IMG/VR virus record: IMGVR_UViG_3300034104_003795
Span: 186,001 to 250,000 of that record
Length of the DNA stretch: 64,000 nucleotides
Strand: one strand, 5' to 3'
In this document: one piece after another, positions 1-64,000 of the stretch
Layout of the letters: each line of letters begins with the position of its first letter
Position numbering within the stretch: position 1 is the stretch's first letter
Position numbers and translations under genes: made by a program
Notes under the pieces: model-generated
What the model was told of the DNA's origin: nothing
Database searches by the model: none
The model's input: only the letters and a program-made list of their open reading frames with translations

Positions 1-210
1 TCCTAACGCATCAAATGGTGCCGGTTTAATTGCTTGTGGTATTACCTTTTCAACTTCTTGCGCAATTACTCCAATATCATGTCTATCAATTGGATTAAAC
101 CCTAACGAATCAACCATCTCTTTCCAATCAAAATAAACACCTCTTAATTGCTTCAACATTCCCAATGCATCACTAATTGTAGTAATATTTTCTTTCAATC
201 TTTCATCCGA
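1..210 (-). other. Peptidase S74 / intramolecular chaperone autoprocessing domain (partial)
   Basis: SDERLKENI...LRGVYFDW...IGVIAQEVEKVIPQA matches the characteristic S74 signature of phage tail fibres and tailspikes. Confidence 0.88.
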
Positions 211-3200
211 TGAATATGCAACAACGTTACCAGCTGCATACATGTCACCGCTAGCGTTTAACTGCCATCTGTTATTTGACATTGACCAGCCACCAATACG
301 AATCCAGTTATCACCATCCAATCCCATATTAGTTGCAAATACACCGGTCTTATGCCAAGATAAGAATGCAGAGTTATTACCTTCCGAATATGCCTGTAAG
401 TTGGCAGTATCGTTCATATAATAACCTCTATTTACATTAAATTGGAATTGGTTATTTGACTGAGAGAATCCACCATTAGTATTTGTGTATCTAAATCTAC
501 CATCACCTGCACTAGAACCAAAGTAGTATCCAGTATCATCTAAATCATAGTAAATTCTTGCTTGTATATCGGAATTTACTAAAACAGTATTACCGGTGTG
601 CCAGTTAAGGTACATTGGATATCCTGGTCTAGCATCAATATGTAAGTTACCGTTTGATGTGAACATTTGTGCCCAATCACCTATATGGTTGTTAGCACCA
701 ACTCTTAAATAAGCTCCCCACCACCAGTTAGGTCCGTGAAGTGTACCACCTCTGATTCTTAAACCTTGGTTATCGGTATTGTGTTGGTCTAAATAGTATC
801 CAGTATCTTGGTTATCATAGAAAATTGGTGCTCTCAATGAACCACCTGCTTCCAAATATTGGTCTACATATACACCCCATCCGGTTGTTACCATTCTTCT
901 GGAACCTGCATAGTACATATTCAATTCAGCACCACTCATATACCAAATCCAACCTCTAGCACTATCATGTAAACCGATATTATCACCCAGTGTACTCATT
1001 AGAGTATATCTACTACCCACACCATATCCATACCAACCATTTCTGCCACCACCATAAGTTGCAATATGTCCATAAGGGTTACCCTCACACTCCGGTGACC
1101 AAATACCTCTACCATACGATTCCCAATATACACCGGTACATCCTTGTGGTCTGAACCAGTTATTTGCTAATACATAGTGAAGTTGAGATGTACCATTAGG
1201 GTCTAATCTATATCCAGAATCATTTCTATCATAATAGATATTAGAATAAATTTCACCAAATCCATACCCACCATATCCATTCATTTCAATATATCCATAA
1301 TATCTGGTTGGTCTATTGGTGTAATACTGCATATAAATGTCATATCCACAATATGAATCTATGTGTAAATTTCCAGGTAAGTAAATTCTACCACAACCAT
1401 TTCTAGATATAATTTCAGAATCTACAGTAATTCTACTTAATGCAGAAGTACCATTAGGGTCTGAATAGAATCCTGTATTATTACTATCATATACGATTGT
1501 AGCGTAGAAATCATTAGAATATTCATTTAGGCCATACATTGCTATTTTTCTCCAACCAGAAGGTGAAGACCAAACATTTCTAAACCATAATCCACTAATA
1601 GGTCCACCAACCATTTGCCAACCATATCCACAACCATATCCACAAGTGTAGTGAGCCGTTTGAATACCAGTCCAGTGAGATGTACCCGCTGGTTGGTTAC
1701 CAGGGTTACCCCAGCTATCAAAGAATCCACTACCCCAGTTCCAAACGGAGTTAAGGTCAGTTGTACCCCAACCCATTGAACCAACCCAATAGTTACTATC
1801 ACCAGTGAAATCCCAACGAGGTGAATTATATTTTGCGGTATTACCCATAGAAGCTTTTGTTCTATCGGTAAATCTATTCATATTGGATGTACCATTACCA
1901 TCAAAATAGTATCCAGTATCGTGGTCATAGAATATAGAAGCTCTAGCATCTGCATCAAAGTAAACACCATGCGATTCAGTTACCATTCTACGGTTTCCAG
2001 CCCAATGCATTTGAAGCCTTCCACCTTCCATATACCAAACCCAACCTCTAGCAGTGTCATGCATACCAACGTTATCACCACCGGTACTCATTAAGGTATA
2101 ACGGCTAAATATACCATATCCACCCCATCCGTTTCTACCACCGCCGTTTGTTGCTACGTGTCCATAAGGATTACCCTCACACTCTGGTGACCATAATCCA
2201 CGTCCATACGATTGGAAATAGAATCCGGCACATCCTTGTGCTCTAAACCAGTTATCTGAATAAACCGCACTCATTTGCGAAGAACCATTCGGGTCTATAT
2301 AATATCCAGTGTTGTTTCCATCATACCAATAACCGGCATAAAGGTCACCACCACCAACGTTTCTTCCATATAATACAATTTCATACCAAGGATATGTTGT
2401 ACCACCCCACTTACCTCTTAACCACCAACGGCTTCCAGCATCGTGTGCTCCTACCATCATCCAACCATAAGCAGTACCACCACCACCGGTTGCATAGTGT
2501 TGTCCGGATACGATACCTTGAGCGTGAACATATCCACCACCTTGCGGGTGGTCAGTGCCACCACCCCAAATATCCCAACCACTAAATCCACCTTCCCAAG
2601 CACTTGCCCAAGTTCCATAAGATGTTCCCCATCCATTTGTACCAGTCCAGTGGTTTGTATCACTTGTAATATCTCTACGATTTCCTCTTTCTCTACCTAA
2701 ATTAAATGCCGCTCTACGAGTATAATCTGTAACTGCGTATAAATTAGATGTACCATCCATATTAAGATAGTATCCTGCATTATTATAATCGTAAATAATT
2801 ACAGGTCTTATACCACCACTACCCGGTACTTGAATTGTATTACTACCCTCACCCATATACATTGTCATAGATGAGTTGTTACCATACCAGTGTTGTGCTT
2901 CAACTACATATGCTGAGAAGTCCCAACGAGGGTCATTATTTACGTTGTTTACTAATTTAATTCTATTACCAACAATATAGTTTGTACGAGATGTCGATGC
3001 AAAGTCACCATAATAACCACCATCGTTTGAATCATAGTAAATAGGTGCATACATTGCTCCACCAACGGATACAGTACCACCTATAAATGCACCACCGGCA
3101 AATCCGAAACGAGAGTAAGTTGCACCATTATCTCTTAATGCTAAATGATGGCCATATCCACTTCCATAATCATACGCCAAACCATACATATTTCCTAATG

Positions 3201-6200
3201 GCCAGCTTTCGCCAATTGTCCAAATTACTTTATCAGCGGTACCAGTAGAATTGTAATCACCCATCATACCACCTCTATTACGGCTTACTAAATAGTTGCT
3301 ATACCACATTCTACCATTTTGCTCCGTTTGATTGAAGTTATTAGTAGATGCAGGGTCTGCATAATATCCACTATTATTTTGGTCATAATATATCGTACCA
3401 TAAACGGCTCCCAATGATTGAATATAATCATATCCTATAATCCAACCATCAACTCTAAGGTTTAAGTTACCACTATCCGAACTCATACGGAATTCTCCAG
3501 CTACACCTATCAAATCGATACCAGAAACAGAATCCCAATGTGTATTCGTTCTGAATCTCATTGTACCACCATTGTAGTAAGGCATTCTTATCTCCGAACT
3601 GAAATCTCCAAAGTATGTAGAGTTTGTATCATAGAATATTGGAGCTTGAACGTAATCAACACCATAAATGTATCTACTTCTTAATATTTGAAGGTCTCCT
3701 GAAATCCAAGAATAAGAATCCGATTCAATATTTGCACTATATCCTTCCGCAACATCCATCACCCCATCGTAATATGCACCATTTTGTATTTTACGAAGAA
3801 CAACTTGTCCATAAGACCATGATGATGAACCATTACCAATTACAATACAATATCTACCATCTTTAAAACCAACCCTTACAGGCTTATCAGTATAACCAAC
3901 TACGTTTGCGTTATAGTTATACCAAGCACCATTCCAGTTATGTCCACCAACAATTACAGTTGCTGCAGCATTTCCATTATATTCATAAATGTCAATAACT
4001 GCGTGAATCATACCATAGTTACCACTTCCACCAGGGAATTTAATAATTACAGCACCAGTTGCACCACCACCTGCACCCCATACCGCATATGGTCTACCAA
4101 CTAAGTTTCTTTGTTTAATACCACCTTGAATTCTTAAAGATGTTGCAGTTGAAGCTGGGTTTAAGAAATATCCAGTATCATCGTAATCATAAAATATACT
4201 TGCTCTTACATCACTAAAATTTGTAGCAGAATTACCACCGCCATTTATACCACCATACAACCAGTTATATCCGGCTGAATAGATACCATTTGGATGCCAA
4301 GATGCATTACCCGTTCCACCAACGTTACCATTACCTCTATAAGAATAAGCGTAAACTTCATTCAGATTAGATGTAGATGCCGGGTCTAAATAATATGCAG
4401 TAGATGTGTAATCATAATAAATTGGAGAACGAACTGAGCCAAAGGAGTATAGGTTAGACGAACTATCCATATATCCTTTTTGTGAGTTTCCAATTCTGAA
4501 CTCAACATAACTTTCAGCACCCAACATTAAGTATGTAGATGAGTAAACACCAGGTGCTCCCCAAGCAGCTCCCAATCTCACATCACTAACACCATTACCT
4601 TCTGCATTTTGAACTCTAAATCCACTATCATTTGTATAAAACTTAACTCTATTAGATGAACCACCTTGTAGTACAAATCCACCATTTGCAGGATTCATAT
4701 AATATGTTGAATCATCTAAATCATAATAAATTGGTGCGTACATTGAGTTATACGAAATAGTAGCATCCGGTTGTAATCTAAAATCTTCACTGTTATTATA
4801 CGCAAATCTTAAATAATCACTTGCTCCATTATCAACTAATAAATTCCATCTATTACTTTCATCTGATGAATAAAGATTTAACCCATCATCCCAACTCGTA
4901 CCACTTGCCACTAAATTAGTTCTTCTAATTCTTGATGTACTATTTGGGTCAATATAATAGTTTCTATCATCATAATCATACATAATACCATGCATCGCAT
5001 ATGTAGATGTAGTTTGATTATAAGTTGTATTGTTACCAATTACACCAGAACCTAATGGAACTCTTGGAACTCCACCCGGATCAGCTACACTATATTCAAT
5101 TGAACCAATATTATCGTTATTAAAGTTCATGTCCGCAGATACAGACATTCTATATCGTACACCATCTAATAATAACATATAGAACCAATATCCACCACTT
5201 GCTAAATCTCTTGGACCAGCTTGATAGATATAATATCCATAAGGATTTTGGTTAGCGTTGTAAGAACCATGTTCAGTATAAAAATACCACATATTCTCTT
5301 GTCCACTATGCCATTCTCTTGAATTGATTACAAATTCTGCAGTACAACCACCATACGGGTTTGAACTATTATCAGTAATTGCACGAGATATCGAAAGTCT
5401 GACAGGAGAACCACCACTATTAAATCTACTAATACTAAATCTTACCCATCTTCTATTACCATTAAATGTACCAGGTACATCAATAAATTGTTCGTTTTGG
5501 TAAGTTTTATTTACCTGTAATGCGTTATATCTAGAAGTTGATAGCGGGTTTGTGTAATATGATGTATTATCTGAATCATAAAATATTGGTGCTCTAAAAT
5601 CAGATGATGCAAATGCTGTACCACTTTCGTTTACAGAGAATAATTCATTTGTTGATTTAATTGCATTATTACCAACTATAAATCTTACACCGGTATCATT
5701 ATTATTAGAGTCAATACTTACACGAACATCACCGGCACTTGCTAAGTTTAATATATTACCAGATGAATTATTTTGTATAACGGTTACATCATAGGTGTTA
5801 TCTCTATAAATACCAGCTGCAGTATCCGATAAATAAAATGCCCCACCATTACCGGCTGCATTTGAATATACCGAACTCTTTGCCCAAACAATACCATCGT
5901 TTCTAACTTCTAATGCAGCTCCACCAGTACCAACTCCACTTACGGCAAATCCTTCATTAGTACCCCCACCTGTCCAAATAATATTTTTAAGTTGTGCTCC
6001 TAAATTCGTAGTAGAAGTGGTTGTTCTAAATCTTGCTCCCCAAGTGTTTGGTTCATTATTTACAGATAATAATCCGTCATTTGGTATATTAATTGAACCA
6101 CCAACATTTAATCTATATGAGTTATTTGGTGCAGTACCTATACCAGTGTTACCTGCTATGTAAGCCTGTTTTGTACCCAAGCTTTGGTCAGTTCCAGAGA

Positions 6201-9045
6201 ATAAATAAAAATCAACTATATTATTTTCATCTTCAATATAAACTGGATAAACACTATCACCGGCATCATTTGAATATCCTTCAATATACAACATCACGGA
6301 ATTACCACTATTCCACGCACTATTGTAAGTTCCACCGCCTAATGAGAAGTTTTTAATATGACTAGCTACAGTACTACCAGCAGTACCACCCGTTATACTT
6401 CTATGAGTTAAAAGGCCTGTATTTGATATTGTAAATCTATTTGCATTATTTGTTACATCATAAAGAACAAACGAACCATCTGCATTTATAATAGAATAAT
6501 CGGAATCATTATTAGTATCCGTTAAATTAATTCGTGGATATGTGTAAGATAAAGTTAAATCACCATTAAGTGTAAGTCCAGCAAAAGTTGGAGAATCAGT
6601 TGTTCTTATATTCTGATTCATTAAATAAACTTCGGTTGCACCTTGTCCAGTATCAATTGTACCAGTAAGAACTACGTTTCCACTTACCGATAAAGTATTA
6701 TCAGCTGTCCATCTATCATTTGATTCATCCCAATAGAATGATACAGTTGATGATGAACCTCTTCTAACTTCAATACCCGCATTTTCAGTTGGTGTACCCG
6801 TTGTGAAGTTTGAATTAAGAGTTATAATATTATCCGCTAATAGGATTGTTTCAGTATTAATCGTAGTTGTTGTACCACTAACTGTCAAATCACCAGTAAT
6901 AATTGCATTACCAGTAACGGTTAATAAAGTTCCATTAAAAGTTAGATTACTTTCAACAGTTCCGTTTGGTGCAGTACCATTTAATGTAATTACACCATTA
7001 TCAGTTGTACCAGTTAATGCCAATAAACCAGAAGAACCCGAAGTACCTTGTGTACCAGAGCTTCCAGATGTTCCAGATGACCCACTACTTCCAGATGAAC
7101 CACTACTTCCACTACTTCCAGATGTGCCACTACTTCCACTACTTCCAGATGTGCCACTACTTCCACTACTTCCACTACTTCCAGATACGCCAGATGAACC
7201 AGAACTTCCAGATGTTCCACTACTTCCAGATGAACCACCACTGCCTCTTGTTCCAGATGAACCAGAGGTACCAGAGCTACCACTTGTACCGGATACTCCA
7301 GATGAACCACTACTTCCAGAACTTCCACTTGAACCACTTTGTCCAGATGAACCAGAAGAGCCTGATGTACCAGATGAACCTGAAGAACCAGATGTTCCAA
7401 CTGCGCCATCTTTACCACTACTTCCTGAACTTCCACTTGAACCACTTTGTCCAGAACTACCAGAACTTCCCGAAGAACCAGATGTACCACTACTTCCAGA
7501 TGTACCAGCCGTTCCACCACTTGAACTTGTTCCAGATGAACCAGAAGTTCCCGATGAACCAGATGAACCAGATGTGCCACTGCTTCCAGATGAACCACTA
7601 CTTCCACTAGCTCCACCCAATCCACTAGAACCAGAACTTCCAGATGTTCCACTACTTCCTGATGAACCAGAAGAACCAGATGAGCCACTACTTCCTGATG
7701 AACCAGATGAACCACTTCCACCACCGGCTCCAGTTAAACCAGATGAACCCCCACTTCCCGATGTTCCAGATGAACCCGATGAACCAGATGTACCATCTTT
7801 ACCAGATGTACCAGATGTACCAGAAGAACCTGATGTACCAGGTGTTCCCGTTCCTCCAGATATACCAGAACTTCCCGATGAACCGGCTGAACCTCCACTT
7901 CCTGAAGTTCCGGAAGTACCAGAACTACCCGATGAGCCACTTATACCAGATGTACCATCTTTACCAGATGTACCAGAAGAACCATCTTTACCGGATACTC
8001 CACTACTTCCAGATGAACCGGATGTACCAGAAGAACCCGATGTGCCACTGCTTCCAGATGAACCAGAACTTCCCGATGAGCCTCCACTACCAGATGTACC
8101 AGAAGAACCAGAAGAACCACCACTTCCCGATGTTCCAGAAGAACCTGATGAACCACTACTTCCGCTACTTCCACTACTTCCAGATGAGCCAGATGAGCCA
8201 GATGTGCCACTACTACCCGAAGTTCCAGAAGAACCAGATGTGCCACTGCTTCCAGATGAACCACTGCTTCCAGATGAACCTGAAGTTCCCGATGAACCTG
8301 CTGAACCAGTTGAACCAGAGCTACCACTTGTACCAGAAGTACCTGAAGTACCTGATGTTGCTGCTGCAAATCTTCTACTAATTCTACCAGTAGTTGTGTT
8401 TAATACCAACACCTCATTTGTTGTGTTATCGGTTGGTATTGTATCAGGAGTTCCAACAAATATAGAACCACTAATTGCTACACTTCCAGTAAATTCATGC
8501 TTATCAGAAGTTGCATCACCAAATTTATTTGAACCAGATGAATATATTACAGAAGATGAAATTAATGTTGTGCTTATTTCAGTTGATGTGATTTTACCAC
8601 TAACATTAATATTACCAATTATATTAGCATTTCCGGTTACATTTGCATTTCCAGTTAAAGTTAATCCACCACTTATATTTGTTGGTACATTTACTACCAA
8701 TCCGTTATTAGGTGAAATTTGTGCAATTGCAGAACCTGATTTTATTCTATTGATATCGCCAATTGAATCGGCTTGTATATTAAATAACCCACTACCATCA
8801 CCTCTAAATATTGATGCTGATATTGAGCCTGTTATTAATGTATTTGCATTAATTGTAAGTGATTCCGAAGATGGAGTATCAATTATTAATGTTTCAATTT
8901 TAGAAGCAGAAAAAGGTATCCCATTTATGATACTAATTGAATTTGGAGAAGCATTTATAACAGGGCTTCCACTAACATAAAGTGATATTACGCTAGAACT
9001 TACTTGATTTAATCCATTTGGGTCAATACCTATAAAACTACTCAT
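1..9045 (-). CDS. Giant tail fibre / receptor-binding protein, more than 3015 aa, with C-terminal intramolecular chaperone (Peptidase S74) domain; 3'-partial, runs off the window start
   Basis: ATG at 9045 (MSSFIGIDPNGLNQ...). The frame reaches base 1 in register (...APFDALG). The track lists no stop-terminated ORF from this ATG, consistent with an unbroken frame. Contains a Gly-X-Y Ser/Thr tract, about 15 YYxDPxxTS spacer motifs, and ...YSSDERLKENITTISDALGMLKQLRGVYFDW...GVIAQEVEKVIP at the end. Confidence 0.88.
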   Translation of the reverse strand, partial: MSSFIGIDPNGLNQVSSSVISLYVSGSPVINASPNSISIINGIPFSASKIETLIIDTPSSESLTINANTLITGSISASIFRGDGSGLFNIQADSIGDINRIKSGSAIAQISPNNGLVVNVPTNISGGLTLTGNANVTGNANIIGNINVSGKITSTEISTTLISSSVIYSSGSNKFGDATSDKHEFTGSVAISGSIFVGTPDTIPTDNTTNEVLVLNTTTGRISRRFAAATSGTSGTSGTSGSSGSTGSAGSSGTSGSSGSSGSSGSSGTSGSSGTSGSSGTSGSSGSSGSSGSSGSSGSSGSSGTSGSGGSSGSSGTSGSGGSSGSSGSSGSSGTSGSSGTSGSSGSSGVSGKDGSSGTSGKDGTSGISGSSGSSGTSGTSGSGGSAGSSGSSGISGGTGTPGTSGSSGTSGTSGKDGTSGSSGSSGTSGSGGSSGLTGAGGGSGSSGSSGSSGSSGSSGSSGSSGTSGSSGSSGLGGASGSSGSSGSSGTSGSSGSSGTSGSSGTSSSGGTAGTSGSSGTSGSSGSSGSSGQSGSSGSSGSSGKDGAVGTSGSSGSSGTSGSSGSSGQSGSSGSSGSSGSSGVSGTSGSSGTSGSSGTRGSGGSSGSSGTSGSSGSSGVSGSSGSSGSSGTSGSSGSSGTSGSSGSSGSSGSSGSSGTSGSSGTQGTSGSSGLLALTGTTDNGVITLNGTAPNGTVESNLTFNGTLLTVTGNAIITGDLTVSGTTTTINTETILLADNIITLNSNFTTGTPTENAGIEVRRGSSSTVSFYWDESNDRWTADNTLSVSGNVVLTGTIDTGQGATEVYLMNQNIRTTDSPTFAGLTLNGDLTLSYTYPRINLTDTNNDSDYSIINADGSFVLYDVTNNANRFTISNTGLLTHRSITGGTAGSTVASHIKNFSLGGGTYNSAWNSGNSVMLYIEGYSNDAGDSVYPVYIEDENNIVDFYLFSGTDQSLGTKQAYIAGNTGIGTAPNNSYRLNVGGSINIPNDGLLSVNNEPNTWGARFRTTTSTTNLGAQLKNIIWTGGGTNEGFAVSGVGTGGAALEVRNDGIVWAKSSVYSNAAGNGGAFYLSDTAAGIYRDNTYDVTVIQNNSSGNILNLASAGDVRVSIDSNNNDTGVRFIVGNNAIKSTNELFSVNESGTAFASSDFRAPIFYDSDNTSYYTNPLSTSRYNALQVNKTYQNEQFIDVPGTFNGNRRWVRFSISRFNSGGSPVRLSISRAITDNSSNPYGGCTAEFVINSREWHSGQENMWYFYTEHGSYNANQNPYGYYIYQAGPRDLASGGYWFYMLLLDGVRYRMSVSADMNFNNDNIGSIEYSVADPGGVPRVPLGSGVIGNNTTYNQTTSTYAMHGIMYDYDDRNYYIDPNSTSRIRRTNLVASGTSWDDGLNLYSSDESNRWNLLVDNGASDYLRFAYNNSEDFRLQPDATISYNSMYAPIYYDLDDSTYYMNPANGGFVLQGGSSNRVKFYTNDSGFRVQNAEGNGVSDVRLGAAWGAPGVYSSTYLMLGAESYVEFRIGNSQKGYMDSSSNLYSFGSVRSPIYYDYTSTAYYLDPASTSNLNEVYAYSYRGNGNVGGTGNASWHPNGIYSAGYNWLYGGINGGGNSATNFSDVRASIFYDYDDTGYFLNPASTATSLRIQGGIKQRNLVGRPYAVWGAGGGATGAVIIKFPGGSGNYGMIHAVIDIYEYNGNAAATVIVGGHNWNGAWYNYNANVVGYTDKPVRVGFKDGRYCIVIGNGSSSWSYGQVVLRKIQNGAYYDGVMDVAEGYSANIESDSYSWISGDLQILRSRYIYGVDYVQAPIFYDTNSTYFGDFSSEIRMPYYNGGTMRFRTNTHWDSVSGIDLIGVAGEFRMSSDSGNLNLRVDGWIIGYDYIQSLGAVYGTIYYDQNNSGYYADPASTNNFNQTEQNGRMWYSNYLVSRNRGGMMGDYNSTGTADKVIWTIGESWPLGNMYGLAYDYGSGYGHHLALRDNGATYSRFGFAGGAFIGGTVSVGGAMYAPIYYDSNDGGYYGDFASTSRTNYIVGNRIKLVNNVNNDPRWDFSAYVVEAQHWYGNNSSMTMYMGEGSNTIQVPGSGGIRPVIIYDYNNAGYYLNMDGTSNLYAVTDYTRRAAFNLGRERGNRRDITSDTNHWTGTNGWGTSYGTWASAWEGGFSGWDIWGGGTDHPQGGGYVHAQGIVSGQHYATGGGGTAYGWMMVGAHDAGSRWWLRGKWGGTTYPWYEIVLYGRNVGGGDLYAGYWYDGNNTGYYIDPNGSSQMSAVYSDNWFRAQGCAGFYFQSYGRGLWSPECEGNPYGHVATNGGGRNGWGGYGIFSRYTLMSTGGDNVGMHDTARGWVWYMEGGRLQMHWAGNRRMVTESHGVYFDADARASIFYDHDTGYYFDGNGTSNMNRFTDRTKASMGNTAKYNSPRWDFTGDSNYWVGSMGWGTTDLNSVWNWGSGFFDSWGNPGNQPAGTSHWTGIQTAHYTCGYGCGYGWQMVGGPISGLWFRNVWSSPSGWRKIAMYGLNEYSNDFYATIVYDSNNTGFYSDPNGTSALSRITVDSEIISRNGCGRIYLPGNLHIDSYCGYDIYMQYYTNRPTRYYGYIEMNGYGGYGFGEIYSNIYYDRNDSGYRLDPNGTSQLHYVLANNWFRPQGCTGVYWESYGRGIWSPECEGNPYGHIATYGGGRNGWYGYGVGSRYTLMSTLGDNIGLHDSARGWIWYMSGAELNMYYAGSRRMVTTGWGVYVDQYLEAGGSLRAPIFYDNQDTGYYLDQHNTDNQGLRIRGGTLHGPNWWWGAYLRVGANNHIGDWAQMFTSNGNLHIDARPGYPMYLNWHTGNTVLVNSDIQARIYYDLDDTGYYFGSSAGDGRFRYTNTNGGFSQSNNQFQFNVNRGYYMNDTANLQAYSEGNNSAFLSWHKTGVFATNMGLDGDNWIRIGGWSMSNNRWQLNASGDMYAAGNVVAYSSDERLKENITTISDALGMLKQLRGVYFDWKEMVDSLGFNPIDRHDIGVIAQEVEKVIPQAIKPAPFDALG
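7029..8358 (-). repeat. Coding low-complexity (G-S-S/G-T-S)n tract, about 440 codons, in the 1..9045 fibre gene
   Basis: Imperfect 9-bp periodicity (ccagatgaa/ccactactt/ccagatgta on +), Gly at every third codon, GC higher than the flanks. Confidence 0.92.
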
Positions 9046-9062
9046 CTACCTAATTTACTTTT

Positions 9063-9395
9063 TTATGATAACTCTAACGCCGAAATAATTACATCCGCAG
9101 ATGACGCTGCCGATGATACTACTGCTAAAGTATCTGTTGATTCCATAACTATTTTTTGTTCGCCACCTACAAGAACTACCGATGAACCTTGTGTAATTAG
9201 TGCATCTTTTACTAAATATACAGTTTTGGTTGCAGAAGTATCTGTCAATCTTACACTTACTGATATATTTTGTGCTGCCACATTTGCAACATTTACTCCG
9301 ATAATAGTAGTAGTGGTTGCTACTGGAACTGAATACACCGTTGTATTGGTTGTTCCAATTGAACCTGTAATACTATTTTTAAATACGTTTGCCAT
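9063..9395 (-). CDS. Small virion structural protein (110 aa, beta-rich)
   Basis: ORF track MANVFKNS...VIISALELS. Resembles the small MANxFKN-type proteins that follow AIALG-ending genes in T4-like aquatic phages. Paralogous to the two ends of the 22347..23264 protein. Confidence 0.75.
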   Translation of the reverse strand: MANVFKNSITGSIGTTNTTVYSVPVATTTTIIGVNVANVAAQNISVSVRLTDTSATKTVYLVKDALITQGSSVVLVGGEQKIVMESTDTLAVVSSAASSADVIISALELS

Positions 9396-9407
9396 CTATA
9401 TTTTATT

Positions 9408-9689
9408 TTATCCTAAAGCAATAGCATATGCTAAAGATGTATCTAGTACATTTACTCCATCTACTAAATATCCACCCGCAGTTAGGTTCATAGAACCCGT
9501 CATAATTACCGAGCCGCTTATAGATAATCGGTTATTTACAATTAAGTTATCAAATGATGCCTGTTGTACATCAATAGTTCCTTTAAAAGAACCTGTCAAT
9601 GAACCTGTAAACGAACCGCTTAAATCCGCAAAAGCGAAATTTCTATCTTGTGAAATTGAACCCGAAAATATGGGATTGTGTATTACCAT
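9408..9689 (-). CDS. Small virion structural protein (93 aa) ending in ...LAYAIALG
   Basis: ORF track. SGSFTGSLTGSF motif is shared with the 3729-aa protein. Preceded by the late-type motif at 9715. Confidence 0.7.
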   Translation of the reverse strand: MVIHNPIFSGSISQDRNFAFADLSGSFTGSLTGSFKGTIDVQQASFDNLIVNNRLSISGSVIMTGSMNLTAGGYLVDGVNVLDTSLAYAIALG

Positions 9690-9714
9690 TTTACCTGCTT
9701 ACTTTTGTTATAGG

Positions 9715-9723
9715 TATAAATAT
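9715..9723 (-). promoter_or_regulatory. Putative phage late promoter motif (ATATTTATA on the coding strand)
   Basis: TATAAATAT on + in a short intergenic gap; the same motif recurs upstream of many genes in the window. Confidence 0.6.
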
Positions 9724-9738
9724 AAACGAATCCGTCTT

Positions 9739-10182
9739 TTAAGGTTTAATTGGCCATTCAATATTAAACGGGTCTATTTGGGTTGATATATCTCTTAAAT
9801 TTTGTCTGTATTCTGTCCAAACTGATTTGATTTCAGTTGGTATGTCCGATAATTGAGTCCAATCACACTCTAATAATAGTTGATTTCTAATATCTCTAAC
9901 TTCAGCCCATTTTTCTTCTATTCTCGTATTGATTAATTCCTGGCTTGCATCGGTTGCTACCCAATTTTGATAATAAACTCCTTCAATTAATATAGGAGTT
10001 TCTTCGGACACTATTTTTGTGTAGTTATTTGGTTTAGGAGTCTGTCTTACTTCGTACATATCCCATGATAATAAATCATTTTCAGTAAGTTCCGATGGGA
10101 ACGTTACATTTTTATTATCCGTTTTTAAATTTTCAATAGAATACGGATATTGAATTTCGCTATTTATAATTCTTAAATACAT
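9739..10182 (-). CDS. Phage tail (fibre) assembly chaperone
   Basis: C-terminal WAEVRDIRNQLLLECDWTQLSD...WTEYRQNLRDI...IEWPIKP is the signature of the Phage_tail_APC family. Confidence 0.85.
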   Translation of the reverse strand: MYLRIINSEIQYPYSIENLKTDNKNVTFPSELTENDLLSWDMYEVRQTPKPNNYTKIVSEETPILIEGVYYQNWVATDASQELINTRIEEKWAEVRDIRNQLLLECDWTQLSDIPTEIKSVWTEYRQNLRDISTQIDPFNIEWPIKP

Positions 10183-10183
10183 A

Positions 10184-11083
10184 TTATTTCCAAATTGTAG
10201 GTATTGAAGCGTAATTTGATAAGTTTATACAATTTCTAAAAGCATCAGTTCCAAATGGAGTAGGAACTCTATTCCATAATTCCGGCGCAGTTCCTGTCAT
10301 TGCATTAGCCGTTGTTGCCATATTATATACGTTTACAAAAGTACTAACCGAAGTATTATAAGTAAATTGTAAAGGTTGAGTTATAGCATAACAGTTTCTA
10401 AAAGTTGAAGCAAAACTAATTGCATTTACATTCAAATCAAAAAGAGTTGATGGTACCGTGCTCAATGAAGTACATGTACTAAAACATGCTGCAAAGTTTG
10501 TAGCTGATGTATTTTCGTCAAATAATCCAGTAGGTATTGATGTAATTGGTGTATTTGTAAAAGTATCGGTAAAAGTAGTTGCATTTGGAGAATACGCAAA
10601 TAAATCAGAAGGTATTGATGTCAATCCTGTATTTCTCATAAAACTGGCAAATGTAATAACCTCTGCCAATCCGGTATAACCACCTACTCCACTTAATGAA
10701 GCACTACCAGGTATTGTAGTTAAATTAGAACAACCATAAAAATCTATCGCTCTCAGTCCAACCGTACCCCATTGAATCAATGCAACAATAAGAGGACGAA
10801 TTGAAGTGTTATTATTAACTTTAAAAGATGGCATAAACCCATTTATACTAATATCATATGTACCGGCACTAACGTATGTATGCGTTTTATCCACATCAGT
10901 AGAAGATGTTATTGTATTAGAATTTCCATCTCCCCAATTTACATTAAAGGTAGGAGTGAATCCAGCATAATCGGCAATAGGTAAAGTAAAAACGGTATTA
11001 GCAGATGTTGTAGTAATTCTGATAATGAATGGGAACTCTTGTCCCCCTTCCGCTGATGTTATCAATCTTCTAAAAATTCCCAT
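10184..11083 (-). CDS. PKD-like + BspA-type leucine-rich-repeat virion protein (candidate fibre tip/adhesin)
   Basis: VNWGDG...HTYVSAGTYDISING (PKD-like), followed by repeats of the type F..TF..C..L.SIP..LF (LTSIPSDLF, ITSIPTGLF, LSTVPSTLF). Confidence 0.7.
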   Translation of the reverse strand: MGIFRRLITSAEGGQEFPFIIRITTTSANTVFTLPIADYAGFTPTFNVNWGDGNSNTITSSTDVDKTHTYVSAGTYDISINGFMPSFKVNNNTSIRPLIVALIQWGTVGLRAIDFYGCSNLTTIPGSASLSGVGGYTGLAEVITFASFMRNTGLTSIPSDLFAYSPNATTFTDTFTNTPITSIPTGLFDENTSATNFAACFSTCTSLSTVPSTLFDLNVNAISFASTFRNCYAITQPLQFTYNTSVSTFVNVYNMATTANAMTGTAPELWNRVPTPFGTDAFRNCINLSNYASIPTIWK

Positions 11084-11088
11084 AACTA

Positions 11089-14000
11089 TTAACTAAAATT
11101 TTTACCACTTACAAATCCATAATATGTAGTACCACCATCATAAGTATAGAATACTAAAATATCAGTTCCAACAGAAGTTAGTGTTGGTGCACTTCCACCC
11201 GCCCAATCAACATTTACTGGCCAAGTTATTGTGTATGCTCCCGCATTTACAGTAACTAATGTAAATCCAAATGCGTTTGAAGCAGGTGCGTTACTAAATG
11301 CAACACTCGCATTACCATTAAATTGTCTTCTGAAGTTGTTACCAGTTGAAAGGTCTAATGTTACACTTCCACCGGTTCCTTGGTCAGAATATGTTTCTCT
11401 AAATGTATTTGCCGCAATAGATGTTGTTGATATTACATTACCAGTTACAGTTAATGTACTACCATTAAATGTTAAATTTGATTCAACATTTGCTCCAAAT
11501 GCAACAGCGTTGTAAGTTAATATACCATCTTCGGTATTACCAGATAATGGGAAACCAGATGTACCAGATGTACCCGATGTAAATCCAGGTGCAGATGTAC
11601 CAGATGTACCACTTTGTCCGGATGTACCAGATGTAAATCCTGGAGGTGTTGTACCAGATGTACCGGCTGTGCCACTTATTCCAGAAGTTCCTGATGTTCC
11701 AGATGTGAAGCCAGGAGGAGTTGTACCCGATGTACCAGCAGTACCACTTTCTCCAGAACTACCCGATGTACCGGATGTGAAGCCCGGAGGCGTTGTACCC
11801 GATGTACCAGATGTACCAGTTTCACCAGATGTTCCCGATGTAAAGCCCGGAGGTGTTGTACCCGATGTACCAGATGTTCCTGCTTCACCGGTTGCGTTTG
11901 TACCATCTTTACCAGATGTACCACTACTACCAAAATATGTTCCATCAAATCCAGAAGTTCCAGATGTACCATTCGTACCTAATCCAGAAGTTCCAGATGA
12001 GCCACTCACACCAGATGTACCAGATACTCCAGAAGTACCACTACTTCCAAATAACGTACCATCTTTACCAGATGAACCAGATGTACCCGTAGTTCCACTC
12101 ACACCAGATGTGCCGCTTTCTCCAGATGTACCAGAAGTACCACTTATACCCGATGTTCCAGATGAACCGAAATAAGTTCCATCAAATCCGGAAGAACCAG
12201 ATGTACCAGATGACCCGGATGTACCCGATGTGCCACTTTGTCCAGATGTACCTGCAGTTCCACTTTCTCCAGAAGTTCCTGATGAACCAAAGAATGTTCC
12301 ATCTTTACCAGAAGTTCCAGATGAACCAGAAGAACCCGCGCTACCGTCAGTTCCACTTATTCCAGAACTACCCGATGTGCCGCTTTCTCCAGATGAACCA
12401 GAAGTTCCAGATGAACCAAAGTATGTTCCATCTTTACCAGAACTACCCGATGTACCACTTACACCAGAAGTACCACCCGTTCCTGCACTTCCCGATGAGC
12501 CAGTTGAACCAGATGAACCCGATGTGCCACTACTACCTGATGTTCCAGAAGAACCAAAGAAAGTTCCATCTTTACCAGATGTACCACTTTCACCAGATGT
12601 ACCAGAAGAACCAGATGTACCATCGGAACCTGATGTACCCGATGTGCCACTTTCTCCAGAAGTACCAGAAGAACCAGATGAACCTTCTGCCGAAGTACCA
12701 GATGAACCAGATGAGCCTCCGGTGCCACTAGTACCACTTTCACCAGAAGTACCACTACTTCCAGAACTTCCTGCTGAACCACTTTCTCCAGATGTACCTG
12801 ATGTACCATGAGAACCAAAGAATGTTCCGTCTAAACCAGATGTACCCGAAGTACCATCTTGTCCAGATGAGCCAGATGAACCACTACTTCCTGATGTACC
12901 CGAAGTGCCATCTTGTCCAGATGTACCAGAAGAACCAAAGAATGTTCCATCTTTTCCACTTGTTCCAGAAGTACCATCGGTACCCGATATACCAGATGAA
13001 CCAGATGAGCCGCTACTTCCTGATGTACCCGTTGTACCAGAACTTCCAAAGAATGTTCCATCCAATCCGCTTGTACCGGATGTGCCGCTTTCACCAGATG
13101 TTCCAGATGTTCCTGTTTCACCGGATGTACCATCGGTACCAGATGTGCCAGTTGAACCCGAACTACCACTACTTCCAAAGAATGTTCCATCTACACCACT
13201 TGTTCCAGAAGAACCAGAAGTGCCAGATGTTGCTGATGTTCCAGAACTACCAGATGACCCGGATGTTCCCGAACTTCCAAAATATGTTCCATCTAAACCA
13301 GAACTTCCTGATGTACCAGATGAGCCACTGCTTCCAGAACTACCAGATGAACCACTACTTCCACTGCTTCCAGAAGTTGCAGATGTACCGGATGAACCAG
13401 AACTTCCAGATGTACCAAATGAACCATCGGTACCAGAACTACCCGATGAACCTGCAGTACCAGTTGAACCAGATGTACCTGAAGTGCCATCTGCTCCTGA
13501 ACTTCCACTACTTCCACTGCTTCCAGATGAACCAGATGAGCCAGTTGTACCAGATGAACCACTACTTCCACTTGAACCACTACTTCCAGATGTGCCATCA
13601 GTACCAGATGTACCAGATGAGCCACTACTTCCAGATGTTCCATCAGAACCAGTTGTACCAGATGAGCCACTGCTTCCAGATGAACCAGATGAACCGGCAC
13701 TACCACTACTTCCTGAACTTCCACTTGAACCAGAGCTACCAGATGTACCTGCAGAGCCGTTCGTACCAGAAGTTCCTGCCGAACCAGATGAACCACTACT
13801 TCCAGAAGTTCCTGATGAACCATCTTCTCCGGATGTACCAGAGCTTCCCGATGTACCAGATGAACCTGCTGAACCAGTTGTACCAGAACTACCAGAAGTA
13901 CCAGTTGTACCAGATGAACCACCACTACCATCGGAACCAGATGACCCGGATGTTCCAGAGCTTCCCGATGTTCCTGCTGAACCAGCACTACCAGATGAGC

Positions 14001-17000
14001 CAGAGGTTCCTGATGTACCAGATGAACCCGCAGTACCACCAGTACCAGAAGATGCCGATGTACCACTACTTCCCGATGTGCCTCCACTACCAGATGAACC
14101 AGAAGTTCCAGATGTGCCGCTTGTGCCAGAGGTTCCAGAACTTCCTGATGTGCCGGCAGTACCGCCACTACCAGATGATGCGGATGTACCACTACTACCC
14201 GATGTACCAGAGGTTCCAGAGCTACCAGATGTTCCCGATGACCCGGATGTTCCAGATGAACCAGAACTTCCAGATGAACCAGATGTACCAGAAGTACCAG
14301 AAGTTCCTGCAGAACCAGTTGAACCAGAGCTACCAGATGAACCACCACTTCCAGATGAACCGGATGTACCACTACTACCAGATGTTCCTGAACTACCCGA
14401 TGAACCAGATGTGCCAGATGTGCCACTGCTTCCCGAAGTTCCCGATGAACCAGATGAACCGGATGTTCCAGATGAACCAGAACTACCATCTGAACCGGAA
14501 GTACCAGATGTGCCGCTCGTGCCGCTACTACCCGATGTTCCAGAAGAACCAGATGAACCAGATGTTCCACTACTTCCAGAACTACCAGATGAGCCTGAAC
14601 TTCCAGATGAACCAGAACTTCCAGATGTTCCTGTTGTTCCAGAACTTCCACTGCTTCCTGAACTACCAGATGAACCAGATGAACCATCTATACCAGAACT
14701 TCCACTACTTCCCGAACTACCAGATGAACCGGAACTTCCAGATGTACCAGATGTTCCCGTTAATCCGGATGAACCAGAAGAACCAGATGAACCACCTGTT
14801 CCAGATGAACCAACCGCAGCTGCTACGTTTCTATATCCTAATTTTTTAGTTATTGGGTCCCACGTTACAACCTCATCATATGATGCCGATACGATTCCAC
14901 CAAGCATTATACTACCACTAACACCTAAACTTCCACTAATTGTAAGTGATGCGTTTATTGTTTGATTTGTATTGATGTTTAAGAATGAAGATGTGTCAGT
15001 ATTTGCAGAATTAAGTGCAAATGAAGCAGTTAATGCGTTTACAGAATAAGAAATACTATCCATTCCTAACGGCCCATCTACACCGGTTGATAATATATAA
15101 GATGCCGTAAGTGAAGTTTGAGCCGCTCCACCGTTGATTGTTACTAATACGCCATCAGAACCAGATGAAATCACATCTACCCCAGAACCACTAAAGTTTA
15201 TCTTTGCAGTTTGAGATTTTACCAACGAACTGGTATGATAAATAAATAATTCAGTTCCACCACCACCACCGTTTAATGCAAAAGATGCGGTTAATGCGTA
15301 AGAAGAACTTACAGCACTAAACACTGCCATTGATGATGTTTGATTGTTTCTCACATATTGTGATGAATCTCCCAATGAAGCCGATAATGATGCAAGTGAT
15401 GCTGAATCAAATCCTTGAACGGATACAGCAACTTCAGCTCTACGTGCATATGATGCAGAAAGAACTTCACCAAATACTCTATCACCAGGAATTGTACCAT
15501 TAATCAATGAGCCACCACTACCAATCACAACATGTCCGGAAGTTAATCCAGCAAATTTAATTTGGATTGTATCTTCATCAATTGATTTAACAGTGCCAGG
15601 TATAATTTGGTCTTCCGAACCAGTTGCGTACACTTGAACCATAGGATATAAAATTCCTAAGTTGTGTACAATTGTCAAATCGCTTACATTACTAAACGAT
15701 ACAGTTTCAGTTAATGATGTTTCAGGTTGAGGTACAAAATATCCTCTATCTTCATCATATCGTAAAATATCGTATTCAGCACTTGCAGTAGGTCCTACTC
15801 CTTGAAAATTATATGTACCCAAGAACGAACCACTAATAGTTGGTGCAAATATTGTACCACTTGCAGATATGTTATGTGCAGTTATATCATATACAACATC
15901 CAAATCACCATCTATTGATGCCGATGTACTTACTCTGAATCCTAAATCAGGAGATATTTCAGCGAATACAGATCCGGATTTTAATATAGCCGTTTCAAAT
16001 GCTAAATTAGCAATATTGATATTTCTTAATCCACTACCATCACCAACATATCTACTACCGGATTGAAGTACAACATCAGAACCAGTTACAAATATTCCAC
16101 CACTCACTGCTAATGAACCAGAGAATATTCTAACGGATGTATTTATTTCCAATCCTTTGTTTGGAGAAATTACAGCTTCAACAGATCCAGATATAATTCT
16201 ATCTAATTGTAAATCTTCTAATGCTTCGGCAGGGATATTAAATAATCCACTACCATCACCATCGTATCTTGCTGCCGTAATTGGTACGTTTACATCTAAT
16301 TTAGTTGGGTCAATAATTGCTACACCAGAACCAGAGTTAATTTTAGCCAACTCTAAGTTTTCAATCGCATCAGGTGGGATGTTAAATAATCCACCACCAT
16401 CTCCAATAAATAAAGATGCAGTTAATGAACCGGTAATTGATACCGAACCGGTGAATTGTGAACCACTACTAGCATTTACTATAAACTTATCACCACTAGC
16501 TACCGATGCCGTTGCCGAACCACTTGCTATCAATGGAGCTGCGGCTGCTTGTACATTTGTTAAAAATCTACCATCACCAAATACAAATCCTCTTGCAGTT
16601 AAATCATCTGCGGTCAATGAACCACTAATAGAAACACTACCAGTAAATTGAGAACCAATGTCAGAACCAGTTGCAGCGGTTCTTACAATAAAATTATTAC
16701 CACTTTGTACCGATGCAGTTGCAGAACCACTTGCTATTAAAGGTGCAGCTGTTGCTACTACATTGGTAATAAATCTACCGTCCCCAAACAAGAAATCCGT
16801 TGCTCTGATGCTTCCACTAACTTCAATTGAACCGGTGAATTGAGAACCAATTTGAGAACCGGTTGCCGCCGTTGTTATTATAAATACATTACCACTTTGT
16901 ACCGATGCAGTTGCAGAACCACTTGCTATCAATGGAGCTGCGGCCGCTACTACGTTTGTAATAAATCTACCATCTCCAAATAAGAATTCAGTTGCTCTGA

Positions 17001-20000
17001 TACTTCCACTAACTTCAACCGAGCCAGTGAATTGAGAACCAACTAGCCCACCGGTAAATGGAGTTATTACTCTAAATCCATCAACTGGACTTACTGATGC
17101 GGTTACTGAACCGGATTTGATTTCGGTAGATATTAATGCATCTTCGGTTAATGCGGAACGAGGGATATTTCGTAGATAAGTACCTTCTCCATAATATGAA
17201 GAACCGGAACTTAAAAATAAACCACCACTTGCAATCTCATTAATATATAAACTTCCACTTATATCTACCGAACCAGTAAACCTAGACCCAATTTGTGTAT
17301 CAAATATCAAATTTGGATTACCATCTACTATATTTATAACACCCGCCATTGATGAATGGAATTGGCAATTATAATATAACGTATTTGGTGCACTTCCAGA
17401 AACCAAGAATGTTATTTGTCCAACATCTTCACCATTATTAGTAACCCAACTATTATAAAAATTAGTATCACCAGTACCAGATGTTTCATTAATCCAAAAT
17501 GGATGCCCACTTGCATTTATATTAAAAATATATTCATAATTTCTATGCAATGTAATTGTGGGATTTGAACCACTTGCTGCTCCGCTAAATACATACTCAC
17601 CACTTCCATTATTTATTACATTAAATACGTTATCAAATACTAAAGAAGATGTAAATGGTGTTTTAACTTTAAAACCATCAACTGGACTTACCGAAGCCGT
17701 TACTGAACCAGATTTAATTTCTGCAGATATTAATGCATCTTCAGTTAATGCAGAACGTGGTATATCAAATAACAATCTACCAGATGAACTGATAAATGAA
17801 CCACTCGCCATAAAGATGCTTCCACTAAATGTAGAACCACTACTTACCGATTGAACTAAAAATCCAAATTCAGGAGTTACCGATGCAGTGATACTACCAG
17901 TTGCAATACGGAATACTTCTTCCGATAATGCGGAACGAGGTATATCAAATAATCCTTTACCACTACCACTAAACATTGAAGATGAAACAGGTCCAGATGT
18001 ATTTAAACTACCTGTAATTTGTGTATTTCCTATGAATGTTATTTCAGGTGCTATTTCTAAAAAATCAACTATATTAAGTTGCCCTACCATTGATGAATGC
18101 AATTGGCAATTGTAATATAGAATATTAGGTGAACCAGAATACGGAGTGAATACAATATCCCCACTATCATCACCATTATTCGTAATACTTTGACTTACAT
18201 TATTAGATGTACCGGTTGAATTTATAAATTTAATCCATAAAGGATGTCCTACTGCATTAACATTAAATGTATATTCTACACCTCTTACCAATGTTAATGT
18301 TGGATTTGAACCGGATATTAATCCATTACTTACAACATATGCACTACTCCCATCGTTTGTTACATATATTGTGTTATCTATTAATTCGGTAGGCAATGGT
18401 CTTGCCGAAGATGATACTACAAAACTACCATCAATTCTAGAATGAACATTTACTTCAAATCCGTTGTTAGGTGAAATAGATGCCGTTGCACTACCACTAA
18501 AGATTTTTGTTGAATCAATTGCTAAATTAGCTAATGTAATATTATTAAGGAATCTACCATCACCAATAAAATAAGAACCACTTGTTGAAGTTACATCACC
18601 TCTTACTAAAAGGCTTCCAGTTATATCAACGCTTCCGGTAAATTCAGAACCACTATCCGCAGATTGTACTCTAAAACCAAATACAGGTGAAACTGATGCA
18701 GTTACACTACCACTTGCTATTTTATTTGGAGCAAATGATAAAGCCGATTCAGGTATATCAAATAAATTTCTACCAGAACCACTAAACGATGAACCACTTT
18801 GTAGTTCTATATTTCCATGTGCAAATACACTACCACTTATATTAATTGAGCCGGTAAATTGAGAACCCAACAAAGTAGATTCAACAATAAATCCAAAATC
18901 AGGCAATGCCGAAGCGGTTACCGAACCAGATGCAATTCTAAATATTTCTTGAGATAATGCTGAGAATGGTATATCGGTTAATCCAGCACCACTACCACTA
19001 AATACCGATGCAGAAACACCTGATTTAAATAATGATGATTGATTTACTTTTAAAGAACCAGTTACAACTAAATTAGATTTTATATCAGTTGAACCCGTTA
19101 CAATTAAATAATCTCTAACGGTTACACCGGTATTTACTAAAAACCCTTTATCAGGAGAAATAGATGCTGTTGCTGAGCCACTAAAGATTTTAGAAGTATC
19201 TAAATCAGATAATGCCGCTACAGGTATATCAAATAATTTTTTACCACTACCACTAAAAGACGAACCAGTTATTACTCTTACCTCTCCATAAAATGTAGAA
19301 CCACTTTCTATTGAAGTTACTACGAATCCTTGATTTGGAGCCACCGAAGCGGTTACACTACCACTAACAATTTTCTCACTAAATAATGCATCAGGAGCAA
19401 GTGCTGTTCTCGGTATATTAAATAATCTTTCTCCACTACCACTAAAAGATGAGCCAGATGATATTTCTACACTTCCACTTACTAATATTGATGATGAAAA
19501 TTCTGCTCTATTAGCCCCTTCTAATCTAAATCCATATACAGGAGAAACAGATGCAGTTACAGATCCAGATACAATTCTCGTTCCTTCTATTGATGGTACA
19601 TTTCTTAATCTACTACCATCACCTTCAAAAGAACCGCTAAATTCAGGTGAAAATATTCTTTCCGCAGTAAGTGAACCAGATACTCTAACACTACCGGTTA
19701 TATCACTACCTCTTTGTAAAGATTCAACTCTAAATCCATAATCAGGAGAAACCGATGCAGTTACACTACCACTTGCAATTCTATATGCATCACCGGTAAA
19801 TGCCGATTGCGGAATATCAAATAATCCTCTACCACTACCAGAGAAGAATGAACCACTTCCTAAAAATACGCTACCACTTACCCCTAAACTTCCTGTTATA
19901 TTAGTTTTTCCAATAAATGTAATTTCGGCAGGTATTTCAATTGCATTCACAACATTGATAGCCCCTTGCATTGCACTATGAAACTGACAAGTGTAGTATA

Positions 20001-22278
20001 AATTACTAGGTGTTAATTCATCTAAACTAAATATAATAGTTCCACTATCAGTTCCATTATTCGTAACACCAGTGTTGTATGCACCATCCGTTCCGGTTTG
20101 AATACTTCCAGATTTTATCCAAAACGGATGCCCACTTGCATTTATATTAAAGGTATATGTAACACCTCTTACTAATGTTAATGTTGGATTTGATGCACTT
20201 ATTGCGTTACTAAACACATATGCACTAAATCCATTATTTGTTACATCAAATACGGTGTTTAACGATTGACTTGGAATTGCATAGTTTGAAGATGAAACAA
20301 TCATACTTCCACTAAACTTACTATAAACGTTTACATTAAATCCCTTTACCGGGTCAATAGATGCGGTTGCAGAACCAGAGAAAATTAAATTAACATCTAA
20401 ATTAGAAATAGCTGAACGAGGAATATTAAATAACTTCTCACCACTACCACTAAAGAATGAACCAGATGATAAGAAAACACTACCACTAAAAGTAGAACCA
20501 CTTGCAACTGATTTTACAACGAATCCATCCACATCGGTTACAGATGCAGTTACACTACCACTTGCAATTAAATTTGAAATCAATGCATCGGGTGCTAAAG
20601 CTGTTCTAGGGATGTTAAATAATCTTTCACCACTACCACTAAACGATGAACCAGAAGTTAGTGATATATTACCACTTACAATTAAAGAACCGGTAAATTG
20701 AGAACCACTATCCGGTGATATTACTCTAAATCCTTCATCAGGACTAACAGATGCGGTTACACTACCACTTGCTATACGAAATACTTCTTCAGATAACGCA
20801 GAACGAGGAATATCAAATAACCCTCTACCACTACCACTAAATTGAGATGCCGAAACCGAACCAGTTACTACTAAATAACCCGCTATTGTAGCAGATGTAT
20901 TAACTTCTAATCCCTTATCAGGTGATATTGATGCGGTTGCAGAACCACTTGCAATTCTAGGTGCAACAAGAGATGGTACGTTTGTTAATTTACTACCATC
21001 GCCCACAAAGAAAGATGCGGTTACGGCACCATTGACGTTTACCGAACCACTTATATCAACACTTCCGGTAAATTGTGAACCCCTATCTACAGATTCTACT
21101 CTAAATCCAAAATTAGGTGAAACAGATGCAGTTACACTACCACTTGCAATTCTAAAAGGTGCAAAAGAAAGTGCGGATTCTGGAATATCAAATAGAAATC
21201 TACCAGAACCACTAAAGAATGAACCGGATGCTAATTTTATACTACCAGTAAATTCAGAACCATTTGCTTCCGATTCAACCCTAAATCCAAATACAGGAGA
21301 AACGGATGCCGTTACCGAACCGCTTGCTAATTTTGTAGCTTCGGGTAAATTAAATAGGCCTTTACCATCTCCAGAGAATGAACCAGTAAATGAGCCTGTT
21401 GCAGAAGATGCAGTAAATTGATTTATAGTGGCCGTTAATGAAAATATAGAACCAGATTCTACTATAACGGATCCAGTAGTTAAACGTAAACTACCTGTAA
21501 TTTGCACACCACCTAAAAATGATGCACTTTGTGCGTTTATTATTAAAATATCACCAAGAACCGATGCTGTCACCGAGCCACTTGCTAATATTGCAGATTC
21601 AATTGCAGATTGTACATTTCTTAAATCTCTACCGTCTCCAAAAAATGAGCCCGTAAATGATGAAGATATTGAAGAACCGGTTGCTTCATTAAATCTTAAA
21701 TAATTTCCAATTTCAACCGAACCTGTAAATTCTTGTTTATCACTTAATTCATCACCAAATTTATTTGAACCAGATGAATATATTACAGATGATGAAATTA
21801 TACTAACAACTAATTGTTCAGCATATATTGATTTTGATACATATAAATTTTCTGCAATTGTTGTATCAACATTTATTTGTAATCCAAAATTAGGAGAAAT
21901 TGATGCAGTTGCAGAACCACTAGCTAAACGTATTGTGTCAGGTAAATTAAATAAACCAGCACCATCGCCAAAATAAGAACCAGAGAATGAACCAGTATAA
22001 GAACCCGTAAAACTACCACTTAATGATTCAGCACTACCAGTAAAAGAACCTGTAAATTGTCCCGTTACTCTATCTAAATCTAAACTTCTTACGAATCCTC
22101 TATTACCTTGGTCATCTGAAACTACAATAGCTGGTGAACCAGAAAGTGAAGCACTAAAATTTGGAACACCCAAATTTGGTTCAACTTGAGATAAATCAAT
22201 AAATTGATACCTGTCTTGTGTTACGTTTTTTGGGGATACTACCCTTACCCTACCTGATAATAGATTACTAATTGCCAT
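11089..22278 (-). CDS. Giant virion appendage protein (3729 aa): about 24 SGS-rich repeats, three cupredoxin-like domains, about 1090-aa Gly-X-Y Ser/Thr tract, C-terminal fibre domain
   Basis: ORF track. Repeats xIxSGS(V/A)TAS(V/I)SP..G; three GHP(F/L)W...LYY.CQ.HS.M domains; C-terminal TITWPVNVDWAGGSAPTLT...DILVF typical of phage tail proteins. Confidence 0.85.
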   Translation of the reverse strand: MAISNLLSGRVRVVSPKNVTQDRYQFIDLSQVEPNLGVPNFSASLSGSPAIVVSDDQGNRGFVRSLDLDRVTGQFTGSFTGSAESLSGSFTGSYTGSFSGSYFGDGAGLFNLPDTIRLASGSATASISPNFGLQINVDTTIAENLYVSKSIYAEQLVVSIISSSVIYSSGSNKFGDELSDKQEFTGSVEIGNYLRFNEATGSSISSSFTGSFFGDGRDLRNVQSAIESAILASGSVTASVLGDILIINAQSASFLGGVQITGSLRLTTGSVIVESGSIFSLTATINQFTASSATGSFTGSFSGDGKGLFNLPEATKLASGSVTASVSPVFGFRVESEANGSEFTGSIKLASGSFFSGSGRFLFDIPESALSFAPFRIASGSVTASVSPNFGFRVESVDRGSQFTGSVDISGSVNVNGAVTASFFVGDGSKLTNVPSLVAPRIASGSATASISPDKGLEVNTSATIAGYLVVTGSVSASQFSGSGRGLFDIPRSALSEEVFRIASGSVTASVSPDEGFRVISPDSGSQFTGSLIVSGNISLTSGSSFSGSGERLFNIPRTALAPDALISNLIASGSVTASVTDVDGFVVKSVASGSTFSGSVFLSSGSFFSGSGEKLFNIPRSAISNLDVNLIFSGSATASIDPVKGFNVNVYSKFSGSMIVSSSNYAIPSQSLNTVFDVTNNGFSAYVFSNAISASNPTLTLVRGVTYTFNINASGHPFWIKSGSIQTGTDGAYNTGVTNNGTDSGTIIFSLDELTPSNLYYTCQFHSAMQGAINVVNAIEIPAEITFIGKTNITGSLGVSGSVFLGSGSFFSGSGRGLFDIPQSAFTGDAYRIASGSVTASVSPDYGFRVESLQRGSDITGSVRVSGSLTAERIFSPEFSGSFEGDGSRLRNVPSIEGTRIVSGSVTASVSPVYGFRLEGANRAEFSSSILVSGSVEISSGSSFSGSGERLFNIPRTALAPDALFSEKIVSGSVTASVAPNQGFVVTSIESGSTFYGEVRVITGSSFSGSGKKLFDIPVAALSDLDTSKIFSGSATASISPDKGFLVNTGVTVRDYLIVTGSTDIKSNLVVTGSLKVNQSSLFKSGVSASVFSGSGAGLTDIPFSALSQEIFRIASGSVTASALPDFGFIVESTLLGSQFTGSINISGSVFAHGNIELQSGSSFSGSGRNLFDIPESALSFAPNKIASGSVTASVSPVFGFRVQSADSGSEFTGSVDITGSLLVRGDVTSTSGSYFIGDGRFLNNITLANLAIDSTKIFSGSATASISPNNGFEVNVHSRIDGSFVVSSSARPLPTELIDNTIYVTNDGSSAYVVSNGLISGSNPTLTLVRGVEYTFNVNAVGHPLWIKFINSTGTSNNVSQSITNNGDDSGDIVFTPYSGSPNILYYNCQLHSSMVGQLNIVDFLEIAPEITFIGNTQITGSLNTSGPVSSSMFSGSGKGLFDIPRSALSEEVFRIATGSITASVTPEFGFLVQSVSSGSTFSGSIFMASGSFISSSGRLLFDIPRSALTEDALISAEIKSGSVTASVSPVDGFKVKTPFTSSLVFDNVFNVINNGSGEYVFSGAASGSNPTITLHRNYEYIFNINASGHPFWINETSGTGDTNFYNSWVTNNGEDVGQITFLVSGSAPNTLYYNCQFHSSMAGVINIVDGNPNLIFDTQIGSRFTGSVDISGSLYINEIASGGLFLSSGSSYYGEGTYLRNIPRSALTEDALISTEIKSGSVTASVSPVDGFRVITPFTGGLVGSQFTGSVEVSGSIRATEFLFGDGRFITNVVAAAAPLIASGSATASVQSGNVFIITTAATGSQIGSQFTGSIEVSGSIRATDFLFGDGRFITNVVATAAPLIASGSATASVQSGNNFIVRTAATGSDIGSQFTGSVSISGSLTADDLTARGFVFGDGRFLTNVQAAAAPLIASGSATASVASGDKFIVNASSGSQFTGSVSITGSLTASLFIGDGGGLFNIPPDAIENLELAKINSGSGVAIIDPTKLDVNVPITAARYDGDGSGLFNIPAEALEDLQLDRIISGSVEAVISPNKGLEINTSVRIFSGSLAVSGGIFVTGSDVVLQSGSRYVGDGSGLRNINIANLAFETAILKSGSVFAEISPDLGFRVSTSASIDGDLDVVYDITAHNISASGTIFAPTISGSFLGTYNFQGVGPTASAEYDILRYDEDRGYFVPQPETSLTETVSFSNVSDLTIVHNLGILYPMVQVYATGSEDQIIPGTVKSIDEDTIQIKFAGLTSGHVVIGSGGSLINGTIPGDRVFGEVLSASYARRAEVAVSVQGFDSASLASLSASLGDSSQYVRNNQTSSMAVFSAVSSSYALTASFALNGGGGGTELFIYHTSSLVKSQTAKINFSGSGVDVISSGSDGVLVTINGGAAQTSLTASYILSTGVDGPLGMDSISYSVNALTASFALNSANTDTSSFLNINTNQTINASLTISGSLGVSGSIMLGGIVSASYDEVVTWDPITKKLGYRNVAAAVGSSGTGGSSGSSGSSGLTGTSGTSGSSGSSGSSGSSGSSGIDGSSGSSGSSGSSGSSGTTGTSGSSGSSGSSGSSGSSGSSGTSGSSGSSGTSGSSGTSGTSGTSGSDGSSGSSGTSGSSGSSGTSGSSGTSGTSGSSGSSGTSGSSGTSGSSGSGGSSGSSGSTGSAGTSGTSGTSGSSGSSGSSGTSGSSGTSGSSGTSGTSGSSGTSASSGSGGTAGTSGSSGTSGTSGTSGTSGSSGSGGTSGSSGTSASSGTGGTAGSSGTSGTSGSSGSAGSAGTSGSSGTSGSSGSDGSGGSSGTTGTSGSSGTTGSAGSSGTSGSSGTSGEDGSSGTSGSSGSSGSAGTSGTNGSAGTSGSSGSSGSSGSSGSAGSSGSSGSSGSSGTTGSDGTSGSSGSSGTSGTDGTSGSSGSSGSSGSSGTTGSSGSSGSSGSSGSSGADGTSGTSGSTGTAGSSGSSGTDGSFGTSGSSGSSGTSATSGSSGSSGSSGSSGSSGSSGTSGSSGLDGTYFGSSGTSGSSGSSGTSATSGTSGSSGTSGVDGTFFGSSGSSGSTGTSGTDGTSGETGTSGTSGESGTSGTSGLDGTFFGSSGTTGTSGSSGSSGSSGISGTDGTSGTSGKDGTFFGSSGTSGQDGTSGTSGSSGSSGSSGQDGTSGTSGLDGTFFGSHGTSGTSGESGSAGSSGSSGTSGESGTSGTGGSSGSSGTSAEGSSGSSGTSGESGTSGTSGSDGTSGSSGTSGESGTSGKDGTFFGSSGTSGSSGTSGSSGSTGSSGSAGTGGTSGVSGTSGSSGKDGTYFGSSGTSGSSGESGTSGSSGISGTDGSAGSSGSSGTSGKDGTFFGSSGTSGESGTAGTSGQSGTSGTSGSSGTSGSSGFDGTYFGSSGTSGISGTSGTSGESGTSGVSGTTGTSGSSGKDGTLFGSSGTSGVSGTSGVSGSSGTSGLGTNGTSGTSGFDGTYFGSSGTSGKDGTNATGEAGTSGTSGTTPPGFTSGTSGETGTSGTSGTTPPGFTSGTSGSSGESGTAGTSGTTPPGFTSGTSGTSGISGTAGTSGTTPPGFTSGTSGQSGTSGTSAPGFTSGTSGTSGFPLSGNTEDGILTYNAVAFGANVESNLTFNGSTLTVTGNVISTTSIAANTFRETYSDQGTGGSVTLDLSTGNNFRRQFNGNASVAFSNAPASNAFGFTLVTVNAGAYTITWPVNVDWAGGSAPTLTSVGTDILVFYTYDGGTTYYGFVSGKNFS
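11550..14815 (-). repeat. Coding (G-S-S/G-T-S)n tract of about 1090 codons with DGT(F/Y)FG and TTPPGF punctuation
   Basis: Direct reading of the 3729-aa translation and the 9-bp periodic DNA. Confidence 0.93.
15900..21960 (-). repeat. About 24 copies of a 60-70-aa repeat (F.G.G.GL.DIP.SAL....IASGSVTASVSP..GF.V.S...GS.FTGS)
   Basis: Counted by eye on the SGS(V/A)TAS core in the translation; some copies are near-identical at DNA level (e.g. 16700-16740 vs 16890-16930). Confidence 0.85.
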
Positions 22279-22297
22279 TCGTACTTTCCAGCTTTAT

Positions 22298-22328
22298 TAT
22301 AAATATCAAAAAAATCACCTATAAATAT
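22298..22328 (-). promoter_or_regulatory. Two tandem late-promoter-type motifs upstream of the 3729-aa gene
   Basis: TATAAATAT on + at 22298-22306 and 22320-22328. Confidence 0.62.
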
Positions 22329-22346
22329 TAATAGATAATATTATCG

Positions 22347-23264
22347 TTATTCATTAGCAGATTCAAGTAGAGATAGAACTACTGATAGCTTAGTTGAGCC
22401 GGAAACTATAAATCCATAACCTTCTTCTAATACTAATTTACCAGAAACTACCGGTGAAAGTGAATCTGCTACTGGTATTGTCACATTTGTTACCAATTCA
22501 ACAGGTGGTTGTTCGGTAAATACTGGATTTTCAATGGTTGCTTTAATAACGTCCACTAAACTATTAACCAAATATATAGATGCCGAAATTCCCGCTTCAG
22601 TTCCATTTGTAAATCCACTTAATATAGATTGAGTAACTGCATTTTGAAATAATAATGGAGAATCAGCCGAACCGGTTGTTGATTGGTTTTTTATAATTTG
22701 ATTAGATAATACTTTTAAATAATCTAAAGCAAATATAGATGCAGAATATTCAGTTGTTGCAATCGCAGATACTCCATTTTTATCAAAATATGCTTTTGCT
22801 GCTTTATTTGTTCTGATTGTTGTGTTATTAACTATATCATATTTTATCGCATCTACATCATCTAAAGTATTTTGTTCAAAGTATGATGATATAAAAGTAA
22901 ATGGTGTTTCTGATAAACTATTTTGATTAGAAGTATATGCCGCTATTTCCTTTCTTAAAAATTGTCTATTAGCATTTAATAACAAAGATGCACTGGCAAA
23001 ACTACCACTATATTCTGATAATGAAACAGAAGCACTAATAAACGCACTACCACTATATATGTCAACAAATTGTGGAACAGGCAATTCTCTATTAGATGTT
23101 ACTAATATAGTAACGGGTTGTGTTACTAAACTATTGTTTGTAATTTGACAAGATAGTACAATAGATGATACCCCAAGAGGAGTTGCATATATTTCATCTT
23201 GTTCTCCGGTCAATCCCGATACTACTGACTGAAACCGATTTAAGGGTACAAAAACTTCTGCCAT
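22347..23264 (-). CDS. Virion structural protein (305 aa): small beta-rich domain split by one helical (globin-like) repeat
   Basis: The N- and C-terminal parts align by eye with the 110-aa protein at 9063..9395. The middle (NANRQFLRKEIAAY...DAIKYDI...LDYLKVLSNQII) resembles the repeats of the 4184-aa protein. Confidence 0.72.
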   Translation of the reverse strand: MAEVFVPLNRFQSVVSGLTGEQDEIYATPLGVSSIVLSCQITNNSLVTQPVTILVTSNRELPVPQFVDIYSGSAFISASVSLSEYSGSFASASLLLNANRQFLRKEIAAYTSNQNSLSETPFTFISSYFEQNTLDDVDAIKYDIVNNTTIRTNKAAKAYFDKNGVSAIATTEYSASIFALDYLKVLSNQIIKNQSTTGSADSPLLFQNAVTQSILSGFTNGTEAGISASIYLVNSLVDVIKATIENPVFTEQPPVELVTNVTIPVADSLSPVVSGKLVLEEGYGFIVSGSTKLSVVLSLLESANE

Positions 23265-23288
23265 TTCTTTTTATTTTTTATTTTCTTT

Positions 23289-26200
23289 TTATATTTGTAG
23301 TGCCAATGAGAACGGAGTTACTAATGAGAATAGAGATTTACTAAATGTTCTACCCACAAGAGTACCAGTTGCTTGATTAATACTTAGGCCAGTACCAATT
23401 CTAAAGTCACCATCTTGGTTACCGGAAGTGAAGAATATTCTACCACCACCCAATTCGGTAATTTCAAACGCCGGATTTGCCACACCACTACCACCCTGAT
23501 TTGGAGGAAGTGCTTTAAACGTCACACCACTACCATTATAAGAGTAGTCAATACCAGTTGCCACAATCAATGAACCAAATGCTTCTAATGGTGCACCCGC
23601 TGCTATAAACTCTGCTCTTGTTCTTAAATATCTATTAGTTTCAAGAGTTTCTAATAACTGGTCTCTAGTCACTGCAATTGCACTTCCATATTGACCATCG
23701 TAGTATGAAGATGCTGCTCTAATTCCTCTCTCATTTCCACCATATAATAAGTCAGTAACACACGCATCTACAATAAATCCAGTATCACGTGAACAACTAG
23801 CCTCATTATATACTAAATATGGAAATGCTCCATTTGTATATCCAATTGCTCGTTGTTTTAATTCTTCCTTACCAAGTTTTAATCTTTCTGCCGCCTGTCT
23901 TCTTTTAGTTGATGGTGCTAAATAACTTAATAAAGTATTTGCAACTATCTTTTCAGAAAGTCCTCTTGCGAAGTTAATACCATCTACCGTTTGTTTCTTT
24001 TGTCCATTATTATCACCATAACTATCCACTATTGCTACTGATGGGAATTTATAATAGTAAGAACCCGCTTCAATACTTCTTTCATTACCACCATACACTA
24101 AGTCAGTTCTAATTGCATCTATAATAAACCCTAAATCTCTAGAACAACTTACTTCGTTATATTTCAAATTACTCCAAGAAGAACTTAAGAATGTTATAGT
24201 TTCCTTTTGTATCAATTCTTTATTATCTGTCAACAATTTAGCGGTTGTTAGTAAAGATGCCGAAGGTACTAAATATGTTGGATTGGTTATTACCTTTTTA
24301 GATACCTTTCCAGCGTATCTGATACCAGTAAGCGTTGGGTCTAATTGGTTTTTAGTTGATGGAACACCTGCGTTAATAGCGTTAGAAGGATATAAGTAAT
24401 AATACTGTCCTGCTATCAAACTTCTTTCTTGTCCACCATAAAGTACATCAGTTGCCGCTGCATCTATTAGGTATCCAACATCTCTCTTACAAGTAGTTTC
24501 ATTGTAATATACACTACTCCAAGATGAAGATACATATTTAATTGTTTCTTCTGCTACAAATGCTTTATTCTTTCTTAATAGGTCAAATGATGCAGATGCC
24601 TCTAATGATGCAGTTACAAATACTATGTTTTGCGCAACTTTTTGTGCCAATCTACTTGCGTAGTTTATACCATCAACTGTTTGTCCTAATTGACCAAGTC
24701 CATCACCATCTCCTTCAACAATTGCTAAAGATGGATATAGATAATAGAACTCTCCATTCAATACAGTTCTCTCATTACCACCATATAATAAATCGGTAGT
24801 AACACCATCTAATATATAGCCAACATCTCTCTTACATTTATCTTTATCATACTCAAATGTACTCCAGCTAGCAGTTAAGTAAGCTAGGGTTTCATTTTGT
24901 ATAAACTCTCTGTTATTTCTTAACAAATTAACCGATGCTGATATTATTTGTGATGCAGTTACATAAGTTAATGATGTAGCTACATTTTTAGAAGTTTGTC
25001 CTGCGTAATTAACACCAGTTAATGTTGGTTGTAATTGTGAACCTTGTGCTTGAGATGGATATAAGTAATAGAACACCCCAGCATTTGTACTTCTTTCATT
25101 ACCACCATATAATAAATCGGTAGAAACTGCATCTATGATATGTCCAACATCTCTCTTACAAGTTACCTCATCATAAGATGCTGTGCTCCAAGAAGAAGAT
25201 ATGTACGCGATAGTTTCGTTTTGAATAAACTCTCTATTGTTTCGTATCAATTCGTATGATGCTGATACATTTGCCGATGCGGTTACATAAGTTACATTTT
25301 GTACTATATTTTGTGCCAAACGGCTAGCATAGTTAATACCATCCAATGTTTGGTTTAGTTGTGCACCTTGTGCTTGAGATGGATATAAGTAATAGAACAC
25401 TCCATTGAATATTGATGCGGAATTTGCATTAAATAATAAGTCTTCGGCAGAACCACTCAATATAAACCCTAAATCACGTCTACATTTACTCTCGTCATAA
25501 GATGCGGTTGACCAAGATGAACTCAAATATGCAATACTTTCCGATACTATGAATCCAATATTTGCTTTTAATAAATTATATGCGTATATTACATTAGTAT
25601 CAACGGATGCAGTTGTATATGGAATTAAAGTTGGTAATGAACCAGTACCATTTCTTACTATATCTGTTACAATAGAAATAGATGCCGATATTGCATTAGC
25701 TTCGGTAATAGTTCCAAATAACGATGATGTTATAAATTGTTGAGCGTTGGTTACTTTAATATTTGCTAACGTATTAGGTATAACAGAAGGTGTCCCTATC
25801 AATATACTACTAATAGATGCCGTTGTTATTCTAGCTGCGTACTTAATTGCCTCTACCGTTTCTACAACTTGCGAACCAGACCCATTAGCTTGAGATGGGA
25901 ATTCATAATAGTAATCTGCATTCTTTCTACTTCTTTCATTTCCACCATAAAGTAAATCAGTTGCCACACCATCGATAATATATCCTAAATCTCTATAACA
26001 TTTACTTTCACTATAATCTAAATTAGGGTATTTAACATTTACAAATGCGATACTTTCACTTTGTATGAATCGTTTGTTAGCCTTTATTAAATCATAAGTA
26101 TATTGAACTTCTAATGATGATGTAAATATCTCTTTATTAACAACTACATTCATAGCTGTTCCTTTTGCGTATCTTACACCAGTTAATGTTGGTTCTAATT

Positions 26201-29200
26201 GTGAATCGGTAGCTTGTGATGGGAAATCATAATAATATCTTCCAGCTACAACACTTCTTTCGTTTCCGCCATATAAAAGGTCAGTTGCTACTGCATCTAT
26301 AATGTATCCAATATCTCTTTTACAAGTTATTTCATTATAATCAAAATCACCCCAAGAAGAAGATAGATACGCAATTGATTCACTTTGTATAAATCCTTTG
26401 TTAGCTCTTAATGAATTCCAAGATGCTGATGTTGGTTGGTTAATTGATGCCGATATGTGTGTAAACGGAATGTTCAACACCACCTTCTCTGCCAATCCAC
26501 TTGCGTATTTAATTGCAGTGATTGTTTGGTCTAATTGTGAACCAGTTGCTTGTGATGGGAAATCAAAATAGAACTTACCATTAAACAATGATGCCGAATT
26601 ACCACCATATAAAAGGTCAAATGCAGAACCACTAAGGATTCCAGTCAAATCTCTTTCACATTTACTTTGTGTATATTCAAACCCACTCCAAGATGAACTC
26701 ATATACGCAATAGTTTCATCAACTATAAATTTAGAGTTACTTACTAATAAGTTATATGCTGAATTTATCTTTGCATTTGTATTTGCTATCGGGAATGTTG
26801 ATGGTCTATATGCAATTGAGCTCGTACCATTATTTAATAACACATCGATTACTAATGATAATGATGCTGATATCAATTTACCTTGCAATCTTCCTGCCGC
26901 ACTTCCACTTATTAATTGTGGAGTATCAGTTACTTTAATACTTGCAGATGTATTTGATACAATTGTTGGCAGAACTGATGTTCCATTTTCAATTACATTT
27001 AGTATCAAATCAAATCCACTTGCAATCTTATTAGTATCAAACGATGATGCGGATATGTCTTGTCTTATAGGATTTGCATTTGTTACTTTTAATGATGAAG
27101 ATGTACTTGCTACTAATGTAGGTAATACACTTACTCCATTTTTAAGAACGTCTACAACAGTACCATAAGAAGAACTTACATTTGTAATTTGAATTGCCAA
27201 ATCATATGAACCAGTTCCAATTATTTGTTCTTGTGAACTTATATGTAATAAAGTTGGTGTAGATAATTCAAATCCATAATTATAGTTTCTTGCCAATGAA
27301 TCCGGTACAAATGCAACACCATTTTCAATAATATCAGCCACATGCTTAAATGATGATGTGATAATATCCAATTCAGCTCCACTTGCCGATATTGATGATG
27401 AGTATTGAGTAGTATTAGTTATTTTGATTAAACCATTGCCATTTTCAACGATAGTTGGTATTGTAGATAATCCATTTTCAATAATATTAGTAACTAACGC
27501 AAATGATGAACTAATTTGATTTACTTCGTTTATACTTGCACTCAACGGTGTTGTATATTGTGTTGTATCAGTTACTTTAATATTTCCATCGGTATTTGTT
27601 GTTAATGCCGGTGAATTTAATTTAATATTTTGTGCTATTGCTTTAGCTAATACTTTAGCGTATTCAACACCTTCCACAGTTTCTCTAACTTGCGTACTCT
27701 TTGTTGCTAAAGATGGATATAAATAATAATATTGTCCAGCTATAACACTTCTTTGATTTCCACCGTAGAAAGTATCAGTTATAACTGCATCTAAAATATA
27801 TCCTACATCACGTCTACATTTTTCTCTTAAATAAACTAAATTAGGGAAGAATGCATCTATGTATTGTACAGTTTCGTTTTGTATAAATCTTTTGTTCTGT
27901 CTTAATAAATTAACCGATGATGTTACAAATCCAGTTGGTGCTATCAATACTTTATTTGATATTACATTTTGTGCAGTACCAGCTACATATTGTATTCCAT
28001 CAAGTGTAGGTCCTTTTTGAGTTTCGGTAGTTGGTGAAATAGAACCAGTCAGAATTGCTGCAGATGGGTATAGATAATAGTACTCACCTGCTTTAGAACT
28101 TCTTTCGTTTCCACCATATAAAAGGTCAGTTCTTACTGCATCTATAATATATCCAATATCTCTCTTACAAGTAGTTTCGTTATAAGAGAATCCATCATCA
28201 CCACTCCAAGACGAAGATAAGTAAGCGATTGATTCACTTTGTATAAACTTCTTATTATCCGTTAATAAATTAAATCCAGTTAATTCAGATGTTGTTGGAG
28301 ATTGTAATAATATATTTGCTACAATCTTTTCAGTAATTCCTTTAGCGTATTTAATACCATCTAAAGTTTGATTCAATTGTCCACCGGTATCACCATCGTT
28401 ACCTACGGTTGCCAATGAAGGATATAAGTAATAATACTCTCCTGCCTCAGCCACTCTTTCGTTTCCACCGTAAAGAATATCAGTTGCTACTGCGTCTAAT
28501 ATATAACCAATATCTCTCTTACAAGTAGTTTGGTTATAAGGGAATGTACTCCAAGAAGAAGATAGATATGCAATAGTTTCATCTTGTATAAATGATTTAT
28601 TATTGAATATCAATTCGTATGCTGAAAGATTTGAATTAGATGCTGATGCAAATGTTGAATTCTTTAATATCTTATCAGTTAAACCTTTCGCATGTTTGAT
28701 TCCACTTAATGTTGCCCCTAATTGAGATGTTGTTGCTTGTGATGGATATTCATAATAGAATACACCGGCATTTATACTTCTCTGATTACCGCCATAAACT
28801 ATATCGGTTGTTACCGCGTCTAAAATATGGCCCACATCTCTCTTACAAGTTAATTCATTGTAAGATGTTGTACTCCAACTAGCAGATACATAACTTATAA
28901 CTTCGTTTTGTATAAATTCTCTATTATTATAAATTAATTCTTTTGCTTGTAATTTATTTTGAGATACTTTAGTAAATGTATTTCCTCTTAAAATTTTGAA
29001 TGCAATATCTCTAGCATATTCAATACCAGTAACAGTCTCTTGTATTTGTGAACCAGTTGCTTCAGATGGGTATTTATAATAGAATACTCCAGCATTTATT
29101 GTTCTTTCATTTCCACCATATAATAAGTCAGTAGAAACTGCATCTATAATATGTACTATATCTCTTTTACAAGTTGATTCAACGTATTGATGTGTACTCC

Positions 29201-32200
29201 AAGATGAACTTATGTAAGGTATTACTTCATTCTTAATAAGTTCTTTATTATTAACTAATAAACTATACGCATCTTTAATTTGCGCCGATTGAGTTACAAA
29301 TAAAGTATTTAATACTATTTTTTGTGCTAAACGGCTTGCGTAGTTGATACCATCCAATGTTTGGTTTAATTGTGCACCCTGCGCTTGAGATGGGAATTGA
29401 TAATAATAAACACCATTGAATACCGATGCTGAATTTGCATTAAATAATAAGTCTTCAGCTGAACCACTCAATATAAATCCTAAGTCACGTTTACATTTAC
29501 TTTCATCGTAAGATGCAGTTGACCAAGAAGAACTTAAATATGCAATACTTTCCGATACTATGAAATCTAAATTATTTTTTAGAATAGTATAAGCCGCTAT
29601 TACATTTGAAGATGATATTGATGATGTATATAAAGTTACAATCGGTAATGAACCCGTTCCATTTGCTATTATATTTGTTACAATAGAAATTGATGCAGAT
29701 ATTGCATTAGCTTGCGTTTGTGTTGCCGGTGTTCCTCCTAAATATTGAGTAGCATCGGTTACTTTAATATTATTTACATTTGAAGTAATAGTAGGTAATG
29801 AACCAGTACCATTTTCTAATATGTTTATAATTGTATCAAAACTTGCAGATATATTTCTTGCCAACGAAGATGATATAATTACCGAAGATGTATATTGATT
29901 TGTATCTGTTATTTTTACTAACCCGTCAACATTTTTTATCAACGTAGGTAAAGAACCAGTTCCATTTTCAACAATATCCAAAACAATATTAAAATTATTA
30001 TTTGAAGATGTAAGATATGTGGATGATATTGATGCGGTTGTTATGTAACTATTTGTAGTAGTTCGTTTAATTAAAGAATTTACATTTGTTACAATAGTTG
30101 GAATTGAACCTGTGCCATTTTCTACAATATCAAGTACGATATCAAATCCAGTAGTTACTTTTGCCTTTTCAGAATTAGAAGGAGTTATTGATGATGTTAT
30201 TTGTGTACCACCAATAAAGTTTATACCTCTATTTGTATTTTTAACAATAGTTGTTGGTATTGAACCAGTTCCGTTTGATACGATATTAAGTATATTACCA
30301 AATGAAGCTGATACAATAGATTTATCGTTTGTTACTACTGATATAGATGATGTAATTTGTTGAGCGTTAGTTGCTTTAATTCCAGCAATAGTATTTAACA
30401 CCACATTAGGTGCTGTATTACTTCCACTTTCAATTACTTTAGATACAATATCAAAACCATCTTCTATTTCTTTTCCACCAATTGCTACTAATTTTGCTAA
30501 ACCTTTTGTGAAGTTTAGTGAATCAATTGTTTCTTCGGATTGAACACCGGTAGCTTGAGATGGATATAAATAATAGAATCGTCCAGCAGTTATACTTCTT
30601 TCATTACCACCATAAACCAAATCAGTAATTACAGCATCTACAATAAATCCAGCATCTCTATAACATTTACTTTCAATATAATCTAAATTAGGATATGTTT
30701 CGTTTGCGTAATCAACGGTATTTTGTTGTAAAAATGCTCTATTAGTTTTTAATAAACTTGCCGCATTTAATACTGATGTAGGTGGTGCCGATAAAACAAC
30801 ATTCGTAATTATATTTTGTACTAATTGATTTGCGTAATTTACTCCAGTTATAGTTGTGTCTAATTGTTGTGTTGCCGAAGGTACTCCACCTACAATTGCT
30901 GCTGATGGGTATCTATAATAGTATTCTCCTGCAAATCTAGTTCTTTCGTTACCACCATATACCAAGTCAGTTCTTACAGCATCTAAAATATATTTAGTAT
31001 CTCTTAAACATTTAGCCTGATTATATTCTGCGGTACTCCAAGATGAAGATACATAAGCTACAACTTCGTTTGCAATTAAGTTTTTATTTCTTAATATTAA
31101 ATTACTTGCATTTACTTTATTTCCATCCGCTGAAACAAATACCGAACCAGTAACAATCTTTTGTATCATTCTACCTGCATAGTTGATACCATCTAACGTT
31201 GGAAGTAATTGAGAACCCGTTGCTTCGGATGGATATAAATAATAGAATATACCAGCATTTCTACTTCTTTCGTTACCACCATAAACCAAGTCAGTTCTGA
31301 TTGCATCTATTATGTACCCAACATCTCTTTTACAAGTTAATTCATTATACGGATGTTCACTCCAAGATGAACTCAAATACGCAATTGTTTCATCCTGTAT
31401 GAATGTTTTATTGTTTACTAACAATGATGCCGCATTTAAAGAGTTAGCACTTACCGTAGTGAATTCTATATTTTGAATTACTTTTTGTGCTAAACGGCTT
31501 GCGTAGTTGATACCATCCAATGTTTGTTGTAGTTGAGCTCCTTGTGCTTGCGATGGATATTCCCAATAAAATAATCCGTTAAATATAGATGCTGAATTTG
31601 CGTTCCATATTAAATCTTCCGCAGAACCACTCAATATAAATCCTAAATCACGTTTACATTTAGTTTCATCATATTCAAACCCAGCCCAAGAAGAACTTAA
31701 ATATGCAATAGTTTCATTTTGAATAAATGGAATATTGTTTTTAAGTATCTCATATACAGCTACACTATTAGATGATGTTATTCTATTTGTATATGGTTGG
31801 AATGTAGGTGCTGAAAACTCTCCACCTTCAATTATCTTTGTTACTATTGATATTGATGCTGATATAAAGTTTACATCGTTTACACTTGCCGAATAAGATG
31901 CTGAAATGTATTGTGGTGTATTTGTTACTTTAATACTTGCACTTACATTTGATATAAGAGTAGGTACAAAAGATAACCCACCTTCTAATATATCGGTGAT
32001 TACTTTTATTGAAGAACTTAATTGTGTACTTTCAGTAGATGTTCCATAATAACCAGAACCAGTTATGTATTGTGGTGTATTGGTTACTTTTATATTTGAG
32101 TTTAGATTTGAAACTAATGTACCTAATGAACCAGTACCATTTGTTATTATAGTTGCTACATATGCAATTGATTCGGATATTGAATTTCCAACAGAACCAC

Positions 32201-35200
32201 TAACTGCCAATGAAGCAGTTATTTGTGGTGTACCAGTTACGGCAATTGCATTTGCTTGAGACGATGTGAATAAAGGCTCTGCTGCTAATCCACCACCAAT
32301 AATCGTATTTACAATATCAAAACTCTTACCAATTTTATCCACTTCATCTGGTGTTGTATAAGATGAAGTTATTTGAGAACCGGTAGTTACATTTATTGGA
32401 TTGTATTTATTCCAATTTAATCCAGTATTCTGTGCCAATAATGATTTAATTGAACCCAATCCTCTTGCCACAATTCCTTCTATAATTGAAAATGAATTAC
32501 CAACCGAAGTTTGTTCAATAGTACCACCACCAAAAGATGATGTTATATTTGTTAGTCCGGATAATCTAAAGTTTCTCTCATCATTATAAACAATACGAGG
32601 TGTATCTAATATTTGATTTTGAACAATAGTATCTCCAATAATTTTTGCATATCGAATACCCGCAATAGTTGATGATTTTTGTGTTCTCGTAGCCTGTGAT
32701 GGGAAATCGTAATAATATCTACCCGCAATCACACCTCTTTCAAGACCACCATAAAGTAAATCAGTTGCCACATTATCAACAATATAACCAACATCTCTCC
32801 TACAAGTTGCTTGATTATATTTTAAATTTGGAAATGCAACATTAATAAATTGAATTGTTTCGTTTTGAATTAATTCTTTATTATTTATCAGATTATTATA
32901 TGCAGATAAAGTTGATGCATTAGGTGATGTAAATGTTTTTCCTTTTAATAGATTATCAACTAATCCACTAGCATATCTTATACCATCCACCGTTTGTCCT
33001 AATTGCCCAACACCATCTCCATCTCCTTGTACAATTGCCAATGAAGGATATAAATAATAGTATTCACCGGCAGTTATACCTCTTTCATTACCACCATATT
33101 TTACATCAGTTGCTACCGCATCTAATATATAACCAGTATCACGTCTACACTTTACTTCGTTGTAATAAAAATTAGACCAAGATGATGATAGATAAGTTAT
33201 AACTTCATTTTGTATAAATGTTCTATTATCCCTGATTGTATCCCAAACATCCACTACTTCATTGTTTGGTTCTACATATACCCTACCTCTAATCAAATTT
33301 AATGCAACACCCGCTGCGTGCTTAACTGCAGTTAATGTTGGTCCTAATTGTGTTGTAGTTGCTTCGGATGGAAATTGATAATAGAATAAACCATTTCTAA
33401 TACTTTCTTCATTACCCCCAAAAAGTAGGTCTTTTGCTACACCATCAATAATATATCCAACATCTCTTTTACAAGTTTCTTCTGGATAGTAAAATTCACT
33501 CCAAGAAGAAGATACAAATTGAATAACTTCATCTTTAATAAATTCTTTATTATTTACTAATATTTCGTATGCAGTTATGATATCAATAGCAGTTTTAGCT
33601 ATTGAACCACTTTGTATTGTGGCTGGATATGTTAATGTATTTCTAATTAATTCAAATGGGGTTGTAGATGAATTTACTATGTTAATTTCACCACCCATAG
33701 AACTTCTATTCTGTGATACATAATATAATTTATTTGGTGCATTATATGGTACTGTAAAGGTTATTGTACCTCTACTATCACCATTATTAACCATGCCAAT
33801 ATTATAATCAAATTTCTCACTAATACCTTCTATTTGTTGTGTTCTAATCCAAAATGGATATTCAATTCCACCAAATGTTTCTATTGCATCTACATTGAAT
33901 TTGTAGGTTTCTCCTCTAAATAAAGTTAATGTAGGATTACTACCAATTCCTTCAAAATCAAATGAAGAACTATTTGTATTTGTTATTACAAATGATTTTT
34001 GGTGATTCTCTGGTATTGGTAAAATATTACTACCAGTACCATTTGCTAAAATGTTATAAACAATACTGAAACTGGCACTTACCGAATTTATTGTTGCTAA
34101 TGATGATGTCACACCAAGCATTACTTGTTCGGTATTACCAGCTTTAATACTAGCACTTGTATTTGAGATAAACGTTGGTTTAGCAGAAAGGCCTGATTTA
34201 ATAATATTAATTATATTGTTAAACGATGCACTTACCGATGAAGTATAGTTTGTTGCTACACTCCCTATTGGTTGTATAACATCATTACCTATTTGTCTAC
34301 TTGCACTTGTGTTTGGTCTAAAATTAAACGAACCCGTACCATTTGCCAATATACTCAAAATAGCGGCATAAGATGCACTTATTTGAACTAAATCCGCATT
34401 TGATGCCGATATAGATGATGTTATTTGCTCTGCTCCTAAAATATTATAAGGAGAATCAAATCCATATCCTTTTATAGAACTCTTTGCCAATAAAGTTGGA
34501 AAGTTTGATACCCCACTATCAACAATTGCACTTATTAATTTATAATCAGCCGATATTTCTTCCGCCGCAGCAGTTGATAATGAAGTTCCAGCAGATACTC
34601 TACTTTGTGTATATAATGCCGGAGAAGTTAAACGAATACCTTCATCGGTATTTAATTTTGTTATTGTAGGTAATCCGTTTTCCAATCCTTTATTTAATAC
34701 ATCTACAACACAACTCCAAGTTCCTCTAACAGAATCTCTAGCAGCAATATTACCACCACTACCAGAAATAAAACGAGAACCGGATGCATACATACCATAC
34801 AAACCAAACGAAATGTTTGAGTTGTTTAGGGTAGCATGTCCACCATTATTTACTCTAATAGAATAATATGAGAAGTTATTAAAGAAAGATACCAACTGAA
34901 TGAAACCTCTACCATTTACCAAACATCCTACACCATTTGGAGAAATCTGCGTATAAGCATCCAATACCATTGAAGCTAGTGGAGAATCTGGATCAATTAC
35001 ATCACCATTAACATAAAGACCTCCGCCGCCTGGTGGAATATCCTCATAAAGTTCGGTGAATGAATTTTCTTGGTTTGAAATTTGTGAACAGTTCTGAACA
35101 TATGGAGAAGTTGTAATAAATGCTCCAGGTTGAAACGCCACCGCAAATCCTTTTTCAGGATTTATTTGGTCTGGAAATAATCTCAAACCACCCATCGTTA

Positions 35201-35843
35201 CCTCTGCAATATAACATCCAGAGTTTACATAGAAAAGGTCTTCTGTGGGGTTTTTCGCGTTAATCTTGGTGATACGCAAACCGGCACCCCAAATGGTTGT
35301 GTTTTTAGGAAGAATCACAGGATTATCCTCTAAATACGTTCCAGCCTGTACCTTGATTACATATCCATTGAATATTGAACCAGTATCAAATCCATATCTA
35401 CCATCATACCCCGGAGATGCCAATGAAGCCGCTCTTTTAATTGTACGAAGTGGATATTGAATACTTCTACCATCGTTTGTATCATCACCATCGGTAGAAG
35501 ATACATAAAGAGTTGGAACGTTAGCACCAAAATCTTTTGCAAGAATACCAGCATATCGTTGAGTATCAACTGCCAATAAAGTGTTCGATGCGGTAACCGC
35601 AAGAACAGTTTCAGGTGCCGCAACTTTTAATTGTCCATCAATTGTTAATGAGCCAGTTAAAAAAACCGAACCAGTTATTTCACTTTTAGAACCCGTTTCT
35701 GTTCCTAAAAAGAAACTTTTAGATACGAATAATGAGCCAGATATAATGGCATCGTTTCCAACATTAACGTTTTGTCTAATGTTAAGTGAACTACTTATAT
35801 CCTGTTGTTCTTCAATTTGTTTACGTGGTATCAGTCTTGCCAT
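23289..35843 (-). CDS. Giant virion structural protein (4184 aa): pectin-lyase-like beta-helix split by 22 CxRD globin-like repeats and 22 amphipathic-helix repeats
   Basis: ORF track. N-terminal LYVSSTDGDDTNDG...IKRAA...IKVQAGTYLEDNP...GAGLR...SPYVQNCS; C-terminal GGRIFFTSGNQDGDFRIGTGLSINQATGTLVGRTFSKSLF as in T4-like aquatic phage structural proteins. Confidence 0.85.
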   Translation of the reverse strand: MARLIPRKQIEEQQDISSSLNIRQNVNVGNDAIISGSLFVSKSFFLGTETGSKSEITGSVFLTGSLTIDGQLKVAAPETVLAVTASNTLLAVDTQRYAGILAKDFGANVPTLYVSSTDGDDTNDGRSIQYPLRTIKRAASLASPGYDGRYGFDTGSIFNGYVIKVQAGTYLEDNPVILPKNTTIWGAGLRITKINAKNPTEDLFYVNSGCYIAEVTMGGLRLFPDQINPEKGFAVAFQPGAFITTSPYVQNCSQISNQENSFTELYEDIPPGGGGLYVNGDVIDPDSPLASMVLDAYTQISPNGVGCLVNGRGFIQLVSFFNNFSYYSIRVNNGGHATLNNSNISFGLYGMYASGSRFISGSGGNIAARDSVRGTWSCVVDVLNKGLENGLPTITKLNTDEGIRLTSPALYTQSRVSAGTSLSTAAAEEISADYKLISAIVDSGVSNFPTLLAKSSIKGYGFDSPYNILGAEQITSSISASNADLVQISASYAAILSILANGTGSFNFRPNTSASRQIGNDVIQPIGSVATNYTSSVSASFNNIINIIKSGLSAKPTFISNTSASIKAGNTEQVMLGVTSSLATINSVSASFSIVYNILANGTGSNILPIPENHQKSFVITNTNSSSFDFEGIGSNPTLTLFRGETYKFNVDAIETFGGIEYPFWIRTQQIEGISEKFDYNIGMVNNGDSRGTITFTVPYNAPNKLYYVSQNRSSMGGEINIVNSSTTPFELIRNTLTYPATIQSGSIAKTAIDIITAYEILVNNKEFIKDEVIQFVSSSWSEFYYPEETCKRDVGYIIDGVAKDLLFGGNEESIRNGLFYYQFPSEATTTQLGPTLTAVKHAAGVALNLIRGRVYVEPNNEVVDVWDTIRDNRTFIQNEVITYLSSSWSNFYYNEVKCRRDTGYILDAVATDVKYGGNERGITAGEYYYLYPSLAIVQGDGDGVGQLGQTVDGIRYASGLVDNLLKGKTFTSPNASTLSAYNNLINNKELIQNETIQFINVAFPNLKYNQATCRRDVGYIVDNVATDLLYGGLERGVIAGRYYYDFPSQATRTQKSSTIAGIRYAKIIGDTIVQNQILDTPRIVYNDERNFRLSGLTNITSSFGGGTIEQTSVGNSFSIIEGIVARGLGSIKSLLAQNTGLNWNKYNPINVTTGSQITSSYTTPDEVDKIGKSFDIVNTIIGGGLAAEPLFTSSQANAIAVTGTPQITASLAVSGSVGNSISESIAYVATIITNGTGSLGTLVSNLNSNIKVTNTPQYITGSGYYGTSTESTQLSSSIKVITDILEGGLSFVPTLISNVSASIKVTNTPQYISASYSASVNDVNFISASISIVTKIIEGGEFSAPTFQPYTNRITSSNSVAVYEILKNNIPFIQNETIAYLSSSWAGFEYDETKCKRDLGFILSGSAEDLIWNANSASIFNGLFYWEYPSQAQGAQLQQTLDGINYASRLAQKVIQNIEFTTVSANSLNAASLLVNNKTFIQDETIAYLSSSWSEHPYNELTCKRDVGYIIDAIRTDLVYGGNERSRNAGIFYYLYPSEATGSQLLPTLDGINYAGRMIQKIVTGSVFVSADGNKVNASNLILRNKNLIANEVVAYVSSSWSTAEYNQAKCLRDTKYILDAVRTDLVYGGNERTRFAGEYYYRYPSAAIVGGVPSATQQLDTTITGVNYANQLVQNIITNVVLSAPPTSVLNAASLLKTNRAFLQQNTVDYANETYPNLDYIESKCYRDAGFIVDAVITDLVYGGNERSITAGRFYYLYPSQATGVQSEETIDSLNFTKGLAKLVAIGGKEIEDGFDIVSKVIESGSNTAPNVVLNTIAGIKATNAQQITSSISVVTNDKSIVSASFGNILNIVSNGTGSIPTTIVKNTNRGINFIGGTQITSSITPSNSEKAKVTTGFDIVLDIVENGTGSIPTIVTNVNSLIKRTTTNSYITTASISSTYLTSSNNNFNIVLDIVENGTGSLPTLIKNVDGLVKITDTNQYTSSVIISSSLARNISASFDTIINILENGTGSLPTITSNVNNIKVTDATQYLGGTPATQTQANAISASISIVTNIIANGTGSLPIVTLYTSSISSSNVIAAYTILKNNLDFIVSESIAYLSSSWSTASYDESKCKRDLGFILSGSAEDLLFNANSASVFNGVYYYQFPSQAQGAQLNQTLDGINYASRLAQKIVLNTLFVTQSAQIKDAYSLLVNNKELIKNEVIPYISSSWSTHQYVESTCKRDIVHIIDAVSTDLLYGGNERTINAGVFYYKYPSEATGSQIQETVTGIEYARDIAFKILRGNTFTKVSQNKLQAKELIYNNREFIQNEVISYVSASWSTTSYNELTCKRDVGHILDAVTTDIVYGGNQRSINAGVFYYEYPSQATTSQLGATLSGIKHAKGLTDKILKNSTFASASNSNLSAYELIFNNKSFIQDETIAYLSSSWSTFPYNQTTCKRDIGYILDAVATDILYGGNERVAEAGEYYYLYPSLATVGNDGDTGGQLNQTLDGIKYAKGITEKIVANILLQSPTTSELTGFNLLTDNKKFIQSESIAYLSSSWSGDDGFSYNETTCKRDIGYIIDAVRTDLLYGGNERSSKAGEYYYLYPSAAILTGSISPTTETQKGPTLDGIQYVAGTAQNVISNKVLIAPTGFVTSSVNLLRQNKRFIQNETVQYIDAFFPNLVYLREKCRRDVGYILDAVITDTFYGGNQRSVIAGQYYYLYPSLATKSTQVRETVEGVEYAKVLAKAIAQNIKLNSPALTTNTDGNIKVTDTTQYTTPLSASINEVNQISSSFALVTNIIENGLSTIPTIVENGNGLIKITNTTQYSSSISASGAELDIITSSFKHVADIIENGVAFVPDSLARNYNYGFELSTPTLLHISSQEQIIGTGSYDLAIQITNVSSSYGTVVDVLKNGVSVLPTLVASTSSSLKVTNANPIRQDISASSFDTNKIASGFDLILNVIENGTSVLPTIVSNTSASIKVTDTPQLISGSAAGRLQGKLISASLSLVIDVLLNNGTSSIAYRPSTFPIANTNAKINSAYNLLVSNSKFIVDETIAYMSSSWSGFEYTQSKCERDLTGILSGSAFDLLYGGNSASLFNGKFYFDFPSQATGSQLDQTITAIKYASGLAEKVVLNIPFTHISASINQPTSASWNSLRANKGFIQSESIAYLSSSWGDFDYNEITCKRDIGYIIDAVATDLLYGGNERSVVAGRYYYDFPSQATDSQLEPTLTGVRYAKGTAMNVVVNKEIFTSSLEVQYTYDLIKANKRFIQSESIAFVNVKYPNLDYSESKCYRDLGYIIDGVATDLLYGGNERSRKNADYYYEFPSQANGSGSQVVETVEAIKYAARITTASISSILIGTPSVIPNTLANIKVTNAQQFITSSLFGTITEANAISASISIVTDIVRNGTGSLPTLIPYTTASVDTNVIYAYNLLKANIGFIVSESIAYLSSSWSTASYDESKCRRDLGFILSGSAEDLLFNANSASIFNGVFYYLYPSQAQGAQLNQTLDGINYASRLAQNIVQNVTYVTASANVSASYELIRNNREFIQNETIAYISSSWSTASYDEVTCKRDVGHIIDAVSTDLLYGGNERSTNAGVFYYLYPSQAQGSQLQPTLTGVNYAGQTSKNVATSLTYVTASQIISASVNLLRNNREFIQNETLAYLTASWSTFEYDKDKCKRDVGYILDGVTTDLLYGGNERTVLNGEFYYLYPSLAIVEGDGDGLGQLGQTVDGINYASRLAQKVAQNIVFVTASLEASASFDLLRKNKAFVAEETIKYVSSSWSSVYYNETTCKRDVGYLIDAAATDVLYGGQERSLIAGQYYYLYPSNAINAGVPSTKNQLDPTLTGIRYAGKVSKKVITNPTYLVPSASLLTTAKLLTDNKELIQKETITFLSSSWSNLKYNEVSCSRDLGFIIDAIRTDLVYGGNERSIEAGSYYYKFPSVAIVDSYGDNNGQKKQTVDGINFARGLSEKIVANTLLSYLAPSTKRRQAAERLKLGKEELKQRAIGYTNGAFPYLVYNEASCSRDTGFIVDACVTDLLYGGNERGIRAASSYYDGQYGSAIAVTRDQLLETLETNRYLRTRAEFIAAGAPLEAFGSLIVATGIDYSYNGSGVTFKALPPNQGGSGVANPAFEITELGGGRIFFTSGNQDGDFRIGTGLSINQATGTLVGRTFSKSLFSLVTPFSLALQI
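23600..33590 (-). repeat. 22 copies (5 blocks: 3,4,6,3,6) of a 90-100-aa helical repeat N(K/R).FI..E...Y....W...Y....C.RD.GYI.DAV..DL.YGGN.RS..AG.YYY.YPS.A....Q...T..GI.YA
   Basis: Counted on the CxRD motif in the translation. Confidence 0.9.
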
Positions 35844-36229
35844 TATAGTATATCAGATATTTTACCTTTTATTTCAAAATCAGTTGCCACAACGGAAGCA
35901 GGAGCTAATGTTATAGGAACAATAAATGTAACCTCTATATTATTTTCATCTACACGAATTTCATATCTATCTTGAGGTTGTTTTACTCCAAATAAATATA
36001 CATCAATATAATCTTTCACACTATCTATTTCCAAAATATCTATATTAAACTTTTTATCTAAAAGATATAATGTAAATAGTTGTCCACTTTCATCTAAATT
36101 TATATAATCTGGACTAAATGAATATATGAATGTATCAATATTAACATCTAAAACAAATTGTTTAAATGCCAATCTATCTCTTTTTTGAAGAATATTTGAT
36201 TTGTTGATATTTGGTACTTTTCTCGCCAT
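35843..36229 (-). CDS. Hypothetical virion protein (128 aa)
   Basis: ORF track; TAATG coupling on both sides; DVYLFGVKQ...YEI...IEVTF domain paralogous to its neighbours. Confidence 0.75.
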   Translation of the reverse strand: MARKVPNINKSNILQKRDRLAFKQFVLDVNIDTFIYSFSPDYINLDESGQLFTLYLLDKKFNIDILEIDSVKDYIDVYLFGVKQPQDRYEIRVDENNIEVTFIVPITLAPASVVATDFEIKGKISDIL

Positions 36230-36585
36230 TATTTAATAATTTCTACATCACCGGTTATTTTTACTTCATCCGATTCAATTAAAGCATATGGATTTCCAAA
36301 ACGGTCAAATTCTGGAAACTGACTTCTAATGAATTTTAAAAATAATCCATTTCCCTCTGGTTCTAAAATATAATCCGCTTCTCTAATAAATAAACCATTT
36401 ATAAAAATATCATATCTCGCGGTTGATTTTCTAAACTTGGTAAGTGGTTCATATAAAGTTTTAATTCTAACATTATCAAGTTTATAAATCCAATAGTAAG
36501 GATGTGACAAATCATATGAAAAAAATTCATATTCATTTGGCTCATTCACTTCTTTCATTATATTTTTTAATAATTTTATGTTCAT
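36229..36585 (-). CDS. Hypothetical virion protein (118 aa)
   Basis: ORF track; ATGA and TAATG overlaps; DIFINGLFI...YIL...LFLKF domain. Confidence 0.75.
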   Translation of the reverse strand: MNIKLLKNIMKEVNEPNEYEFFSYDLSHPYYWIYKLDNVRIKTLYEPLTKFRKSTARYDIFINGLFIREADYILEPEGNGLFLKFIRSQFPEFDRFGNPYALIESDEVKITGDVEIIK

Positions 36586-37640
36586 AGCTCTTGGAATTTA
36601 CCAGTTATTAAAATTTCATCGGCAACTTCTATTGGATATGCTAACGTAAATGTAAATGTAATTTCTTTAGTATTACCATCATAAGAATATGTGTAATATG
36701 TTGGAGATATAAAATCACCATTTAGATAAACTCTAAACCAATTGACAATATCAAATACACCAATCAACTCATTTGGTAAAACTGGTTGTTTTACATTTAT
36801 CAATTTAGCAGTTGTAGAATTAACAAACACAGCTTGTTGATGACCTCTTATTGCAATAAAATTTACAACATCTGCATATTCTTGATACACATTTAATCCT
36901 GCAAATTTTCCACCAGAAAGGTCTGTTTCAACTCCCCAAACAACTCTTTTTGGACTAAATGATTTATTCATAGTTGGTTTGTTATCAACAATTTCAGGTA
37001 AAAGATATGCGTTTACAGTTGTAGTAAATGAAGTTCTAATAACTCTTTCAGCTCCTTGTGCAACTTCTTGTGAAGTTTCAAAAGAACTAATTGAACTTTT
37101 AAATTTAAAACCATCTTCCATTCCCCAATATCTTTCACTTTGATTTTGAAATGCTTCAACCAACACGTTCATATGTTCAGTAAAGGATGTCCAAATTACC
37201 ATTTCATATTGTATAGTTACATATGATGGAATTGATACACTATAAATTTCATAAACAGGTTGAGCACCGGTCATTATTGAAAATCTATCATACCTATTTT
37301 TTGCAGAATATTTTTTAGCATATTGTATTGTTCCCGCCTCTTTGAAAACTGGCATAGATTCATTCTTTTGAATACTACTTCTTCTGAACATTATCATTGG
37401 GATTTGAATTCTGCCTCTCGCATCTCTTAAATACCCCTGCTTTCTTGCTCCTTCCCATCTTTCCGCATTACCATAAATTAAAGGAACTTTTAACAAATTT
37501 CCATTTTCTTCCAAATTTGGAATAATAACTTTAGACATATAATCAGCTATTGCAGAATCAACATCTATAATCTTAACTCCTTTTTGGAATTGTTTATCTA
37601 TTGATAATTGTTTGGCCCTATTTGTTTCTCTTTTTTCCAT
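36582..37640 (-). CDS. gp15: Tail completion / sheath stabiliser, T4 gp15-like, with a C-terminal extra domain
   Basis: KVPLIYGNAERW...GRIQIPMIMFRRSSI...PSYVTIQYEMVIWTSFTEHMNVLVE; follows gp13- and gp14-like genes. Confidence 0.78.
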   Translation of the reverse strand: MEKRETNRAKQLSIDKQFQKGVKIIDVDSAIADYMSKVIIPNLEENGNLLKVPLIYGNAERWEGARKQGYLRDARGRIQIPMIMFRRSSIQKNESMPVFKEAGTIQYAKKYSAKNRYDRFSIMTGAQPVYEIYSVSIPSYVTIQYEMVIWTSFTEHMNVLVEAFQNQSERYWGMEDGFKFKSSISSFETSQEVAQGAERVIRTSFTTTVNAYLLPEIVDNKPTMNKSFSPKRVVWGVETDLSGGKFAGLNVYQEYADVVNFIAIRGHQQAVFVNSTTAKLINVKQPVLPNELIGVFDIVNWFRVYLNGDFISPTYYTYSYDGNTKEITFTFTLAYPIEVADEILITGKFQEL

Positions 37641-38095
37641 TATACAGTTCTCATTTCAGTTTGGATATTACTTCTTCTGCTCATAAACGTAGAACAAATA
37701 ATTGAAAATTTATTATCAACTTGTCCACCAATTAATTGGTCTTCTCTAACATTATCAATTTCAAAATATCCATTATTATGAAAAATAATATCACCAACTT
37801 CAGGATAAAATCCTTTATCTTCTAACGTAAATCGGTTAAAACGAAATTCTACCAATTGATTTTTATCTGGCCCGAATCCTTCATACTCGGTAGTTGCACT
37901 TTCTCTTTCAATCATAGCAGTACACTCTAATCCTTGATAGTATGTTTTATTTAAAGATTCTCCGTATAAATTAGTTTTACTATCTTCTATGATTAGTTTA
38001 TATAAAACCACACTAGTTTCAACAACAACATCAACCAATTCTCTGGCTATGCTCTCAAAGAACCTTATATCTCTTGATAATGCAAATCTCGCCAT
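37640..38095 (-). CDS. Neck / head-closure protein, gp14-like
   Basis: NLYGES...EGFG...VEFRFNR...YPEVGDIIFHNNGYFEIDNV; position between gp13-like and gp15-like genes. Confidence 0.68.
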   Translation of the reverse strand: MARFALSRDIRFFESIARELVDVVVETSVVLYKLIIEDSKTNLYGESLNKTYYQGLECTAMIERESATTEYEGFGPDKNQLVEFRFNRFTLEDKGFYPEVGDIIFHNNGYFEIDNVREDQLIGGQVDNKFSIICSTFMSRRSNIQTEMRTV

Positions 38096-38099
38096 AATA

Positions 38100-39266
38100 T
38101 TAACCTATATAAATTGCTAAAGGTACTTTTCGTAACATTTCTTGATGTGCAGTAGCTTCCGTGTTTCTATTTTCAAACTGCTTTGTTCTACTTAATTCTT
38201 CCAAAGTTTCTCTTAATTGTGTCATAAGAGATTCTTTTTCCGTTTGAGCTTCACTTCTTAATGCAGCTCCATCTAATTGAATTTCTGCTCCAGGTATTGG
38301 AATTTGTGAATATTTTTCTCTCACAGCACCTAACATTTCTTTTACCAATGCAAGTGTATATTTTCTAATCCATTGTTTACCCACATCATTAATACCACCG
38401 TATTCCATAAAATCATAAGGAATATCAGAATAATCAGAAATCACATCCGGTGTTACGTTTGTAGAGTTGGTCACAAATTCATCTCTTACAAAATAATCAA
38501 AATGCAATTTTCCATAAAGATTAATATGCTGTGTAGTTGGTCTTGGGAATACTCTAATTTTACCATTTACAATATTAAAAGTAAATGCCGATTTTCTGAA
38601 TTGGTCATTAAATTCAATTGCTTGAATTCTCAACATATCTTCAAATATTGGCATTAATATAAATTGTGCTGCTGGAGAGTAAGAACCAAATCCAAATTCA
38701 TCAATAAGGTTTAACGTACCTTGTCCACTTACCGAATATGGGTCAAAGAATCTATTAATTGCAGGTACCGGGTCGTGAAATACTTTAACAATTTCAATAC
38801 GCTTTCCACTTTCAGAAACCGCACTCCAAAGAGTATCTAAATCATATTCTTGTTGTCCGGCCTGTAATTCTATGTACCCTTTCTTAATATCGGTATTTCC
38901 ACCAACTCCGGCTAAAGTTCCATACGCATCAGAAATACCAATTAAAGTTGGTAGATTTGAACCCTGAACTAATTTGCTTGAAAGATTTGTACTTTTAGAT
39001 TTTCCCCTTAAAGTATCCAAATTATTACGAATGTTGAATTGGTTTACTTGCGCACCATATTCCGATACGGCTTCTTCCAAACAAGCGTAAAAATTTTCAT
39101 CTAAAAGTTCTATATTTTGAATAGGATACCCCAATCTTCTAGCACACCACAGTGCCACCTTTGGAGCTTCTTCTTGAAAGATATAATCATCATCGTATAT
39201 TCCAAAGGGAGTTTGTCCCGGAAAGAACGAAGATGAACCAGGATATATTAATGTTTCTAATGCCAT
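38100..39266 (-). CDS. gp13: Neck protein, T4 gp13-like
   Basis: WCARRLGYPIQNIEL...CLEEAV...WIRKYTLALVKEMLGAVREKYSQIPIPGAEIQLDGAALRSEAQTEKESL. Confidence 0.85.
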   Translation of the reverse strand: MALETLIYPGSSSFFPGQTPFGIYDDDYIFQEEAPKVALWCARRLGYPIQNIELLDENFYACLEEAVSEYGAQVNQFNIRNNLDTLRGKSKSTNLSSKLVQGSNLPTLIGISDAYGTLAGVGGNTDIKKGYIELQAGQQEYDLDTLWSAVSESGKRIEIVKVFHDPVPAINRFFDPYSVSGQGTLNLIDEFGFGSYSPAAQFILMPIFEDMLRIQAIEFNDQFRKSAFTFNIVNGKIRVFPRPTTQHINLYGKLHFDYFVRDEFVTNSTNVTPDVISDYSDIPYDFMEYGGINDVGKQWIRKYTLALVKEMLGAVREKYSQIPIPGAEIQLDGAALRSEAQTEKESLMTQLRETLEELSRTKQFENRNTEATAHQEMLRKVPLAIYIG

Positions 39267-39292
39267 TATAAGTACTTATTTTAATCGTTACC

Positions 39293-39301
39293 TATAAATA
39301 T
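39293..39301 (-). promoter_or_regulatory. Late-promoter-type motif upstream of the neck operon
   Basis: TATAAATAT on +. Confidence 0.62.
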
Positions 39302-39322
39302 TAGAAATGAAAAGAATAGTGT

Positions 39323-39493
39323 TTAGTATCCAACTCTTGATTTATATGCAGCATGTAGTGTTTGGATATCTGCTAATGTCAATGCTCCATTATATACTTT
39401 CACAAATGCCACATCCCCAGTCACAGGTTCACTACTTAATATGGAAGTTGTAAATCTACCAAATAATCTTAAACCATTAAATGCAATATTCAT
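39323..39493 (-). pseudogene. 56-aa orphan ORF resembling the C-terminal end of a LamG/ConA-like lectin domain (probable relic)
   Basis: Translated by hand: MNIAFNGLRLFGRFTTSILSSEPVTGDVAFVKVYNGALTLADIQTLHAAYKSRVGY*. Below the 60-aa cut-off of the track. Its frame is closed by a TAG three codons upstream. Confidence 0.6.
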
Positions 39494-39494
39494 A

Positions 39495-42400
39495 TTATGC
39501 TATTTCGTAACTTCCGTTCCAAATAAATCTATCACTTGTTGCCCAAGTAAATGGTCCAGTTGCATTTACATCACTAGCAGTTCCAGCTACATTTTGATAT
39601 TGCATAGGTGCTTTGTGATTAAATCCTGCTCTTGCTCCTGCCATTGTAGCGTTGTACCAATTAGAACCATTATCTAATAAAGTTACTGTCATTAAGATAG
39701 CATCTGCATGTGATGCCGTAAATGGCATTGATACATACCACTCCCCAGTACCAAATGTTGTTGTACTACCCATAGCAATATTACCTCTTACGAAACAAGT
39801 CTTTCCAATTACTTTGTAGTATCCTTCTATTGTTCCATTGTTAATTACAGGGTTTACAGATGCTGCTGTCCACTCTGGTGTATATGCTGTCCATCCGTTA
39901 TCAATTCTACTTTGGTTTATAGTTACCGAACCAGTTAAGTTTGTTGATGCTGATACAATTAATGAACCAGTTATAGTTTGATTTCCTATAAATAAGTTTG
40001 AACCCGTCACTGCAAATGAAGATGTTGGAATTGGAGTTGCTACTGAATCCTTATTACCTACCCAAAAATACCCCTCTTGTATATTAGGAACATCATTACT
40101 TCTACCAGCTCCCAATACAACACCACCACCATTTACACCAACTTTAGTTACAATACCTAAGTTTTGAATAAGATTAGAACCCGTTGGTTTTGTTTGTGTC
40201 CAACCACCATTTGCCCCAACCCATAACGGGTCTCCAGCAGTTAATCCAGTTGTATTCACTCCTTGAATTGCTCCAATTGCAATACCCAATCCTTCTTCCT
40301 CATCATCTAAATCTTGTGCTAAGATGTAAGTTGCGGGCATTGTTGATGCAACCGATGCGGATGCTGCGATTACCAAAGTATTAAATCCAACAGTTCCAGT
40401 TGAATGAACCGGTGTTCCTTTTAATAAAGTTGTACCACTATCGTTTTTAACATATTCATAAATGGTTTTTGGAACTTCCATTGTAAGTACATTATTTACT
40501 CCCAATGTTGGAACTTCTACACCATGTTGACTATCTGCAAAGTTTAGAGTTGGATATGTTATTTGATTGATAACAACCGAACCACTAAGATTAGCCGATG
40601 CAGTTACTATTAATGAACCACTTATAGTTTGATTGCCAACAAAAATGTTTGAACCAGTTGTTGCGTATGAACCTGTCTTTGAGTTTAGCGATGCAGATGT
40701 TTGTAGTATTCTACTTATCACACTATCGTTAGAACCAGTGTATGTATTTAAAGATGCGGTTGTTTGTAGTATTGCACTTATCACACTATCGTTAGAACCA
40801 GTGTATGTATTTAATTCAGTTAATTGAGCACTACCACTAACAACACCACCTAAATATTTAGTTGCCGATACCGTTCCTACCCTTAATGTATTTGTTGAAG
40901 AATTATATCTTATATTATTGTTACCAGCAATTGTAGCTGAATTTACTGCAACTGCATTTGAGAATAGTAAATACGATTCAAAATCTTGCGTAAGTGAATA
41001 TAGTAACATTGTTCTTGCATTGTCCGATACCATACTATATGATGATGATGCTATCAATGAACCACTAACCAATGCTACTGATTTTAATGATGCCGTATAT
41101 GCCATCAACCCACCATCAATTCCAATAGAAGAACCAGTGTAATTATTTAATAAAGTTATATCAGCTCCTCCACCTACACCAAATGAAGATGTTGCTATTT
41201 GTAATGTGTTTTTTCCAGTATTATCACCAACCCAAACATATCCTTCTCTTAAAGATGCGGTAAAGGATGAACTTACATTTAATGAACCAGTTACAACTAT
41301 ATCACCTGGAGTTGTTAGCGTTCCATATTGATTAAACGTCCATGTTTTTGCTAACTCATTATCCTCAAATACAGTTGTTATGTTAAATTGTCCAGTATGT
41401 AAAATACCTGCCCCATTTGTATCAAATGAAATGTTTCCACCTTTAAGATTAATATTAGGAGTATCTACTTTAACCGATGCACTTATACTACCACTTACAT
41501 TTAATGAACCAGTTATCTCCACACCATTTACACCAACAATAGAAACTATTTGTGCACTATCATCTATTTTTAAGTAATTGCTATCGTCACCAAAGTAGTT
41601 GAAATCTGCGTTACCTTTAAAGTGAATATCAGTACCCAAGGGTGCAGCAGTATTATAAATTTGAAAATATCTTGCATCATTGACATCAGGTTGTAAATAT
41701 ATTGAACCAGTTCCTTTTATTATTTCATTTACTATTAATGAGCCATTTACATTCAATGAACCAGTTATCTCCACTGCATTTTCTGCAGCGTATATTAGAT
41801 TACTTCTATTATCACCATCACCAATTCCATTACCTACAATAAAAGCGGATTGTACGGGTGATACAAAATTATATTGACCTGTTACGTGTTGTCTTTGACC
41901 TAATGCTATTGTTTGATAACCTTCGGCATGTGAATATGAACCCGATGCTATTGTTTCTTGTCCTTCAGCATGTGAGTAATCTCCTATTGCTTGTGTAAAA
42001 TCTCCTTCAGCATGTGAGTAGTTTCCTATTGCTTTAGTAATACTTCCTTCAGCATGTGATTGTTCTCCGGTTGCTAGATTTCCCTCTAATCCGTGAATAA
42101 GAGAACCTGTTATAGTTTGATTACCATTAAATTGATTTGAACCGGTTGTTGCTACACTTCCAGTAAAATTATTGAAAGATGATGTTGTTACTAAATTAGC
42201 AACTCTCATTATGTTAGCTCCATTAGGTGCACTTAAAGTACCATCTAATCCAAAAACCCAAGGACCTGCACTACTAACCGCAGTTGATGTTTCAATTTGA
42301 AATTCTCTACCCGCCACAGGTTTAATACCAACCATACCAGTTCCTCTGTCTGAATTAAAAGTAATGTTTGGTAGTTTAGTTCTACCATTCGATTCGAAAC

Positions 42401-43655
42401 TCCAAGAGTATCCGTTATTTGTAATATTCAATCCGCCACTTATAGATGTCGAACCACTTATTGTTTGGTTTCCTATAAAATTTGCAGGTCCGATATTTGT
42501 GAAAGTACCCGATGATGATACTGTTAATGAACCCGTAATCTCTATTGTATTTGTTGTTGCCCATTTAGAACCAGTTAGTGCGAATAAAGAATCTCCTCTT
42601 AATCCAGAAGTTCCAGATGTTCCTGATGTGCCACTACTACCAGTTTCTCCACTAACACCAGAAGTTCCAGATGTACCGCTACTACCATTTTCTCCACTTA
42701 CTCCAGACGTTCCCGAAGTGCCACTACTACCACTTACTCCAGAAGTTCCTGATGAACCACTTACACCACTAGTCCCACTACTTCCACTAACACCAGAGGT
42801 GCCACTTGTGCCACCACTTCCGCTTACTCCAGATGTTCCCGAAGTGCCACTTGTTCCAGATGTGCCGCTTGTACCTAATGCTCCTGTCTTTGTTAAATAG
42901 AAAGCGTATTCATTTCCATTTGGTACTCCCGTAAATTCAGTTATATTTCCACCTGTTGATGTTAAAGTCCAAATATCTTTATTAGGTGGTGTATTTTCAT
43001 TATTAGTTTGTGGTGCTCCAAAATCTATTGTAAAACTTGGATATGTTGGGTTTAATGATTTTAAAGTCCAATTCTGAGAACCAGTCCCAGCATAATTCAT
43101 ATACTCATTAATCAATGCCGATTTTGCAATAGCAATACTTCCAACACCATACGCATTATAATTAAAATAACCATAATCTACAGTATAACTACCAGCACTA
43201 CCACCATCAAATATTTTTAATGGTATGAATGCCGTAAGTCCCGTAGTTCCAGAGGTGCCGCTTGTTCCAGAAGTTCCTGATGTGCCATTACTTCCACTTA
43301 CTCCAGATGTTCCACTGCTTCCAAAGAAAGTTCCATTTAAACCAGATGTTCCTGATGTTCCATTTGAACCACCTGCCCCAGTTATACCATTTGAACCGGA
43401 TGTACCTGATGTACCAGATGTCCCTATTCCAGAAGTTCCTGATGTGCCGGTTACTCCGCTTGTTCCAGAAGTTCCCGAAGTACCAGTATCAAAACCTCTT
43501 GGTCCTACCGGTCCTTGAACTCCTGCCGTTGCTATTATTATTTCCGGCTGTGAAGTTTGGACAGTTATTTCCGTTATCGCAGTTTCAATTGCAACATTTG
43601 TTTTTGGTATTTCAACTTGGACAGTTGTTATATCTTTGTTTATTTGTATTGACAT
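39495..43655 (-). CDS. Mosaic collagen-like tail/head fibre protein (1386 aa)
   Basis: GVQGPVGPRG then Gly-X-Y Ser/Thr tracts, SHAEG YadA-head-like repeats, coiled-coil segments, C-terminal GYYKVIGKTCFVRGNI...GEWYVSMPF fibre-tip domain. Confidence 0.8.
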   Translation of the reverse strand: MSIQINKDITTVQVEIPKTNVAIETAITEITVQTSQPEIIIATAGVQGPVGPRGFDTGTSGTSGTSGVTGTSGTSGIGTSGTSGTSGSNGITGAGGSNGTSGTSGLNGTFFGSSGTSGVSGSNGTSGTSGTSGTSGTTGLTAFIPLKIFDGGSAGSYTVDYGYFNYNAYGVGSIAIAKSALINEYMNYAGTGSQNWTLKSLNPTYPSFTIDFGAPQTNNENTPPNKDIWTLTSTGGNITEFTGVPNGNEYAFYLTKTGALGTSGTSGTSGTSGTSGVSGSGGTSGTSGVSGSSGTSGVSGSSGTSGVSGSSGTSGTSGVSGENGSSGTSGTSGVSGETGSSGTSGTSGTSGLRGDSLFALTGSKWATTNTIEITGSLTVSSSGTFTNIGPANFIGNQTISGSTSISGGLNITNNGYSWSFESNGRTKLPNITFNSDRGTGMVGIKPVAGREFQIETSTAVSSAGPWVFGLDGTLSAPNGANIMRVANLVTTSSFNNFTGSVATTGSNQFNGNQTITGSLIHGLEGNLATGEQSHAEGSITKAIGNYSHAEGDFTQAIGDYSHAEGQETIASGSYSHAEGYQTIALGQRQHVTGQYNFVSPVQSAFIVGNGIGDGDNRSNLIYAAENAVEITGSLNVNGSLIVNEIIKGTGSIYLQPDVNDARYFQIYNTAAPLGTDIHFKGNADFNYFGDDSNYLKIDDSAQIVSIVGVNGVEITGSLNVSGSISASVKVDTPNINLKGGNISFDTNGAGILHTGQFNITTVFEDNELAKTWTFNQYGTLTTPGDIVVTGSLNVSSSFTASLREGYVWVGDNTGKNTLQIATSSFGVGGGADITLLNNYTGSSIGIDGGLMAYTASLKSVALVSGSLIASSSYSMVSDNARTMLLYSLTQDFESYLLFSNAVAVNSATIAGNNNIRYNSSTNTLRVGTVSATKYLGGVVSGSAQLTELNTYTGSNDSVISAILQTTASLNTYTGSNDSVISRILQTSASLNSKTGSYATTGSNIFVGNQTISGSLIVTASANLSGSVVINQITYPTLNFADSQHGVEVPTLGVNNVLTMEVPKTIYEYVKNDSGTTLLKGTPVHSTGTVGFNTLVIAASASVASTMPATYILAQDLDDEEEGLGIAIGAIQGVNTTGLTAGDPLWVGANGGWTQTKPTGSNLIQNLGIVTKVGVNGGGVVLGAGRSNDVPNIQEGYFWVGNKDSVATPIPTSSFAVTGSNLFIGNQTITGSLIVSASTNLTGSVTINQSRIDNGWTAYTPEWTAASVNPVINNGTIEGYYKVIGKTCFVRGNIAMGSTTTFGTGEWYVSMPFTASHADAILMTVTLLDNGSNWYNATMAGARAGFNHKAPMQYQNVAGTASDVNATGPFTWATSDRFIWNGSYEIA
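41900..42075 (-). repeat. Four 14-aa YadA-head-like repeats (T.A.G.YSHAEG)
   Basis: ATGEQSHAEG SITKAIGNYSHAEG DFTQAIGDYSHAEG QETIASGSYSHAEG YQTIALG. Confidence 0.8.
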
Positions 43656-43656
43656 C

Positions 43657-44037
43657 CTATCGAGTTACGTTTTTAGATAACTTAACTTTACCTTCCAATA
43701 AACGGGTAACTTCATTACCTTTTACCAATTCTAAATCGTAAAATGCTTCACCAAAATTTAATGCGGATGAAGATGCTGCAGATATATACACTCCAATTGA
43801 ACCACTTGCTAATGGAGTTATGAAATTAGAACCACTTAAATTGATTCCCGTATTATCAGCCTTTAAAGATGATGATAGTGAAAGAAAGACATCAGATGAT
43901 TCAACACCCGGTCTGATTTGCATTCTAGCCTGATAACCGCTTAAATCAACTGCTGAACCTGTTTCATCGTTCCAATTGATTTGAAAATTTGTTGTTGCTC
44001 CCTGCTCTATTATAAAAGAGTATTTTCCTGCTGCCAT
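43657..44037 (-). CDS. Small Ig-like virion adaptor protein (126 aa) preceding the fibre gene
   Basis: MAAGKYSFIIEQGATT...VDLSGYQARMQIR...FYDLELV...VTRLLEGKV, a widespread phage fibre-attachment-type family. Confidence 0.7.
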   Translation of the reverse strand: MAAGKYSFIIEQGATTNFQINWNDETGSAVDLSGYQARMQIRPGVESSDVFLSLSSSLKADNTGINLSGSNFITPLASGSIGVYISAASSSALNFGEAFYDLELVKGNEVTRLLEGKVKLSKNVTR

Positions 44038-44059
44038 ATAAAAATCGGTTTAATACAAC

Positions 44060-44068
44060 TATAAATAT
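44060..44068 (-). promoter_or_regulatory. Late-promoter-type motif just downstream of the capsid terminator
   Basis: TATAAATAT on +. Confidence 0.62.
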
Positions 44069-44091
44069 AAAATTGTTGGAAAGGGGTAAAA

Positions 44092-44129
44092 TAAAAAAAG
44101 GGAGTGATTTCTCACCCCCTTCTTTTTTT
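44092..44129 (-). terminator. Intrinsic terminator after the major capsid gene
   Basis: Minus strand AAGGGGGTGA-GAAA-TCACTCCCTT (10-bp stem with one G-U, GAAA tetraloop) followed by a T run; a T run on the other side suggests it is bidirectional. Confidence 0.9.
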
Positions 44130-44157
44130 ATGAATCGTTAGTTAGATTACATTAAGA

Positions 44158-45822
44158 TTAGATATTAGCTAAATCTTTGATGTAAATCTTTCCGTAAAAT
44201 TCTGGGCGAACCATCTTCTTAGCGTAACGAGTCATCACACCTCTACGCGGAGTAAAGTTTTGTGGGTCGTACACTAATGGAGTCATAATCAATGGTACAT
44301 ATGGAGCGTAAACAGCACCAGTCTCAAGGAAGTTATTTCCTCTGAAGCCCATTAAGATTTCGTTAGAAGTCATATAAGGGTTTTTGTACACAGTGAATCT
44401 GTTACTCATAGAACCAACTGCAGTTACACCAGCTGCGAATTGTAAAGCGTCTTTATCAGCATTTACAGTAAAGCCAGGAATTGATTCTAAAATAGTACAT
44501 ACATCAGGAGATGCAACTACGAAGTTAGCACCACCACGAAGTGTTAATTGGTGAATCTTGTTAGAAACTTTGTTCAACTTAACACCTAATGTTTGATACC
44601 AAGAATTCTTAGTATAGTAAGTGTTTGCTCCAGAAGGAACTGAAGAACCCCATGCACCTGTTCCAGTTGCACCGTTGTTTAAGTATTCTTCACCAATTGT
44701 TGCTGACCAGTATTCAGTAGTTAATGCGTTAGCTTTTAACATATCTAAAATTTCTAAATCAATCTCTAAAGAGATGTAATCAGATAACATAGAAGTTAAT
44801 TCAGCTTCTGCATCAATTGAATGGTAAGCGTTTAAGTCTTGCGCTAATTCAGGAGTCCATACTGCTTTCAACTTACGAGTCTTAGCAACGATAGCCTCTG
44901 ATTTTAATTCAAGATCAATTTCAGGAATATCTAATGCAGTTGTTGTGTTACCTGCACTGTTAGCTGTTTGGTCTTCGAAGTCACCTCTATCGTAAGATAC
45001 TGGTTGCTCAGAATAAACAACAGTTGAAGTACCAGCCGCTGCAGGTATTACACCATTAGATGCTGAAACAAATAATACTACGTTGTTAGAAGATACATAG
45101 TTAAATTCGTTGATGTTTGAATTTAAAGTACCAACGCCAATAGCAGTAACGTTAAATGAACGAACTGCTTCAGAATCAACAGTTGTAGGAAGTTGGTTTG
45201 CACCACCTGCTTTAGAAACTGTTAATTTGATGATTCTACCAGCTGCTACTGAAGCAGATAATGCACCATCAAATCCTACATCAGCCCAAGAAGCTGAAGC
45301 TGCAGTTGTAGTTAAAGAAGCTGCAGATGCATCGTTTACAGAGTAGCCATATCTAGCTTCACCATAAAGACCATTTTCAGCTGCATTAGTTCTACCAAAG
45401 TTAGTTGCAGAACCAGTTACGTTAGTACCACCAAAAAGTGATTTACCAGCGAACTGACCGTTAGCACCTTGAGAAGAACCATATTTGAAATCCAAGAAGA
45501 ATACAAGACCAGAAGGTAAGTTCATTGGTTGTACGCTTACGAATTCTTTTGCTGCGATTTCACCGAAGATTCTTCTTACTAACGGTAAAGCCACACCAGA
45601 CCACTCTTCAGAACCAGTAGAAGTACCAGTTTGAGTTGCCTCATCAAGCAATTGCTTTGCTTGGTTTTCTAACAATACAGCCATGCTGTGTTGTTCTCTT
45701 TCTTTTAAACCTTCAAGAAGACCAGTTTTTTCCCATTTGCTTTTTAACTGACGAGTTTCAGCTAACATTACTGCTTGTGGGTTTTTGCCTTCCATAAGTT
45801 TTCCTAAATCAAAATTTGCCAT
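44158..45822 (-). CDS. gp23: Major capsid protein, T4 gp23-like
   Basis: KWEKTGLLEGL...LLENQ...LPLVRR...VSVQPMNLPSGLVFFL...KTRKLKAVWTPELAQDL.AYH.IDAE.EL...PYVPL...DPQNFTPRRGVMTRYA. Confidence 0.96.
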   Translation of the reverse strand: MANFDLGKLMEGKNPQAVMLAETRQLKSKWEKTGLLEGLKEREQHSMAVLLENQAKQLLDEATQTGTSTGSEEWSGVALPLVRRIFGEIAAKEFVSVQPMNLPSGLVFFLDFKYGSSQGANGQFAGKSLFGGTNVTGSATNFGRTNAAENGLYGEARYGYSVNDASAASLTTTAASASWADVGFDGALSASVAAGRIIKLTVSKAGGANQLPTTVDSEAVRSFNVTAIGVGTLNSNINEFNYVSSNNVVLFVSASNGVIPAAAGTSTVVYSEQPVSYDRGDFEDQTANSAGNTTTALDIPEIDLELKSEAIVAKTRKLKAVWTPELAQDLNAYHSIDAEAELTSMLSDYISLEIDLEILDMLKANALTTEYWSATIGEEYLNNGATGTGAWGSSVPSGANTYYTKNSWYQTLGVKLNKVSNKIHQLTLRGGANFVVASPDVCTILESIPGFTVNADKDALQFAAGVTAVGSMSNRFTVYKNPYMTSNEILMGFRGNNFLETGAVYAPYVPLIMTPLVYDPQNFTPRRGVMTRYAKKMVRPEFYGKIYIKDLANI

Positions 45823-45847
45823 TTTATTTTATTTTTTTATGGATTGT

Positions 45848-46966
45848 TTATTTTACGATACCAGCTAATTGCTTAAAGCGGTTAGCTAATTCGTTTGAGC
45901 TTTCAGCGATGATTTCTTTTGCTGGAGCTGTTGTAGCTTGTGGCTTAGAAGCAAAACCTTCGGTCATTGTCTTCTTAGCTGCTACTTTTCTTTCAGTACC
46001 AGTAAACTTCATGCTTTCTGCTAAAGTTGCGTAAACCAATTTAACTTCTCTTACAGAAGATGTTCTGTCTAAATTCTCAACTACTTTTACTTTTTGTTCG
46101 TTAGTTAAGTTGTAAGAACGGAACAATTTGTTTGCGTAAAGTAATTTTGCGTTTAACAAATTTACTTCATTAATAGTGCCTTTTAAAGATTTGATTGTAG
46201 AAATTGCTTCTGCCAATTCTGCTTGAAGTTTTTCTTTTTCTTCATCATGCTTTGGTTCTTCAGCTTCTTTAACTTCTTCTTCATCATCACCATATCCCAT
46301 TTCACGTAAGATTTCATCTAAGTCGATTTCTTCTTCTTCGTGAGCTGGTTCTTCAGTTGGAACTTCTTCAGCTTCAACTGCAGGCTCAGCAGCTACTGGT
46401 TCTTCAACCGGTGCTTCTTCACCTTCTACTGCTGGTTCTTCTTCGTGATATTCATCACCTTCTTCACCTGCAATTTGTGCTTCTAATTCTCTAATGATTG
46501 ATTCTAAATCTAATTCGTCTTCGTCATCAGATTCTTCATCATCACCAAATTCAGGAGCATCTTCACCTTCTGATTGGTATTCAGCTGCATCTTCTGCTTT
46601 ATCTTCTGCAGAAGCTTCATCTTCAACTTCATTAAGGTCTTTAACTTTATCGTAGTCTTCTACTTCACCACCTACTTCCGCAGATTGGTTAGCAATACCA
46701 CTTAGGTCAGTGTCATCGTTGTTTGCTTTATCAGCTGGTTGTTTGTTATCACCACCACCAATTTCGCTTGATACATCATTGTTTTCTTCAACTTTATCTT
46801 CAACTTCTTCGTCATCAGCCATTTCTGCCTGAAGTTTCTTAGAAAGGATAGATTGTAATCTTGGAGTAAATGCTTCTTCAAGAGCGATTTTAGCGTTAGC
46901 AATAGCAGTTTCACGAACAGCTTTAGCATCAGCGATGGCTTCTTTCAACAATTTTGAACTTGCCAT
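45848..46966 (-). CDS. Prohead core scaffold protein (gp22-like)
   Basis: Very acidic, coiled-coil ends (LLKEAIADAKAVRETA...; INEVNLLNAKLLYANKLF...KLVYATLAES), immediately upstream of the capsid gene. Confidence 0.82.
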   Translation of the reverse strand: MASSKLLKEAIADAKAVRETAIANAKIALEEAFTPRLQSILSKKLQAEMADDEEVEDKVEENNDVSSEIGGGDNKQPADKANNDDTDLSGIANQSAEVGGEVEDYDKVKDLNEVEDEASAEDKAEDAAEYQSEGEDAPEFGDDEESDDEDELDLESIIRELEAQIAGEEGDEYHEEEPAVEGEEAPVEEPVAAEPAVEAEEVPTEEPAHEEEEIDLDEILREMGYGDDEEEVKEAEEPKHDEEKEKLQAELAEAISTIKSLKGTINEVNLLNAKLLYANKLFRSYNLTNEQKVKVVENLDRTSSVREVKLVYATLAESMKFTGTERKVAAKKTMTEGFASKPQATTAPAKEIIAESSNELANRFKQLAGIVK

Positions 46967-47118
46967 TTTTTCCTTATTTGTTAGGATTTCTTAAGCTATT
47001 GTAATGTGAGCTTAAATAGAATTATTAATTGGCGTTTTGGTCACTACTCATAGAACGAGAGTATTCATTTTACCAATAAAAAAACGTATATAAAATACGT
47101 TATTGTATCAATAAATAT
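46967..47118 (-). promoter_or_regulatory. Long structured leader of the scaffold-capsid operon with a variant late motif
   Basis: AATAAATAT at 47110-47118; inverted repeats at 47083-47101, 47045-47063 and 46991-47015. Confidence 0.5.
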
Positions 47119-47156
47119 ATAAAAATTAATAAAAACGTAATTTTCTAAAGAATTTT

Positions 47157-48476
47157 TTAGAAAAGATAAATATAAGATGGGTGTTTATCATCTTTTAGTT
47201 TTTGACGGATTCTTTCATCCGAACACCCAAAATGTTCTCCGGCCTCTTTAAGAGAGCAGAATTGAATTCCTTCACACTCAATTATTGGAAGGTGTATTTT
47301 TATTTTTGAACGTAATTGTAATTCGTTCATTTCATCGTAACTGATATCATTACGTTCAACTTTTTTCCAATGACGATATACTGGATTATTTGATTCAAAG
47401 TAGTTTCTAGCTTCTGATTCTGATATTCCTAATTTATCCGCCACCTGTTTTGGGTTCTCAAAAGGAACTCCATCTATTTCGTATTTAATTGTTGGATTAG
47501 TTTCTTCACCAATGATTTGCCAATCTTTGTATTTTGATTTAGTAGAACGGCATCTTCTTTCAACTTCACTTGCCACCAATTCATTTGGATTAATATCAAT
47601 CGCAGCTTCTCTAAAACTTCTATAAGATTTACCATCAACCACACATTTAAACGTATCACCGTTTACAATAGATTCGGTTGCAATATCAGGATTGCCTTTT
47701 ACGAATACCAATATGTTTTGATGAACCGATGCCACTTTGCGATTTCTTTCAAAGTATGTATCAACAACTCTTGATGCTTGGTGTTGTGAATTAAATAGAA
47801 TCATATCGTTGTAGAAATGTAATCCAGCTTCTTCACAAGCTCTAATCGTTTTCCAGACCAAACCTTTATACTTTCCAATCTTATAATTTCCTGTGGTTGA
47901 TTGTTCTCTTACTTCCGATACAACTACTGCAAAGAAACGATTATCTTTTAGTTTTTCTGCAGCTTTTCTTAAAATGGAATAATATTTTTTATCAAACGAA
48001 TCCTCATCCATATTTGAAAGGTCAGCCGGATTATCGGTATATTTCTCTAAATCATAATAAGGTGGACAAGTAAACACAAAATCCTGAGTTTTGTTTTGTA
48101 TTGAATCGATTACCCATTCACTATCGCCTTGTATCCAATTTGGTTTTGTAGATTGTTTTTTGTTTGCTTCAATTTGTTCATCAGAAAGGTCTATACCGTT
48201 ATAGATGTATCCCATTTCAGTTGCAACTATACCTCTAACACTACCACCTGCAAATGGGTCCAATACTCTACCTTCCTCTGGACAAAACCATTCATACATC
48301 TTTTCACAAAGTGTAGCATCAAATATGGAAACGGTATTATCTTCCCAAAAACGGGCTCTACTTTGGGTATTTTCCCTACCCAATTCTGATTGGATATTGT
48401 AGGTGTTAATCCACCATCTTTTACGTTCTTGCCATTCTTTAGAACGAGTATCTAAAATAGAGAAAGGTTTAATCAT
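47157..48476 (-). CDS. DNA amino-methyltransferase (N6-A/N4-C type) fused to three NUMOD1-like HTH modules
   Basis: Motif I LDPFAGGS and motif IV FTCPPYY. C-terminal CVVDGKSYRSFREAA, YEIDGVPFENPKQVADKLGI, IECEGIQFCSLKEAGEHFG. Start moved from 48491 to the ATG at 48476 because the track's extension overlaps the promoter. Confidence 0.85.
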   Translation of the reverse strand: MIKPFSILDTRSKEWQERKRWWINTYNIQSELGRENTQSRARFWEDNTVSIFDATLCEKMYEWFCPEEGRVLDPFAGGSVRGIVATEMGYIYNGIDLSDEQIEANKKQSTKPNWIQGDSEWVIDSIQNKTQDFVFTCPPYYDLEKYTDNPADLSNMDEDSFDKKYYSILRKAAEKLKDNRFFAVVVSEVREQSTTGNYKIGKYKGLVWKTIRACEEAGLHFYNDMILFNSQHQASRVVDTYFERNRKVASVHQNILVFVKGNPDIATESIVNGDTFKCVVDGKSYRSFREAAIDINPNELVASEVERRCRSTKSKYKDWQIIGEETNPTIKYEIDGVPFENPKQVADKLGISESEARNYFESNNPVYRHWKKVERNDISYDEMNELQLRSKIKIHLPIIECEGIQFCSLKEAGEHFGCSDERIRQKLKDDKHPSYIYLF

Positions 48477-48480
48477 AACA

Positions 48481-48512
48481 CAAATATACAAAAAAAGTTT
48501 GGAATTACCAAA
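48481..48512 (-). promoter_or_regulatory. Bacteroidota-type primary-sigma promoter
   Basis: Coding strand TTTG-N20-TATATTTG-TGTT-ATG matches the established -33 TTTG / -7 TAnnTTTG consensus with 19-21-nt spacing. Confidence 0.75.
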
Positions 48513-48516
48513 CTTT
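48490..48516 (-). terminator. Hairpin plus T run overlapping the -33 element (probable terminator of the upstream late transcript)
   Basis: AAAGTTTGG-taatt-CCAAACTTT followed by TTTT on the minus strand, 12 nt after the stop codon of 48529..49443. Confidence 0.6.
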
Positions 48517-48528
48517 CTTTATACTTTT

Positions 48529-49443
48529 TTATTCGAAATCAGGACTTTGTTCTACGTCCTTATATAAATTATCAATATATTTTCTTTCTATATCTGCCAA
48601 ATTTCTTCTATACATTTCCAATTGATTAGTTCCCTTTTTCAAAAGTGGCATCATAGCTTCCTTTTTCTTTGGGTTCTTTTCAGCAAAGTATTTAGCACCC
48701 ATAGCTCTTTGTGCATCTTCTAATTCTCTAACTTTCTTTTGTACTGCTAAGTATTTTACATACATTTTAGGTACACCACCATATAAACCAGCTTCATTTA
48801 CTACTCCTTCCGGTACACAATTTGGAACTTGTCTACCACCCTTATTTTTCATACCAACTTGCTTATATCCTTTCCAACAAGGTGAATCTTCTTTTATTGA
48901 CTCACTTTTAACAACTTTTCCTTTTTGTTTAAAAAGTTGTTTAATATCATCTTGCGCATTTGGGTCATTTTTTCTCCACTTTTTAATTAAATCAAATAAT
49001 TTTCTTTCATCAGAACTATTCAATGGAGCAAGTTTACCTTTACCACTTCCCAATGCCATACCATTTTTGTACCAATATTCAAAATCTTTTACGTCATCAA
49101 ATAACCAAGTTGGTAAAACTCTTATATTAAATGATTCTTTTATTGAACCTTCGTTTGTTCCGTATTCGTGGTAGTTTCCAGCTGCTTGAGAAATATAGTT
49201 TTCTGCTTTAGAGATATGGTCTTGAATCCAAGCTGGTATTTCTTTTTCATTCTCACCCATTTTAGCTTTCAATTCAGTTGCCATCTTAATAATGGTATCT
49301 AATTGATTTTGTCCCATAGAAACTTCGTGGTCTTCACCTTCAGCTTCTTTAATGAATGCAGTTGCAAATGGATTAGAAATTACTTTACCCATTTCAAATT
49401 TACCAAATGCTTTTTGATTTACTAATCCACCTAACTTAATCAT
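48529..49443 (-). CDS. Modular internal head protein (304 aa)
   Basis: ORF track; DHEVSMGQNQL...AWIQDHISKAENYI and PCWKGYKQVGMKNKGGRQVPNCVP modules separated by IKE/VNE sites; lies in the head cluster. Confidence 0.7.
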   Translation of the reverse strand: MIKLGGLVNQKAFGKFEMGKVISNPFATAFIKEAEGEDHEVSMGQNQLDTIIKMATELKAKMGENEKEIPAWIQDHISKAENYISQAAGNYHEYGTNEGSIKESFNIRVLPTWLFDDVKDFEYWYKNGMALGSGKGKLAPLNSSDERKLFDLIKKWRKNDPNAQDDIKQLFKQKGKVVKSESIKEDSPCWKGYKQVGMKNKGGRQVPNCVPEGVVNEAGLYGGVPKMYVKYLAVQKKVRELEDAQRAMGAKYFAEKNPKKKEAMMPLLKKGTNQLEMYRRNLADIERKYIDNLYKDVEQSPDFE

Positions 49444-49445
49444 AA

Positions 49446-50003
49446 TTATTTCTTTTTCATTGCAAGTCTTTCTCTCATTACATCAGTTGGGATATCAGAG
49501 ATTTCATAGTAACGATTTAAGATGTGACCCATATCTTCATATAAAGCATGTAATCTTTCATCCATTGCTTTTGCTTCAACAGAGAACTTATCAAATTGCT
49601 TACCCAACTTATCCAACTCACTCATATTTCTTTTTACAGTTTGAGCATCAAACCAATCGTTAGCTTCTCTTAAAGATAATTCTTTTGCAGCTTCAACAAT
49701 TGCTCCTAATGTTTCTGAAACTTCAGTCATATCTGAATTTCGTTTCATTTGGTCTTGGAAAGTATTGTATGTAGATATAATTTCTAAAAAGTGTTTTTTA
49801 ACTTCTAAAGATAATTTTCTATCAGGTTGTTCTAAATTCTCCTTAATAGAAAATTTACCATCCTTAATCTTTACTTCGTTAATTGCAGTTTTACGGATAT
49901 CATTGTATCCTTTAGCTATTTTATTTACCCCTTTAGGTTGTTCCACATTCAACTTAAATTTGTTGTTGTGTACATAATCATATATGTCGAAATTCTTGCT
50001 CAT
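49446..50003 (-). CDS. Conserved hypothetical head-module protein (185 aa, helical)
   Basis: ORF track; directly downstream of the prohead protease. Confidence 0.75.
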   Translation of the reverse strand: MSKNFDIYDYVHNNKFKLNVEQPKGVNKIAKGYNDIRKTAINEVKIKDGKFSIKENLEQPDRKLSLEVKKHFLEIISTYNTFQDQMKRNSDMTEVSETLGAIVEAAKELSLREANDWFDAQTVKRNMSELDKLGKQFDKFSVEAKAMDERLHALYEDMGHILNRYYEISDIPTDVMRERLAMKKK

Positions 50004-50004
50004 C

Positions 50005-50598
50005 TTATGCTATTTCAGTTATTATTTCTCTCATTAGGTCTTGTGCCTTGCAGTATTCTCCACAAACATCAGTACCAATATTTTTTAGTGGATTTACGGA
50101 TTCGTTCATTGGGACCATAAATGCACCATGTGTAGATGGGTTAGAAACAAAATCCCAACCAATCAATTCAAAGTCTTCTTGTACTTCCACTTTATTTCCA
50201 CTCATAGGTCTAGTTGAACCCATACCTCTTGAAGAAATACCTAATAGAATTCCAGCTTTTAATAACTCTTTAAGAATGTTACCAGATGGAGTTCCTAATA
50301 TTTCAACAGTCCCACAAAGGTCATCACCTTCCCACCAAATTTCTCTGATGTTATGTGATACGTTCTTTAAGTTGATAACCGTTGAATCTGGATGGTCTAA
50401 TTCACCCAATGCTCTACGTTCTTTAATAAACGTTAAATATTTTTTTGCTTCTCTTTCAAGAATTGGTTTTGGATACACTCTACCATTTTGGTTCTCGGCA
50501 CCAGCTCTTTGTAGAACTCCTTTTACCAAAGTTCTTCCACCTTCATCTTCTTTTATTTTACCTTCAAATAGGTGTGTTTCTATTAATAATGATTTCAT
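50005..50598 (-). CDS. gp21: Prohead core protease, T4 gp21-like
   Basis: GVLQRAGAENQNGRVYP...ALGELDHP...VSHNI...GISSRGMGS...WDFVSNPSTHGAF. Confidence 0.93.
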   Translation of the reverse strand: MKSLLIETHLFEGKIKEDEGGRTLVKGVLQRAGAENQNGRVYPKPILEREAKKYLTFIKERRALGELDHPDSTVINLKNVSHNIREIWWEGDDLCGTVEILGTPSGNILKELLKAGILLGISSRGMGSTRPMSGNKVEVQEDFELIGWDFVSNPSTHGAFMVPMNESVNPLKNIGTDVCGEYCKAQDLMREIITEIA

Positions 50599-50607
50599 TC
50601 TATCTTA

Positions 50608-51276
50608 TTATTTTACCGATTCCATTTTACTTCTAATCTTATTAGTAATACTACCTAATTGAGATTTATCAATACCCAACCCATCAACTACTTGTGCTAC
50701 TAATTGTAATTTTTGAGTTGAACTTAATTTAGCATCTTTAATTTTATCAATAGCCATTCCCAATCTTTGTTTAACAGATGATGGTATTGTTGCTTTTGGC
50801 AATTCAGCTGCTATATCTTCGTTAGTTTTACCAGCTCTTAAATCTGCTAAATCATCTCCTTCGATATCACCATCCTTATCAACATCTAATTTATGTTGGT
50901 CACCTTTTAATGCTTCAGTTTTTTCACCTCTACCATTCCAAGCAGAATCAACTTTATTAAAGAATGCTTTCTTTTCATCATCTGTCATATCATTAATACC
51001 CTTCCCAGCTTTTTCTAAAGCTTTTTTGAAGAATGCTTGATAATCTGCTTCTTCTACCATCACTTCTTTTACAAGTTCTTTTAATCTTTCTCTTGATATT
51101 GTTTCTTTGTGCATAGGTAATCCTTTGTGTTTTGTAGATGCATAATCTTTAGCATCTTTCTTTTTCATTGAATCTGCTGCTTTTTCAACTTCTTTAGATG
51201 GTGCTTCCATGTCTCCTTTTTGTAATGCATGGACCATACCCATAAATTTTTGTTGTGCTTTTGATACTGCTGGCAT
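50608..51276 (-). CDS. Head-module protein with a DUF3008-like N-terminus and an EF-hand-like loop (222 aa)
   Basis: MPAVSKAQQKFMGMV...DYASTKHKGLP; DVDKDGDIEGDD. Confidence 0.7.
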   Translation of the reverse strand: MPAVSKAQQKFMGMVHALQKGDMEAPSKEVEKAADSMKKKDAKDYASTKHKGLPMHKETISRERLKELVKEVMVEEADYQAFFKKALEKAGKGINDMTDDEKKAFFNKVDSAWNGRGEKTEALKGDQHKLDVDKDGDIEGDDLADLRAGKTNEDIAAELPKATIPSSVKQRLGMAIDKIKDAKLSSTQKLQLVAQVVDGLGIDKSQLGSITNKIRSKMESVK

Positions 51277-51277
51277 C

Positions 51278-51841
51278 TTATAAAGTTCTTAATTTTTCAG
51301 TTATTCCCATTAACCTTTCTCTGATTTTATATAAAGATGCATTTGTTCTTTTCCAGTAATCTTCTTTCTTAAGTCCATTTTCAGTCTTAATTTTAGAATA
51401 CCAATTAACAAACTTCTCTATTTCAGAAAGTTGTTTGTGTATATTAGAAACTCCTCTACCAACTTTTGCTCTTGGTGAGGATTCTTCTCTTTTTAATTCT
51501 AACCATCTATTTTCCGCAACAATCATTCCACTAATATCTGCAACTTTTGCCGTATCAACTTCTTTTGCAGCGGTTGGTTTCATTGGTAATGCTTCATCTT
51601 TACTAGCTGGCACATCACCCAACGCCCAATCCTTTTCACCTTCTTCTAAATTATCAACTACGGTTCCACCGGTTACTTTTGCTAATCTATTATTTTTCTT
51701 TGCAGTTTGTCCAGGTTTAGCAAATGCAGCAGGAGTATTATATCCTGCAACGTTTCCGGTTACACTCATTTCATCCAATGTTCTTTGAATGTTTCTTTCT
51801 CTAACGTATTTACGAATAGCTTCTTTTAATCTTGCTTCCAT
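51278..51841 (-). CDS. Hypothetical head-module protein (187 aa)
   Basis: ORF track; TAATG overlap with the upstream gene; DEMSVTGNVAGYNTPAAF motif. Confidence 0.75.
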   Translation of the reverse strand: MEARLKEAIRKYVRERNIQRTLDEMSVTGNVAGYNTPAAFAKPGQTAKKNNRLAKVTGGTVVDNLEEGEKDWALGDVPASKDEALPMKPTAAKEVDTAKVADISGMIVAENRWLELKREESSPRAKVGRGVSNIHKQLSEIEKFVNWYSKIKTENGLKKEDYWKRTNASLYKIRERLMGITEKLRTL

Positions 51842-52710
51842 TATTTTACTTTAGATTTAAGTTCCTTAATTAGCTCATAAGAAAGCATAATAGATGAAAC
51901 TTGTCCATCAGATACACTTTTTCCAATTTTCATTTTTTCTAAAACGGAAATAGTTTCTGATAATTTAATTTGTGTAACTTTATCTTTTAGTTTTGATTTA
52001 ATGCTATTTAATTCTGCAATTATATTTGGTAATTCTTTTCCAACATAATCTACGAATTTGGTAGTATTTGAGATGTTGTTTATATATTCTTTCAACAAAT
52101 TCTTTTGAGAATTATCTAAATTTGTATATTTTTTGTTGAAAGTTTCTACTAGAATCTTATAGGTAAGTAATCGTAGGTCTTTGTCTTGTTGTTTATAGGT
52201 TTCAATCAACTTCTTATCTTCGGTTGGTTGAGTTTTTAAAGCAGGTTTTGAGGTAATGTTTTCAATTAGGGTAATTTTAGAATTAAAGATATCTTTAATA
52301 TCATATCCTTCTGCTCTTTTAGATTCAAATACTTTATAGATAGATGCTAGTACTTTATAGTTAGAAATAGGGGATGATAGGAATTGTTCAATTTCAAATT
52401 TTGCCGAAATTTCTTTAATAAGGTTAAATTTTTCTTTAGAAAGTGTATTTTGGTTCAATTTAGCATGTGCATCACATACCGTTTCTACCAATCTATCTGC
52501 TTTTGTTTCAGAACTATATTTTTCCTTTAATAGTATATCATAAAGACGTAGTTCTTTATTTAACTCCGTATTTGGAGCAAAGAACTCTTTTACGATTTTT
52601 TTAGCGTTTTCGGTCTTATCGCCATTAAGAACTTCCAATGTTATTTGTCTTACTAAAAGCTCAAATAACACTCCAGTATTCTTAAACTTGGAATGTTTAA
52701 TTTTTTTCAT
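51841..52710 (-). CDS. Conserved hypothetical head-module protein (289 aa)
   Basis: MKKIKHSKFKNTGVLFELLVRQIT...; directly follows the portal gene. Confidence 0.78.
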   Translation of the reverse strand: MKKIKHSKFKNTGVLFELLVRQITLEVLNGDKTENAKKIVKEFFAPNTELNKELRLYDILLKEKYSSETKADRLVETVCDAHAKLNQNTLSKEKFNLIKEISAKFEIEQFLSSPISNYKVLASIYKVFESKRAEGYDIKDIFNSKITLIENITSKPALKTQPTEDKKLIETYKQQDKDLRLLTYKILVETFNKKYTNLDNSQKNLLKEYINNISNTTKFVDYVGKELPNIIAELNSIKSKLKDKVTQIKLSETISVLEKMKIGKSVSDGQVSSIMLSYELIKELKSKVK

Positions 52711-52750
52711 TTACTTACCCTATATTTGTTCTACCCTATAAACTAACACA

Positions 52751-52759
52751 TATAAATAT
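52751..52759 (-). promoter_or_regulatory. Late-promoter-type motif
   Basis: TATAAATAT on + in the gap between portal and the 289-aa gene. Confidence 0.62.
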
Positions 52760-52776
52760 AAACAAATTAATGTTTA

Positions 52777-54552
52777 TTAAATTTTTGTATCATCTAATAG
52801 GTTTTTTTCATCAAGCATACCCGATTTTTCATTTAAAACCGTCTTTTTTGATGAAATTCCGTTTATATATTCTCTTGCTAACTTCTTAGCGTTTGTATTT
52901 AAATATCTATCATCTCGTTTTCTCTCCTTATGATTCTCCTTATCTCCCAATGGGTCTCTGCCGTATGGGTGTTTATCTTTACCATAAGTGTTTCCTTCTC
53001 TAGGTCTACCCACATTTCTATTCAATTCAATTTCAGTTTTTAACTTTTGAATTTCTTCTTCTACATTTTGTTGTTCTGGTGGATTTGCTGGGTCCTGTCC
53101 TTGTTGTTCAATTGAACTATGTCTGAATCTATCTTTAAGGTCTAAAATTACTTTAGCTCTTTCCATATCAATTTCATCTTGAGATAATCCAAAGATATTA
53201 TGGTATGCCCAATCAGATGATAACATATTAAGTGCTTTTGCATCAGATGCTAATCTAACCTTCTCACTCCATAAGTTTACTTTTTCTTGCTCATAGATTG
53301 TAGAAGCGTTTGTCAAACTTAATTCAAAGTTTGTCATTTCAGAATCTTCTATACCATTTGATGCCAAGTGAACTACTGCAATTTTTGCTAATTCACTAAC
53401 AACCGTTCTTTGAATTCTTTCAATAGTTCTTGCAAAACGAACATCTTCTGCAGCCAATGTAGCTTTACCATTCACATTCTCATCATAAGATAAGTACGCT
53501 TTTGGTACTCTCAAAGCTGCAAATAATTTATGTTTTAAATAATCAATATCTTCAATTGCTGCATAATCTAATCCAGCTAAATTATCAATATTAGTACCAC
53601 TATCACTACCACGTACAGGTAGGAAGAAATCTTCGGTAAGGTTTTGGATATTATATTTTAAGTTGTAATCTCCGGTGTTCTTATCAACAAATGGAGTTTT
53701 CTTCATTTTATTGATAATTTTTTGCATATAGTTATCTACTTCCTGTGGTGGGATATTACCTATATCAATTTTGAACACTCTTTTTTCAGGTGCTCTCATA
53801 ATACGATGAATTAACATCGCATCTTCCATAAGTGATAATTGTTTCCAAATTCTTCTTGCACCCTCAATCATTGATTTACCATAAGGAAGGAAGTTAGTAT
53901 CTGATAACATTCTAAAGTGAGCCATCTCATATTGCTCATATTCCTTCTTGCCAAATCTATCCAATTCAATCTTATATTTTACATAATCAGGATTGTTTGG
54001 GTCAGTACCTTCTAATCTTTCTACATTATATGTTGAGTGAGGTGCTACGTTGATAATACCTTTACCAGGTAGGATTTCTAATGCCAAAAAAGCATCACCA
54101 TATTTTACTAAATTTCTAATCCAAGGCCATAAGTTAAACTCCACATTCATTATATCATAGAATAAATTGTGAAGCATTTCTCTTACATTCTCATTTGTGG
54201 ATTTAATTTGAAGTACATCACCATATTCATTTTTAGTTGTACTTTCATCCGCATATATATCTAAAGCAGAACCAATGATTGGGTCCATATCCATAGCATC
54301 ATAATCTCTAAAAAGTTCTCTACGAACTTGATGATATGCCATTGATTGAGCACCCTGATGAGTTTCAAAATAAGACCTTTGTAACTTCGTATATCTATCT
54401 CTTAAATTTACAAAGTTTGTATTTGATTGACGGTCTTCAATATCAACCACTCTACGTTTACCATCTTTATCAACGGTTACGATTGCATTGGTTGAAAATA
54501 GTTTTTTTAGTCTCCCAAAGAAACTCCTATCGTCTTGAAATTGTTCTGCCAT
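52777..54552 (-). CDS. gp20: Portal protein, T4 gp20-like
   Basis: ALDIYADE...IRNLVKYGDAF...PYGKSMIEGARRIWKQL.LMEDAMLIHRIMRAPEKRVFKIDIGN...EDFFLPVRG...LFAALRVP...EDVRFARTIERIQ. Confidence 0.95.
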   Translation of the reverse strand: MAEQFQDDRSFFGRLKKLFSTNAIVTVDKDGKRRVVDIEDRQSNTNFVNLRDRYTKLQRSYFETHQGAQSMAYHQVRRELFRDYDAMDMDPIIGSALDIYADESTTKNEYGDVLQIKSTNENVREMLHNLFYDIMNVEFNLWPWIRNLVKYGDAFLALEILPGKGIINVAPHSTYNVERLEGTDPNNPDYVKYKIELDRFGKKEYEQYEMAHFRMLSDTNFLPYGKSMIEGARRIWKQLSLMEDAMLIHRIMRAPEKRVFKIDIGNIPPQEVDNYMQKIINKMKKTPFVDKNTGDYNLKYNIQNLTEDFFLPVRGSDSGTNIDNLAGLDYAAIEDIDYLKHKLFAALRVPKAYLSYDENVNGKATLAAEDVRFARTIERIQRTVVSELAKIAVVHLASNGIEDSEMTNFELSLTNASTIYEQEKVNLWSEKVRLASDAKALNMLSSDWAYHNIFGLSQDEIDMERAKVILDLKDRFRHSSIEQQGQDPANPPEQQNVEEEIQKLKTEIELNRNVGRPREGNTYGKDKHPYGRDPLGDKENHKERKRDDRYLNTNAKKLAREYINGISSKKTVLNEKSGMLDEKNLLDDTKI

Positions 54553-54560
54553 AATTTATT

Positions 54561-54998
54561 TTACCATTTTCTACAAGACCAATATCTTGCTTTTGTTCTT
54601 GGACCGGGATTATCACAATTGTGTCTTGCTCTAAAATTAGCCCTTCTACCAGGATTATTTTTCTTAATTTTTACCCCTTTCTGTCCAAAGTTTACTTTAA
54701 TAACTTTACCAGTTTTAGGATTTTTAACATATACCTTAAACTTTTTCACATCACCTGCCATTGGTTTACCCAATTTCACTTCTCTACCTTGATATTCGGC
54801 TTCAAAAACACAACTACAATTAGCTTCATCTAATGATTGTGAATATGCTTTAAGATAATTGATAAAATCATCCATATCTTCTTGCTCTACATCCAATTCA
54901 TCATAATCATCAATTGGATTATCAGCCGGTTGGTCTCCTTTTGAATATGCTTTATCTACATATTCATCTTCTTTTAGGATATTTGTTAATTTAATCAT
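54561..54998 (-). CDS. Head-module protein: acidic N-half, basic Cys-containing C-domain (145 aa)
   Basis: EAEYQGREVKLGKPM...KVNFG...RRANFRARHNCD...KARYWSCRKW; AAGGAG upstream of the ATG. Confidence 0.75.
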   Translation of the reverse strand: MIKLTNILKEDEYVDKAYSKGDQPADNPIDDYDELDVEQEDMDDFINYLKAYSQSLDEANCSCVFEAEYQGREVKLGKPMAGDVKKFKVYVKNPKTGKVIKVNFGQKGVKIKKNNPGRRANFRARHNCDNPGPRTKARYWSCRKW

Positions 54999-55029
54999 TT
55001 TGGTCTCCTTTTTCTATTTTGACATATAT

Positions 55030-55038
55030 CATAAATAT
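55030..55038 (-). promoter_or_regulatory. Variant late motif flanked by an 8-bp inverted repeat
   Basis: CATAAATAT on +, lying between TTTTGACA (55017-55024) and TGTCAAAA (55046-55053). Confidence 0.45.
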
Positions 55039-55062
55039 CTGAAATTGTCAAAACCCTACAAT

Positions 55063-56658
55063 TTATAACCATTGTGATAAATCCTCAAAATCATCACCAA
55101 TTTTCATCTTCCAAGGATTATCATCTCTATCGGATGGTCCATAAACACCAGCATGCTGCATATTCGATGAAATACCACCCAAAGTTCTCTTTGTAAGGTC
55201 AATACCTTCTTGTCTTAAACGAAGTGCAGTATCCCTTACCCACAATCCAATTGATAATGCCATCGTAAGGTCATCGTTATAACCCTTCATAGCTTCTGCT
55301 CTACCATTAATGAATATAAAAGTAAATAATTCATCAATTAAACGATTAGAACGGATTGTTACCGATTTTTCTCTAAAATATTCATCTAATTTAGAAATAA
55401 TTAAAGGTCTAGTTTTAGATGTTGTTGAAAACCCAGCTACCATTTGCCTCTCATCTGCTCTATATTTATTTTTCATTTGGTGTTCAACATCCACATATTT
55501 TAAATCCTTACTCATATAGAATAAGTTTTTATAATCTCTATCTATACATTGTTGAATACACGCCCAACCAATATTTGAGTTTTCTATTACTAATAAAGCA
55601 TCATTATATTCAGTTGATAAGTTTACTAAAAAGTTTCCAAAATCTTTTGTTTCAATTTTACCTTTGTATTCTGCAACCTGTGTTGCATTTAGTACATCTA
55701 TTACGTGACATCCAGAAAAGTCAGCACCATCTCCTCTAGCAACGTCCGCTACTACCATATAAGAGCCGTTTGTAGTTGGATATTCCCATCTCCAAAGATT
55801 GCCATCAAATCCGGTTTTTTCAATTGGATTTTGACAATATGTTTCTTTATAGAACATTAATAATTCTGGATCAATTACAGTATCACCCGAAGATACGAAG
55901 TCACAATCACATTCTTGGGCTGCTTTTTTAGCACCCAATAATCTTTGTTGTTCATCTCTCCAACTCTGGTCTCTTTCAGGATGTACTGTCCAATGTAATC
56001 GTATTGTATTAAATGGATTTGTTCCTTCTTCAGCATCTAACCAAGTTTTGTGGAACCAGTTACCCACACCATTAGGAGTAGAAAGTGCAATACAACTACC
56101 ACCCGTTGATAAGGTTGATTGTGCCGCTACCCAAATCTCATCAATATCATCAATAAACGCAGCCTCATCAAATATAAGTAAAGATAGAGCTTCAGAACGT
56201 CCTGCATCAGGTGAACTCGCAATCGCTTTAATTTGAGAACCATTATTTAAACGAAGGGAAAGTTTGTTATCTTCCAAAGAACCACCCTTTAACCAACTTG
56301 GTAATAAATCGTGCATTACCCTTACTTTAGTTACTAGGTTCTTTGCTACATCTTGTTTTGTTGCAATTACCAACACATTGAAATCGGTATTGAATATCAT
56401 CTTCCAAAGTGCATATCCAGCTGAAAGTGTTGAGATACCAGTTTGACGTGATTTCAATACTATATTAAATCGGTTATCTTTAAATTGTGTTAGAGTTTGT
56501 TCCTGAAATGGGAAAAGGTGAAAAGGTATCTTACCTCTCACCGGATGCTGAATCATACAATACTTTTTCATAAAGTGAATCGGGTCTACCGCACACTTTT
56601 TGTATTCATCTGCTATTATATCCTTCAGGGATTTCTTTTGTGTAATTCCAGTACTCAT
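55063..56658 (-). CDS. terL: Terminase large subunit, T4 gp17-like
   Basis: Walker A VLKSRQTGIST, Walker B LLIFDEAAF, coupling motif LSTPNG, nuclease VVADVARG...NDDLTMA. Confidence 0.96.
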   Translation of the reverse strand: MSTGITQKKSLKDIIADEYKKCAVDPIHFMKKYCMIQHPVRGKIPFHLFPFQEQTLTQFKDNRFNIVLKSRQTGISTLSAGYALWKMIFNTDFNVLVIATKQDVAKNLVTKVRVMHDLLPSWLKGGSLEDNKLSLRLNNGSQIKAIASSPDAGRSEALSLLIFDEAAFIDDIDEIWVAAQSTLSTGGSCIALSTPNGVGNWFHKTWLDAEEGTNPFNTIRLHWTVHPERDQSWRDEQQRLLGAKKAAQECDCDFVSSGDTVIDPELLMFYKETYCQNPIEKTGFDGNLWRWEYPTTNGSYMVVADVARGDGADFSGCHVIDVLNATQVAEYKGKIETKDFGNFLVNLSTEYNDALLVIENSNIGWACIQQCIDRDYKNLFYMSKDLKYVDVEHQMKNKYRADERQMVAGFSTTSKTRPLIISKLDEYFREKSVTIRSNRLIDELFTFIFINGRAEAMKGYNDDLTMALSIGLWVRDTALRLRQEGIDLTKRTLGGISSNMQHAGVYGPSDRDDNPWKMKIGDDFEDLSQWL

Positions 56659-56659
56659 A

Positions 56660-57343
56660 TTAATCGTTAATAGGTCTTACTAAATCGTAATTTTTATCTT
56701 TTAATTTTTCGTAAGCCTCATTTCTTAATTTTGTAGCCTGTTCAACTTCTTTTTCAAAATTAACAATATCTAAAAGTATTTCTGCTTTGAGTTCATCAAC
56801 ATCTCTTTCCATACTCCAAGTTTCAATCTTTCCATCTTCTTGAATTACTTCGTATGTTTGTTTAGCATCATTATAAGCCTGTTTGAATTGTGCAATCACA
56901 TCGTTACCGTATGCAATCATATTAGAGTATATCTTATAATCTTCATATGCTTCCCACAACCCATCAGTTTTGATTATTCTTTCTTTTTTTGCCAGACAAG
57001 TTATACAATATCCTGTTTTGGATATTAATTTTTTATCAACTCTACCTATTTTGATTGTTTTACAATCTTCAGCTTTACAACTATTTAATTTATCTAAATA
57101 CGCTCTAGTCTCGGCCATAATATCACCTAATTCCGAAACTTCTATTTTACCTGCAGCATGTTGTTCCCAAGATTTACCATTATCATCAGTCCATCTTTCA
57201 CCAACTTTTCTTTTTACTTTCTTCTTATCTGCTCCTGCGAATGAAATCTGTGTTTCCTTTTGATATTCTCCACCCGTTAAAACCATATCTACCAACTTTT
57301 TTCGAGTTGGATGCATGAATTTTTTATTGAATTCTCTTGCCAT
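56660..57343 (-). CDS. Hypothetical protein with a C4 zinc-binding motif and coiled coil; candidate small terminase
   Basis: C-x4-C-x18-C-x2-C (NSCKAEDC...GYCITC); stop codon 1 nt before the terL ATG. Confidence 0.6.
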   Translation of the reverse strand: MAREFNKKFMHPTRKKLVDMVLTGGEYQKETQISFAGADKKKVKRKVGERWTDDNGKSWEQHAAGKIEVSELGDIMAETRAYLDKLNSCKAEDCKTIKIGRVDKKLISKTGYCITCLAKKERIIKTDGLWEAYEDYKIYSNMIAYGNDVIAQFKQAYNDAKQTYEVIQEDGKIETWSMERDVDELKAEILLDIVNFEKEVEQATKLRNEAYEKLKDKNYDLVRPIND

Positions 57344-57366
57344 ATTACTTACAATATATTTGTATA

Positions 57367-57375
57367 TATAAGTAT
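57367..57375 (-). promoter_or_regulatory. Late-motif variant (ATACTTATA on the coding strand)
   Basis: TATAAGTAT on +, inside an 18-mer TTGTATATATAAGTATAT that is also present at 60731-60748. Confidence 0.55.
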
Positions 57376-57394
57376 ATCAAAATTCAAAAAACGA

Positions 57395-60310
57395 TTAAGA
57401 ATCAAAAAATATTCCTAAAATTTGATTTAATGGTGCGAATGCACCTGTTAATTTGTAAGTGTTACCACCATATACGAATACAATACCTTCGTTTGGTACA
57501 ATCTTATCAAATCCACCCAAAGCATTTAAACGTTCTAACTCTAATTTTAATTTTGCAATCTTTTTAGGGTCACCACTTGCTTTTACTTGTTGAATTGTAG
57601 ATTCCAAACGAGCTACCATTTGTCTTTTGGCACTATCAGGATTTGCTGTAAGTACCGAACTCATAAATGATAATACATCTGCACCAACTCCTAAAAATAT
57701 CTCCTCAAATCTCATTAGATTTTGCTTTGATATCTTTTGTTGGTCTTGTTTATCAGTTTGTTCAGCCCAAGCTCTTAATTTAGTATCTTGTATTGTGTTA
57801 ATACGGAAACTCTTGTCACCAAAAGCCCATCTCTTAACCAATCCTATTTTTTCTTGTGTATCTAATTTTTTTGCATTCTTTTCAACAAACTTAGTCCACC
57901 ATGCTTGATGATAATCCGCTACTCCATCCGAATCACTTAATGTAAATTCAGATTGAAGTTTACTAATCATAGAAATATACTTTCCTTGTAATTTAGAAAG
58001 ATGTTCTGATTTAGGTAACTTATTCATTGGTGGGCCTTGAATTGTGTATTTAGATTGTACGTGCGCATTTACTTGCTTAATCATACCGCCTAATATAGTT
58101 GCCGCTTGCTGATTCTCACCTACGATAGTACCATCAATATCGTAATCAAAAGTACCATGAAACACTAATAGCGGTTGATTGTAGGGGATTACATTTACGG
58201 AGGTTGGATATATTACTTCCAAATTCATAAACGAACTACCATCCTTAAATATCTTTTTACGTTGAGGTTCTGATAGAGCTGCAATTGCTTTAGATAAATC
58301 CTGCATAGCGAAATTGTAAGCATCTGTTAATCCACCTCTACCGGCAAATTTAGCAGCCACTTGTCCTATTGTCATAGCACCTTCGCCTTTGTTCTTTAAG
58401 TGTGATTTGTTACGAGCTGCAACTAATCTACCATTTACCCAACTAACTGCTAATGCTTGTCCATCGGTCTTCTCTCTTGCCAATTCTAAATCACCATTCA
58501 ATGCTCTTACCACAATTTGTTTAAGGTCACCAAATGTTAAACCCATCTCAATATCAAATGGATGTGCCATATGTCCATACGCACCACCTTCCAAAATTAA
58601 ACTCTCACTTAAAGATTCTTTTTTAACTTTTTTAAGTTGTGCCATTATTTTATCTAACTCTGCTCTTACTTTTAATTGAGCAGGTGAATTTGGCATCATT
58701 TTAAGTGCTTTAAGAAATAATCTATCTCTTTCTCTTTCTAACTCTTTTACTCCTTCATTGAATGGAATTTCTATTTTAGAAAGTTTACTATAATAATTTG
58801 GGTCTTCGTATAAATGGTCTAATGCAATTTCTTTTGCTATATTAACATCGGTTGTATGTTCTCTTTCAACGGCGTATCCTTTTATGAATTCGTTCTTTAA
58901 AGTTTGTGGACTGATATTATGGTGTTTAGCAATATCTTTTAAGGTCATACCCTTTGCTAATCCACCAGGTATCTGGTCTTCTTTTACCGGTTGATATTCT
59001 TCACTATCATCTTTATTCAATTTAGATTTTAATTTCTTAACATCTTTCGGATTTGGTGCACCATTAATATATCCACCTGGTAAACTTAAACCAATACCAG
59101 CCCCACCACCTAATCCCATTTCATCTAATATTTGAGATTCTATTTCATCCATAATTTCATTTATGTCTTGTTTTGAAATTATTTGAGGTTTTTGGTTTTT
59201 AGGAAGTTCCCAAAATCTTTTAGGTTTTTCCAATGGAGTATCTCTATTGGTTTCTTCCCAATCCTCAACGGTATGTGGGTCATCGGCAGGATTTAATGTA
59301 CTTTGTACTACATTATTAACTTTATAATAAGCCTTTCTAAATTGTGTTTCCGTATCTTTTGATTTACCCTTACCTCTCATAGCATCTGCTTTTGGAGTAT
59401 GCAATTGTATATATCCACCCTGATTAAACCAAGGTTCCGGTTTTGTTACGTTTAATAATCTAATTTTCCCATCAGGAATATATCCAGTATCAGGCTCACC
59501 TGCATCTGCTGCGTATCCGCCCATACCAGTGCTTTCTTTTAGGTTTTCTTTTTTAGGAATTCTAAAAGTTACTGCTTTCTTACCATTGATTGTTGGCATT
59601 CCCCATTCATCCTCACCTATTGATTTAACAACTACTTTTTTATTTTTGAATTTACCCATTAACAAAGTATCACCAACTTTTACGTTTAGTTTAATTTCTT
59701 CGTTAATAGATTCTTTTAATTTTTTTAATTTAAGAGTTATCAGTTTGAATACTTGGTCATCAAACTTTGGATATGCTTTTGTAAAGTTTTTCTTTCTATC
59801 GGCAGCACTACCCGCGCTTAACCAATAACGAACATCAGTTCCGCTAATTGGATTGGGTTGAGCAGGTGCTGCATAAACGTATCCTCTATCTAAATACCCA
59901 GTATCTACTTTACCTTTATATTGTTTAAAGTATTTACCGCTTAAACGAGATGCATCTTTTTCACCTACCACCGTTATAAATCCAGTAGTATCTGAATCAA
60001 ACTTATTAAGTATCTCTTCTGGAGCATAAGGATTTTTAATATTGACTATTTTGTTTGATGGGATACCAAACATTGTTGTCATTATTGCTTTCTTTTCCTT
60101 AAAATTAAATGGAGATTTTTTTGAATCGGTAACATTAGAAGTTCCGATATATACGCTATCTTTACCGAATTTTTTAACCAAATGGTCATAGGTTGCGTAG
60201 TGACCTTTATGAAATGGTTGAAAGCGGCCAGAATAGACAACAACTACTTTGTCCATTCCTGCCGCTTCTCCCAATATTGTTTCTACTAAAAATTTTGCTA
60301 ATCCCTTCAT
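57395..60310 (-). CDS. Multi-domain protein: HxGH nucleotidyltransferase + DUF5661-like module + ATP-dependent ligase-like (KxDG) domain
   Basis: N-terminal YSGRFQPFHKGH; middle IPGGLA...VEREHT...EIALDHLYEDPNYYSKL; C-terminal EKTDG...ARNK...NLEVI...VFHG...EGIVF...YKLTG. Start set at MKGLAK (60310) because the track's start overlaps the promoter motif. Confidence 0.78.
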   Translation of the reverse strand: MKGLAKFLVETILGEAAGMDKVVVVYSGRFQPFHKGHYATYDHLVKKFGKDSVYIGTSNVTDSKKSPFNFKEKKAIMTTMFGIPSNKIVNIKNPYAPEEILNKFDSDTTGFITVVGEKDASRLSGKYFKQYKGKVDTGYLDRGYVYAAPAQPNPISGTDVRYWLSAGSAADRKKNFTKAYPKFDDQVFKLITLKLKKLKESINEEIKLNVKVGDTLLMGKFKNKKVVVKSIGEDEWGMPTINGKKAVTFRIPKKENLKESTGMGGYAADAGEPDTGYIPDGKIRLLNVTKPEPWFNQGGYIQLHTPKADAMRGKGKSKDTETQFRKAYYKVNNVVQSTLNPADDPHTVEDWEETNRDTPLEKPKRFWELPKNQKPQIISKQDINEIMDEIESQILDEMGLGGGAGIGLSLPGGYINGAPNPKDVKKLKSKLNKDDSEEYQPVKEDQIPGGLAKGMTLKDIAKHHNISPQTLKNEFIKGYAVEREHTTDVNIAKEIALDHLYEDPNYYSKLSKIEIPFNEGVKELERERDRLFLKALKMMPNSPAQLKVRAELDKIMAQLKKVKKESLSESLILEGGAYGHMAHPFDIEMGLTFGDLKQIVVRALNGDLELAREKTDGQALAVSWVNGRLVAARNKSHLKNKGEGAMTIGQVAAKFAGRGGLTDAYNFAMQDLSKAIAALSEPQRKKIFKDGSSFMNLEVIYPTSVNVIPYNQPLLVFHGTFDYDIDGTIVGENQQAATILGGMIKQVNAHVQSKYTIQGPPMNKLPKSEHLSKLQGKYISMISKLQSEFTLSDSDGVADYHQAWWTKFVEKNAKKLDTQEKIGLVKRWAFGDKSFRINTIQDTKLRAWAEQTDKQDQQKISKQNLMRFEEIFLGVGADVLSFMSSVLTANPDSAKRQMVARLESTIQQVKASGDPKKIAKLKLELERLNALGGFDKIVPNEGIVFVYGGNTYKLTGAFAPLNQILGIFFDS

Positions 60311-60314
60311 ATCA

Positions 60315-60323
60315 TATAAATAT
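60315..60323 (-). promoter_or_regulatory. Late-promoter-type motif
   Basis: TATAAATAT on +, 4 nt from the proposed ATG. Confidence 0.55.
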
Positions 60324-60348
60324 TGGAGATTATTGTTTTGCAAAATTA

Positions 60349-60711
60349 TTAAGCCAATCCACCTTGTTGTTCAGCTAGTTGCTTTCTAGTTGGTGCACCT
60401 GGTTGATATTGAATAACACCTTCTTTAAGGTTAATTCTCATTTGTGGATATTTTTCATCCAATTCATCAATTGTTTGCTTGATTTCTTCAGTTATTAGTT
60501 GAAACTCAACTTCTGATTTTGCAAGAACTTCATCAAGTTTAACAAGTTCAGCTTGTATTTCTTTTTTTCTAAGATATATTTGACCGAAATCGTTTATAAA
60601 GATATTTTGTTTTTGATTAAGTTGTTCTAACTTTTCTTTAACAGAATCATCTATTTTTACAGATTCAATCTCAATACTTTGTTTTTGTGGAATGTTATCT
60701 AATTCACTCAT
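60349..60711 (-). CDS. Hypothetical coiled-coil protein (120 aa)
   Basis: ORF track; heptad-rich. Confidence 0.72.
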   Translation of the reverse strand: MSELDNIPQKQSIEIESVKIDDSVKEKLEQLNQKQNIFINDFGQIYLRKKEIQAELVKLDEVLAKSEVEFQLITEEIKQTIDELDEKYPQMRINLKEGVIQYQPGAPTRKQLAEQQGGLA

Positions 60712-60737
60712 AAGTTTGTTTTTTATTGTTTTGTATA

Positions 60738-60746
60738 TATAAGTAT
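60738..60746 (-). promoter_or_regulatory. Late-motif variant (ATACTTATA on the coding strand)
   Basis: TATAAGTAT on +. Confidence 0.55.
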
Positions 60747-60754
60747 ATTCTTTT

Positions 60755-61507
60755 TTATTTTTTAAATACCGAAACTCCTTTTTCTTTTACAACTTCTCCG
60801 GCACAATAATTAGCCCAATCAATAGATTCTTCTACATTATTAGAATCCAAATACCTGGATACAAATCCGGCTACAAATGTATCACCCGCTCCACTTACAT
60901 CGGCATTTTGAATTCTTTTAGTTCCAATTATCTTACCTCTATAACTTGCTCCCCTACCGTCCAACGTAATGATACATTTATTATATAACCAATCAGTATC
61001 TCTAATAATAGAATCATTATTTTGAGCTTCAAATCTGTTTATTTTTATAAAGGATGTGTTTTTACACCAATCACCTAAATGCTTTTTGGTATCTACTATC
61101 GTAAATTTGGCCATAGATGATATCTTATCAATATCTTCTTCGGTTAGGAATCCCTTACAATAATCCGATATAACAACCGCATCATATTTTACCAAATCCG
61201 GCAAATCGTAGATATCAATTCTATTTGTAGTATCATTTTCATCAACTCGCAAATATAATTCATTTGTATCTTTGTTTACATATCGTGTTTTAGTAATATT
61301 ACCTTTATCAAAATATGTATCAACATCCAATCCCATAGCTTCTAAATTAGATGCTGTGTTGCCCGCCATTCCTTTACTCCAAACTTTTAATTCATCTATT
61401 GGTAAGAAAACTGGTCCATTTCCTTCTGGAGATTTTCTACTTGTTATGCCATACCAAAAAATATCGGTACAAACCTCTCCAATAACTAAAACTTTATACT
61501 TACGCAT
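60755..61507 (-). CDS. hldA: D-glycero-beta-D-manno-heptose-7-phosphate kinase (HldE/RfaE domain I, PfkB fold)
   Basis: VIGEVCTDIFWYGITSRKSPEG (HldE: [22 protein letters not shown]), VISDYCKGFL, DVSGAGDTFVAG. Confidence 0.85.
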   Translation of the reverse strand: MRKYKVLVIGEVCTDIFWYGITSRKSPEGNGPVFLPIDELKVWSKGMAGNTASNLEAMGLDVDTYFDKGNITKTRYVNKDTNELYLRVDENDTTNRIDIYDLPDLVKYDAVVISDYCKGFLTEEDIDKISSMAKFTIVDTKKHLGDWCKNTSFIKINRFEAQNNDSIIRDTDWLYNKCIITLDGRGASYRGKIIGTKRIQNADVSGAGDTFVAGFVSRYLDSNNVEESIDWANYCAGEVVKEKGVSVFKK

Positions 61508-61889
61508 TATGTATTAAATTTGAAGTACTGAATCCTTCTATTTTTTCAAAGTATTTAATTTCTTTGGCAAATTCTTTACCTATTATTTTTTTATTCTTAT
61601 ACTCATCACCAATTACAAAAAAATCAGGATTGTATCTTTTAATTTGTTCTTCTAATTGTTTATCACTTCCAAATATTACAACTATATCAACACCTTCTAT
61701 TTGCATTAAGTTAAACACTCTTTGACCTTCGGTATGAAAAGGTCTATCAGTTCCTTTTAGTTCTTTTACTCTAATATCAGAATCAATACCAATAACCAAT
61801 TGGTCACCTAATGATTTTGCGTATTCAATTAGTTTAAAATGACCGTAGTGTAAAATATCAAAACAACCGTTAATCCAAACTTTTTTCAT
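61500..61889 (-). CDS. hldC: D-glycero-beta-D-manno-heptose-1-phosphate adenylyltransferase (HldE/RfaE domain II)
   Basis: NGCFDILHYGH...YAKSLGDQLVIGIDSD..VKELKG.DRPF...GFSTSNLI. Confidence 0.85.
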   Translation of the reverse strand: MKKVWINGCFDILHYGHFKLIEYAKSLGDQLVIGIDSDIRVKELKGTDRPFHTEGQRVFNLMQIEGVDIVVIFGSDKQLEEQIKRYNPDFFVIGDEYKNKKIIGKEFAKEIKYFEKIEGFSTSNLIHNA

Positions 61890-63037
61890 TATAAGAATTT
61901 TTCCAACTCTTTTATTACCATTTCAGATGTAATACTTTTAGTACATTCAAATTGTCTTTCAGTATCTTTATGGTCAGGACACCAATTCCAATCACCGGCA
62001 TCCAATTTAACTCTATTAAAACATCCTTCACATTTTCCGTCAGGTGCACCAATTCTAATACAATCTTCCATCTCTGCCCATCTATAAGAGAATCCACTTA
62101 TTAATACCGTTGGTACATCTAATGCCCAACTCAACCAACTCAAACCACTACCAATACCAATAAATGCTTTTGATTTTTTCATTTCATCCATTACTAATTC
62201 AATTGGACCGTTTGGATGATGAATTACTCCTATTGGTAATTTATTTCCCATATAGTTATCACCTTCTTTAGAAAGTAATTTTACTAAATAACCCCTACCA
62301 ATCAACCAATCAACTACTTCTTGCCAACCGGTTGGATTGTTCCAAAATTTAGATTGCGCAGTACCATAAGTTGCAATACAAACCTGTTTAATATCATTAT
62401 CTATTTTTACAGGTCTTTGTTTTACTTTTGGTTTTATTTCTTTAAATTCTAACCCAAGTATATCAGAACACATTTTTTGCATTGTTACTGATTTTGGGTC
62501 TGCTGGATTTTTGAATCCATTTACCGAACCATTTTCATTATAAAATAGTCCAACCGAATACATCGCATATAAATTAGGAACAGGTGTACCAGGTTGTACA
62601 AACTCAATATCAGGATATTCTCCTAAAAACATATCGTTCATAAAGGTAGATACTATTACTTCACATTTATGCTGCTTTTTAAATTCTTGTACATAAGGTA
62701 TCCAGGCTAAACTATCTCCCAATGCTTTTGAATCCATTGCAATATAAACTCTCTTACCTTCGGCGTTAAATACCATACTATACCATTCTACGCCATTTTC
62801 GTAAATAACAATTTTCCATTCAATAAAATACTGAATACTACATCTACACCAACAATTGTTATCTATGCTTGTTGTATAGCAAATTTGACCGGTTTTATTA
62901 TTAATAAAATCAACTTTATAATTTGCCTTCTTTGGTCCTTTAATTTCTACAAAAGGACCATTAATAAAATGTATAAGTACATTGTTATTTATTTCCCTAA
63001 TGCTTTTATTATTTTTTTTAAGATTATCGTAAATCAT
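61889..63037 (-). CDS. tibC: Autotransporter-type protein O-heptosyltransferase (Aah/TibC family)
   Basis: N-terminal beta domain (..QYFIEWKIVIY..), ALGDSLAWIPYVQEFKKQHKC, FIGIGSGLSWLSWA...VLISGFS, and the four-Cys iron-finger CEGCFN...WNWCPDH...QFECTKSI. Start set at the TAATG overlap (63037). Confidence 0.88.
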   Translation of the reverse strand: MIYDNLKKNNKSIREINNNVLIHFINGPFVEIKGPKKANYKVDFINNKTGQICYTTSIDNNCWCRCSIQYFIEWKIVIYENGVEWYSMVFNAEGKRVYIAMDSKALGDSLAWIPYVQEFKKQHKCEVIVSTFMNDMFLGEYPDIEFVQPGTPVPNLYAMYSVGLFYNENGSVNGFKNPADPKSVTMQKMCSDILGLEFKEIKPKVKQRPVKIDNDIKQVCIATYGTAQSKFWNNPTGWQEVVDWLIGRGYLVKLLSKEGDNYMGNKLPIGVIHHPNGPIELVMDEMKKSKAFIGIGSGLSWLSWALDVPTVLISGFSYRWAEMEDCIRIGAPDGKCEGCFNRVKLDAGDWNWCPDHKDTERQFECTKSITSEMVIKELEKFL

Positions 63038-64000
63038 TAACTCCAAGTTTTTACTGTTTGGTCTATAAGAGAATATCCTTCGGATTGTTTACAATATACT
63101 TTATTTGTTGTATATCTAAGCTTTGGTTCTTTGTAAAACACATCAGTAAGCCATAAATCAAATCCTTCCCACGGCGTATCATTGAATCTATCAATCCACC
63201 ATTGTTTAGTTCGATTTGGTATTAAGTATGCATGTGCTAAATCTTGATTTGCTGCAGTTTTACTGAATAGTTCATCAACTTTTTCTTTATTTCTAGAACT
63301 ATTATTTGCCAATCCAACATAGTAAACATCATCTCTTTCCGATATAAAACAAGCCTTATTTACTATATCCACAAATTCTTCTAAACCGGTATAAATAAAT
63401 GCATCTGCTTCAAATATCAAAGTATAATCATATTCATCGCTCATTGTTTCCAAAGCCTTTCTATGAGCAGAAAAACATCCATAATGTCTGCCAGTTAAAG
63501 GTCCTAATCCATTTCCAAAATTACCAGGTTTATCTGATATATGTTCTGGTCTTTTACAATGTTCGGATGGTGGAGTTTGGTCATATGGTTTGTTTACCAT
63601 TGGTAGATAATCAATACCATATTTTGATAATTGTTTTAAAGATGCTCTACTCACTCTTTCTCTAACATCATCTGGTCTAGTTAATAGGTGTCTAACTTGT
63701 ATTTTTGGTTTTCTACGAATAAATGAACGAAATCCTTCTTTAAATTGCCCATAGAAGAATTCATTTGCCGCTTGTGTAACTCCGTGAAATACACCATAAT
63801 CATCACCACTTACAATTCCACCTGGTTTAACTTTATTATACCAAAATTGTAAATCTTCTTTTAATGCATCGTAACTATGACCAGCATCTAACATTATATA
63901 ATCTATACTTCCATTTGCAAACTGATTAGATGCATTTTTAGAAGTATCTTTAATCATATTGATATTATCATAGTTATCTGATAATATTGTGTTATCAATA
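63037..64000 (-). CDS. SAM-dependent methyltransferase (Methyltransf_24-like) fused to a GT25-like glycosyltransferase; 5'-partial
   Basis: IDYIMLDAGHSYD...FWYNKVKPGGIVSGDDY, then HYGCFSAH...YTLIFEADA. The frame stays open upstream of 63957 to the window end (IDNTILSDNYDNIN). Confidence 0.75.
   Translation of the reverse strand, partial: IDNTILSDNYDNINMIKDTSKNASNQFANGSIDYIMLDAGHSYDALKEDLQFWYNKVKPGGIVSGDDYGVFHGVTQAANEFFYGQFKEGFRSFIRRKPKIQVRHLLTRPDDVRERVSRASLKQLSKYGIDYLPMVNKPYDQTPPSEHCKRPEHISDKPGNFGNGLGPLTGRHYGCFSAHRKALETMSDEYDYTLIFEADAFIYTGLEEFVDIVNKACFISERDDVYYVGLANNSSRNKEKVDELFSKTAANQDLAHAYLIPNRTKQWWIDRFNDTPWEGFDLWLTDVFYKEPKLRYTTNKVYCKQSEGYSLIDQTVKTWS

Follow-up and report, generated by a model that had tools for sequence, protein, structure and literature searches.

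Phycobiliproteins are the antenna proteins of cyanobacteria and algae, and relatives named bilin biosynthesis-associated globins (BBAGs) are present in some bacteria. The motif CXRD is the bilin attachment motif of phycobiliproteins; BBAG-1 and BBAG-3 carry it as well and attach bilins by themselves, without lyases (PMC10151467). The adsorption of the cyanomyoviruses P-HM1, P-HM2, and S-PM2 is light-dependent and unexplained (PMC6628666), and the role of the phage genes ho1, pebS, pcyA, cpeT, and cpcV has been called unresolved or unclear (PMC3037559, PMC1079782, PMC10665884). In our literature searches, no link of phycobiliproteins or globins to phage fibres was found, and searches aimed at other questions turned up no paper that describes colour or fluorescence in cyanophage particles.

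The window (the whole 64,000-nucleotide stretch of viral DNA that was analysed) contains a giant open reading frame (23289..35843, minus strand, as are all features below) that runs uninterrupted from an ATG start and encodes 4184 residues. The gp13/gp15 neck genes lie to one side of it and the sheath and tube genes to the other. No tRNA gene was found in the 64-kb window. The protein matches PHROG 4527 (short tail fiber, E 1.7e-189) and PHROG 5342 (tail fiber, E 5.9e-174). The N-terminal domain (residues 110-355, 34779..35516) is predicted by AlphaFold2 (pLDDT above 90) to be a right-handed parallel beta-helix of the tailspike/polysaccharide-enzyme type. In Foldseek searches, its model matches the tail fibre of phage 7-7-1 (E 7.8e-5) and also pectin methylesterases, polysaccharide lyases, and tailspikes; 121 of 150 homologs have a blastp match to this region. 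The first-pass annotation had proposed a giant virion protein. The PHROG families, the predicted beta-helix, and the gene position support its assignment to the tail-fibre/virion class, and a location in the virion is inferred from homolog annotation and the position between the neck and sheath/tube genes.

The product would thus be a virion protein of the fibre/tailspike class, in which the beta-helix is followed by five all-alpha blocks split by runs of ~51-residue repeats. A linker region (residues 440-744, 33612..34526), in which motif scanning and translation reveal at least one clear ~51-residue repeat, precedes block 1. Located by motif and repeat alignment, the blocks hold 3, 4, 6, 3, and 6 phycobiliprotein-like repeats, respectively: block 1, R1-R3 (32586..33611); block 2, R4-R7 (30447..31796); block 3, R8-R13 (27600..29633); block 4, R14-R16 (25782..26798); and block 5, R17-R22 (23577..25622). 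The motif scan places ~51-residue repeats in spacer 1 (31797..32585), spacer 2 (five repeats, 29634..30446), spacer 3 (26799..27599), and spacer 4 (one repeat, 25623..25781). The C-terminal tail (residues 4090-4184, 23292..23576) is conserved; it matches the C-terminus of PHROG 3442, and homologs align to its end. A downstream gene (22347..23264) encodes a 305-residue protein with one degenerate repeat (hmmsearch domain E 1e-13), which lacks the Cys, Arg, and Asp50 and keeps Asp61. Orthologs of this protein occupy the equivalent position in two relatives (L001 and L010).

The giant protein contains exactly 22 C-x-R-D motifs, from residue 791 to residue 4017. Accordingly, the array of 22 tandem repeats, all with C-x-R-D, that the first-pass annotation had placed at 23600-33590 is recovered in full, with a span of 23577-33611. 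The repeats are 108-119 residues long, the motif spacing within blocks is 108-118 residues, and 22 of the 27 cysteines of the protein lie within C-x-R-D. The units are 31-50% identical when aligned; Y42, C47, R49, D50, D61, Y77, S82, Q88, and T92 are invariant. The repeat consensus given earlier describes most units, but not R4, R8, R14, and R17, the first units of blocks 2 to 5, which have a variant helix (LGFILSGSAEDL in R4, R8, and R17; LTGILSGSAFDL in R14). After the variant helix, N-A-N replaces G-G-N in R4, R8, and R17. When the 22 units are made into a profile, it matches 1292 protein clusters at E<=1e-3, 522 of them at E<=1e-30, indicating that the repeats are a genuine family and not a chance pattern; matching proteins carry up to 36 units. 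Because the units have diverged, Tandem Repeats Finder detects only one repeat at the DNA level, a 324-nt tandem within block 5 (24767-25404, 76% matches), which suggests a recent duplication in that block.

Profile comparisons relate the repeats to phycobiliproteins. In Pfam, PF00502 is the sole family matched repeatedly (22 of 141 diverse repeats, best E 1e-5). Against PF00502, the whole giant protein scores 19.7 bits (E 8.8e-4), below the gathering cut-off of 22.2 bits, and the best repeat of the window protein 14.1 bits. The best NCBIfam match is C-phycocyanin alpha. In a profile search of the PDB, 34 of 35 matches are phycobiliproteins (best E 9.7e-4, aligned over CpcA residues 39-104), and a search of the ESM Atlas returned low-scoring viral hypothetical clusters only. 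Alignment of the repeat with phycobiliproteins by hhalign gives a probability of 94.5%, compared with 0.4% for a reversed control and at most 1.1% for column-shuffled controls. The native score is 45.1 and block-shuffled controls reach 37.8, indicating that the motif helix alone gives most of the score. Helix E begins with K-C-x-R-D-x-G-Y, whose C-x-R-D, present in all 22 repeats, aligns with Cys84, Arg86, and Asp87 of phycobiliproteins. The HMM alignments back the earlier by-eye alignment of helix B; that of helix G they back at low confidence only.

The predicted structure agrees with the profiles. As the first-pass annotation had suggested, a single repeat was modelled and compared with known folds. 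The AlphaFold2 model of R9 (residues 2175-2292, in block 3), made with no templates, has a pLDDT of 91.1 and a pTM of 0.81. Among 350,542 PDB chains, phycobiliproteins are 49 of its top 50 Foldseek matches, with weak E-values of 0.14 or higher. The TM-score normalised to the query is 0.72-0.78 for most phycobiliprotein beta subunits, and that normalised to the target is ~0.5. Cyanophage proteins modelled independently in BFVD match at query-normalised scores of 0.7-0.84. The R9 model has a globin-type all-alpha core of five helices, from which the X-Y hairpin and helix H are absent. The earlier description of phycobiliprotein-like globin repeats thus gains from both sides: weak sequence profiles point to phycobiliproteins only, and the predicted structure agrees. 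Taken together, the profiles and the model make it very probable that the repeats are homologous in fold to phycobiliproteins. Each alpha domain would be a phycobiliprotein-type globin fold shortened to helices A/B, E, F, and G; it would correspond by homology to the core of phycocyanin and phycoerythrin subunits, with K-C-x-R-D retained where helix E begins.

Conservation was assessed over 1083 repeats from 150 related giant proteins. The Cys, Arg, and Asp of the motif are present in 96%, 96%, and 99% of them, respectively. The thiol is missing from 37 repeats, in which Asp50 (odds ratio 636), Tyr77 (159), Arg49 (67), and Thr92 (10) are lost too, these ratios ignoring kinship among repeats; Gln/Glu88 and Tyr42 are coupled to the site more weakly. 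The same repeats keep Asp61, Asn21, Asn67, and others, and the pattern holds against equally diverged repeats. Since repeats without the Cys/Arg/Asp50 triad retain the fold-defining residues, the triad is dispensable for folding. Swaps to Ser47/Cys92 that leave Arg and Asp in place have arisen at least five times, and one intermediate repeat has both Cys47 and Cys92. A low-confidence alignment pairs Thr92 with CpcA Tyr129, which hydrogen-bonds the alpha-84 bilin (PMC12692400). From these patterns, we infer that Cys47, Arg49, Asp50, Tyr77, and Thr92 may together make up one ligand site, centred on the thiol, in the canonical position of the chromophore. The pigment-attachment triad of the phage relatives is, judging from the sequence statistics, clearly under selection, and a bound ligand of one kind or another seems fairly likely.

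Where the Cys is lost, Phe, Trp, or Tyr replaces it in 22 of the 37 cases, mostly Phe or Trp. All three are single-nucleotide neighbours of Cys, a circumstance that we counted against the site reading.

The fold could have been co-opted for structure only, each domain serving as a rigid spacer bead with nothing bound and the Cys, Arg, and Asp contributing to stability or to disulfides that link chains once lysis has occurred. Long arrays that alternate with other spacer repeats, as in many fibres, would fit this, as would the failure to find bilin genes in the searched DNA. One Cys per repeat would also allow symmetric inter-chain disulfides, and the shift to Cys92 preserves the symmetry. However, triad-less repeats retain the fold-defining residues, Phe or Trp in the place of Cys is easier to reconcile with a cavity than with a packed core or a disulfide interface, and a disulfide role does not predict the loss of Arg and Asp alongside the thiol. 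The sequence statistics favour a functional thiol site, and we consider co-option for structure alone unlikely.

If the site is functional, the thiol would hold a ligand, most likely a linear tetrapyrrole. Attachment of the bilin could proceed without a dedicated lyase, as in the BBAG globins, and the fibre would in that case carry many chromophores in an array. Its role, whether light sensing for adsorption, photoprotection, or another, is speculation. Homologs of Ho1, PebS, and CpeT were found neither in the window nor in ~23 kb to its right and ~29 kb to its left (~116 kb of the 274-kb contig), nor in ~2 Mb flanking relatives, and no heme oxygenase or ferredoxin-dependent bilin reductase neighbour was found in the window, its ~52 kb of flanks, or ~2 Mb around relatives. 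The window search bears out the earlier remark that no bilin-synthesis or lyase gene is visible there. T-type lyases act at Cys153/155 and S-type lyases at Cys82/84, and since T-type lyases use the former position, phage CpeT is judged unlikely to act at the repeat Cys. Heme was rejected as the ligand, no His being conserved in the 1083 repeats.

The same pocket may hold something other than a bilin, such as a metal ion, a sugar, a host-surface ligand, or a Cys-Tyr type cross-link. Many of the coupled residues are polar (Asp50, Arg49, Tyr77, and Thr92, with Gln/Glu88 and Tyr42 more weakly), the fibre would face the host surface and has a beta-helix like those of carbohydrate enzymes, and no bilin pathway was found in the searched DNA nearby, all of which suit such a ligand. 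Bilin ligation is, however, the sole homologous precedent for C-x-R-D at this position, and the repeats conserve neither a His nor a second Cys, as a typical metal site would require. We regard a non-bilin ligand, too, as improbable. It is highly improbable that the repeats are an unrelated four- or five-helix bundle with a chance K-C-x-R-D-x-G-Y, drifting to a known fold in AlphaFold2: one helix supplies most of the sequence signal and the E-values are marginal, but four independent libraries give only phycobiliproteins, the alignment reaches helix B, the model is confident without templates, and nearly all of the top 50 PDB chains are phycobiliproteins. The whole chain, in which a phycobiliprotein-type fold supported by profiles and predicted structure presents a ligand site that holds a bilin in a phage fibre, is a tentative reading. 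That phage particles carry covalent bilins on domain arrays in fibres and baseplates, as a virion photoreceptor or antenna, is somewhat more doubtful.

If bilins are borne by virions, they could account for the light-dependent adsorption of P-HM1, P-HM2, and S-PM2, and ho1, pebS, pcyA, cpeT, and cpcV, the phage genes for bilin synthesis and lyases, could gain a purpose. Two long-standing cyanophage puzzles, adsorption that requires light and bilin genes that hosts barely use, would then be open to simple assays. The family of 1292 clusters, as shortened tandem relatives in fibre and baseplate proteins, would carry the superfamily into virus particles. If nothing is bound, the repeats would still show clearly that a host-type fold has been taken up as a building block of fibres.

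Marine cyanomyoviruses, including P-HM1 (gp7), are the only cultured phages in which the repeat is found. The likeness to structural proteins of aquatic T4-like phages, mentioned in the first-pass annotation, is real: 210 cyanophage records match the repeat family. A single-block query of genome contigs found no relative. The capsid and terminase of the window phage match those of a Flavobacterium phage at 52% and 57% and those of a Microcystis phage at 52% and 55%. The host may be a heterotroph, because the Flavobacterium phage is among the closest cultured relatives in capsid and terminase comparisons.

In comparison with the subunits of C-phycocyanin, phycoerythrin, and allophycocyanin (PF00502), the phage repeats have the predicted core fold, K-C-x-R-D-x-G-Y, and helix B in common. 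The subunits are 160-177 residues long and have the X-Y hairpin and helix H, whereas the repeats, at 108-119 residues, have neither. Arg93, which serves alpha-beta pairing, is invariant in the phycobiliprotein alignment, and the aligned phage column is Asp in 79%. Phycobiliproteins form an alpha-beta antenna ring and bind bilin covalently, whereas the phage domains sit in tandem inside a giant fibre protein and are candidate bilin carriers. BBAG-1 and BBAG-3, non-antenna relatives of phycobiliproteins, have CXRD in common with the repeats. BBAGs are, however, single-domain cellular proteins encoded beside heme oxygenase and bilin reductase genes, of which none was found at the phage locus. In the ApcE core-membrane linker and in phytochromes, the attaching Cys is shifted to another structural element of the same pocket; by this analogy, the Ser47/Cys92 swaps are a parallel in a different protein context. 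Further counterparts are the 'short tail fiber', 'gp7', and 'structural protein' genes of marine T4-like cyanophages (S-RSM4, S-CAM1, S-WAM2, S-PM2, and P-HM1), which have the same repeat and PHROG families. Their giant proteins are at most 36% identical to the window protein, and the window phage belongs to a T4-related lineage other than theirs. The copy number differs as well, with 22 C-x-R-D repeats in the window protein and two in P-HM1 gp7.

The giant ORF is a single, intact reading frame of 4184 aa (window 23289-35843, minus strand). It contains exactly 22 C-x-R-D motifs, confirming the 22 repeats claimed in the first-pass annotation, and these motifs account for 22 of its 27 cysteines. 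The repeat units are 108-119 aa long and are arranged in five blocks of 3, 4, 6, 3, and 6 units. Pairwise identity among the 22 aligned units is 31-50%, and residues Y42, C47, R49, D50, D61, Y77, S82, Q88, and T92 are invariant. The blocks are separated by ~265 aa (53 aa in one case) of a distinct ~51-aa repeat, mapped by motif scan to window 25623-25781, 26799-27599, 29634-30446, 31797-32585, and 33612-34526 (minus strand). It typically reads I-V-x-x-I-x-N-G-T-G-S-L-P-T, then I-K-V-T-N-T-x-Q-Y, and has no family match in the Pfam and motif scans. Residues 110-355 of the giant ORF are predicted with high confidence to form a right-handed β-helix, with the tail fibre of Agrobacterium phage 7-7-1, pectin methylesterases, polysaccharide lyases, and tailspikes as nearest matches. 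A 324-nt tandem at the DNA level (window 24767-25404; 2.0 copies, 76% matches) spans units R18-R19, which suggests recent duplication of a unit.

The giant gene comes after homologs of T4 gp13 and gp15, and beyond it lie, in this order, a 305-aa protein, two further giant ORFs, and the sheath, tube, and baseplate genes. The 305-aa protein (window 22347-23264, minus strand), encoded next after the giant gene, has one degenerate phycobiliprotein-like unit, which lacks the Cys, Arg, and Asp50 and retains Asp61. It occupies the same position in two related loci, L001 and L010. In capsid and terminase, the phage shares 52-57% identity with Flavobacterium phage immuto and Microcystis phage Mel-JY01. 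Wherever the two were compared, the window sequence agrees exactly with positions 186,001-250,000 of the IMG/VR contig UViG_3300034104_003795 (273,997 nt).

Three other very large fibre-type ORFs lie on either side of the giant ORF, all on the minus strand: 3069 aa (window 1-9045, extending 54 codons beyond the window start), 3729 aa (11089-22278, with collagen-like tail-fibre matches), and 1386 aa (39495-43655, with collagen-like matches). A 2479-aa ORF lies past the right edge of the window. Within the 3729-aa ORF, G+C rises to 0.42-0.48 at window 12000-16000, versus ~0.33 elsewhere, and spurious long plus-strand ORFs overlap this region and the ORF at 6803-8980; both features point to low-complexity coding repeats. 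Sugar-nucleotide and glycosyltransferase genes form a cluster (window 57395-63957, minus strand, and L005/L011) that encodes a PfkB-type kinase and two cytidylyltransferase-like proteins. It also encodes a protein that weakly resembles GT9 heptosyltransferases and a methyltransferase that matches GT25 weakly. Close to it outside the window, a GT1/methyltransferase fusion is encoded, as is a radical SAM/SPASM protein. The cluster might serve fibre glycosylation or change of the host surface. A 444-aa protein (window 47157-48491, minus strand) has an N6/N4 DNA methylase domain and, at its C-terminus, matches sigma-70 region 4 weakly.

Among 1.84 billion representatives, 1292 protein clusters match the unit profile at E≤1e-3. 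Of the best 150 proteins listed, most exceed 1000 aa, and a single protein has as many as 36 units. Among cultured phages, 210 of 50,697 records are matched, all from Synechococcus, Prochlorococcus, or other marine cyanophages, and their annotations read short tail fibre, gp7, tail, or structural protein. Mean column identity is only 22% in a diverse subset of units. Over 1083 full-length units from 150 giant relatives, the Cys is conserved in 96%, the Arg in 96%, Asp50 in 99%, Asp61 in 100%, and Tyr77 in 98%.

The units are very probably homologous to the phycobiliprotein core. Pfam Phycobilisome matches the whole giant protein at E 8.8e-4, under the gathering score, and also matches 22 units in a diverse set of 141, the best at E 1e-5; every other Pfam family matches at most two. 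The top NCBIfam match, a weak one, is C-phycocyanin alpha. When the diverse-unit profile is searched against all PDB sequences, 34 of 35 matches are phycobiliproteins, the best (E 9.7e-4) covering CpcA residues 39-104, which correspond to helices B and E. Alignment of the units with CpcA/CpcB by hhalign gives 94.5% probability over 59 columns, compared with 0.4% for reversed and at most 1.1% for column-shuffled controls. Shuffling in 10-column blocks still gives up to 87%, indicating that the K-C-x-R-D-x-G-Y helix provides most of the signal.

The AlphaFold2 model of unit R9, built from 140 diverse homologous units without templates, has five helices (pLDDT 91.1, pTM 0.81). In a Foldseek search of 350,542 PDB chains, phycobiliproteins take 49 of the top 50 places, with query-normalised TM of 0.72-0.78 and rmsd of 2.8-4.6 Å to most beta subunits. 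Small helical domains are expected to give weak E-values, and those here are ≥0.14. Normalised to the target, TM is ~0.5, since phycobiliproteins have an X-Y hairpin and a helix H that are missing from the unit. Cyanophage tail and structural proteins with independent models in BFVD match the unit at TM 0.7-0.84. The first-pass reading of a phycobiliprotein-like fold is thus supported by profiles (Pfam, PDB, hhalign) and by predicted structure.

Site statistics were counted over the 1083 units without weighting for relatedness. On this unweighted count, 37 units lack Cys at both positions 47 and 92, and they have lost Asp50 in 38% (versus 0.1%), Tyr77 in 43% (0.5%), Arg49 in 54% (1.7%), and Thr92 in 41% (6%). 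Asp61, Asn21, Asn67, Ile54, and other conserved residues are retained on par with other units, and Arg loss is just 2% in Cys-bearing units of equal divergence, likewise uncorrected for relatedness. The co-loss with fold residues kept indicates that the fold can spare the Cys-Arg-Asp triad, and that the triad, Tyr77, and Thr92 behave as a single site. Cys92 occurs in ten units, nine of which have Ser47 with Arg and Asp retained; one unit has both cysteines. Five of the nine are each nearer to a canonical unit than to any other swapped unit, and the remaining four are related to one another as a single group. Therefore, at least five independent origins are needed for the Cys47-to-Cys92 swap. 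In 22 of the 37 thiol-less units (relatedness uncorrected), Phe, Trp, or Tyr stands at position 47; this would fit a cavity, an argument weakened because these residues are single-nucleotide neighbours of Cys. In a permissive hhalign alignment, of low confidence in this part, Thr92 is opposite CpcA Tyr129, a residue that hydrogen-bonds the alpha-84 bilin (PMC12692400).

Phycobiliproteins usually attach bilin at a CXRD motif, and BBAG-1/-3 globins, which carry this motif, self-attach bilins (PMC10151467). The absence of bilin genes from the window, as first annotated, is borne out by Pfam scans of 27 ORFs in the window, the giant ORF among them, and by queries with Ho1, PebS, and CpeT of Prochlorococcus phage P-HM1. 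The search beyond the window that the annotation proposed found no homologs in ~23 kb to the right and ~29 kb to the left on the 273,997-nt contig, nor were any found in ~2 Mb flanking relatives. Because the thiol site is conserved, separable, and relocatable, pigment binding is plausible. The units would, somewhat more probably than not, hold a bound ligand of some sort; that they bind bilin is a tentative reading, rated less likely than not. No earlier report linking phycobiliproteins to phage fibres was found in the literature searched.

P-HM1 itself carries related units. Its gp7, a 4446-aa baseplate protein, has two, with C-A-R-D and C-I-R-D, and its YapH-like protein (18175-29205 of the P-HM1 stretch L019) has three, with C-x-D-D in place of C-x-R-D. 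The genome also carries ho1, pebS, and cpeT. In locus L017 and in L018 (P-HM1 1-45500), cpeT lies between baseplate hub gp5 and YadA-domain/fiber genes; pebS adjoins gp32, gp53, and gp48, and ho1 is near psbA. The role of phage cpeT has been termed unresolved (PMC3037559), and some cyanophages have an S-type lyase, cpcV (PMC10665884). In the dark, P-HM1 and P-HM2 fail to adsorb, and one proposed cause is light-sensitive tail fibres (PMC6628666). We infer that the repeat units may be tied to the light-dependent adsorption and the bilin genes of cyanophages.

What the first reader, a model, noticed from the sequence alone, without database searches (positions are those of the whole stretch)
57395..60310. 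Head-module protein combining two unrelated nucleotidyltransferase folds
Seen: an HxGH (cytidyltransferase/NMNAT/PPAT superfamily) domain and a KxDG...EGIV...K covalent-nucleotidyltransferase (ligase-like) domain. They are joined by low-complexity linkers carrying (I/L/V)-x-E sites (ILGE, LKESINE, ILDE, VKE, LSESLILE), and the gene has a late-type motif next to the terminase genes. Inference: a polyprotein packaged in the head, cut by the prohead protease and injected. Plausible roles are RNA/DNA repair or cofactor (e.g. NAD) restoration against host defences; the substrate is unknown.
Basis: partly seen in the sequence, partly recalled or inferred. Interest (0 to 1): 0.65.

Follow-up and report, generated by a model that had tools for sequence, protein, structure and literature searches.

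The report
Phage head polyprotein carrying repair enzymes
A jumbo phage encodes a 971-residue protein that strings an NAD-synthesis-like enzyme and a new kind of RNA-ligase-like enzyme together with linkers that look like cutting sites for the phage's own head protease. It therefore looks like a ready-made repair kit that is packed into the capsid and delivered with the DNA, though nobody has yet shown that it is packed.

Summary
Window 57395-60310 (- strand) is one 971-aa gene.

- **N-terminal domain (res 20-199):** an HxGH nucleotidyltransferase, closest to archaeal/NadM NMN adenylyltransferases.
- **C-terminal domain (res 575-971):** a covalent (lysine) nucleotidyltransferase whose best structural neighbours are all RNA ligases. 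Motifs I, III, IV and V are invariant. A roughly 170-residue helical insert matches no described Rnl family, and no Pfam model hits the domain.

The polyprotein reading is well supported by comparison but not proven.
- The first 10 residues (MKGLAKFLVE) resemble the T4 capsid targeting sequence (MKTYQEFIAE).
- The same kind of leader precedes at least five unrelated first modules across the family.
- Every module boundary lies in a low-confidence linker that carries a conserved (L/I)-x-E site. Before the ligase-like domain, P3 is L/I in 135 of 142 sites and P1 is E in 110 of 142.
- The phage encodes a T4 gp21-type (S77) prohead protease.
- The gene shares an ATATTTATA upstream motif with structural genes.

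Relatives fuse the same ligase-like domain to a polynucleotide-kinase-like domain, an HD domain and a CCA-adding enzyme. This points to RNA (tRNA) repair. NAD+ restoration is weaker, because no Nampt, PnuC or Nudix partner exists in the genome. No virion proteomics exist for this phage. Verdict: a new variant of a known kind.

The parts
57395..60310 (-). Whole gene, 971 aa plus stop codon: a modular polyprotein.
   Evidence: The ORF appears and its translation. A 99%-identical protein of 971 aa covers it fully.
60315..60323 (-). ATATTTATA, a promoter-like motif shared with structural genes, 4 nt upstream of the ATG.
   Evidence: All 7 coding-strand copies in the window are intergenic and lie upstream of genes. 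They include the genes starting at 22278, 39266, 44037 and 52710.
60266..60310 (-). N-terminal leader, residues 1-15 (MKGLAKFLVE/TILGE). It is a candidate capsid targeting sequence and propeptide with two (L/I)-x-E sites.
   Evidence: The leader is conserved in homologues whatever module follows it. T4 IPII and IPIII begin MKTYQEFIAE. Residues 10-17 have pLDDT below 50.
59714..60253 (-). HxGH (cytidylyltransferase-like) nucleotidyltransferase domain, NMNAT-like, residues 20-199. HKGH lies at 60200-60211 and ISGTDVR at 59828-59848.
59687..59713 (-). Linker 1, residues 200-208, carrying LKE|SINE| sites.
   Evidence: pLDDT is below 50. At site 200, P3 is conserved in 86/90 and P1 in 77/87 sequences. 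A Glu always lies 7 residues before the V.VGDT module.
59570..59686 (-). Small beta (SH3-like) module V.VGDTLLMGKFKNKK..., residues 209-247.
   Evidence: The module recurs in 31 family representatives, sometimes as the first module directly after the leader. It is 62% identical to a stretch of huge-phage record LR756502. Four short strands are predicted, with pLDDT about 60.
58964..59569 (-). Long disordered region, residues 248-449, with conserved ILDE (397) and VKE (444) sites.
   Evidence: pLDDT is below 50. Conservation is 37/43 and 37/44 for P1 Glu.
58769..58963 (-). DUF5661 helical module, residues about 450-514.
   Evidence: Pfam PF18905 scores E 2.2e-11. The module is a separate gene with a leader in Flavobacterium phage immuto. 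In Vibrio phage VPs20 it lies inside a DUF2213 protein between the terminase gene and a DUF2184-annotated gene that I take from recall to be the capsid gene.
58589..58759 (-). Helical hairpin, residues 518-567, followed by linker LSE|SLILE| (residues 567-574).
   Evidence: Residues 566-577 have pLDDT below 50. Before the next domain, P3 is L/I in 135/142 and P1 is E in 110/142 sites.
57398..58588 (-). RNA-ligase-like covalent nucleotidyltransferase domain, residues 575-971. It starts GGAYGHMAHPFD. Motif I KTDG lies at 58460-58471, motif IV EGIV at 57479-57490 and the motif V Lys953 codon at 57452-57454. A helical insert spans about residues 770-935.
50005..50598 (-). Prohead protease (T4 gp21 family, Peptidase_S77), the presumed processing enzyme.
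   Evidence: phrog_207 scores E 8.5e-50. PF03420 scores E 6.8e-28.
44158..45822 (-). Major capsid protein. Its N-terminal region is rich in L-x-E sites, an internal reference for the protease's specificity.
   Evidence: phrog_138 scores E 4.4e-73. It has 6 L/I-x-E sites in residues 1-61 and 4 in residues 62-554.

Best explanation
The gene encodes a late-expressed modular polyprotein of a jumbo T4-like phage (274 kb).

**Proposed mechanism.** A 10-15-residue N-terminal leader of the T4 capsid-targeting type directs it into the prohead core. The phage's gp21-type (S77) prohead protease then cuts after Glu in conserved (L/I)-x-E sites within the disordered linkers. This releases separate modules:
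- an NMNAT-like HxGH nucleotidyltransferase
- a small beta module
- a DUF5661 module
- an RNA-ligase-like lysine nucleotidyltransferase whose new N-terminus would be GGAYGH...

The pieces stay in the head and enter the cell with the DNA. Repair enzymes would then be present before any phage gene is expressed.

**Proposed function.** The ligase-like module most likely reseals RNA, probably tRNA cut by host anticodon nucleases. The NMNAT-like module transfers AMP from ATP to a phosphate acceptor. That acceptor may be NMN, giving NAD+, or another phosphate acceptor linked to the ligase reaction.

**What is shown and what is inferred.** Shown here: the two folds and their catalytic motifs, the disordered linkers, the conservation and placement of the sites, the portable leader, the protease gene, and the shared upstream motif. 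Inferred: packaging, cleavage, ejection, RNA as the substrate, and the acceptor of the N-terminal domain.
For: **Folds.**
- N-domain: PF01467 at E 8.6e-9. NMNAT structures are the best sequence matches and structure matches.
- Motif residues are invariant.
- Profile alignment places the motif I Lys on T4 Rnl2 K35 and Rnl1 K99, and the motif III Glu on the FEF Glu of Rnl1 (E159 in the published numbering, from recall).

**Polyprotein design.**
- Every conserved (L/I)-x-E site (15, 200/204, 397, 444, 569/574) falls in a segment with pLDDT below 50.
- Before the ligase-like domain, P3 is L/I in 135/142 and P1 is E in 110/142 cluster representatives.
- A Glu precedes the beta module in all 31 cases.

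**Leader.**
- MKGLAKFLVE compares with T4 IPII/IPIII MKTYQEFIAE.
- A leader motif occurs in 85/141 family representatives against 48/241 ORFs of the same genome (p = 3.5e-15). It precedes NMNAT-like, beta, ligase-like, kinase and other modules.
- In another phage (L007), separately encoded CTP_transf-like and ligase-like proteins share the leader M..IGPY(I/L)I.E. A third, 282-aa protein shares its first part (MVQFGPY) but lacks the terminal Glu.

**Protease and context.**
- An S77 protease gene is present.
- The capsid protein propeptide region is rich in L-x-E sites.
- The gene lies directly upstream of the terminase, portal, protease, scaffold and capsid genes on the same strand. It carries the ATATTTATA motif found upstream of structural genes.
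- The location is syntenic in a relative.

**RNA repair theme.**
- Relatives fuse the same C-domain to AAA_33/Zeta-type kinases, HD domains and PolyA_pol (CCA-adding) domains.
- P0171 has all of these plus the NMNAT-like and DUF5661 modules.

**Background from papers.** T4 internal proteins carry a 10-residue CTS removed by gp21 and are ejected into the host (PMC9026906, PMC3012670, PMC10229621).
Against: - No virion proteomics exist for this phage or its cultured relatives. Literature searches found nothing.
- 27 of 142 clusters have Cys (16) or Met (11) instead of Glu before the ligase-like domain, while keeping Leu-Leu. Part of that motif may therefore be structural rather than a cleavage site.
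- (L/I)-x-E is a short motif. A 10-residue leader match to T4 has little statistical weight on its own.
- Sequence-level support for ligase kinship is weak. hhalign E-values are 0.06-0.1. Pfam RNA_ligase is sub-threshold in 7 of 40 members. Foldseek E is about 1e-2.
- T4's own RNA repair enzymes (Rnl1, Pnkp) are cytoplasmic and not packaged (my own knowledge).
- The genome has no Nampt, PnuC, Nudix or KptA. The NMNAT-like domain therefore belongs to no known phage NAD+ pathway.
Confidence: 0.6

Rival explanations
1. It is a cytoplasmic multidomain enzyme that is never packaged. The two catalytic domains work together in the infected cell on RNA ends or on a nucleotide cofactor. The leader is merely an amphipathic helix, and the (L/I)-x-E motifs are ordinary linker or structural sequence.
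For: No direct evidence of packaging was found. The Leu-Leu before the ligase-like domain is kept even where Glu is replaced by Cys or Met, which suggests a structural role. NMNAT-like and ligase-like units stay together as fusions or as neighbouring genes, as expected for cooperating enzymes. The known phage RNA repair enzymes are cytoplasmic (my own knowledge).
Against: The leader is portable in front of at least five unrelated modules. It is shared by separately encoded proteins in one phage. All conserved sites fall in disordered linkers. An S77 protease and an L-x-E-rich capsid propeptide are present in the same genome. The gene lies at the head module behind a motif shared with structural genes.
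Confidence: 0.25
2. The N-terminal domain belongs to the neighbouring sugar-nucleotide cluster and activates a sugar phosphate for glycosylation of virion or host structures. It is not an NMN adenylyltransferase. The neighbouring cluster comprises a PfkB kinase, a heptose-1-phosphate adenylyltransferase-like protein, a GT9-like glycosyltransferase and a methyltransferase, at 60755-63957.
For: Adjacent genes carry PfkB, CTP_transf_like, GT9 and methyltransferase domains. The same neighbourhood (glycosyltransferase, methyltransferase, PfkB) precedes the homologue P0171. The domain scores far below the NMNAT equivalog cut-offs, 34 bits against 397. Only the two motif regions align to NMNATs.
Against: The best sequence and structure matches are NMN/NaMN adenylyltransferases and PPAT, not sugar-phosphate nucleotidyltransferases. 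The cluster already has its own adenylyltransferase (61500-61889). The domain travels with the ligase-like domain in phages that lack this cluster.
Confidence: 0.1
3. The C-terminal domain is not an RNA ligase. It is instead a DNA ligase, an mRNA capping enzyme, or a protein- or nucleotide-adenylylating enzyme built on the same fold.
Against: RNA ligases fill the top eight non-helical ranks and the top of the Foldseek list. There is no OB-fold domain, because the protein ends 18 residues after K953. The fusion partners in relatives are RNA-end enzymes: an AAA_33 kinase, HD, and a CCA-adding enzyme with its RNA-binding domain.
Confidence: 0.15

Closest known systems
T4 internal head proteins (IPI, IPII, IPIII, Alt) with capsid targeting sequences processed by gp21
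   Same: Both have a short N-terminal leader of the form M-K-x-hydrophobic-x-x-F-hydrophobic-x-E (T4 MKTYQEFIAE; here MKGLAKFLVE). Both phages have a gp21-family S77 protease, cleavage-type (L/I)-x-E sites, and cargo unrelated in sequence behind a shared leader. Both cargoes are presumed anti-defence proteins. T4 background comes from PMC9026906 and PMC3012670.
   Different: T4 cargoes are single small proteins, or one enzyme in the case of Alt. Here several enzymes are strung in one 971-aa chain (up to 1930 aa in relatives) with internal sites. The cargo is RNA or nucleotide enzymes, not restriction inhibitors or an ADP-ribosyltransferase. Packaging is untested here.
Polyvalent proteins of phages and conjugative elements (Iyer et al. 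2017, PMC5512222)
   Same: Both are large multidomain proteins in phages that use a portal-terminase packaging system. Both are encoded near head genes and are predicted to be packaged and injected. Both show variable domain strings around conserved modules.
   Different: None of that class's typical anchor domains (MuF, ParB, ArdC-N, zincin peptidases, ARTs) was found in this protein. [quoted passage not shown] Here the modules are separated by protease-type sites and preceded by a T4-type leader. A separate 1412-aa ParB-containing protein elsewhere in this genome is the more classical polyvalent type.
ATP-dependent RNA ligases (T4 Rnl1 and Rnl2, Naegleria NgrRnl/Rnl5, Trypanosoma REL1, fungal Trl1 ligase domain)
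   Different: No Pfam RNA ligase model reaches threshold. A helical domain of about 170 residues is inserted between motifs IIIa and IV, instead of the N- or C-terminal accessory domains of Rnl1-5. The N-terminal motif GGxGHxxHP(F/Y)(D/E) is unique. Motif V has a single Lys. The family is viral only, and its distant kin carry DUF6267.
Archaeal/NadM NMN adenylyltransferases and phage NAD+ reconstitution pathways NARP2 and NARP3
   Same: GRFQPFHKGH and ISGTxxR are almost identical to MJ0541 and NadM. The Rossmann-like fold matches NMNAT and NadD structures. Phages use NMNAT-type enzymes to rebuild NAD+ (bioRxiv 10.1101/2024.02.11.579819; PMC13464706).
   Different: Scores lie far below the NMNAT equivalog cut-offs. 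The central substrate-binding part does not align. Many family members replace HxGH with GxHH. The genome lacks Nampt, a PnuC transporter and Nudix. No search was made for an NR kinase domain. The domain is fused to, or encoded next to, an RNA-ligase-like enzyme.
Processed head and ejection proteins of giant phages (phiKZ, 201phi2-1, SPN3US)
   Same: A gp21-related protease cuts many head-internal proteins after Glu at short motifs, often at several sites per protein. Enzymes such as virion RNA polymerase subunits are among the packaged, ejected cargo (PMC9026906, PMC5694885).
   Different: Those phages use an (S/A/G)-x-E-type motif, as I recall from the papers. Their cargo includes no RNA ligase or NMNAT-like enzyme that I know of. 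This phage is T4-like in its portal, protease and capsid genes rather than phiKZ-like.

Membership tests
HxGH (cytidylyltransferase-like, PF01467) nucleotidyltransferase superfamily | The N-terminal (H/T)xGH motif following a G-x-F-x-P strand. | tested here: met
   GRFQPFHKGH occupies residues 28-37. G28, F30, P32 and H37 are invariant in 43 homologues. H34 is replaced in GxHH variants.
HxGH (cytidylyltransferase-like, PF01467) nucleotidyltransferase superfamily | The C-terminal ISxTxxR motif. | tested here: met
   ISGTDVR occupies residues 155-161. T158 and R161 are invariant. The motif aligns to YSGTEIR of MJ0541.
HxGH (cytidylyltransferase-like, PF01467) nucleotidyltransferase superfamily | A Rossmann-like fold and a Pfam score above the gathering threshold. 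| tested here: met
   The Pfam score is 36.1 bits against a cut-off of 21. Foldseek gives probability 1.00 and target-normalised TM 0.5-0.66 to NadD, NMNAT and PPAT structures.
NMN adenylyltransferase (archaeal/NadM equivalogs) | A score above the curated equivalog cut-off. | tested here: not met
   The best scores are 34.4 bits against a cut-off of 397 (NF003786) and 24 bits against 181 (TIGR01527).
NMN adenylyltransferase (archaeal/NadM equivalogs) | NMN-binding residues, and NAD+ synthesis from NMN and ATP. | not testable with these tools
   Only the two motif regions align to solved NMNATs. An enzyme assay is needed.
Covalent (lysine) nucleotidyltransferases: ATP-dependent RNA/DNA ligases and capping enzymes | Motif I KxDG with the catalytic lysine. 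| tested here: met
   KTDG occupies residues 614-617. K614, D616 and G617 are invariant. The motif aligns to K35 of T4 Rnl2 and K99 of T4 Rnl1.
Covalent (lysine) nucleotidyltransferases: ATP-dependent RNA/DNA ligases and capping enzymes | Motifs III, IV and V in canonical order on the canonical strands. | tested here: met
   E698 lies on a strand, E941-G942 start a strand and K953 lies on the next strand. All are invariant. E698 aligns to the FEF Glu of T4 Rnl1, which is E159 in the published numbering, cited from recall. Motifs IV and V were not aligned at residue level. The structural alignments span them.
Covalent (lysine) nucleotidyltransferases: ATP-dependent RNA/DNA ligases and capping enzymes | The nucleotidyltransferase fold. 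| tested here: met
Covalent (lysine) nucleotidyltransferases: ATP-dependent RNA/DNA ligases and capping enzymes | Formation of a lysyl-AMP intermediate. | not testable with these tools
   A labelling assay with wild-type and K614A protein is needed.
Described RNA ligase families Rnl1-Rnl5 (Pfam RNA_ligase, RNA_lig_T4_1) | A family-model score above threshold, and the family's accessory domain. | tested here: not met
   The window protein has no hit. PF09414 appears only sub-threshold, best E 0.003, in 7 of 40 homologues. The accessory element is an inserted helical domain, not an N- or C-terminal one.
DNA ligases and mRNA capping enzymes | An OB-fold domain following motif V. | tested here: not met
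   The protein ends 18 residues after K953. The model shows only a short helix after motif V.
T4-type capsid-targeted internal head proteins | A leader of about 10 residues ending in (L/I)-x-E, shared by unrelated cargo. | tested here: met
   MKGLAKFLVE compares with T4 MKTYQEFIAE. The leader is portable across modules and across separate genes.
T4-type capsid-targeted internal head proteins | A gp21-family prohead protease in the same phage. | tested here: met
   The gene at window 50005-50598 matches PF03420 Peptidase_S77 at E 6.8e-28.
T4-type capsid-targeted internal head proteins | Presence in virions in processed form, and ejection into the host. | not testable with these tools
   No proteomic data were found.
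Polyvalent proteins (Iyer et al. 2017) | A multidomain chain in a portal-terminase phage, encoded with head genes. | tested here: met
   The protein has five or six modules. It lies next to the terminase and portal genes.
Polyvalent proteins (Iyer et al. 2017) | The class's characteristic domains: MuF, ParB, ArdC-N, ART, zincin peptidase and others. | tested here: not met
   None was found in this protein by Pfam or PHROGs.
Phage NAD+ reconstitution pathways NARP2 and NARP3 | Partner enzymes: Nampt (NARP2), or a PnuC transporter plus an NR kinase domain (NARP3). | tested here: not met
   PF04095, PF04973 and PF00293 find nothing in the 274-kb genome, although the control genomes ring. No search for an NR kinase domain was run.

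The most novel reading that the evidence does not exclude
A large, virus-only protein family is a capsid-delivered RNA repair kit. A T4-type targeting leader loads a polyprotein into the prohead. The prohead protease cuts it into free enzymes. These are a new kind of RNA ligase and, in relatives, a polynucleotide kinase, an HD phosphoesterase and a CCA-adding enzyme, together with an NMNAT-like adenylyltransferase. The enzymes enter the cell with the DNA, so tRNA cut by host nucleases can be repaired before any phage gene is expressed.

A bolder version adds that the NMNAT-like module works directly with the ligase. It might regenerate an NAD+ donor for it, or adenylylate RNA phosphate ends, rather than simply topping up cellular NAD+.
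Probability: 0.35. Interest if true: 0.85.

Novelty: new variant of a known kind. Interest (0 to 1): 0.7.

Why it matters
Phage counter-defence by packaged proteins is known for restriction inhibitors and for ADP-ribosyltransferases. RNA repair in phages is known only as a cytoplasmic activity expressed after infection begins. If this family is packaged, it would show that phages pre-load RNA-repair enzymes, and perhaps cofactor enzymes, into the capsid. It would also show that a T4-type leader plus protease sites can serve as a general cassette system for assembling such cargo.

The family also defines an uncharacterised RNA-ligase-like group. It comprises about 1,700 clusters at 50% identity, is found only in viruses and has no Pfam model. 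Its unusual inserted domain makes it a direct target for enzymology. The portable leader and sites could be useful for loading foreign proteins into capsids of non-model phages.

Tried and rejected
- **Family libraries on the C-domain.** Pfam, NCBIfam and PHROGs gave nothing usable.
- **Profile search of the PDB with the C-domain alignment.** It returned only spurious helical matches, ribosomal protein eS6 and TetR, to the insert.
- **hhalign of the family profile against T4 Rnl2 and Rnl1.** It gave correct motif I and III registers but negligible probability. I use it only for register, not as evidence of homology.
- **DUF6267 (PF19782).** It is carried by distant kin in the ESM Atlas but does not match this genome.
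- **Position-weight search of the genome for further copies of this gene's exact leader.** It found none. A looser T4-like pattern found 4 coding-strand ORFs against 0.4 expected.
- **Sigma-70 promoter scan.** No excess over shuffles, 22 against 20.4.
- **Total count of ATATTTATA.** It is not significant by itself. Only the placement of the copies is.
- **Literature searches.** Searches for Mel-JY01, DUF5661, DUF6267 and for virion proteomics combined with RNA ligase found nothing.
- **NAD+ pathway and RNA 2'-phosphotransferase partners in the genome.** All absent.
- **CCA-adding enzyme and Rnl2-type ligase in the genome.** Absent.

Full report
**Where the window lies.** The window is bases 186001-250000 of a single 273,997-bp virus record that CheckV rates as complete. 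All genes of the region run on the - strand. The terminase, portal, prohead protease and capsid proteins are of the T4 type. The nearest cultured relatives by large terminase are Flavobacterium phage immuto (57% identity) and Microcystis phage Mel-JY01 (55%).

**The gene.** The ORF at 57395-60343 has an ATG at 60310 that gives 971 aa. Metagenomic proteins of the same length and 99% identity confirm that start. More than 3,000 homologues were found. Their lengths range from about 890 to 1,340 aa, because the middle part varies.

**N-terminal domain (residues 20-199).**
- Pfam CTP_transf_like scores E 8.6e-9, above its threshold. PHROGs "cytidyltransferase" families score E 1e-13.
- The best solved and curated relatives are NMN adenylyltransferases of the archaeal/NadM type.
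- A profile of 43 homologues reaches MJ0541 NMNAT at E 1.2e-7. Both signature motifs align: GRFQPFHKGH, and SGT(D/E)(V/I)R.
- In the whole-protein model this domain is confident. Foldseek gives probability 1.00 to NadD, NMNAT and PPAT structures.
- It is therefore a true HxGH nucleotidyltransferase. Its place within the NMNAT family is not established. The equivalog scores are far below cut-off. The central part does not align. Many relatives carry GxHH instead of HxGH.

**C-terminal domain (residues 575-971).**
- No family library recognises it.
- An exhaustive HMMER search found 1,721 clusters at 50% identity. The roughly 395-residue unit stands alone in some proteins and ends proteins of 470-1,930 aa in others.
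- An alignment of 40 diverse copies gave a model with pLDDT 93.9.
- The invariant residues are those of ligase motifs I (K614-x-D-G), Ia (R633), III (E698), IV (E941-G942) and V (K953). They sit on the expected strands.
- Profile alignment to T4 Rnl2 and Rnl1 has negligible statistical weight. It does, however, put K614 on K35 and K99, and E698 on the FEF Glu of Rnl1, which is E159 in the published numbering (cited from recall).
- The domain ends 18 residues after motif V, so there is no OB fold.
- A helical domain of about 170 residues is inserted between motifs IIIa and IV. The conserved start is GGxGHxxHP(F/Y)(D/E). Both features set it apart from Rnl1-5.
- The ESM Atlas shows the family to be viral only. 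Distant kin carry DUF6267.

**The middle.**
- A small beta module occupies residues 209-247. It recurs in many relatives.
- About 200 residues follow with no confident structure.
- A DUF5661 module occupies roughly residues 450-514.
- A helical hairpin occupies residues 518-567.
- DUF5661 is a separate gene in phage immuto. In Vibrio phage VPs20 it sits inside a DUF2213 protein. That gene lies between the terminase gene and a DUF2184-annotated gene, which I take from recall to be the capsid gene.

**Is it a polyprotein cut by the prohead protease?** Four independent observations bear on this.

1. *Site placement.* The segments with pLDDT below 50 are 10-17, 200-208, 248-383, 391-449, 514-517 and 566-577. 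The family-conserved (L/I/V)-x-E sites are at 15, 200/204, 397, 444 and 569/574. Each such site therefore lies in a linker at a module boundary.
2. *Conservation across distant relatives.* Before the ligase-like domain, P3 is Leu or Ile in 135 of 142 sites and P1 is Glu in 110 of 142. Stand-alone versions also carry a short N-terminal extension that ends in ...L-x-E just before GG. The beta module is always preceded by a Glu seven residues before its V.VGDT motif, whether it is internal or the first module.
3. *The leader.*
   - Residues 1-10, MKGLAKFLVE, match the form of the T4 IPII/IPIII capsid targeting sequence MKTYQEFIAE, which I read from the T4 genome.
   - A leader motif occurs in 85 of 141 family representatives. 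It occurs in 48 of 241 ORFs of this genome (p = 3.5e-15). It precedes NMNAT-like, beta, ligase-like, P-loop kinase and other modules.
   - In a different phage (locus L007), separately encoded CTP_transf-like and ligase-like proteins share the lineage-specific leader M..IGPY(I/L)I.E. A third, 282-aa protein shares its first part (MVQFGPY) but lacks the terminal Glu. T4 internal proteins show the same pattern of one leader on unrelated cargo.
4. *The machinery.*
   - The phage has a Peptidase_S77 (gp21) protease.
   - Its capsid protein has six L/I-x-E sites in residues 1-61 and four in the remaining 493.
   - The gene carries ATATTTATA just upstream. All seven coding-strand copies of this motif in the window are intergenic and lie upstream of genes, several of them structural genes.
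   - The T4 precedent comes from PMC9026906, PMC3012670 and PMC10229621: a 10-residue CTS, removal by gp21, and ejection of the internal proteins and Alt.

**Points against.**
- No proteomic evidence exists for any relative.
- Sixteen clusters have Cys and eleven have Met instead of Glu before the ligase-like domain, while keeping Leu-Leu. Either those lineages are not cut there, or they use another enzyme, or part of the motif is structural. In the Met variants a Lys-Glu lies four residues upstream.
- The motifs are short.

I put the packaging-and-processing model at about 0.6.

**Function.**
- The strongest clue is the company the ligase-like domain keeps. Among 44 varied relatives, 12 carry the CTP_transf_like domain, 5 a Zeta-toxin-type kinase, 4 an AAA_33 kinase, 3 PolyA_pol (CCA-adding) and 3 HD.
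- One protein, P0171 (1,930 aa), reads: leader, NMNAT-like, DUF5661, AAA_33 kinase, HD, CCA-adding enzyme with its RNA-binding domain, ligase-like. It lies in the same genomic position as the window gene.
- Kinase plus phosphoesterase plus ligase is the healing-and-sealing logic of T4 Pnkp and Rnl1. A CCA-adding enzyme repairs tRNA 3' ends. This is established knowledge, reviewed in PMC9503650 and PMC7824862.
- In this genome a homologous kinase module is a separate gene at 116481-117275. Its N-terminus ends ...IITE|GVDDPGILK, like the first module of P0184.
- I therefore favour RNA as the ligase's substrate, most likely tRNA.
- The NMNAT-like module stays with the ligase-like module, as a fusion or as a near neighbour. 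The genome has no Nampt, PnuC, Nudix or KptA. It thus fits none of the known phage NAD+ pathways (bioRxiv 10.1101/2024.02.11.579819; PMC13464706). Its acceptor substrate remains open.

**Comparison with known systems.** The closest concepts are T4 capsid-targeted internal proteins and the "polyvalent proteins" of Iyer et al. 2017.
- None of its anchor domains occurs in this protein.
- I found no paper describing packaged RNA-repair enzymes, this ligase-like family, DUF5661 or DUF6267.
- I rate the finding as a new variant of a known kind. The principle, head-packaged and protease-processed effectors, is known. The cargo, the cassette architecture and the ligase-like family are new.

Noticed in passing
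window 60755-63957 (- strand): Directly upstream of the polyprotein gene lies a sugar-nucleotide cluster. It comprises a PfkB kinase (60755-61507), a 129-aa heptose-1-phosphate adenylyltransferase-like CTP_transf_like protein (61500-61889), a GT9-like glycosyltransferase (61889-63046) and a methyltransferase/GT25-like protein (63037-63957). The kinase and the adenylyltransferase look like a split HldE. A similar set precedes the homologue P0171 in another contig.
   Followed up: partly
window 54561-54998 (- strand); genome 1906-2625 (outside the window): A 145-aa protein between the large terminase and portal genes begins MIKLTNILKE. It ends in a basic, Cys-containing domain (phrog_7595). A 239-aa ORF elsewhere in the genome begins MIKLTNILNE but is otherwise different. 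These are two more candidates for capsid-targeted internal proteins.
   Followed up: partly
window 9715, 22298, 22320, 39293, 44060, 52751, 60315 (- strand): All seven coding-strand copies of ATATTTATA are intergenic and lie just upstream of genes. The motif is a candidate late promoter element. It differs from T4's TATAAATA.
   Followed up: partly
window 1-9045, 11089-22278, 23289-35843, 39495-43655 (- strand): Four giant ORFs lie downstream of the head and neck genes, of more than 3015, 3729, 4184 and 1386 aa. They are presumably tail or fibre proteins and were not examined.
   Followed up: no
window 47157-48491 (- strand): A DNA-methyltransferase-like gene (phrog_498 E 2e-62, phrog_12517 E 4e-78) sits inside the head module, between the gene for an unassigned 304-aa protein (48529-49443) and the scaffold-like gene (45848-46966). 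A terminator-like hairpin sequence lies upstream of it.
   Followed up: no
genome 164593-168831 (- strand, outside the window): A 1412-aa protein begins MNVSQLINEILTE. It contains a ParB-like DGHHR motif and long acidic, low-complexity stretches. It looks like a classical polyvalent protein. Its N-terminal module resembles the start of a 353-aa immuto protein encoded near that phage's terminase.
   Followed up: no
genome 116481-117275 (- strand, outside the window): A 264-aa AAA_33-type P-loop kinase has an N-terminus ending ...AEIITE|GVDDPGILK. It is homologous to the first module of the ligase-bearing polyprotein P0184. Here the module is a separate gene.
   Followed up: partly
genome 85230-92009 and 171074-171460 (outside the window): An array of 26 tRNA genes covers all 20 amino acids, and the genome also has a tmRNA gene. 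The phage invests heavily in translation independence, which fits a conflict over tRNA.
   Followed up: no
locus L002 (Flavobacterium phage immuto) 5606-14681: A run of genes upstream of the terminase gene have N-termini ending in (L/I)(L/I)-x-E. Examples are MKKSQLRQIIKE for the DUF5661 protein, MKKVMGNLADLLLEE for an NT5C nucleotidase, MENFDLKKFLVE and MADNFNLRSFLTE. In that phage the cargo may be encoded as separate leader-bearing genes.
   Followed up: partly

What the first reader, a model, noticed from the sequence alone, without database searches (positions are those of the whole stretch)
60755..64000. Phage-encoded protein heptosylation system, probably glycosylating its own virion
Seen: four genes joined by TAATG or short overlaps encode a methyltransferase/GT25-like fusion, an Aah/TibC-like heptosyltransferase with all four iron-finger cysteines, and both HldE activities. 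They are co-oriented with, and directly upstream of, the packaging and virion modules. Known: Aah/TibC enzymes transfer heptose from ADP-heptose onto serines in repetitive Ser/Gly-containing autotransporter passengers (AIDA-I, TibA). No autotransporter is present here. Inference: the substrates are the phage's own giant Ser/Gly-rich fibres (about 1600 residues of G-S-S/G-T-S tracts in this window), giving a heptose-coated virion. This could stabilise the fibres, shield the particle or alter host attachment. If the host is Bacteroidota, whose LPS cores commonly lack heptose, the phage would need its own donor pathway. GmhA and GmhB are not in this window.
Basis: partly seen in the sequence, partly recalled or inferred. 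Interest (0 to 1): 0.93.

Follow-up and report, generated by a model that had tools for sequence, protein, structure and literature searches.

The report
Phage operon glycosylating collagen-like fibres
A 274-kb freshwater phage carries a TibC/Aah-type protein heptosyltransferase operon, and gene neighbourhoods in many phages and bacteria suggest it sugar-coats the phage's own proline-free Gly-Ser-Ser/Gly-Thr-Ser collagen-like fibres, a substrate class and a viral setting that I found reported nowhere for this enzyme family.

Summary
Four tightly coupled minus-strand genes sit upstream of terminase, portal, protease and capsid genes.

- **Gene 1** is cut by the window edge. The full gene is 722 aa, with GT4, sugar-methyltransferase and GT25-like domains.
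- **Gene 2** is a TibC/Aah-family heptosyltransferase (TIGR04414 272 bits, cut-off 200; model TM 0.86 to TibC, 0.45 to WaaC). The catalytic Asp, three of four sugar-contact residues and four iron-finger Cys are kept.
- **Genes 3 and 4** resemble HldC (adenylyltransferase) and HldA (kinase).

The "Ser/Gly tracts" are Gly-X-Y collagen repeats: 516 triplets, 870 Ser/Thr and 1 Pro, in three giant virion proteins.

The substrate inference gains independent support. The enzyme belongs to a separate clade from the autotransporter-linked enzymes. In this clade, 23 of 33 loci (phages and bacterial chromosomes) have a G-[ST]-[ST] repeat gene, at a median distance of 1 kb. The classical clade has 1 of 50, and its neighbours are AIDA-type autotransporters. 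Microcystis phage Mel-JY01 has both features. Its relative, Flavobacterium phage immuto, has neither.

Everything here is inferred from sequence; no biochemistry exists.

The parts
63037..64000 (-). 3' part (320 codons) of a 722-aa three-domain glycan-tailoring enzyme: GT4, SAM-dependent sugar methyltransferase (Methyltransf_24/TylF-like) and a GT25-like GT-A domain. The gene runs off the window end.
   Evidence: There is no stop upstream in the window. The full gene is seen in the identical contig L280 and in L003. The model of the C-terminal domain best matches COLGALT1. Homologues are present in 79 of 80 relatives. In Mel-JY01 a GT4 domain is fused in one polypeptide with the heptosyltransferase domain.
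61889..63037 (-). Protein O-heptosyltransferase of the TibC/Aah (BAHT) family, 382 aa. It belongs to a distinct clade, here called clade A.
   Evidence: TIGR04414 scores 271.6 bits, above the cut-off of 200. TibC matches at E 2e-53. Fold TM is 0.86 to TibC. Asp108, Thr226, Lys230, Trp301 and four Cys are conserved; the site equivalent to TibC Arg-286 is Val282.
61500..61889 (-). HldC / HldE-domain-II-like nucleotidyltransferase, 129 aa. Putative heptose-1-phosphate adenylyltransferase.
   Evidence: TIGR02199 scores 110.9 bits, the best hit but below the 181.5 cut-off. phrog_7878 matches at 4e-40. PDB matches are ECT, TagD and HldC. It is present in 39 of 80 relatives.
60755..61507 (-). HldA / HldE-domain-I-like PfkB sugar kinase, 250 aa. 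Putative heptose-7-phosphate kinase.
   Evidence: TIGR02198 scores 92.8 bits, the best hit but below the 345 cut-off. The best PDB hit is Burkholderia HldA 4e84. phrog_8133 matches at 9e-63. It is present in 27 of 80 relatives.
11089..22278 (-). Giant fibre protein of 3729 aa, a proposed substrate. Its collagen-like tract of 309 triplets spans residues 2490-3544 (DNA 11647-14811).
   Evidence: PF01391 Collagen scores 326 bits. The tract is conserved in 25 of 25 homologues that reach the region.
1..9045 (-). Second giant fibre protein, at least 3015 aa, which runs off the window start. A proposed substrate. It has 147 G-S-S/G-T-S triplets at DNA 7021-8352.
   Evidence: The frame is open from 9045 to position 1. 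A tail-fibre assembly chaperone lies at 9739-10182.
39495..43655 (-). 1386-aa collagen-like protein encoded just after the major head protein. A proposed substrate. It has 60 triplets at DNA 42588-43484.
   Evidence: PF01391 scores 68.7 bits. The tract length varies among relatives: the homologue in L179 is 131 aa.
44158..56658 (-). Context: the packaging and head module downstream of the operon. TerL is at 55063-56658, portal at 52777-54552, protease at 50005-50598 and major head protein at 44158-45822.
   Evidence: PHROG hits.

Best explanation
This is a late-expressed virion glycosylation operon of a jumbo myovirus of about 274 kb.

Proposed mechanism:
1. The TibC-like enzyme transfers heptose from ADP-heptose onto Ser/Thr hydroxyls of the (Gly-Ser-Ser / Gly-Thr-Ser)n collagen-like tracts. 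It acts on newly made fibre proteins in the host cytoplasm. These tracts hold about 870 candidate sites in the window.
2. The adjacent three-domain enzyme (GT4, methyltransferase, GT25-like) then extends and O-methylates the sugar.
3. The HldA- and HldC-like enzymes are an optional booster. They raise flux through the host's ADP-heptose pathway (steps 2 and 4). The host provides GmhA and GmhB.
4. The product would be a densely glycosylated, proline-free collagen-like stalk. Glycans, rather than hydroxyproline, would stabilise, stiffen or protect it.

Shown here: family membership and fold of the transferase, conservation of its catalytic residues, and the gene-neighbourhood association.

Inferred: the substrate, the sugar, the order of steps and the structural role.
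For: Enzyme identity:
- TIGR04414 scores above its cut-off.
- TibC matches at E 2e-53.
- The model has TM 0.86 to TibC and 0.45 to WaaC.
- The catalytic Asp, Thr226, Lys230, Trp (TibC 305) and four iron-finger Cys are conserved. The residue list comes from PMC4358343.

Substrate by association:
- The tree splits into two groups, each with 100% support.
- The window's clade has S/T-rich Gly-X-Y genes in 23 of 33 loci, at a median distance of 988 nt. The other clade has 1 of 50. Fisher p is about 1e-11. For loci of at least 15 kb the counts are 19 of 22 against 1 of 25.
- The trait needs 9 changes on the tree, against 21.8 in shuffles (0 of 500 shuffles as low).
- Positive control: 4 of 4 tested enzymes of the other clade are followed by AIDA-repeat autotransporters, their known substrates.
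- In Mb-scale bacterial contigs with housekeeping neighbours, the partners are small Sec- or lipoprotein-signal proteins made of (GTS)n or (GSS)n.

Phage phyletic pattern:
- Mel-JY01 has 216 triplets, all within 10 kb of the enzyme, and none in its other 170 kb.
- LR756501 has tracts 5 kb away.
- Immuto (TerL 57.5% identical) has no enzyme and no tract.

Coupling with tailoring enzymes:
- A GT4 domain and the heptosyltransferase domain are fused in one polypeptide in Mel-JY01.
- Such fusions are common in the nearest clusters: GT4 in 26 of 64 and FkbM methyltransferase in 11 of 64.

Donor:
- The Hld-like genes are inserted directly after the transferase when present.

Conservation:
- The transferase is in 80 of 80 relatives and the fibre tract in 25 of 25.
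Against: - There is no biochemical or proteomic evidence.
- In the window the nearest long tract is 18 kb from the operon. Adjacency is seen in other lineages, not here. Short GTS runs do occur in the fibre gene about 6-7 kb upstream (L280).
- The adenine-contacting Arg-286 of TibC is invariant in the classical clade (50 of 50). It is Val in the window and Arg in only 9 of 34 clade members. ADP specificity is therefore not assured.
- Mel-JY01 has no Hld homologues at all.
- LR756504 has the enzyme but no Gly-X-Y tract within 70 kb on either side.
- Ten of 34 clade rows show no tract. Five of these are contigs of 6 kb or less.
- Known BAHT substrates are beta-helical repeats held in a dodecamer channel. 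A collagen-like or unfolded chain is a very different acceptor. In the model, the region of the beta-hairpin thumb that builds the dodecamer shows no clear hairpin.
- The Fisher test ignores shared ancestry; there are roughly ten independent lineages.
- The tract criterion (at least 6 triplets, at least 60% S/T) was chosen after seeing the window.
Confidence: 0.62

Rival explanations
1. The operon glycosylates virion or phage proteins, but the acceptors are not the collagen-like tracts. Candidates are beta-helix-like repeat regions of the giant fibres, or capsid and tail proteins as in mycobacteriophages.
For: Known BAHT acceptors are strand-loop-strand motifs of beta-helices (PMC4358343). The giant fibres also contain long non-collagen repeat regions. 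LR756504 has the enzyme without any nearby tract. In the window the tracts are 18-55 kb from the operon.
Against: The recurrent and often immediate adjacency is to G-[ST]-[ST] repeat genes specifically. This includes small bacterial proteins that are little more than a signal peptide plus a tract. Immuto has large tail fibres and spikes but neither tract nor enzyme.
Confidence: 0.15
2. The tract proteins are glycosylated by this enzyme, but the sugar is not heptose from ADP-heptose. This clade would have changed its nucleotide-sugar donor.
For: The adenine-reading Arg-286 is lost in the window and in 25 of 34 clade members. Mel-JY01, whose host is a cyanobacterium, has no Hld genes. Half of the relatives lack Hld genes. 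The 129-aa nucleotidyltransferase matches cytidylyltransferases in the PDB better than HldC.
Against: The heptose- and phosphate-contacting Thr, Lys and Trp are conserved. When supply genes are present beside the transferase, their best family hits are the two HldE domains and HldA. The nearest folds after TibC are all ADP-heptose enzymes.
Confidence: 0.2
3. The operon is a host-directed auxiliary module. It would remodel host LPS, capsule or surface proteins during infection, for example for superinfection exclusion, and would not modify the virion.
For: Phage-encoded HldE-like genes already exist as PHROG families annotated as LPS-pathway enzymes. GT4 and GT25 families include LPS enzymes.
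Against: The transferase is TibC-type and not WaaC/WaaF-type. It is universally conserved between a fibre gene and the packaging genes, in the same orientation. It tracks tract-bearing proteins across phages and bacteria.
Confidence: 0.05

Closest known systems
TibC / Aah bacterial autotransporter heptosyltransferases (BAHT; E. coli TibC-TibA, Aah-AIDA-I)
   Same: Same family by curated HMM, sequence and fold. It has the N-terminal beta-barrel plus GT-B core, the catalytic Asp, the Thr/Lys/Trp donor contacts and the four-Cys iron finger. It probably acts in the cytoplasm on a protein that later leaves the cell.
   Different: It sits in a separate clade with full support. It has no autotransporter neighbour; the partner genes encode G-[ST]-[ST] collagen-like repeats. 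The adenine-binding Arg-286 is not conserved. The thumb region looks different in the model. It is often fused or paired with GT4 and methyltransferase domains. It is encoded by a virus.
Mycobacteriophage virion glycosylation (Freeman et al. 2023, as cited in PMC12619734)
   Same: Phage-encoded glycosyltransferases that decorate the phage's own structural proteins.
   Different: Different enzyme families and different acceptors (C-termini of capsid and tail tube subunits). No heptose and no collagen-like repeats. That system is shown experimentally; this one is not.
Glycosylated collagen-like proteins: Bacillus BclA (Gly-Pro-Thr repeats) and vent-worm cuticle collagen with glycosylated Thr (references listed in PMC11923368)
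   Same: O-glycans sit on Thr (or Ser) inside Gly-X-Y repeats. In the worm collagen, glycosylated Thr takes the stabilising role of hydroxyproline. This is the proposed role here (from my own knowledge plus the cited titles).
   Different: Those repeats contain proline, and the sugars are rhamnose-based or galactose, added by unrelated enzymes. Here the tracts have 1 Pro in 516 triplets and the enzyme is a BAHT.
GT25 collagen galactosyltransferase COLGALT1 and Mimivirus R655/R699
   Same: The C-terminal domain of the upstream gene has its best structural matches to these enzymes. They too occur in a collagen-glycosylating or viral setting.
   Different: Only 14-17% identity and TM about 0.6. 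The Pfam GT25 score is below the cut-off. The acceptor here is presumably a sugar on Ser/Thr, not hydroxylysine.
HldE (or separate HldA/HldC) of the ADP-heptose pathway
   Same: A PfkB kinase and a cytidylyltransferase-fold enzyme whose best matches are the two HldE domains.
   Different: They are separate genes in C-then-A order, shortened (250 and 129 aa) and below the curated cut-offs. gmhA, gmhB and hldD are not seen. They are accessory within the phage clade.

Membership tests
BAHT (TibC/Aah protein O-heptosyltransferases, TIGR04414) | Full-length match to the curated family model above its cut-off | tested here: met
   271.6 bits against a cut-off of 200. Residues 22-383 align to model positions 11-373 of 374.
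BAHT (TibC/Aah protein O-heptosyltransferases, TIGR04414) | TibC architecture (beta-barrel, GT-B core, iron-finger insertion), distinct from the LPS heptosyltransferases WaaC/WaaF | tested here: met
   AF2 model pLDDT 92. TM 0.86 and rmsd 2.6 A over 374 columns to 4rap. WaaC/WaaF give TM 0.45-0.52.
BAHT (TibC/Aah protein O-heptosyltransferases, TIGR04414) | Catalytic base Asp-110 and the four iron-coordinating Cys (TibC 339, 342, 358, 370) | tested here: met
   Window Asp108 and Cys336, 339, 353, 365. These are near-invariant in both clades.
BAHT (TibC/Aah protein O-heptosyltransferases, TIGR04414) | ADP-heptose contacts Thr-226, Lys-230, Trp-305 and Arg-286 | tested here: inconclusive
   Thr, Lys and Trp are conserved. 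Arg-286 is Val282 in the window. It is Arg in 9 of 34 members of this clade against 50 of 50 in the classical clade.
BAHT (TibC/Aah protein O-heptosyltransferases, TIGR04414) | Gene adjacent to an autotransporter substrate with AIDA-type repeats | tested here: not met
   No autotransporter domain was found in the window proteins that I scanned. Classical-clade controls have one in 4 of 4 cases. Partners in this clade are G-[ST]-[ST] repeat proteins.
BAHT (TibC/Aah protein O-heptosyltransferases, TIGR04414) | Dodecameric ring built by the beta-hairpin thumb; heptosyl transfer to Ser | not testable with these tools
   Only a monomer model is available. The thumb region (about residues 255-277) shows no clear hairpin in the DSSP string. 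Activity needs an assay.
HldE / HldA+HldC (ADP-heptose synthesis) | Equivalog-level match to the RfaE domain I and domain II models | tested here: not met
   92.8 bits against a cut-off of 345, and 110.9 bits against 181.5. These are nevertheless the best-scoring families, by 61 and 44 bits over the next.
HldE / HldA+HldC (ADP-heptose synthesis) | Complete pathway context (gmhA, gmhB) | tested here: not met
   No SIS or HAD domain in the window ORFs that I scanned, or in the 10 kb upstream. The rest of the 274-kb genome was not scanned.
GT25 (Glyco_transf_25) | Pfam model above its gathering score | tested here: not met
   17.6 and 16.7 bits against a cut-off of 24.
GT25 (Glyco_transf_25) | GT-A fold closest to solved GT25 enzymes | tested here: met
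   The top PDB hits are COLGALT1 chains (E 2e-8, TM 0.59-0.65), followed by Mimivirus R655.
Collagen triple-helix repeat (PF01391) | Uninterrupted Gly-X-Y periodicity above the Pfam cut-off | tested here: met
   326 bits for the 3729-aa protein and 68.7 bits for the 1386-aa protein. There are 516 triplets in runs of at least 6.
Collagen triple-helix repeat (PF01391) | Actual triple-helix formation (normally aided by Pro/Hyp or charge pairs) | not testable with these tools
   Only 1 Pro in 516 triplets. Whether the tract folds as a triple helix, with or without glycans, needs CD or EM.

The most novel reading that the evidence does not exclude
A previously unrecognised branch of the TibC/Aah family, shared by bacteria and large phages, has proline-free (Gly-Ser/Thr-Ser)n proteins as its native substrates. 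Dense O-heptosylation, further extended and methylated in phages, would replace hydroxyproline as the stabiliser of a collagen-like triple helix. The result would be 'glyco-collagen' fibres on virions and 'glyco-collagen' surface proteins on cells.
Probability: 0.35. Interest if true: 0.9.

Novelty: new variant of a known kind. Interest (0 to 1): 0.8.

Why it matters
- **Scope of the modification.** Protein heptosylation is still described as a rare modification of autotransporter adhesins in Gram-negative pathogens (PMC13417296). If this reading is right, the family has a second, larger and mostly environmental branch. That branch has 1454 clusters at 50% identity and several hundred species genomes. 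It would have a different substrate class.
- **Viral use.** Viruses would use the modification on their own particles. The phage clade is abundant: 271 IMG/VR contigs carry the transferase and at least 594 carry the portal.
- **Fibre biophysics.** It would explain how kilo-residue Gly-X-Y tracts without proline can serve as fibres.
- **Annotation rule.** It gives a simple, testable rule for annotating 'TibC-like' genes outside enterobacteria.
- **Wider interest.** Glycan-coated fibres bear on host recognition, particle stability and the engineering of glycosylated collagen-like materials.

Tried and rejected
- **Megablast of 20 kb against GenBank phages:** no match.
- **Promoter and terminator scan of 55-64 kb:** counts equal those in shuffles, so it says nothing about the transcription unit.
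- **Portal-centred loci as a within-clade co-occurrence test:** uninformative. Every locus that reaches the position has the transferase, and most contigs end before the fibre genes.
- **The 982-aa cytidylyltransferase-like protein next to the operon as a possible missing adenylyltransferase:** rejected as part of the system. It is NMNAT/NadR-like. A protein annotated NadR and a weak partial match occur upstream of TerL in phage immuto, which has no transferase.
- **Moraphage membership (PMC12619734):** size, habitat and a Bacteroidota-infecting relative fit, but I could not test it.
- **Literature search with the term 'BAHT':** swamped by the Thai currency.
- **Extending LR756504 by 50 kb on each side:** no tract found. 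I kept this as a genuine exception.
- **Fetching an aah/AIDA plasmid as a tree yardstick:** not done. Chromosomal enterobacterial members already in hand served as the classical clade.

Full report
**What is in the window**

- All long ORFs lie on the minus strand.
- The window is 100% identical to part of IMG/VR contig 3300034104_003795, which is 273,997 nt long. The source is therefore a jumbo phage.
- Its markers are those of a T4-like myovirus: TerL, portal, prohead protease, major head protein, a gp15-like sheath stabiliser and a tail-fibre assembly chaperone.
- The closest cultured relatives by TerL are Flavobacterium phage immuto (57.5% identity) and Microcystis phage Mel-JY01 (55.3%).

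**The observation**

- **Gene 1** is cut by the window edge.
  - Contig L280 is identical to the window over its last 4 kb. There the gene encodes 722 aa.
  - It has a GT4 domain, a Methyltransf_24/TylF-like domain and a weakly GT25-like C-terminal domain.
  - I modelled that last domain (pLDDT 88.4). Its best solved relatives are the collagen galactosyltransferase COLGALT1 and Mimivirus R655.
- **Gene 2** passes the curated Aah/TibC model at 271.6 bits, against a cut-off of 200.
  - LPS heptosyltransferase models score 24 bits or less.
  - It aligns to TibC at E 2e-53.
  - Its model (pLDDT 92) superposes on TibC with TM 0.86, and on WaaC/WaaF with TM 0.45-0.52.
- **Genes 3 and 4** find the two HldE domains as their best families, below the curated cut-offs.
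  - The kinase's best solved relative is Burkholderia HldA.
  - Both belong to existing PHROG families. The transferase matches none.
- **gmhA and gmhB:** no SIS or HAD domain appears in the window ORFs that I scanned or in the 10 kb upstream.

**The 'Ser/Gly tracts' are collagen repeats**

- The tracts are strict Gly-X-Y triplets. There are 516 triplets in runs of six or more.
- Of these, 206 are G-S-S and 162 are G-T-S. They hold 870 Ser/Thr and a single proline.
- Pfam Collagen scores 326 and 69 bits.
- The tracts lie in three proteins:
  - a 3729-aa fibre;
  - a 1386-aa protein just after the head protein;
  - a third giant ORF (9045 to position 1) that the ORF list omits because it runs off the window.
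- The fibre gene upstream of the operon also has short G-T-S runs.

**Testing the substrate idea**

I fetched relatives of the transferase from viral contigs, GenBank phages and one genome per bacterial species. I scanned every locus for Gly-X-Y runs of at least six triplets with at least 60% Ser/Thr in the X and Y positions.

A maximum-likelihood tree splits the family into two groups, each with 100% support.

- **The classical group.**
  - It contains Enterobacteria, Burkholderia, Selenomonadales and Lentisphaerae.
  - Only 1 of its 50 loci has such a tract.
  - All four members I tested are followed directly by an AIDA-repeat autotransporter, the known substrate type. The neighbour-equals-substrate rule therefore works in this family.
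- **The window's group.**
  - 23 of 33 loci carry a tract, at a median distance of 988 nt from the transferase. For loci of at least 15 kb the count is 19 of 22.
  - Fisher p is about 1e-11. This is not corrected for shared ancestry, and about ten lineages are involved.
  - Two members lie on Mb-scale bacterial contigs among housekeeping genes. Their partners are small secreted proteins or lipoproteins that are little more than a signal peptide plus (GTS)n or (GSS)n.

Among phages:

- **Mel-JY01.** A GT4 domain and the transferase domain are fused in one 1226-aa protein.
  - A G-T-S/G-S-S ORF of about 1000 aa (766 codons read directly) ends 1.7 kb upstream of it.
  - There is no other Gly-X-Y run in the remaining 170 kb.
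- **LR756501** has tracts 5 kb from its copy.
- **Immuto** has no transferase, no Hld genes and no such tract in its 160 kb.
- **Within the window's own clade,** the transferase is present in 80 of 80 loci. The long tract of the giant fibre is present in 25 of 25 homologues that reach it, even at 48% N-terminal identity.
- **Exceptions.** LR756504 has no tract within 70 kb on either side. Several loci also lack one, half of them very short contigs.

**Donor and tailoring**

- Using the TibC residue list (PMC4358343), the catalytic Asp, Thr-226, Lys-230, Trp-305 and the four iron-finger Cys are conserved.
- The adenine-contacting Arg-286 is invariant in the classical group. It is Val in the window and Arg in only 9 of 34 members of its own group.
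- The Hld-like genes are accessory.
  - The adenylyltransferase is in 39 of 80 relatives and the kinase in 27 of 80. They always sit between the transferase and the next conserved gene.
  - Mel-JY01 has neither.
- With gmhA and gmhB absent, the phage genes look like a booster of a host pathway, not a self-sufficient one.
- The nearest 150 cluster representatives are mostly multidomain proteins (127 are longer than 450 aa).
  - Of 64 scanned, 26 have GT4 and 11 have an FkbM methyltransferase.
  - This points to glycans that are extended and methylated after the first sugar.

**Most likely mechanism**

1. Late in infection, the transferase loads heptose onto tract Ser/Thr of fibre proteins in the cytoplasm.
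2. The GT4/methyltransferase/GT25-like enzyme elaborates the glycan.
3. Where present, the Hld-like pair raises the ADP-heptose supply.
4. The glycan coat stabilises, stiffens or protects a proline-free collagen-like stalk.

There are precedents for the last step. [quoted passage not shown]

My confidence:

| Claim | Confidence |
|---|---|
| The enzyme is a TibC-type protein glycosyltransferase | about 0.9 |
| The tracts are its substrates | about 0.65 |
| The sugar is heptose from ADP-heptose | about 0.6-0.7 |
| The glycan has a stabilising role | about 0.35 |

**Novelty**

- Databases already auto-name such phage proteins. JGI calls them 'autotransporter strand-loop-strand O-heptosyltransferase'. 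One BFVD entry is named 'Glycosyltransferase Aah/TibC' from an uncultured phage.
- Full-text searches found no paper that links this family to phages or to collagen-like proteins.
- A 2026 paper still describes heptosylation as a rare bacterial, autotransporter-centred modification.
- The 'moraphage' paper on large freshwater phages notes core glycosyltransferases but not this enzyme.
- I therefore rate this a new variant of a known kind. It is well supported by comparative genomics and untested at the bench.

Noticed in passing
L001 (PP395634.1) 2-3052, + strand: In Microcystis phage Mel-JY01 the long G-T-S/G-S-S collagen-like ORF is on the + strand and apparently runs across the record start. 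The deposited annotation instead lists antisense CDSs (1-651 and 739-2298, minus strand). The ORF also contains Gly-Pro-Pro stretches, and the genome encodes a prolyl 4-hydroxylase (record 146571-147170).
   Followed up: partly
L280 5468-7465 (upstream of the window end; corresponds to about window 65573-67570): A 665-aa radical SAM/SPASM protein lies two genes upstream of the operon in the window's own genome. It is present in only about 3 of 80 relatives, so it is another accessory gene of unknown role next to the glycosylation genes.
   Followed up: partly
L003 11146-11538 compared with window 61500-61889: The relative L003 shares 98% identity in the transferase and 84-100% in flanking genes, but only 48% in the adenylyltransferase. 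Relatives fall into two identity classes (about 46-54% and 62-91%). This suggests cassette replacement of this gene.
   Followed up: no
window 57395-60343 (-): A 982-aa protein has an N-terminal NMN-adenylyltransferase-like domain and DUF5661. It is conserved upstream of TerL in the whole clade and in Mel-JY01. Immuto has a protein annotated NadR upstream of its TerL and a weak partial match. It is probably NAD salvage and not part of the glycosylation system.
   Followed up: partly
window 23289-35843 (-): A 4184-aa ORF lies between the two fibre regions. It has no significant Pfam domain and no Gly-X-Y tract. It is a giant virion-module protein of unknown nature.
   Followed up: no
window 47157-48491 (-): A 444-aa protein inside the head module matches phrog_12517 and a PHROG annotated as DNA methyltransferase (E 2e-62). 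This is an odd location for such a gene.
   Followed up: no
L116 8513-8926, 11169-11780, 12122-12583 (Arenicellales chromosome): Three small lipoprotein-signal proteins flank the bacterial transferase. Each has a GSS/GTS tract that ends in a poly-Asp tail. In L101 a 293-aa Sec-signal protein carries (GTS)39. These may form an undescribed class of bacterial surface proteins.
   Followed up: partly
L146 11566-11754 (Bordetella sputigena): This is the only classical-clade locus with an S/T-rich Gly-X-Y run: 21 triplets, mostly GSS, 510 nt downstream of the transferase.
   Followed up: no
L179 19976-20371 compared with window 39495-43655: In a relative with 75% transferase identity, the homologue of the 1386-aa collagen-like protein is only 131 aa and has two or three G-T-S triplets. 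Tract and protein length at this position are therefore highly variable.
   Followed up: partly
window 6803-8980 and 12792-14965 (+): Long plus-strand ORFs (685-725 aa) overlap the tracts. They are antisense artefacts of the repetitive Gly-Ser-Ser coding sequence, not genes.
   Followed up: yes
L275 (NC_055915.1) record about 49-60 kb: Flavobacterium phage immuto lacks the heptosyltransferase but has its own cluster of about ten sugar-modifying genes (glycosyltransferases, WecE aminotransferases, an epimerase and a 'pilin glycosylation protein'). Related phages may glycosylate by other routes.
   Followed up: no
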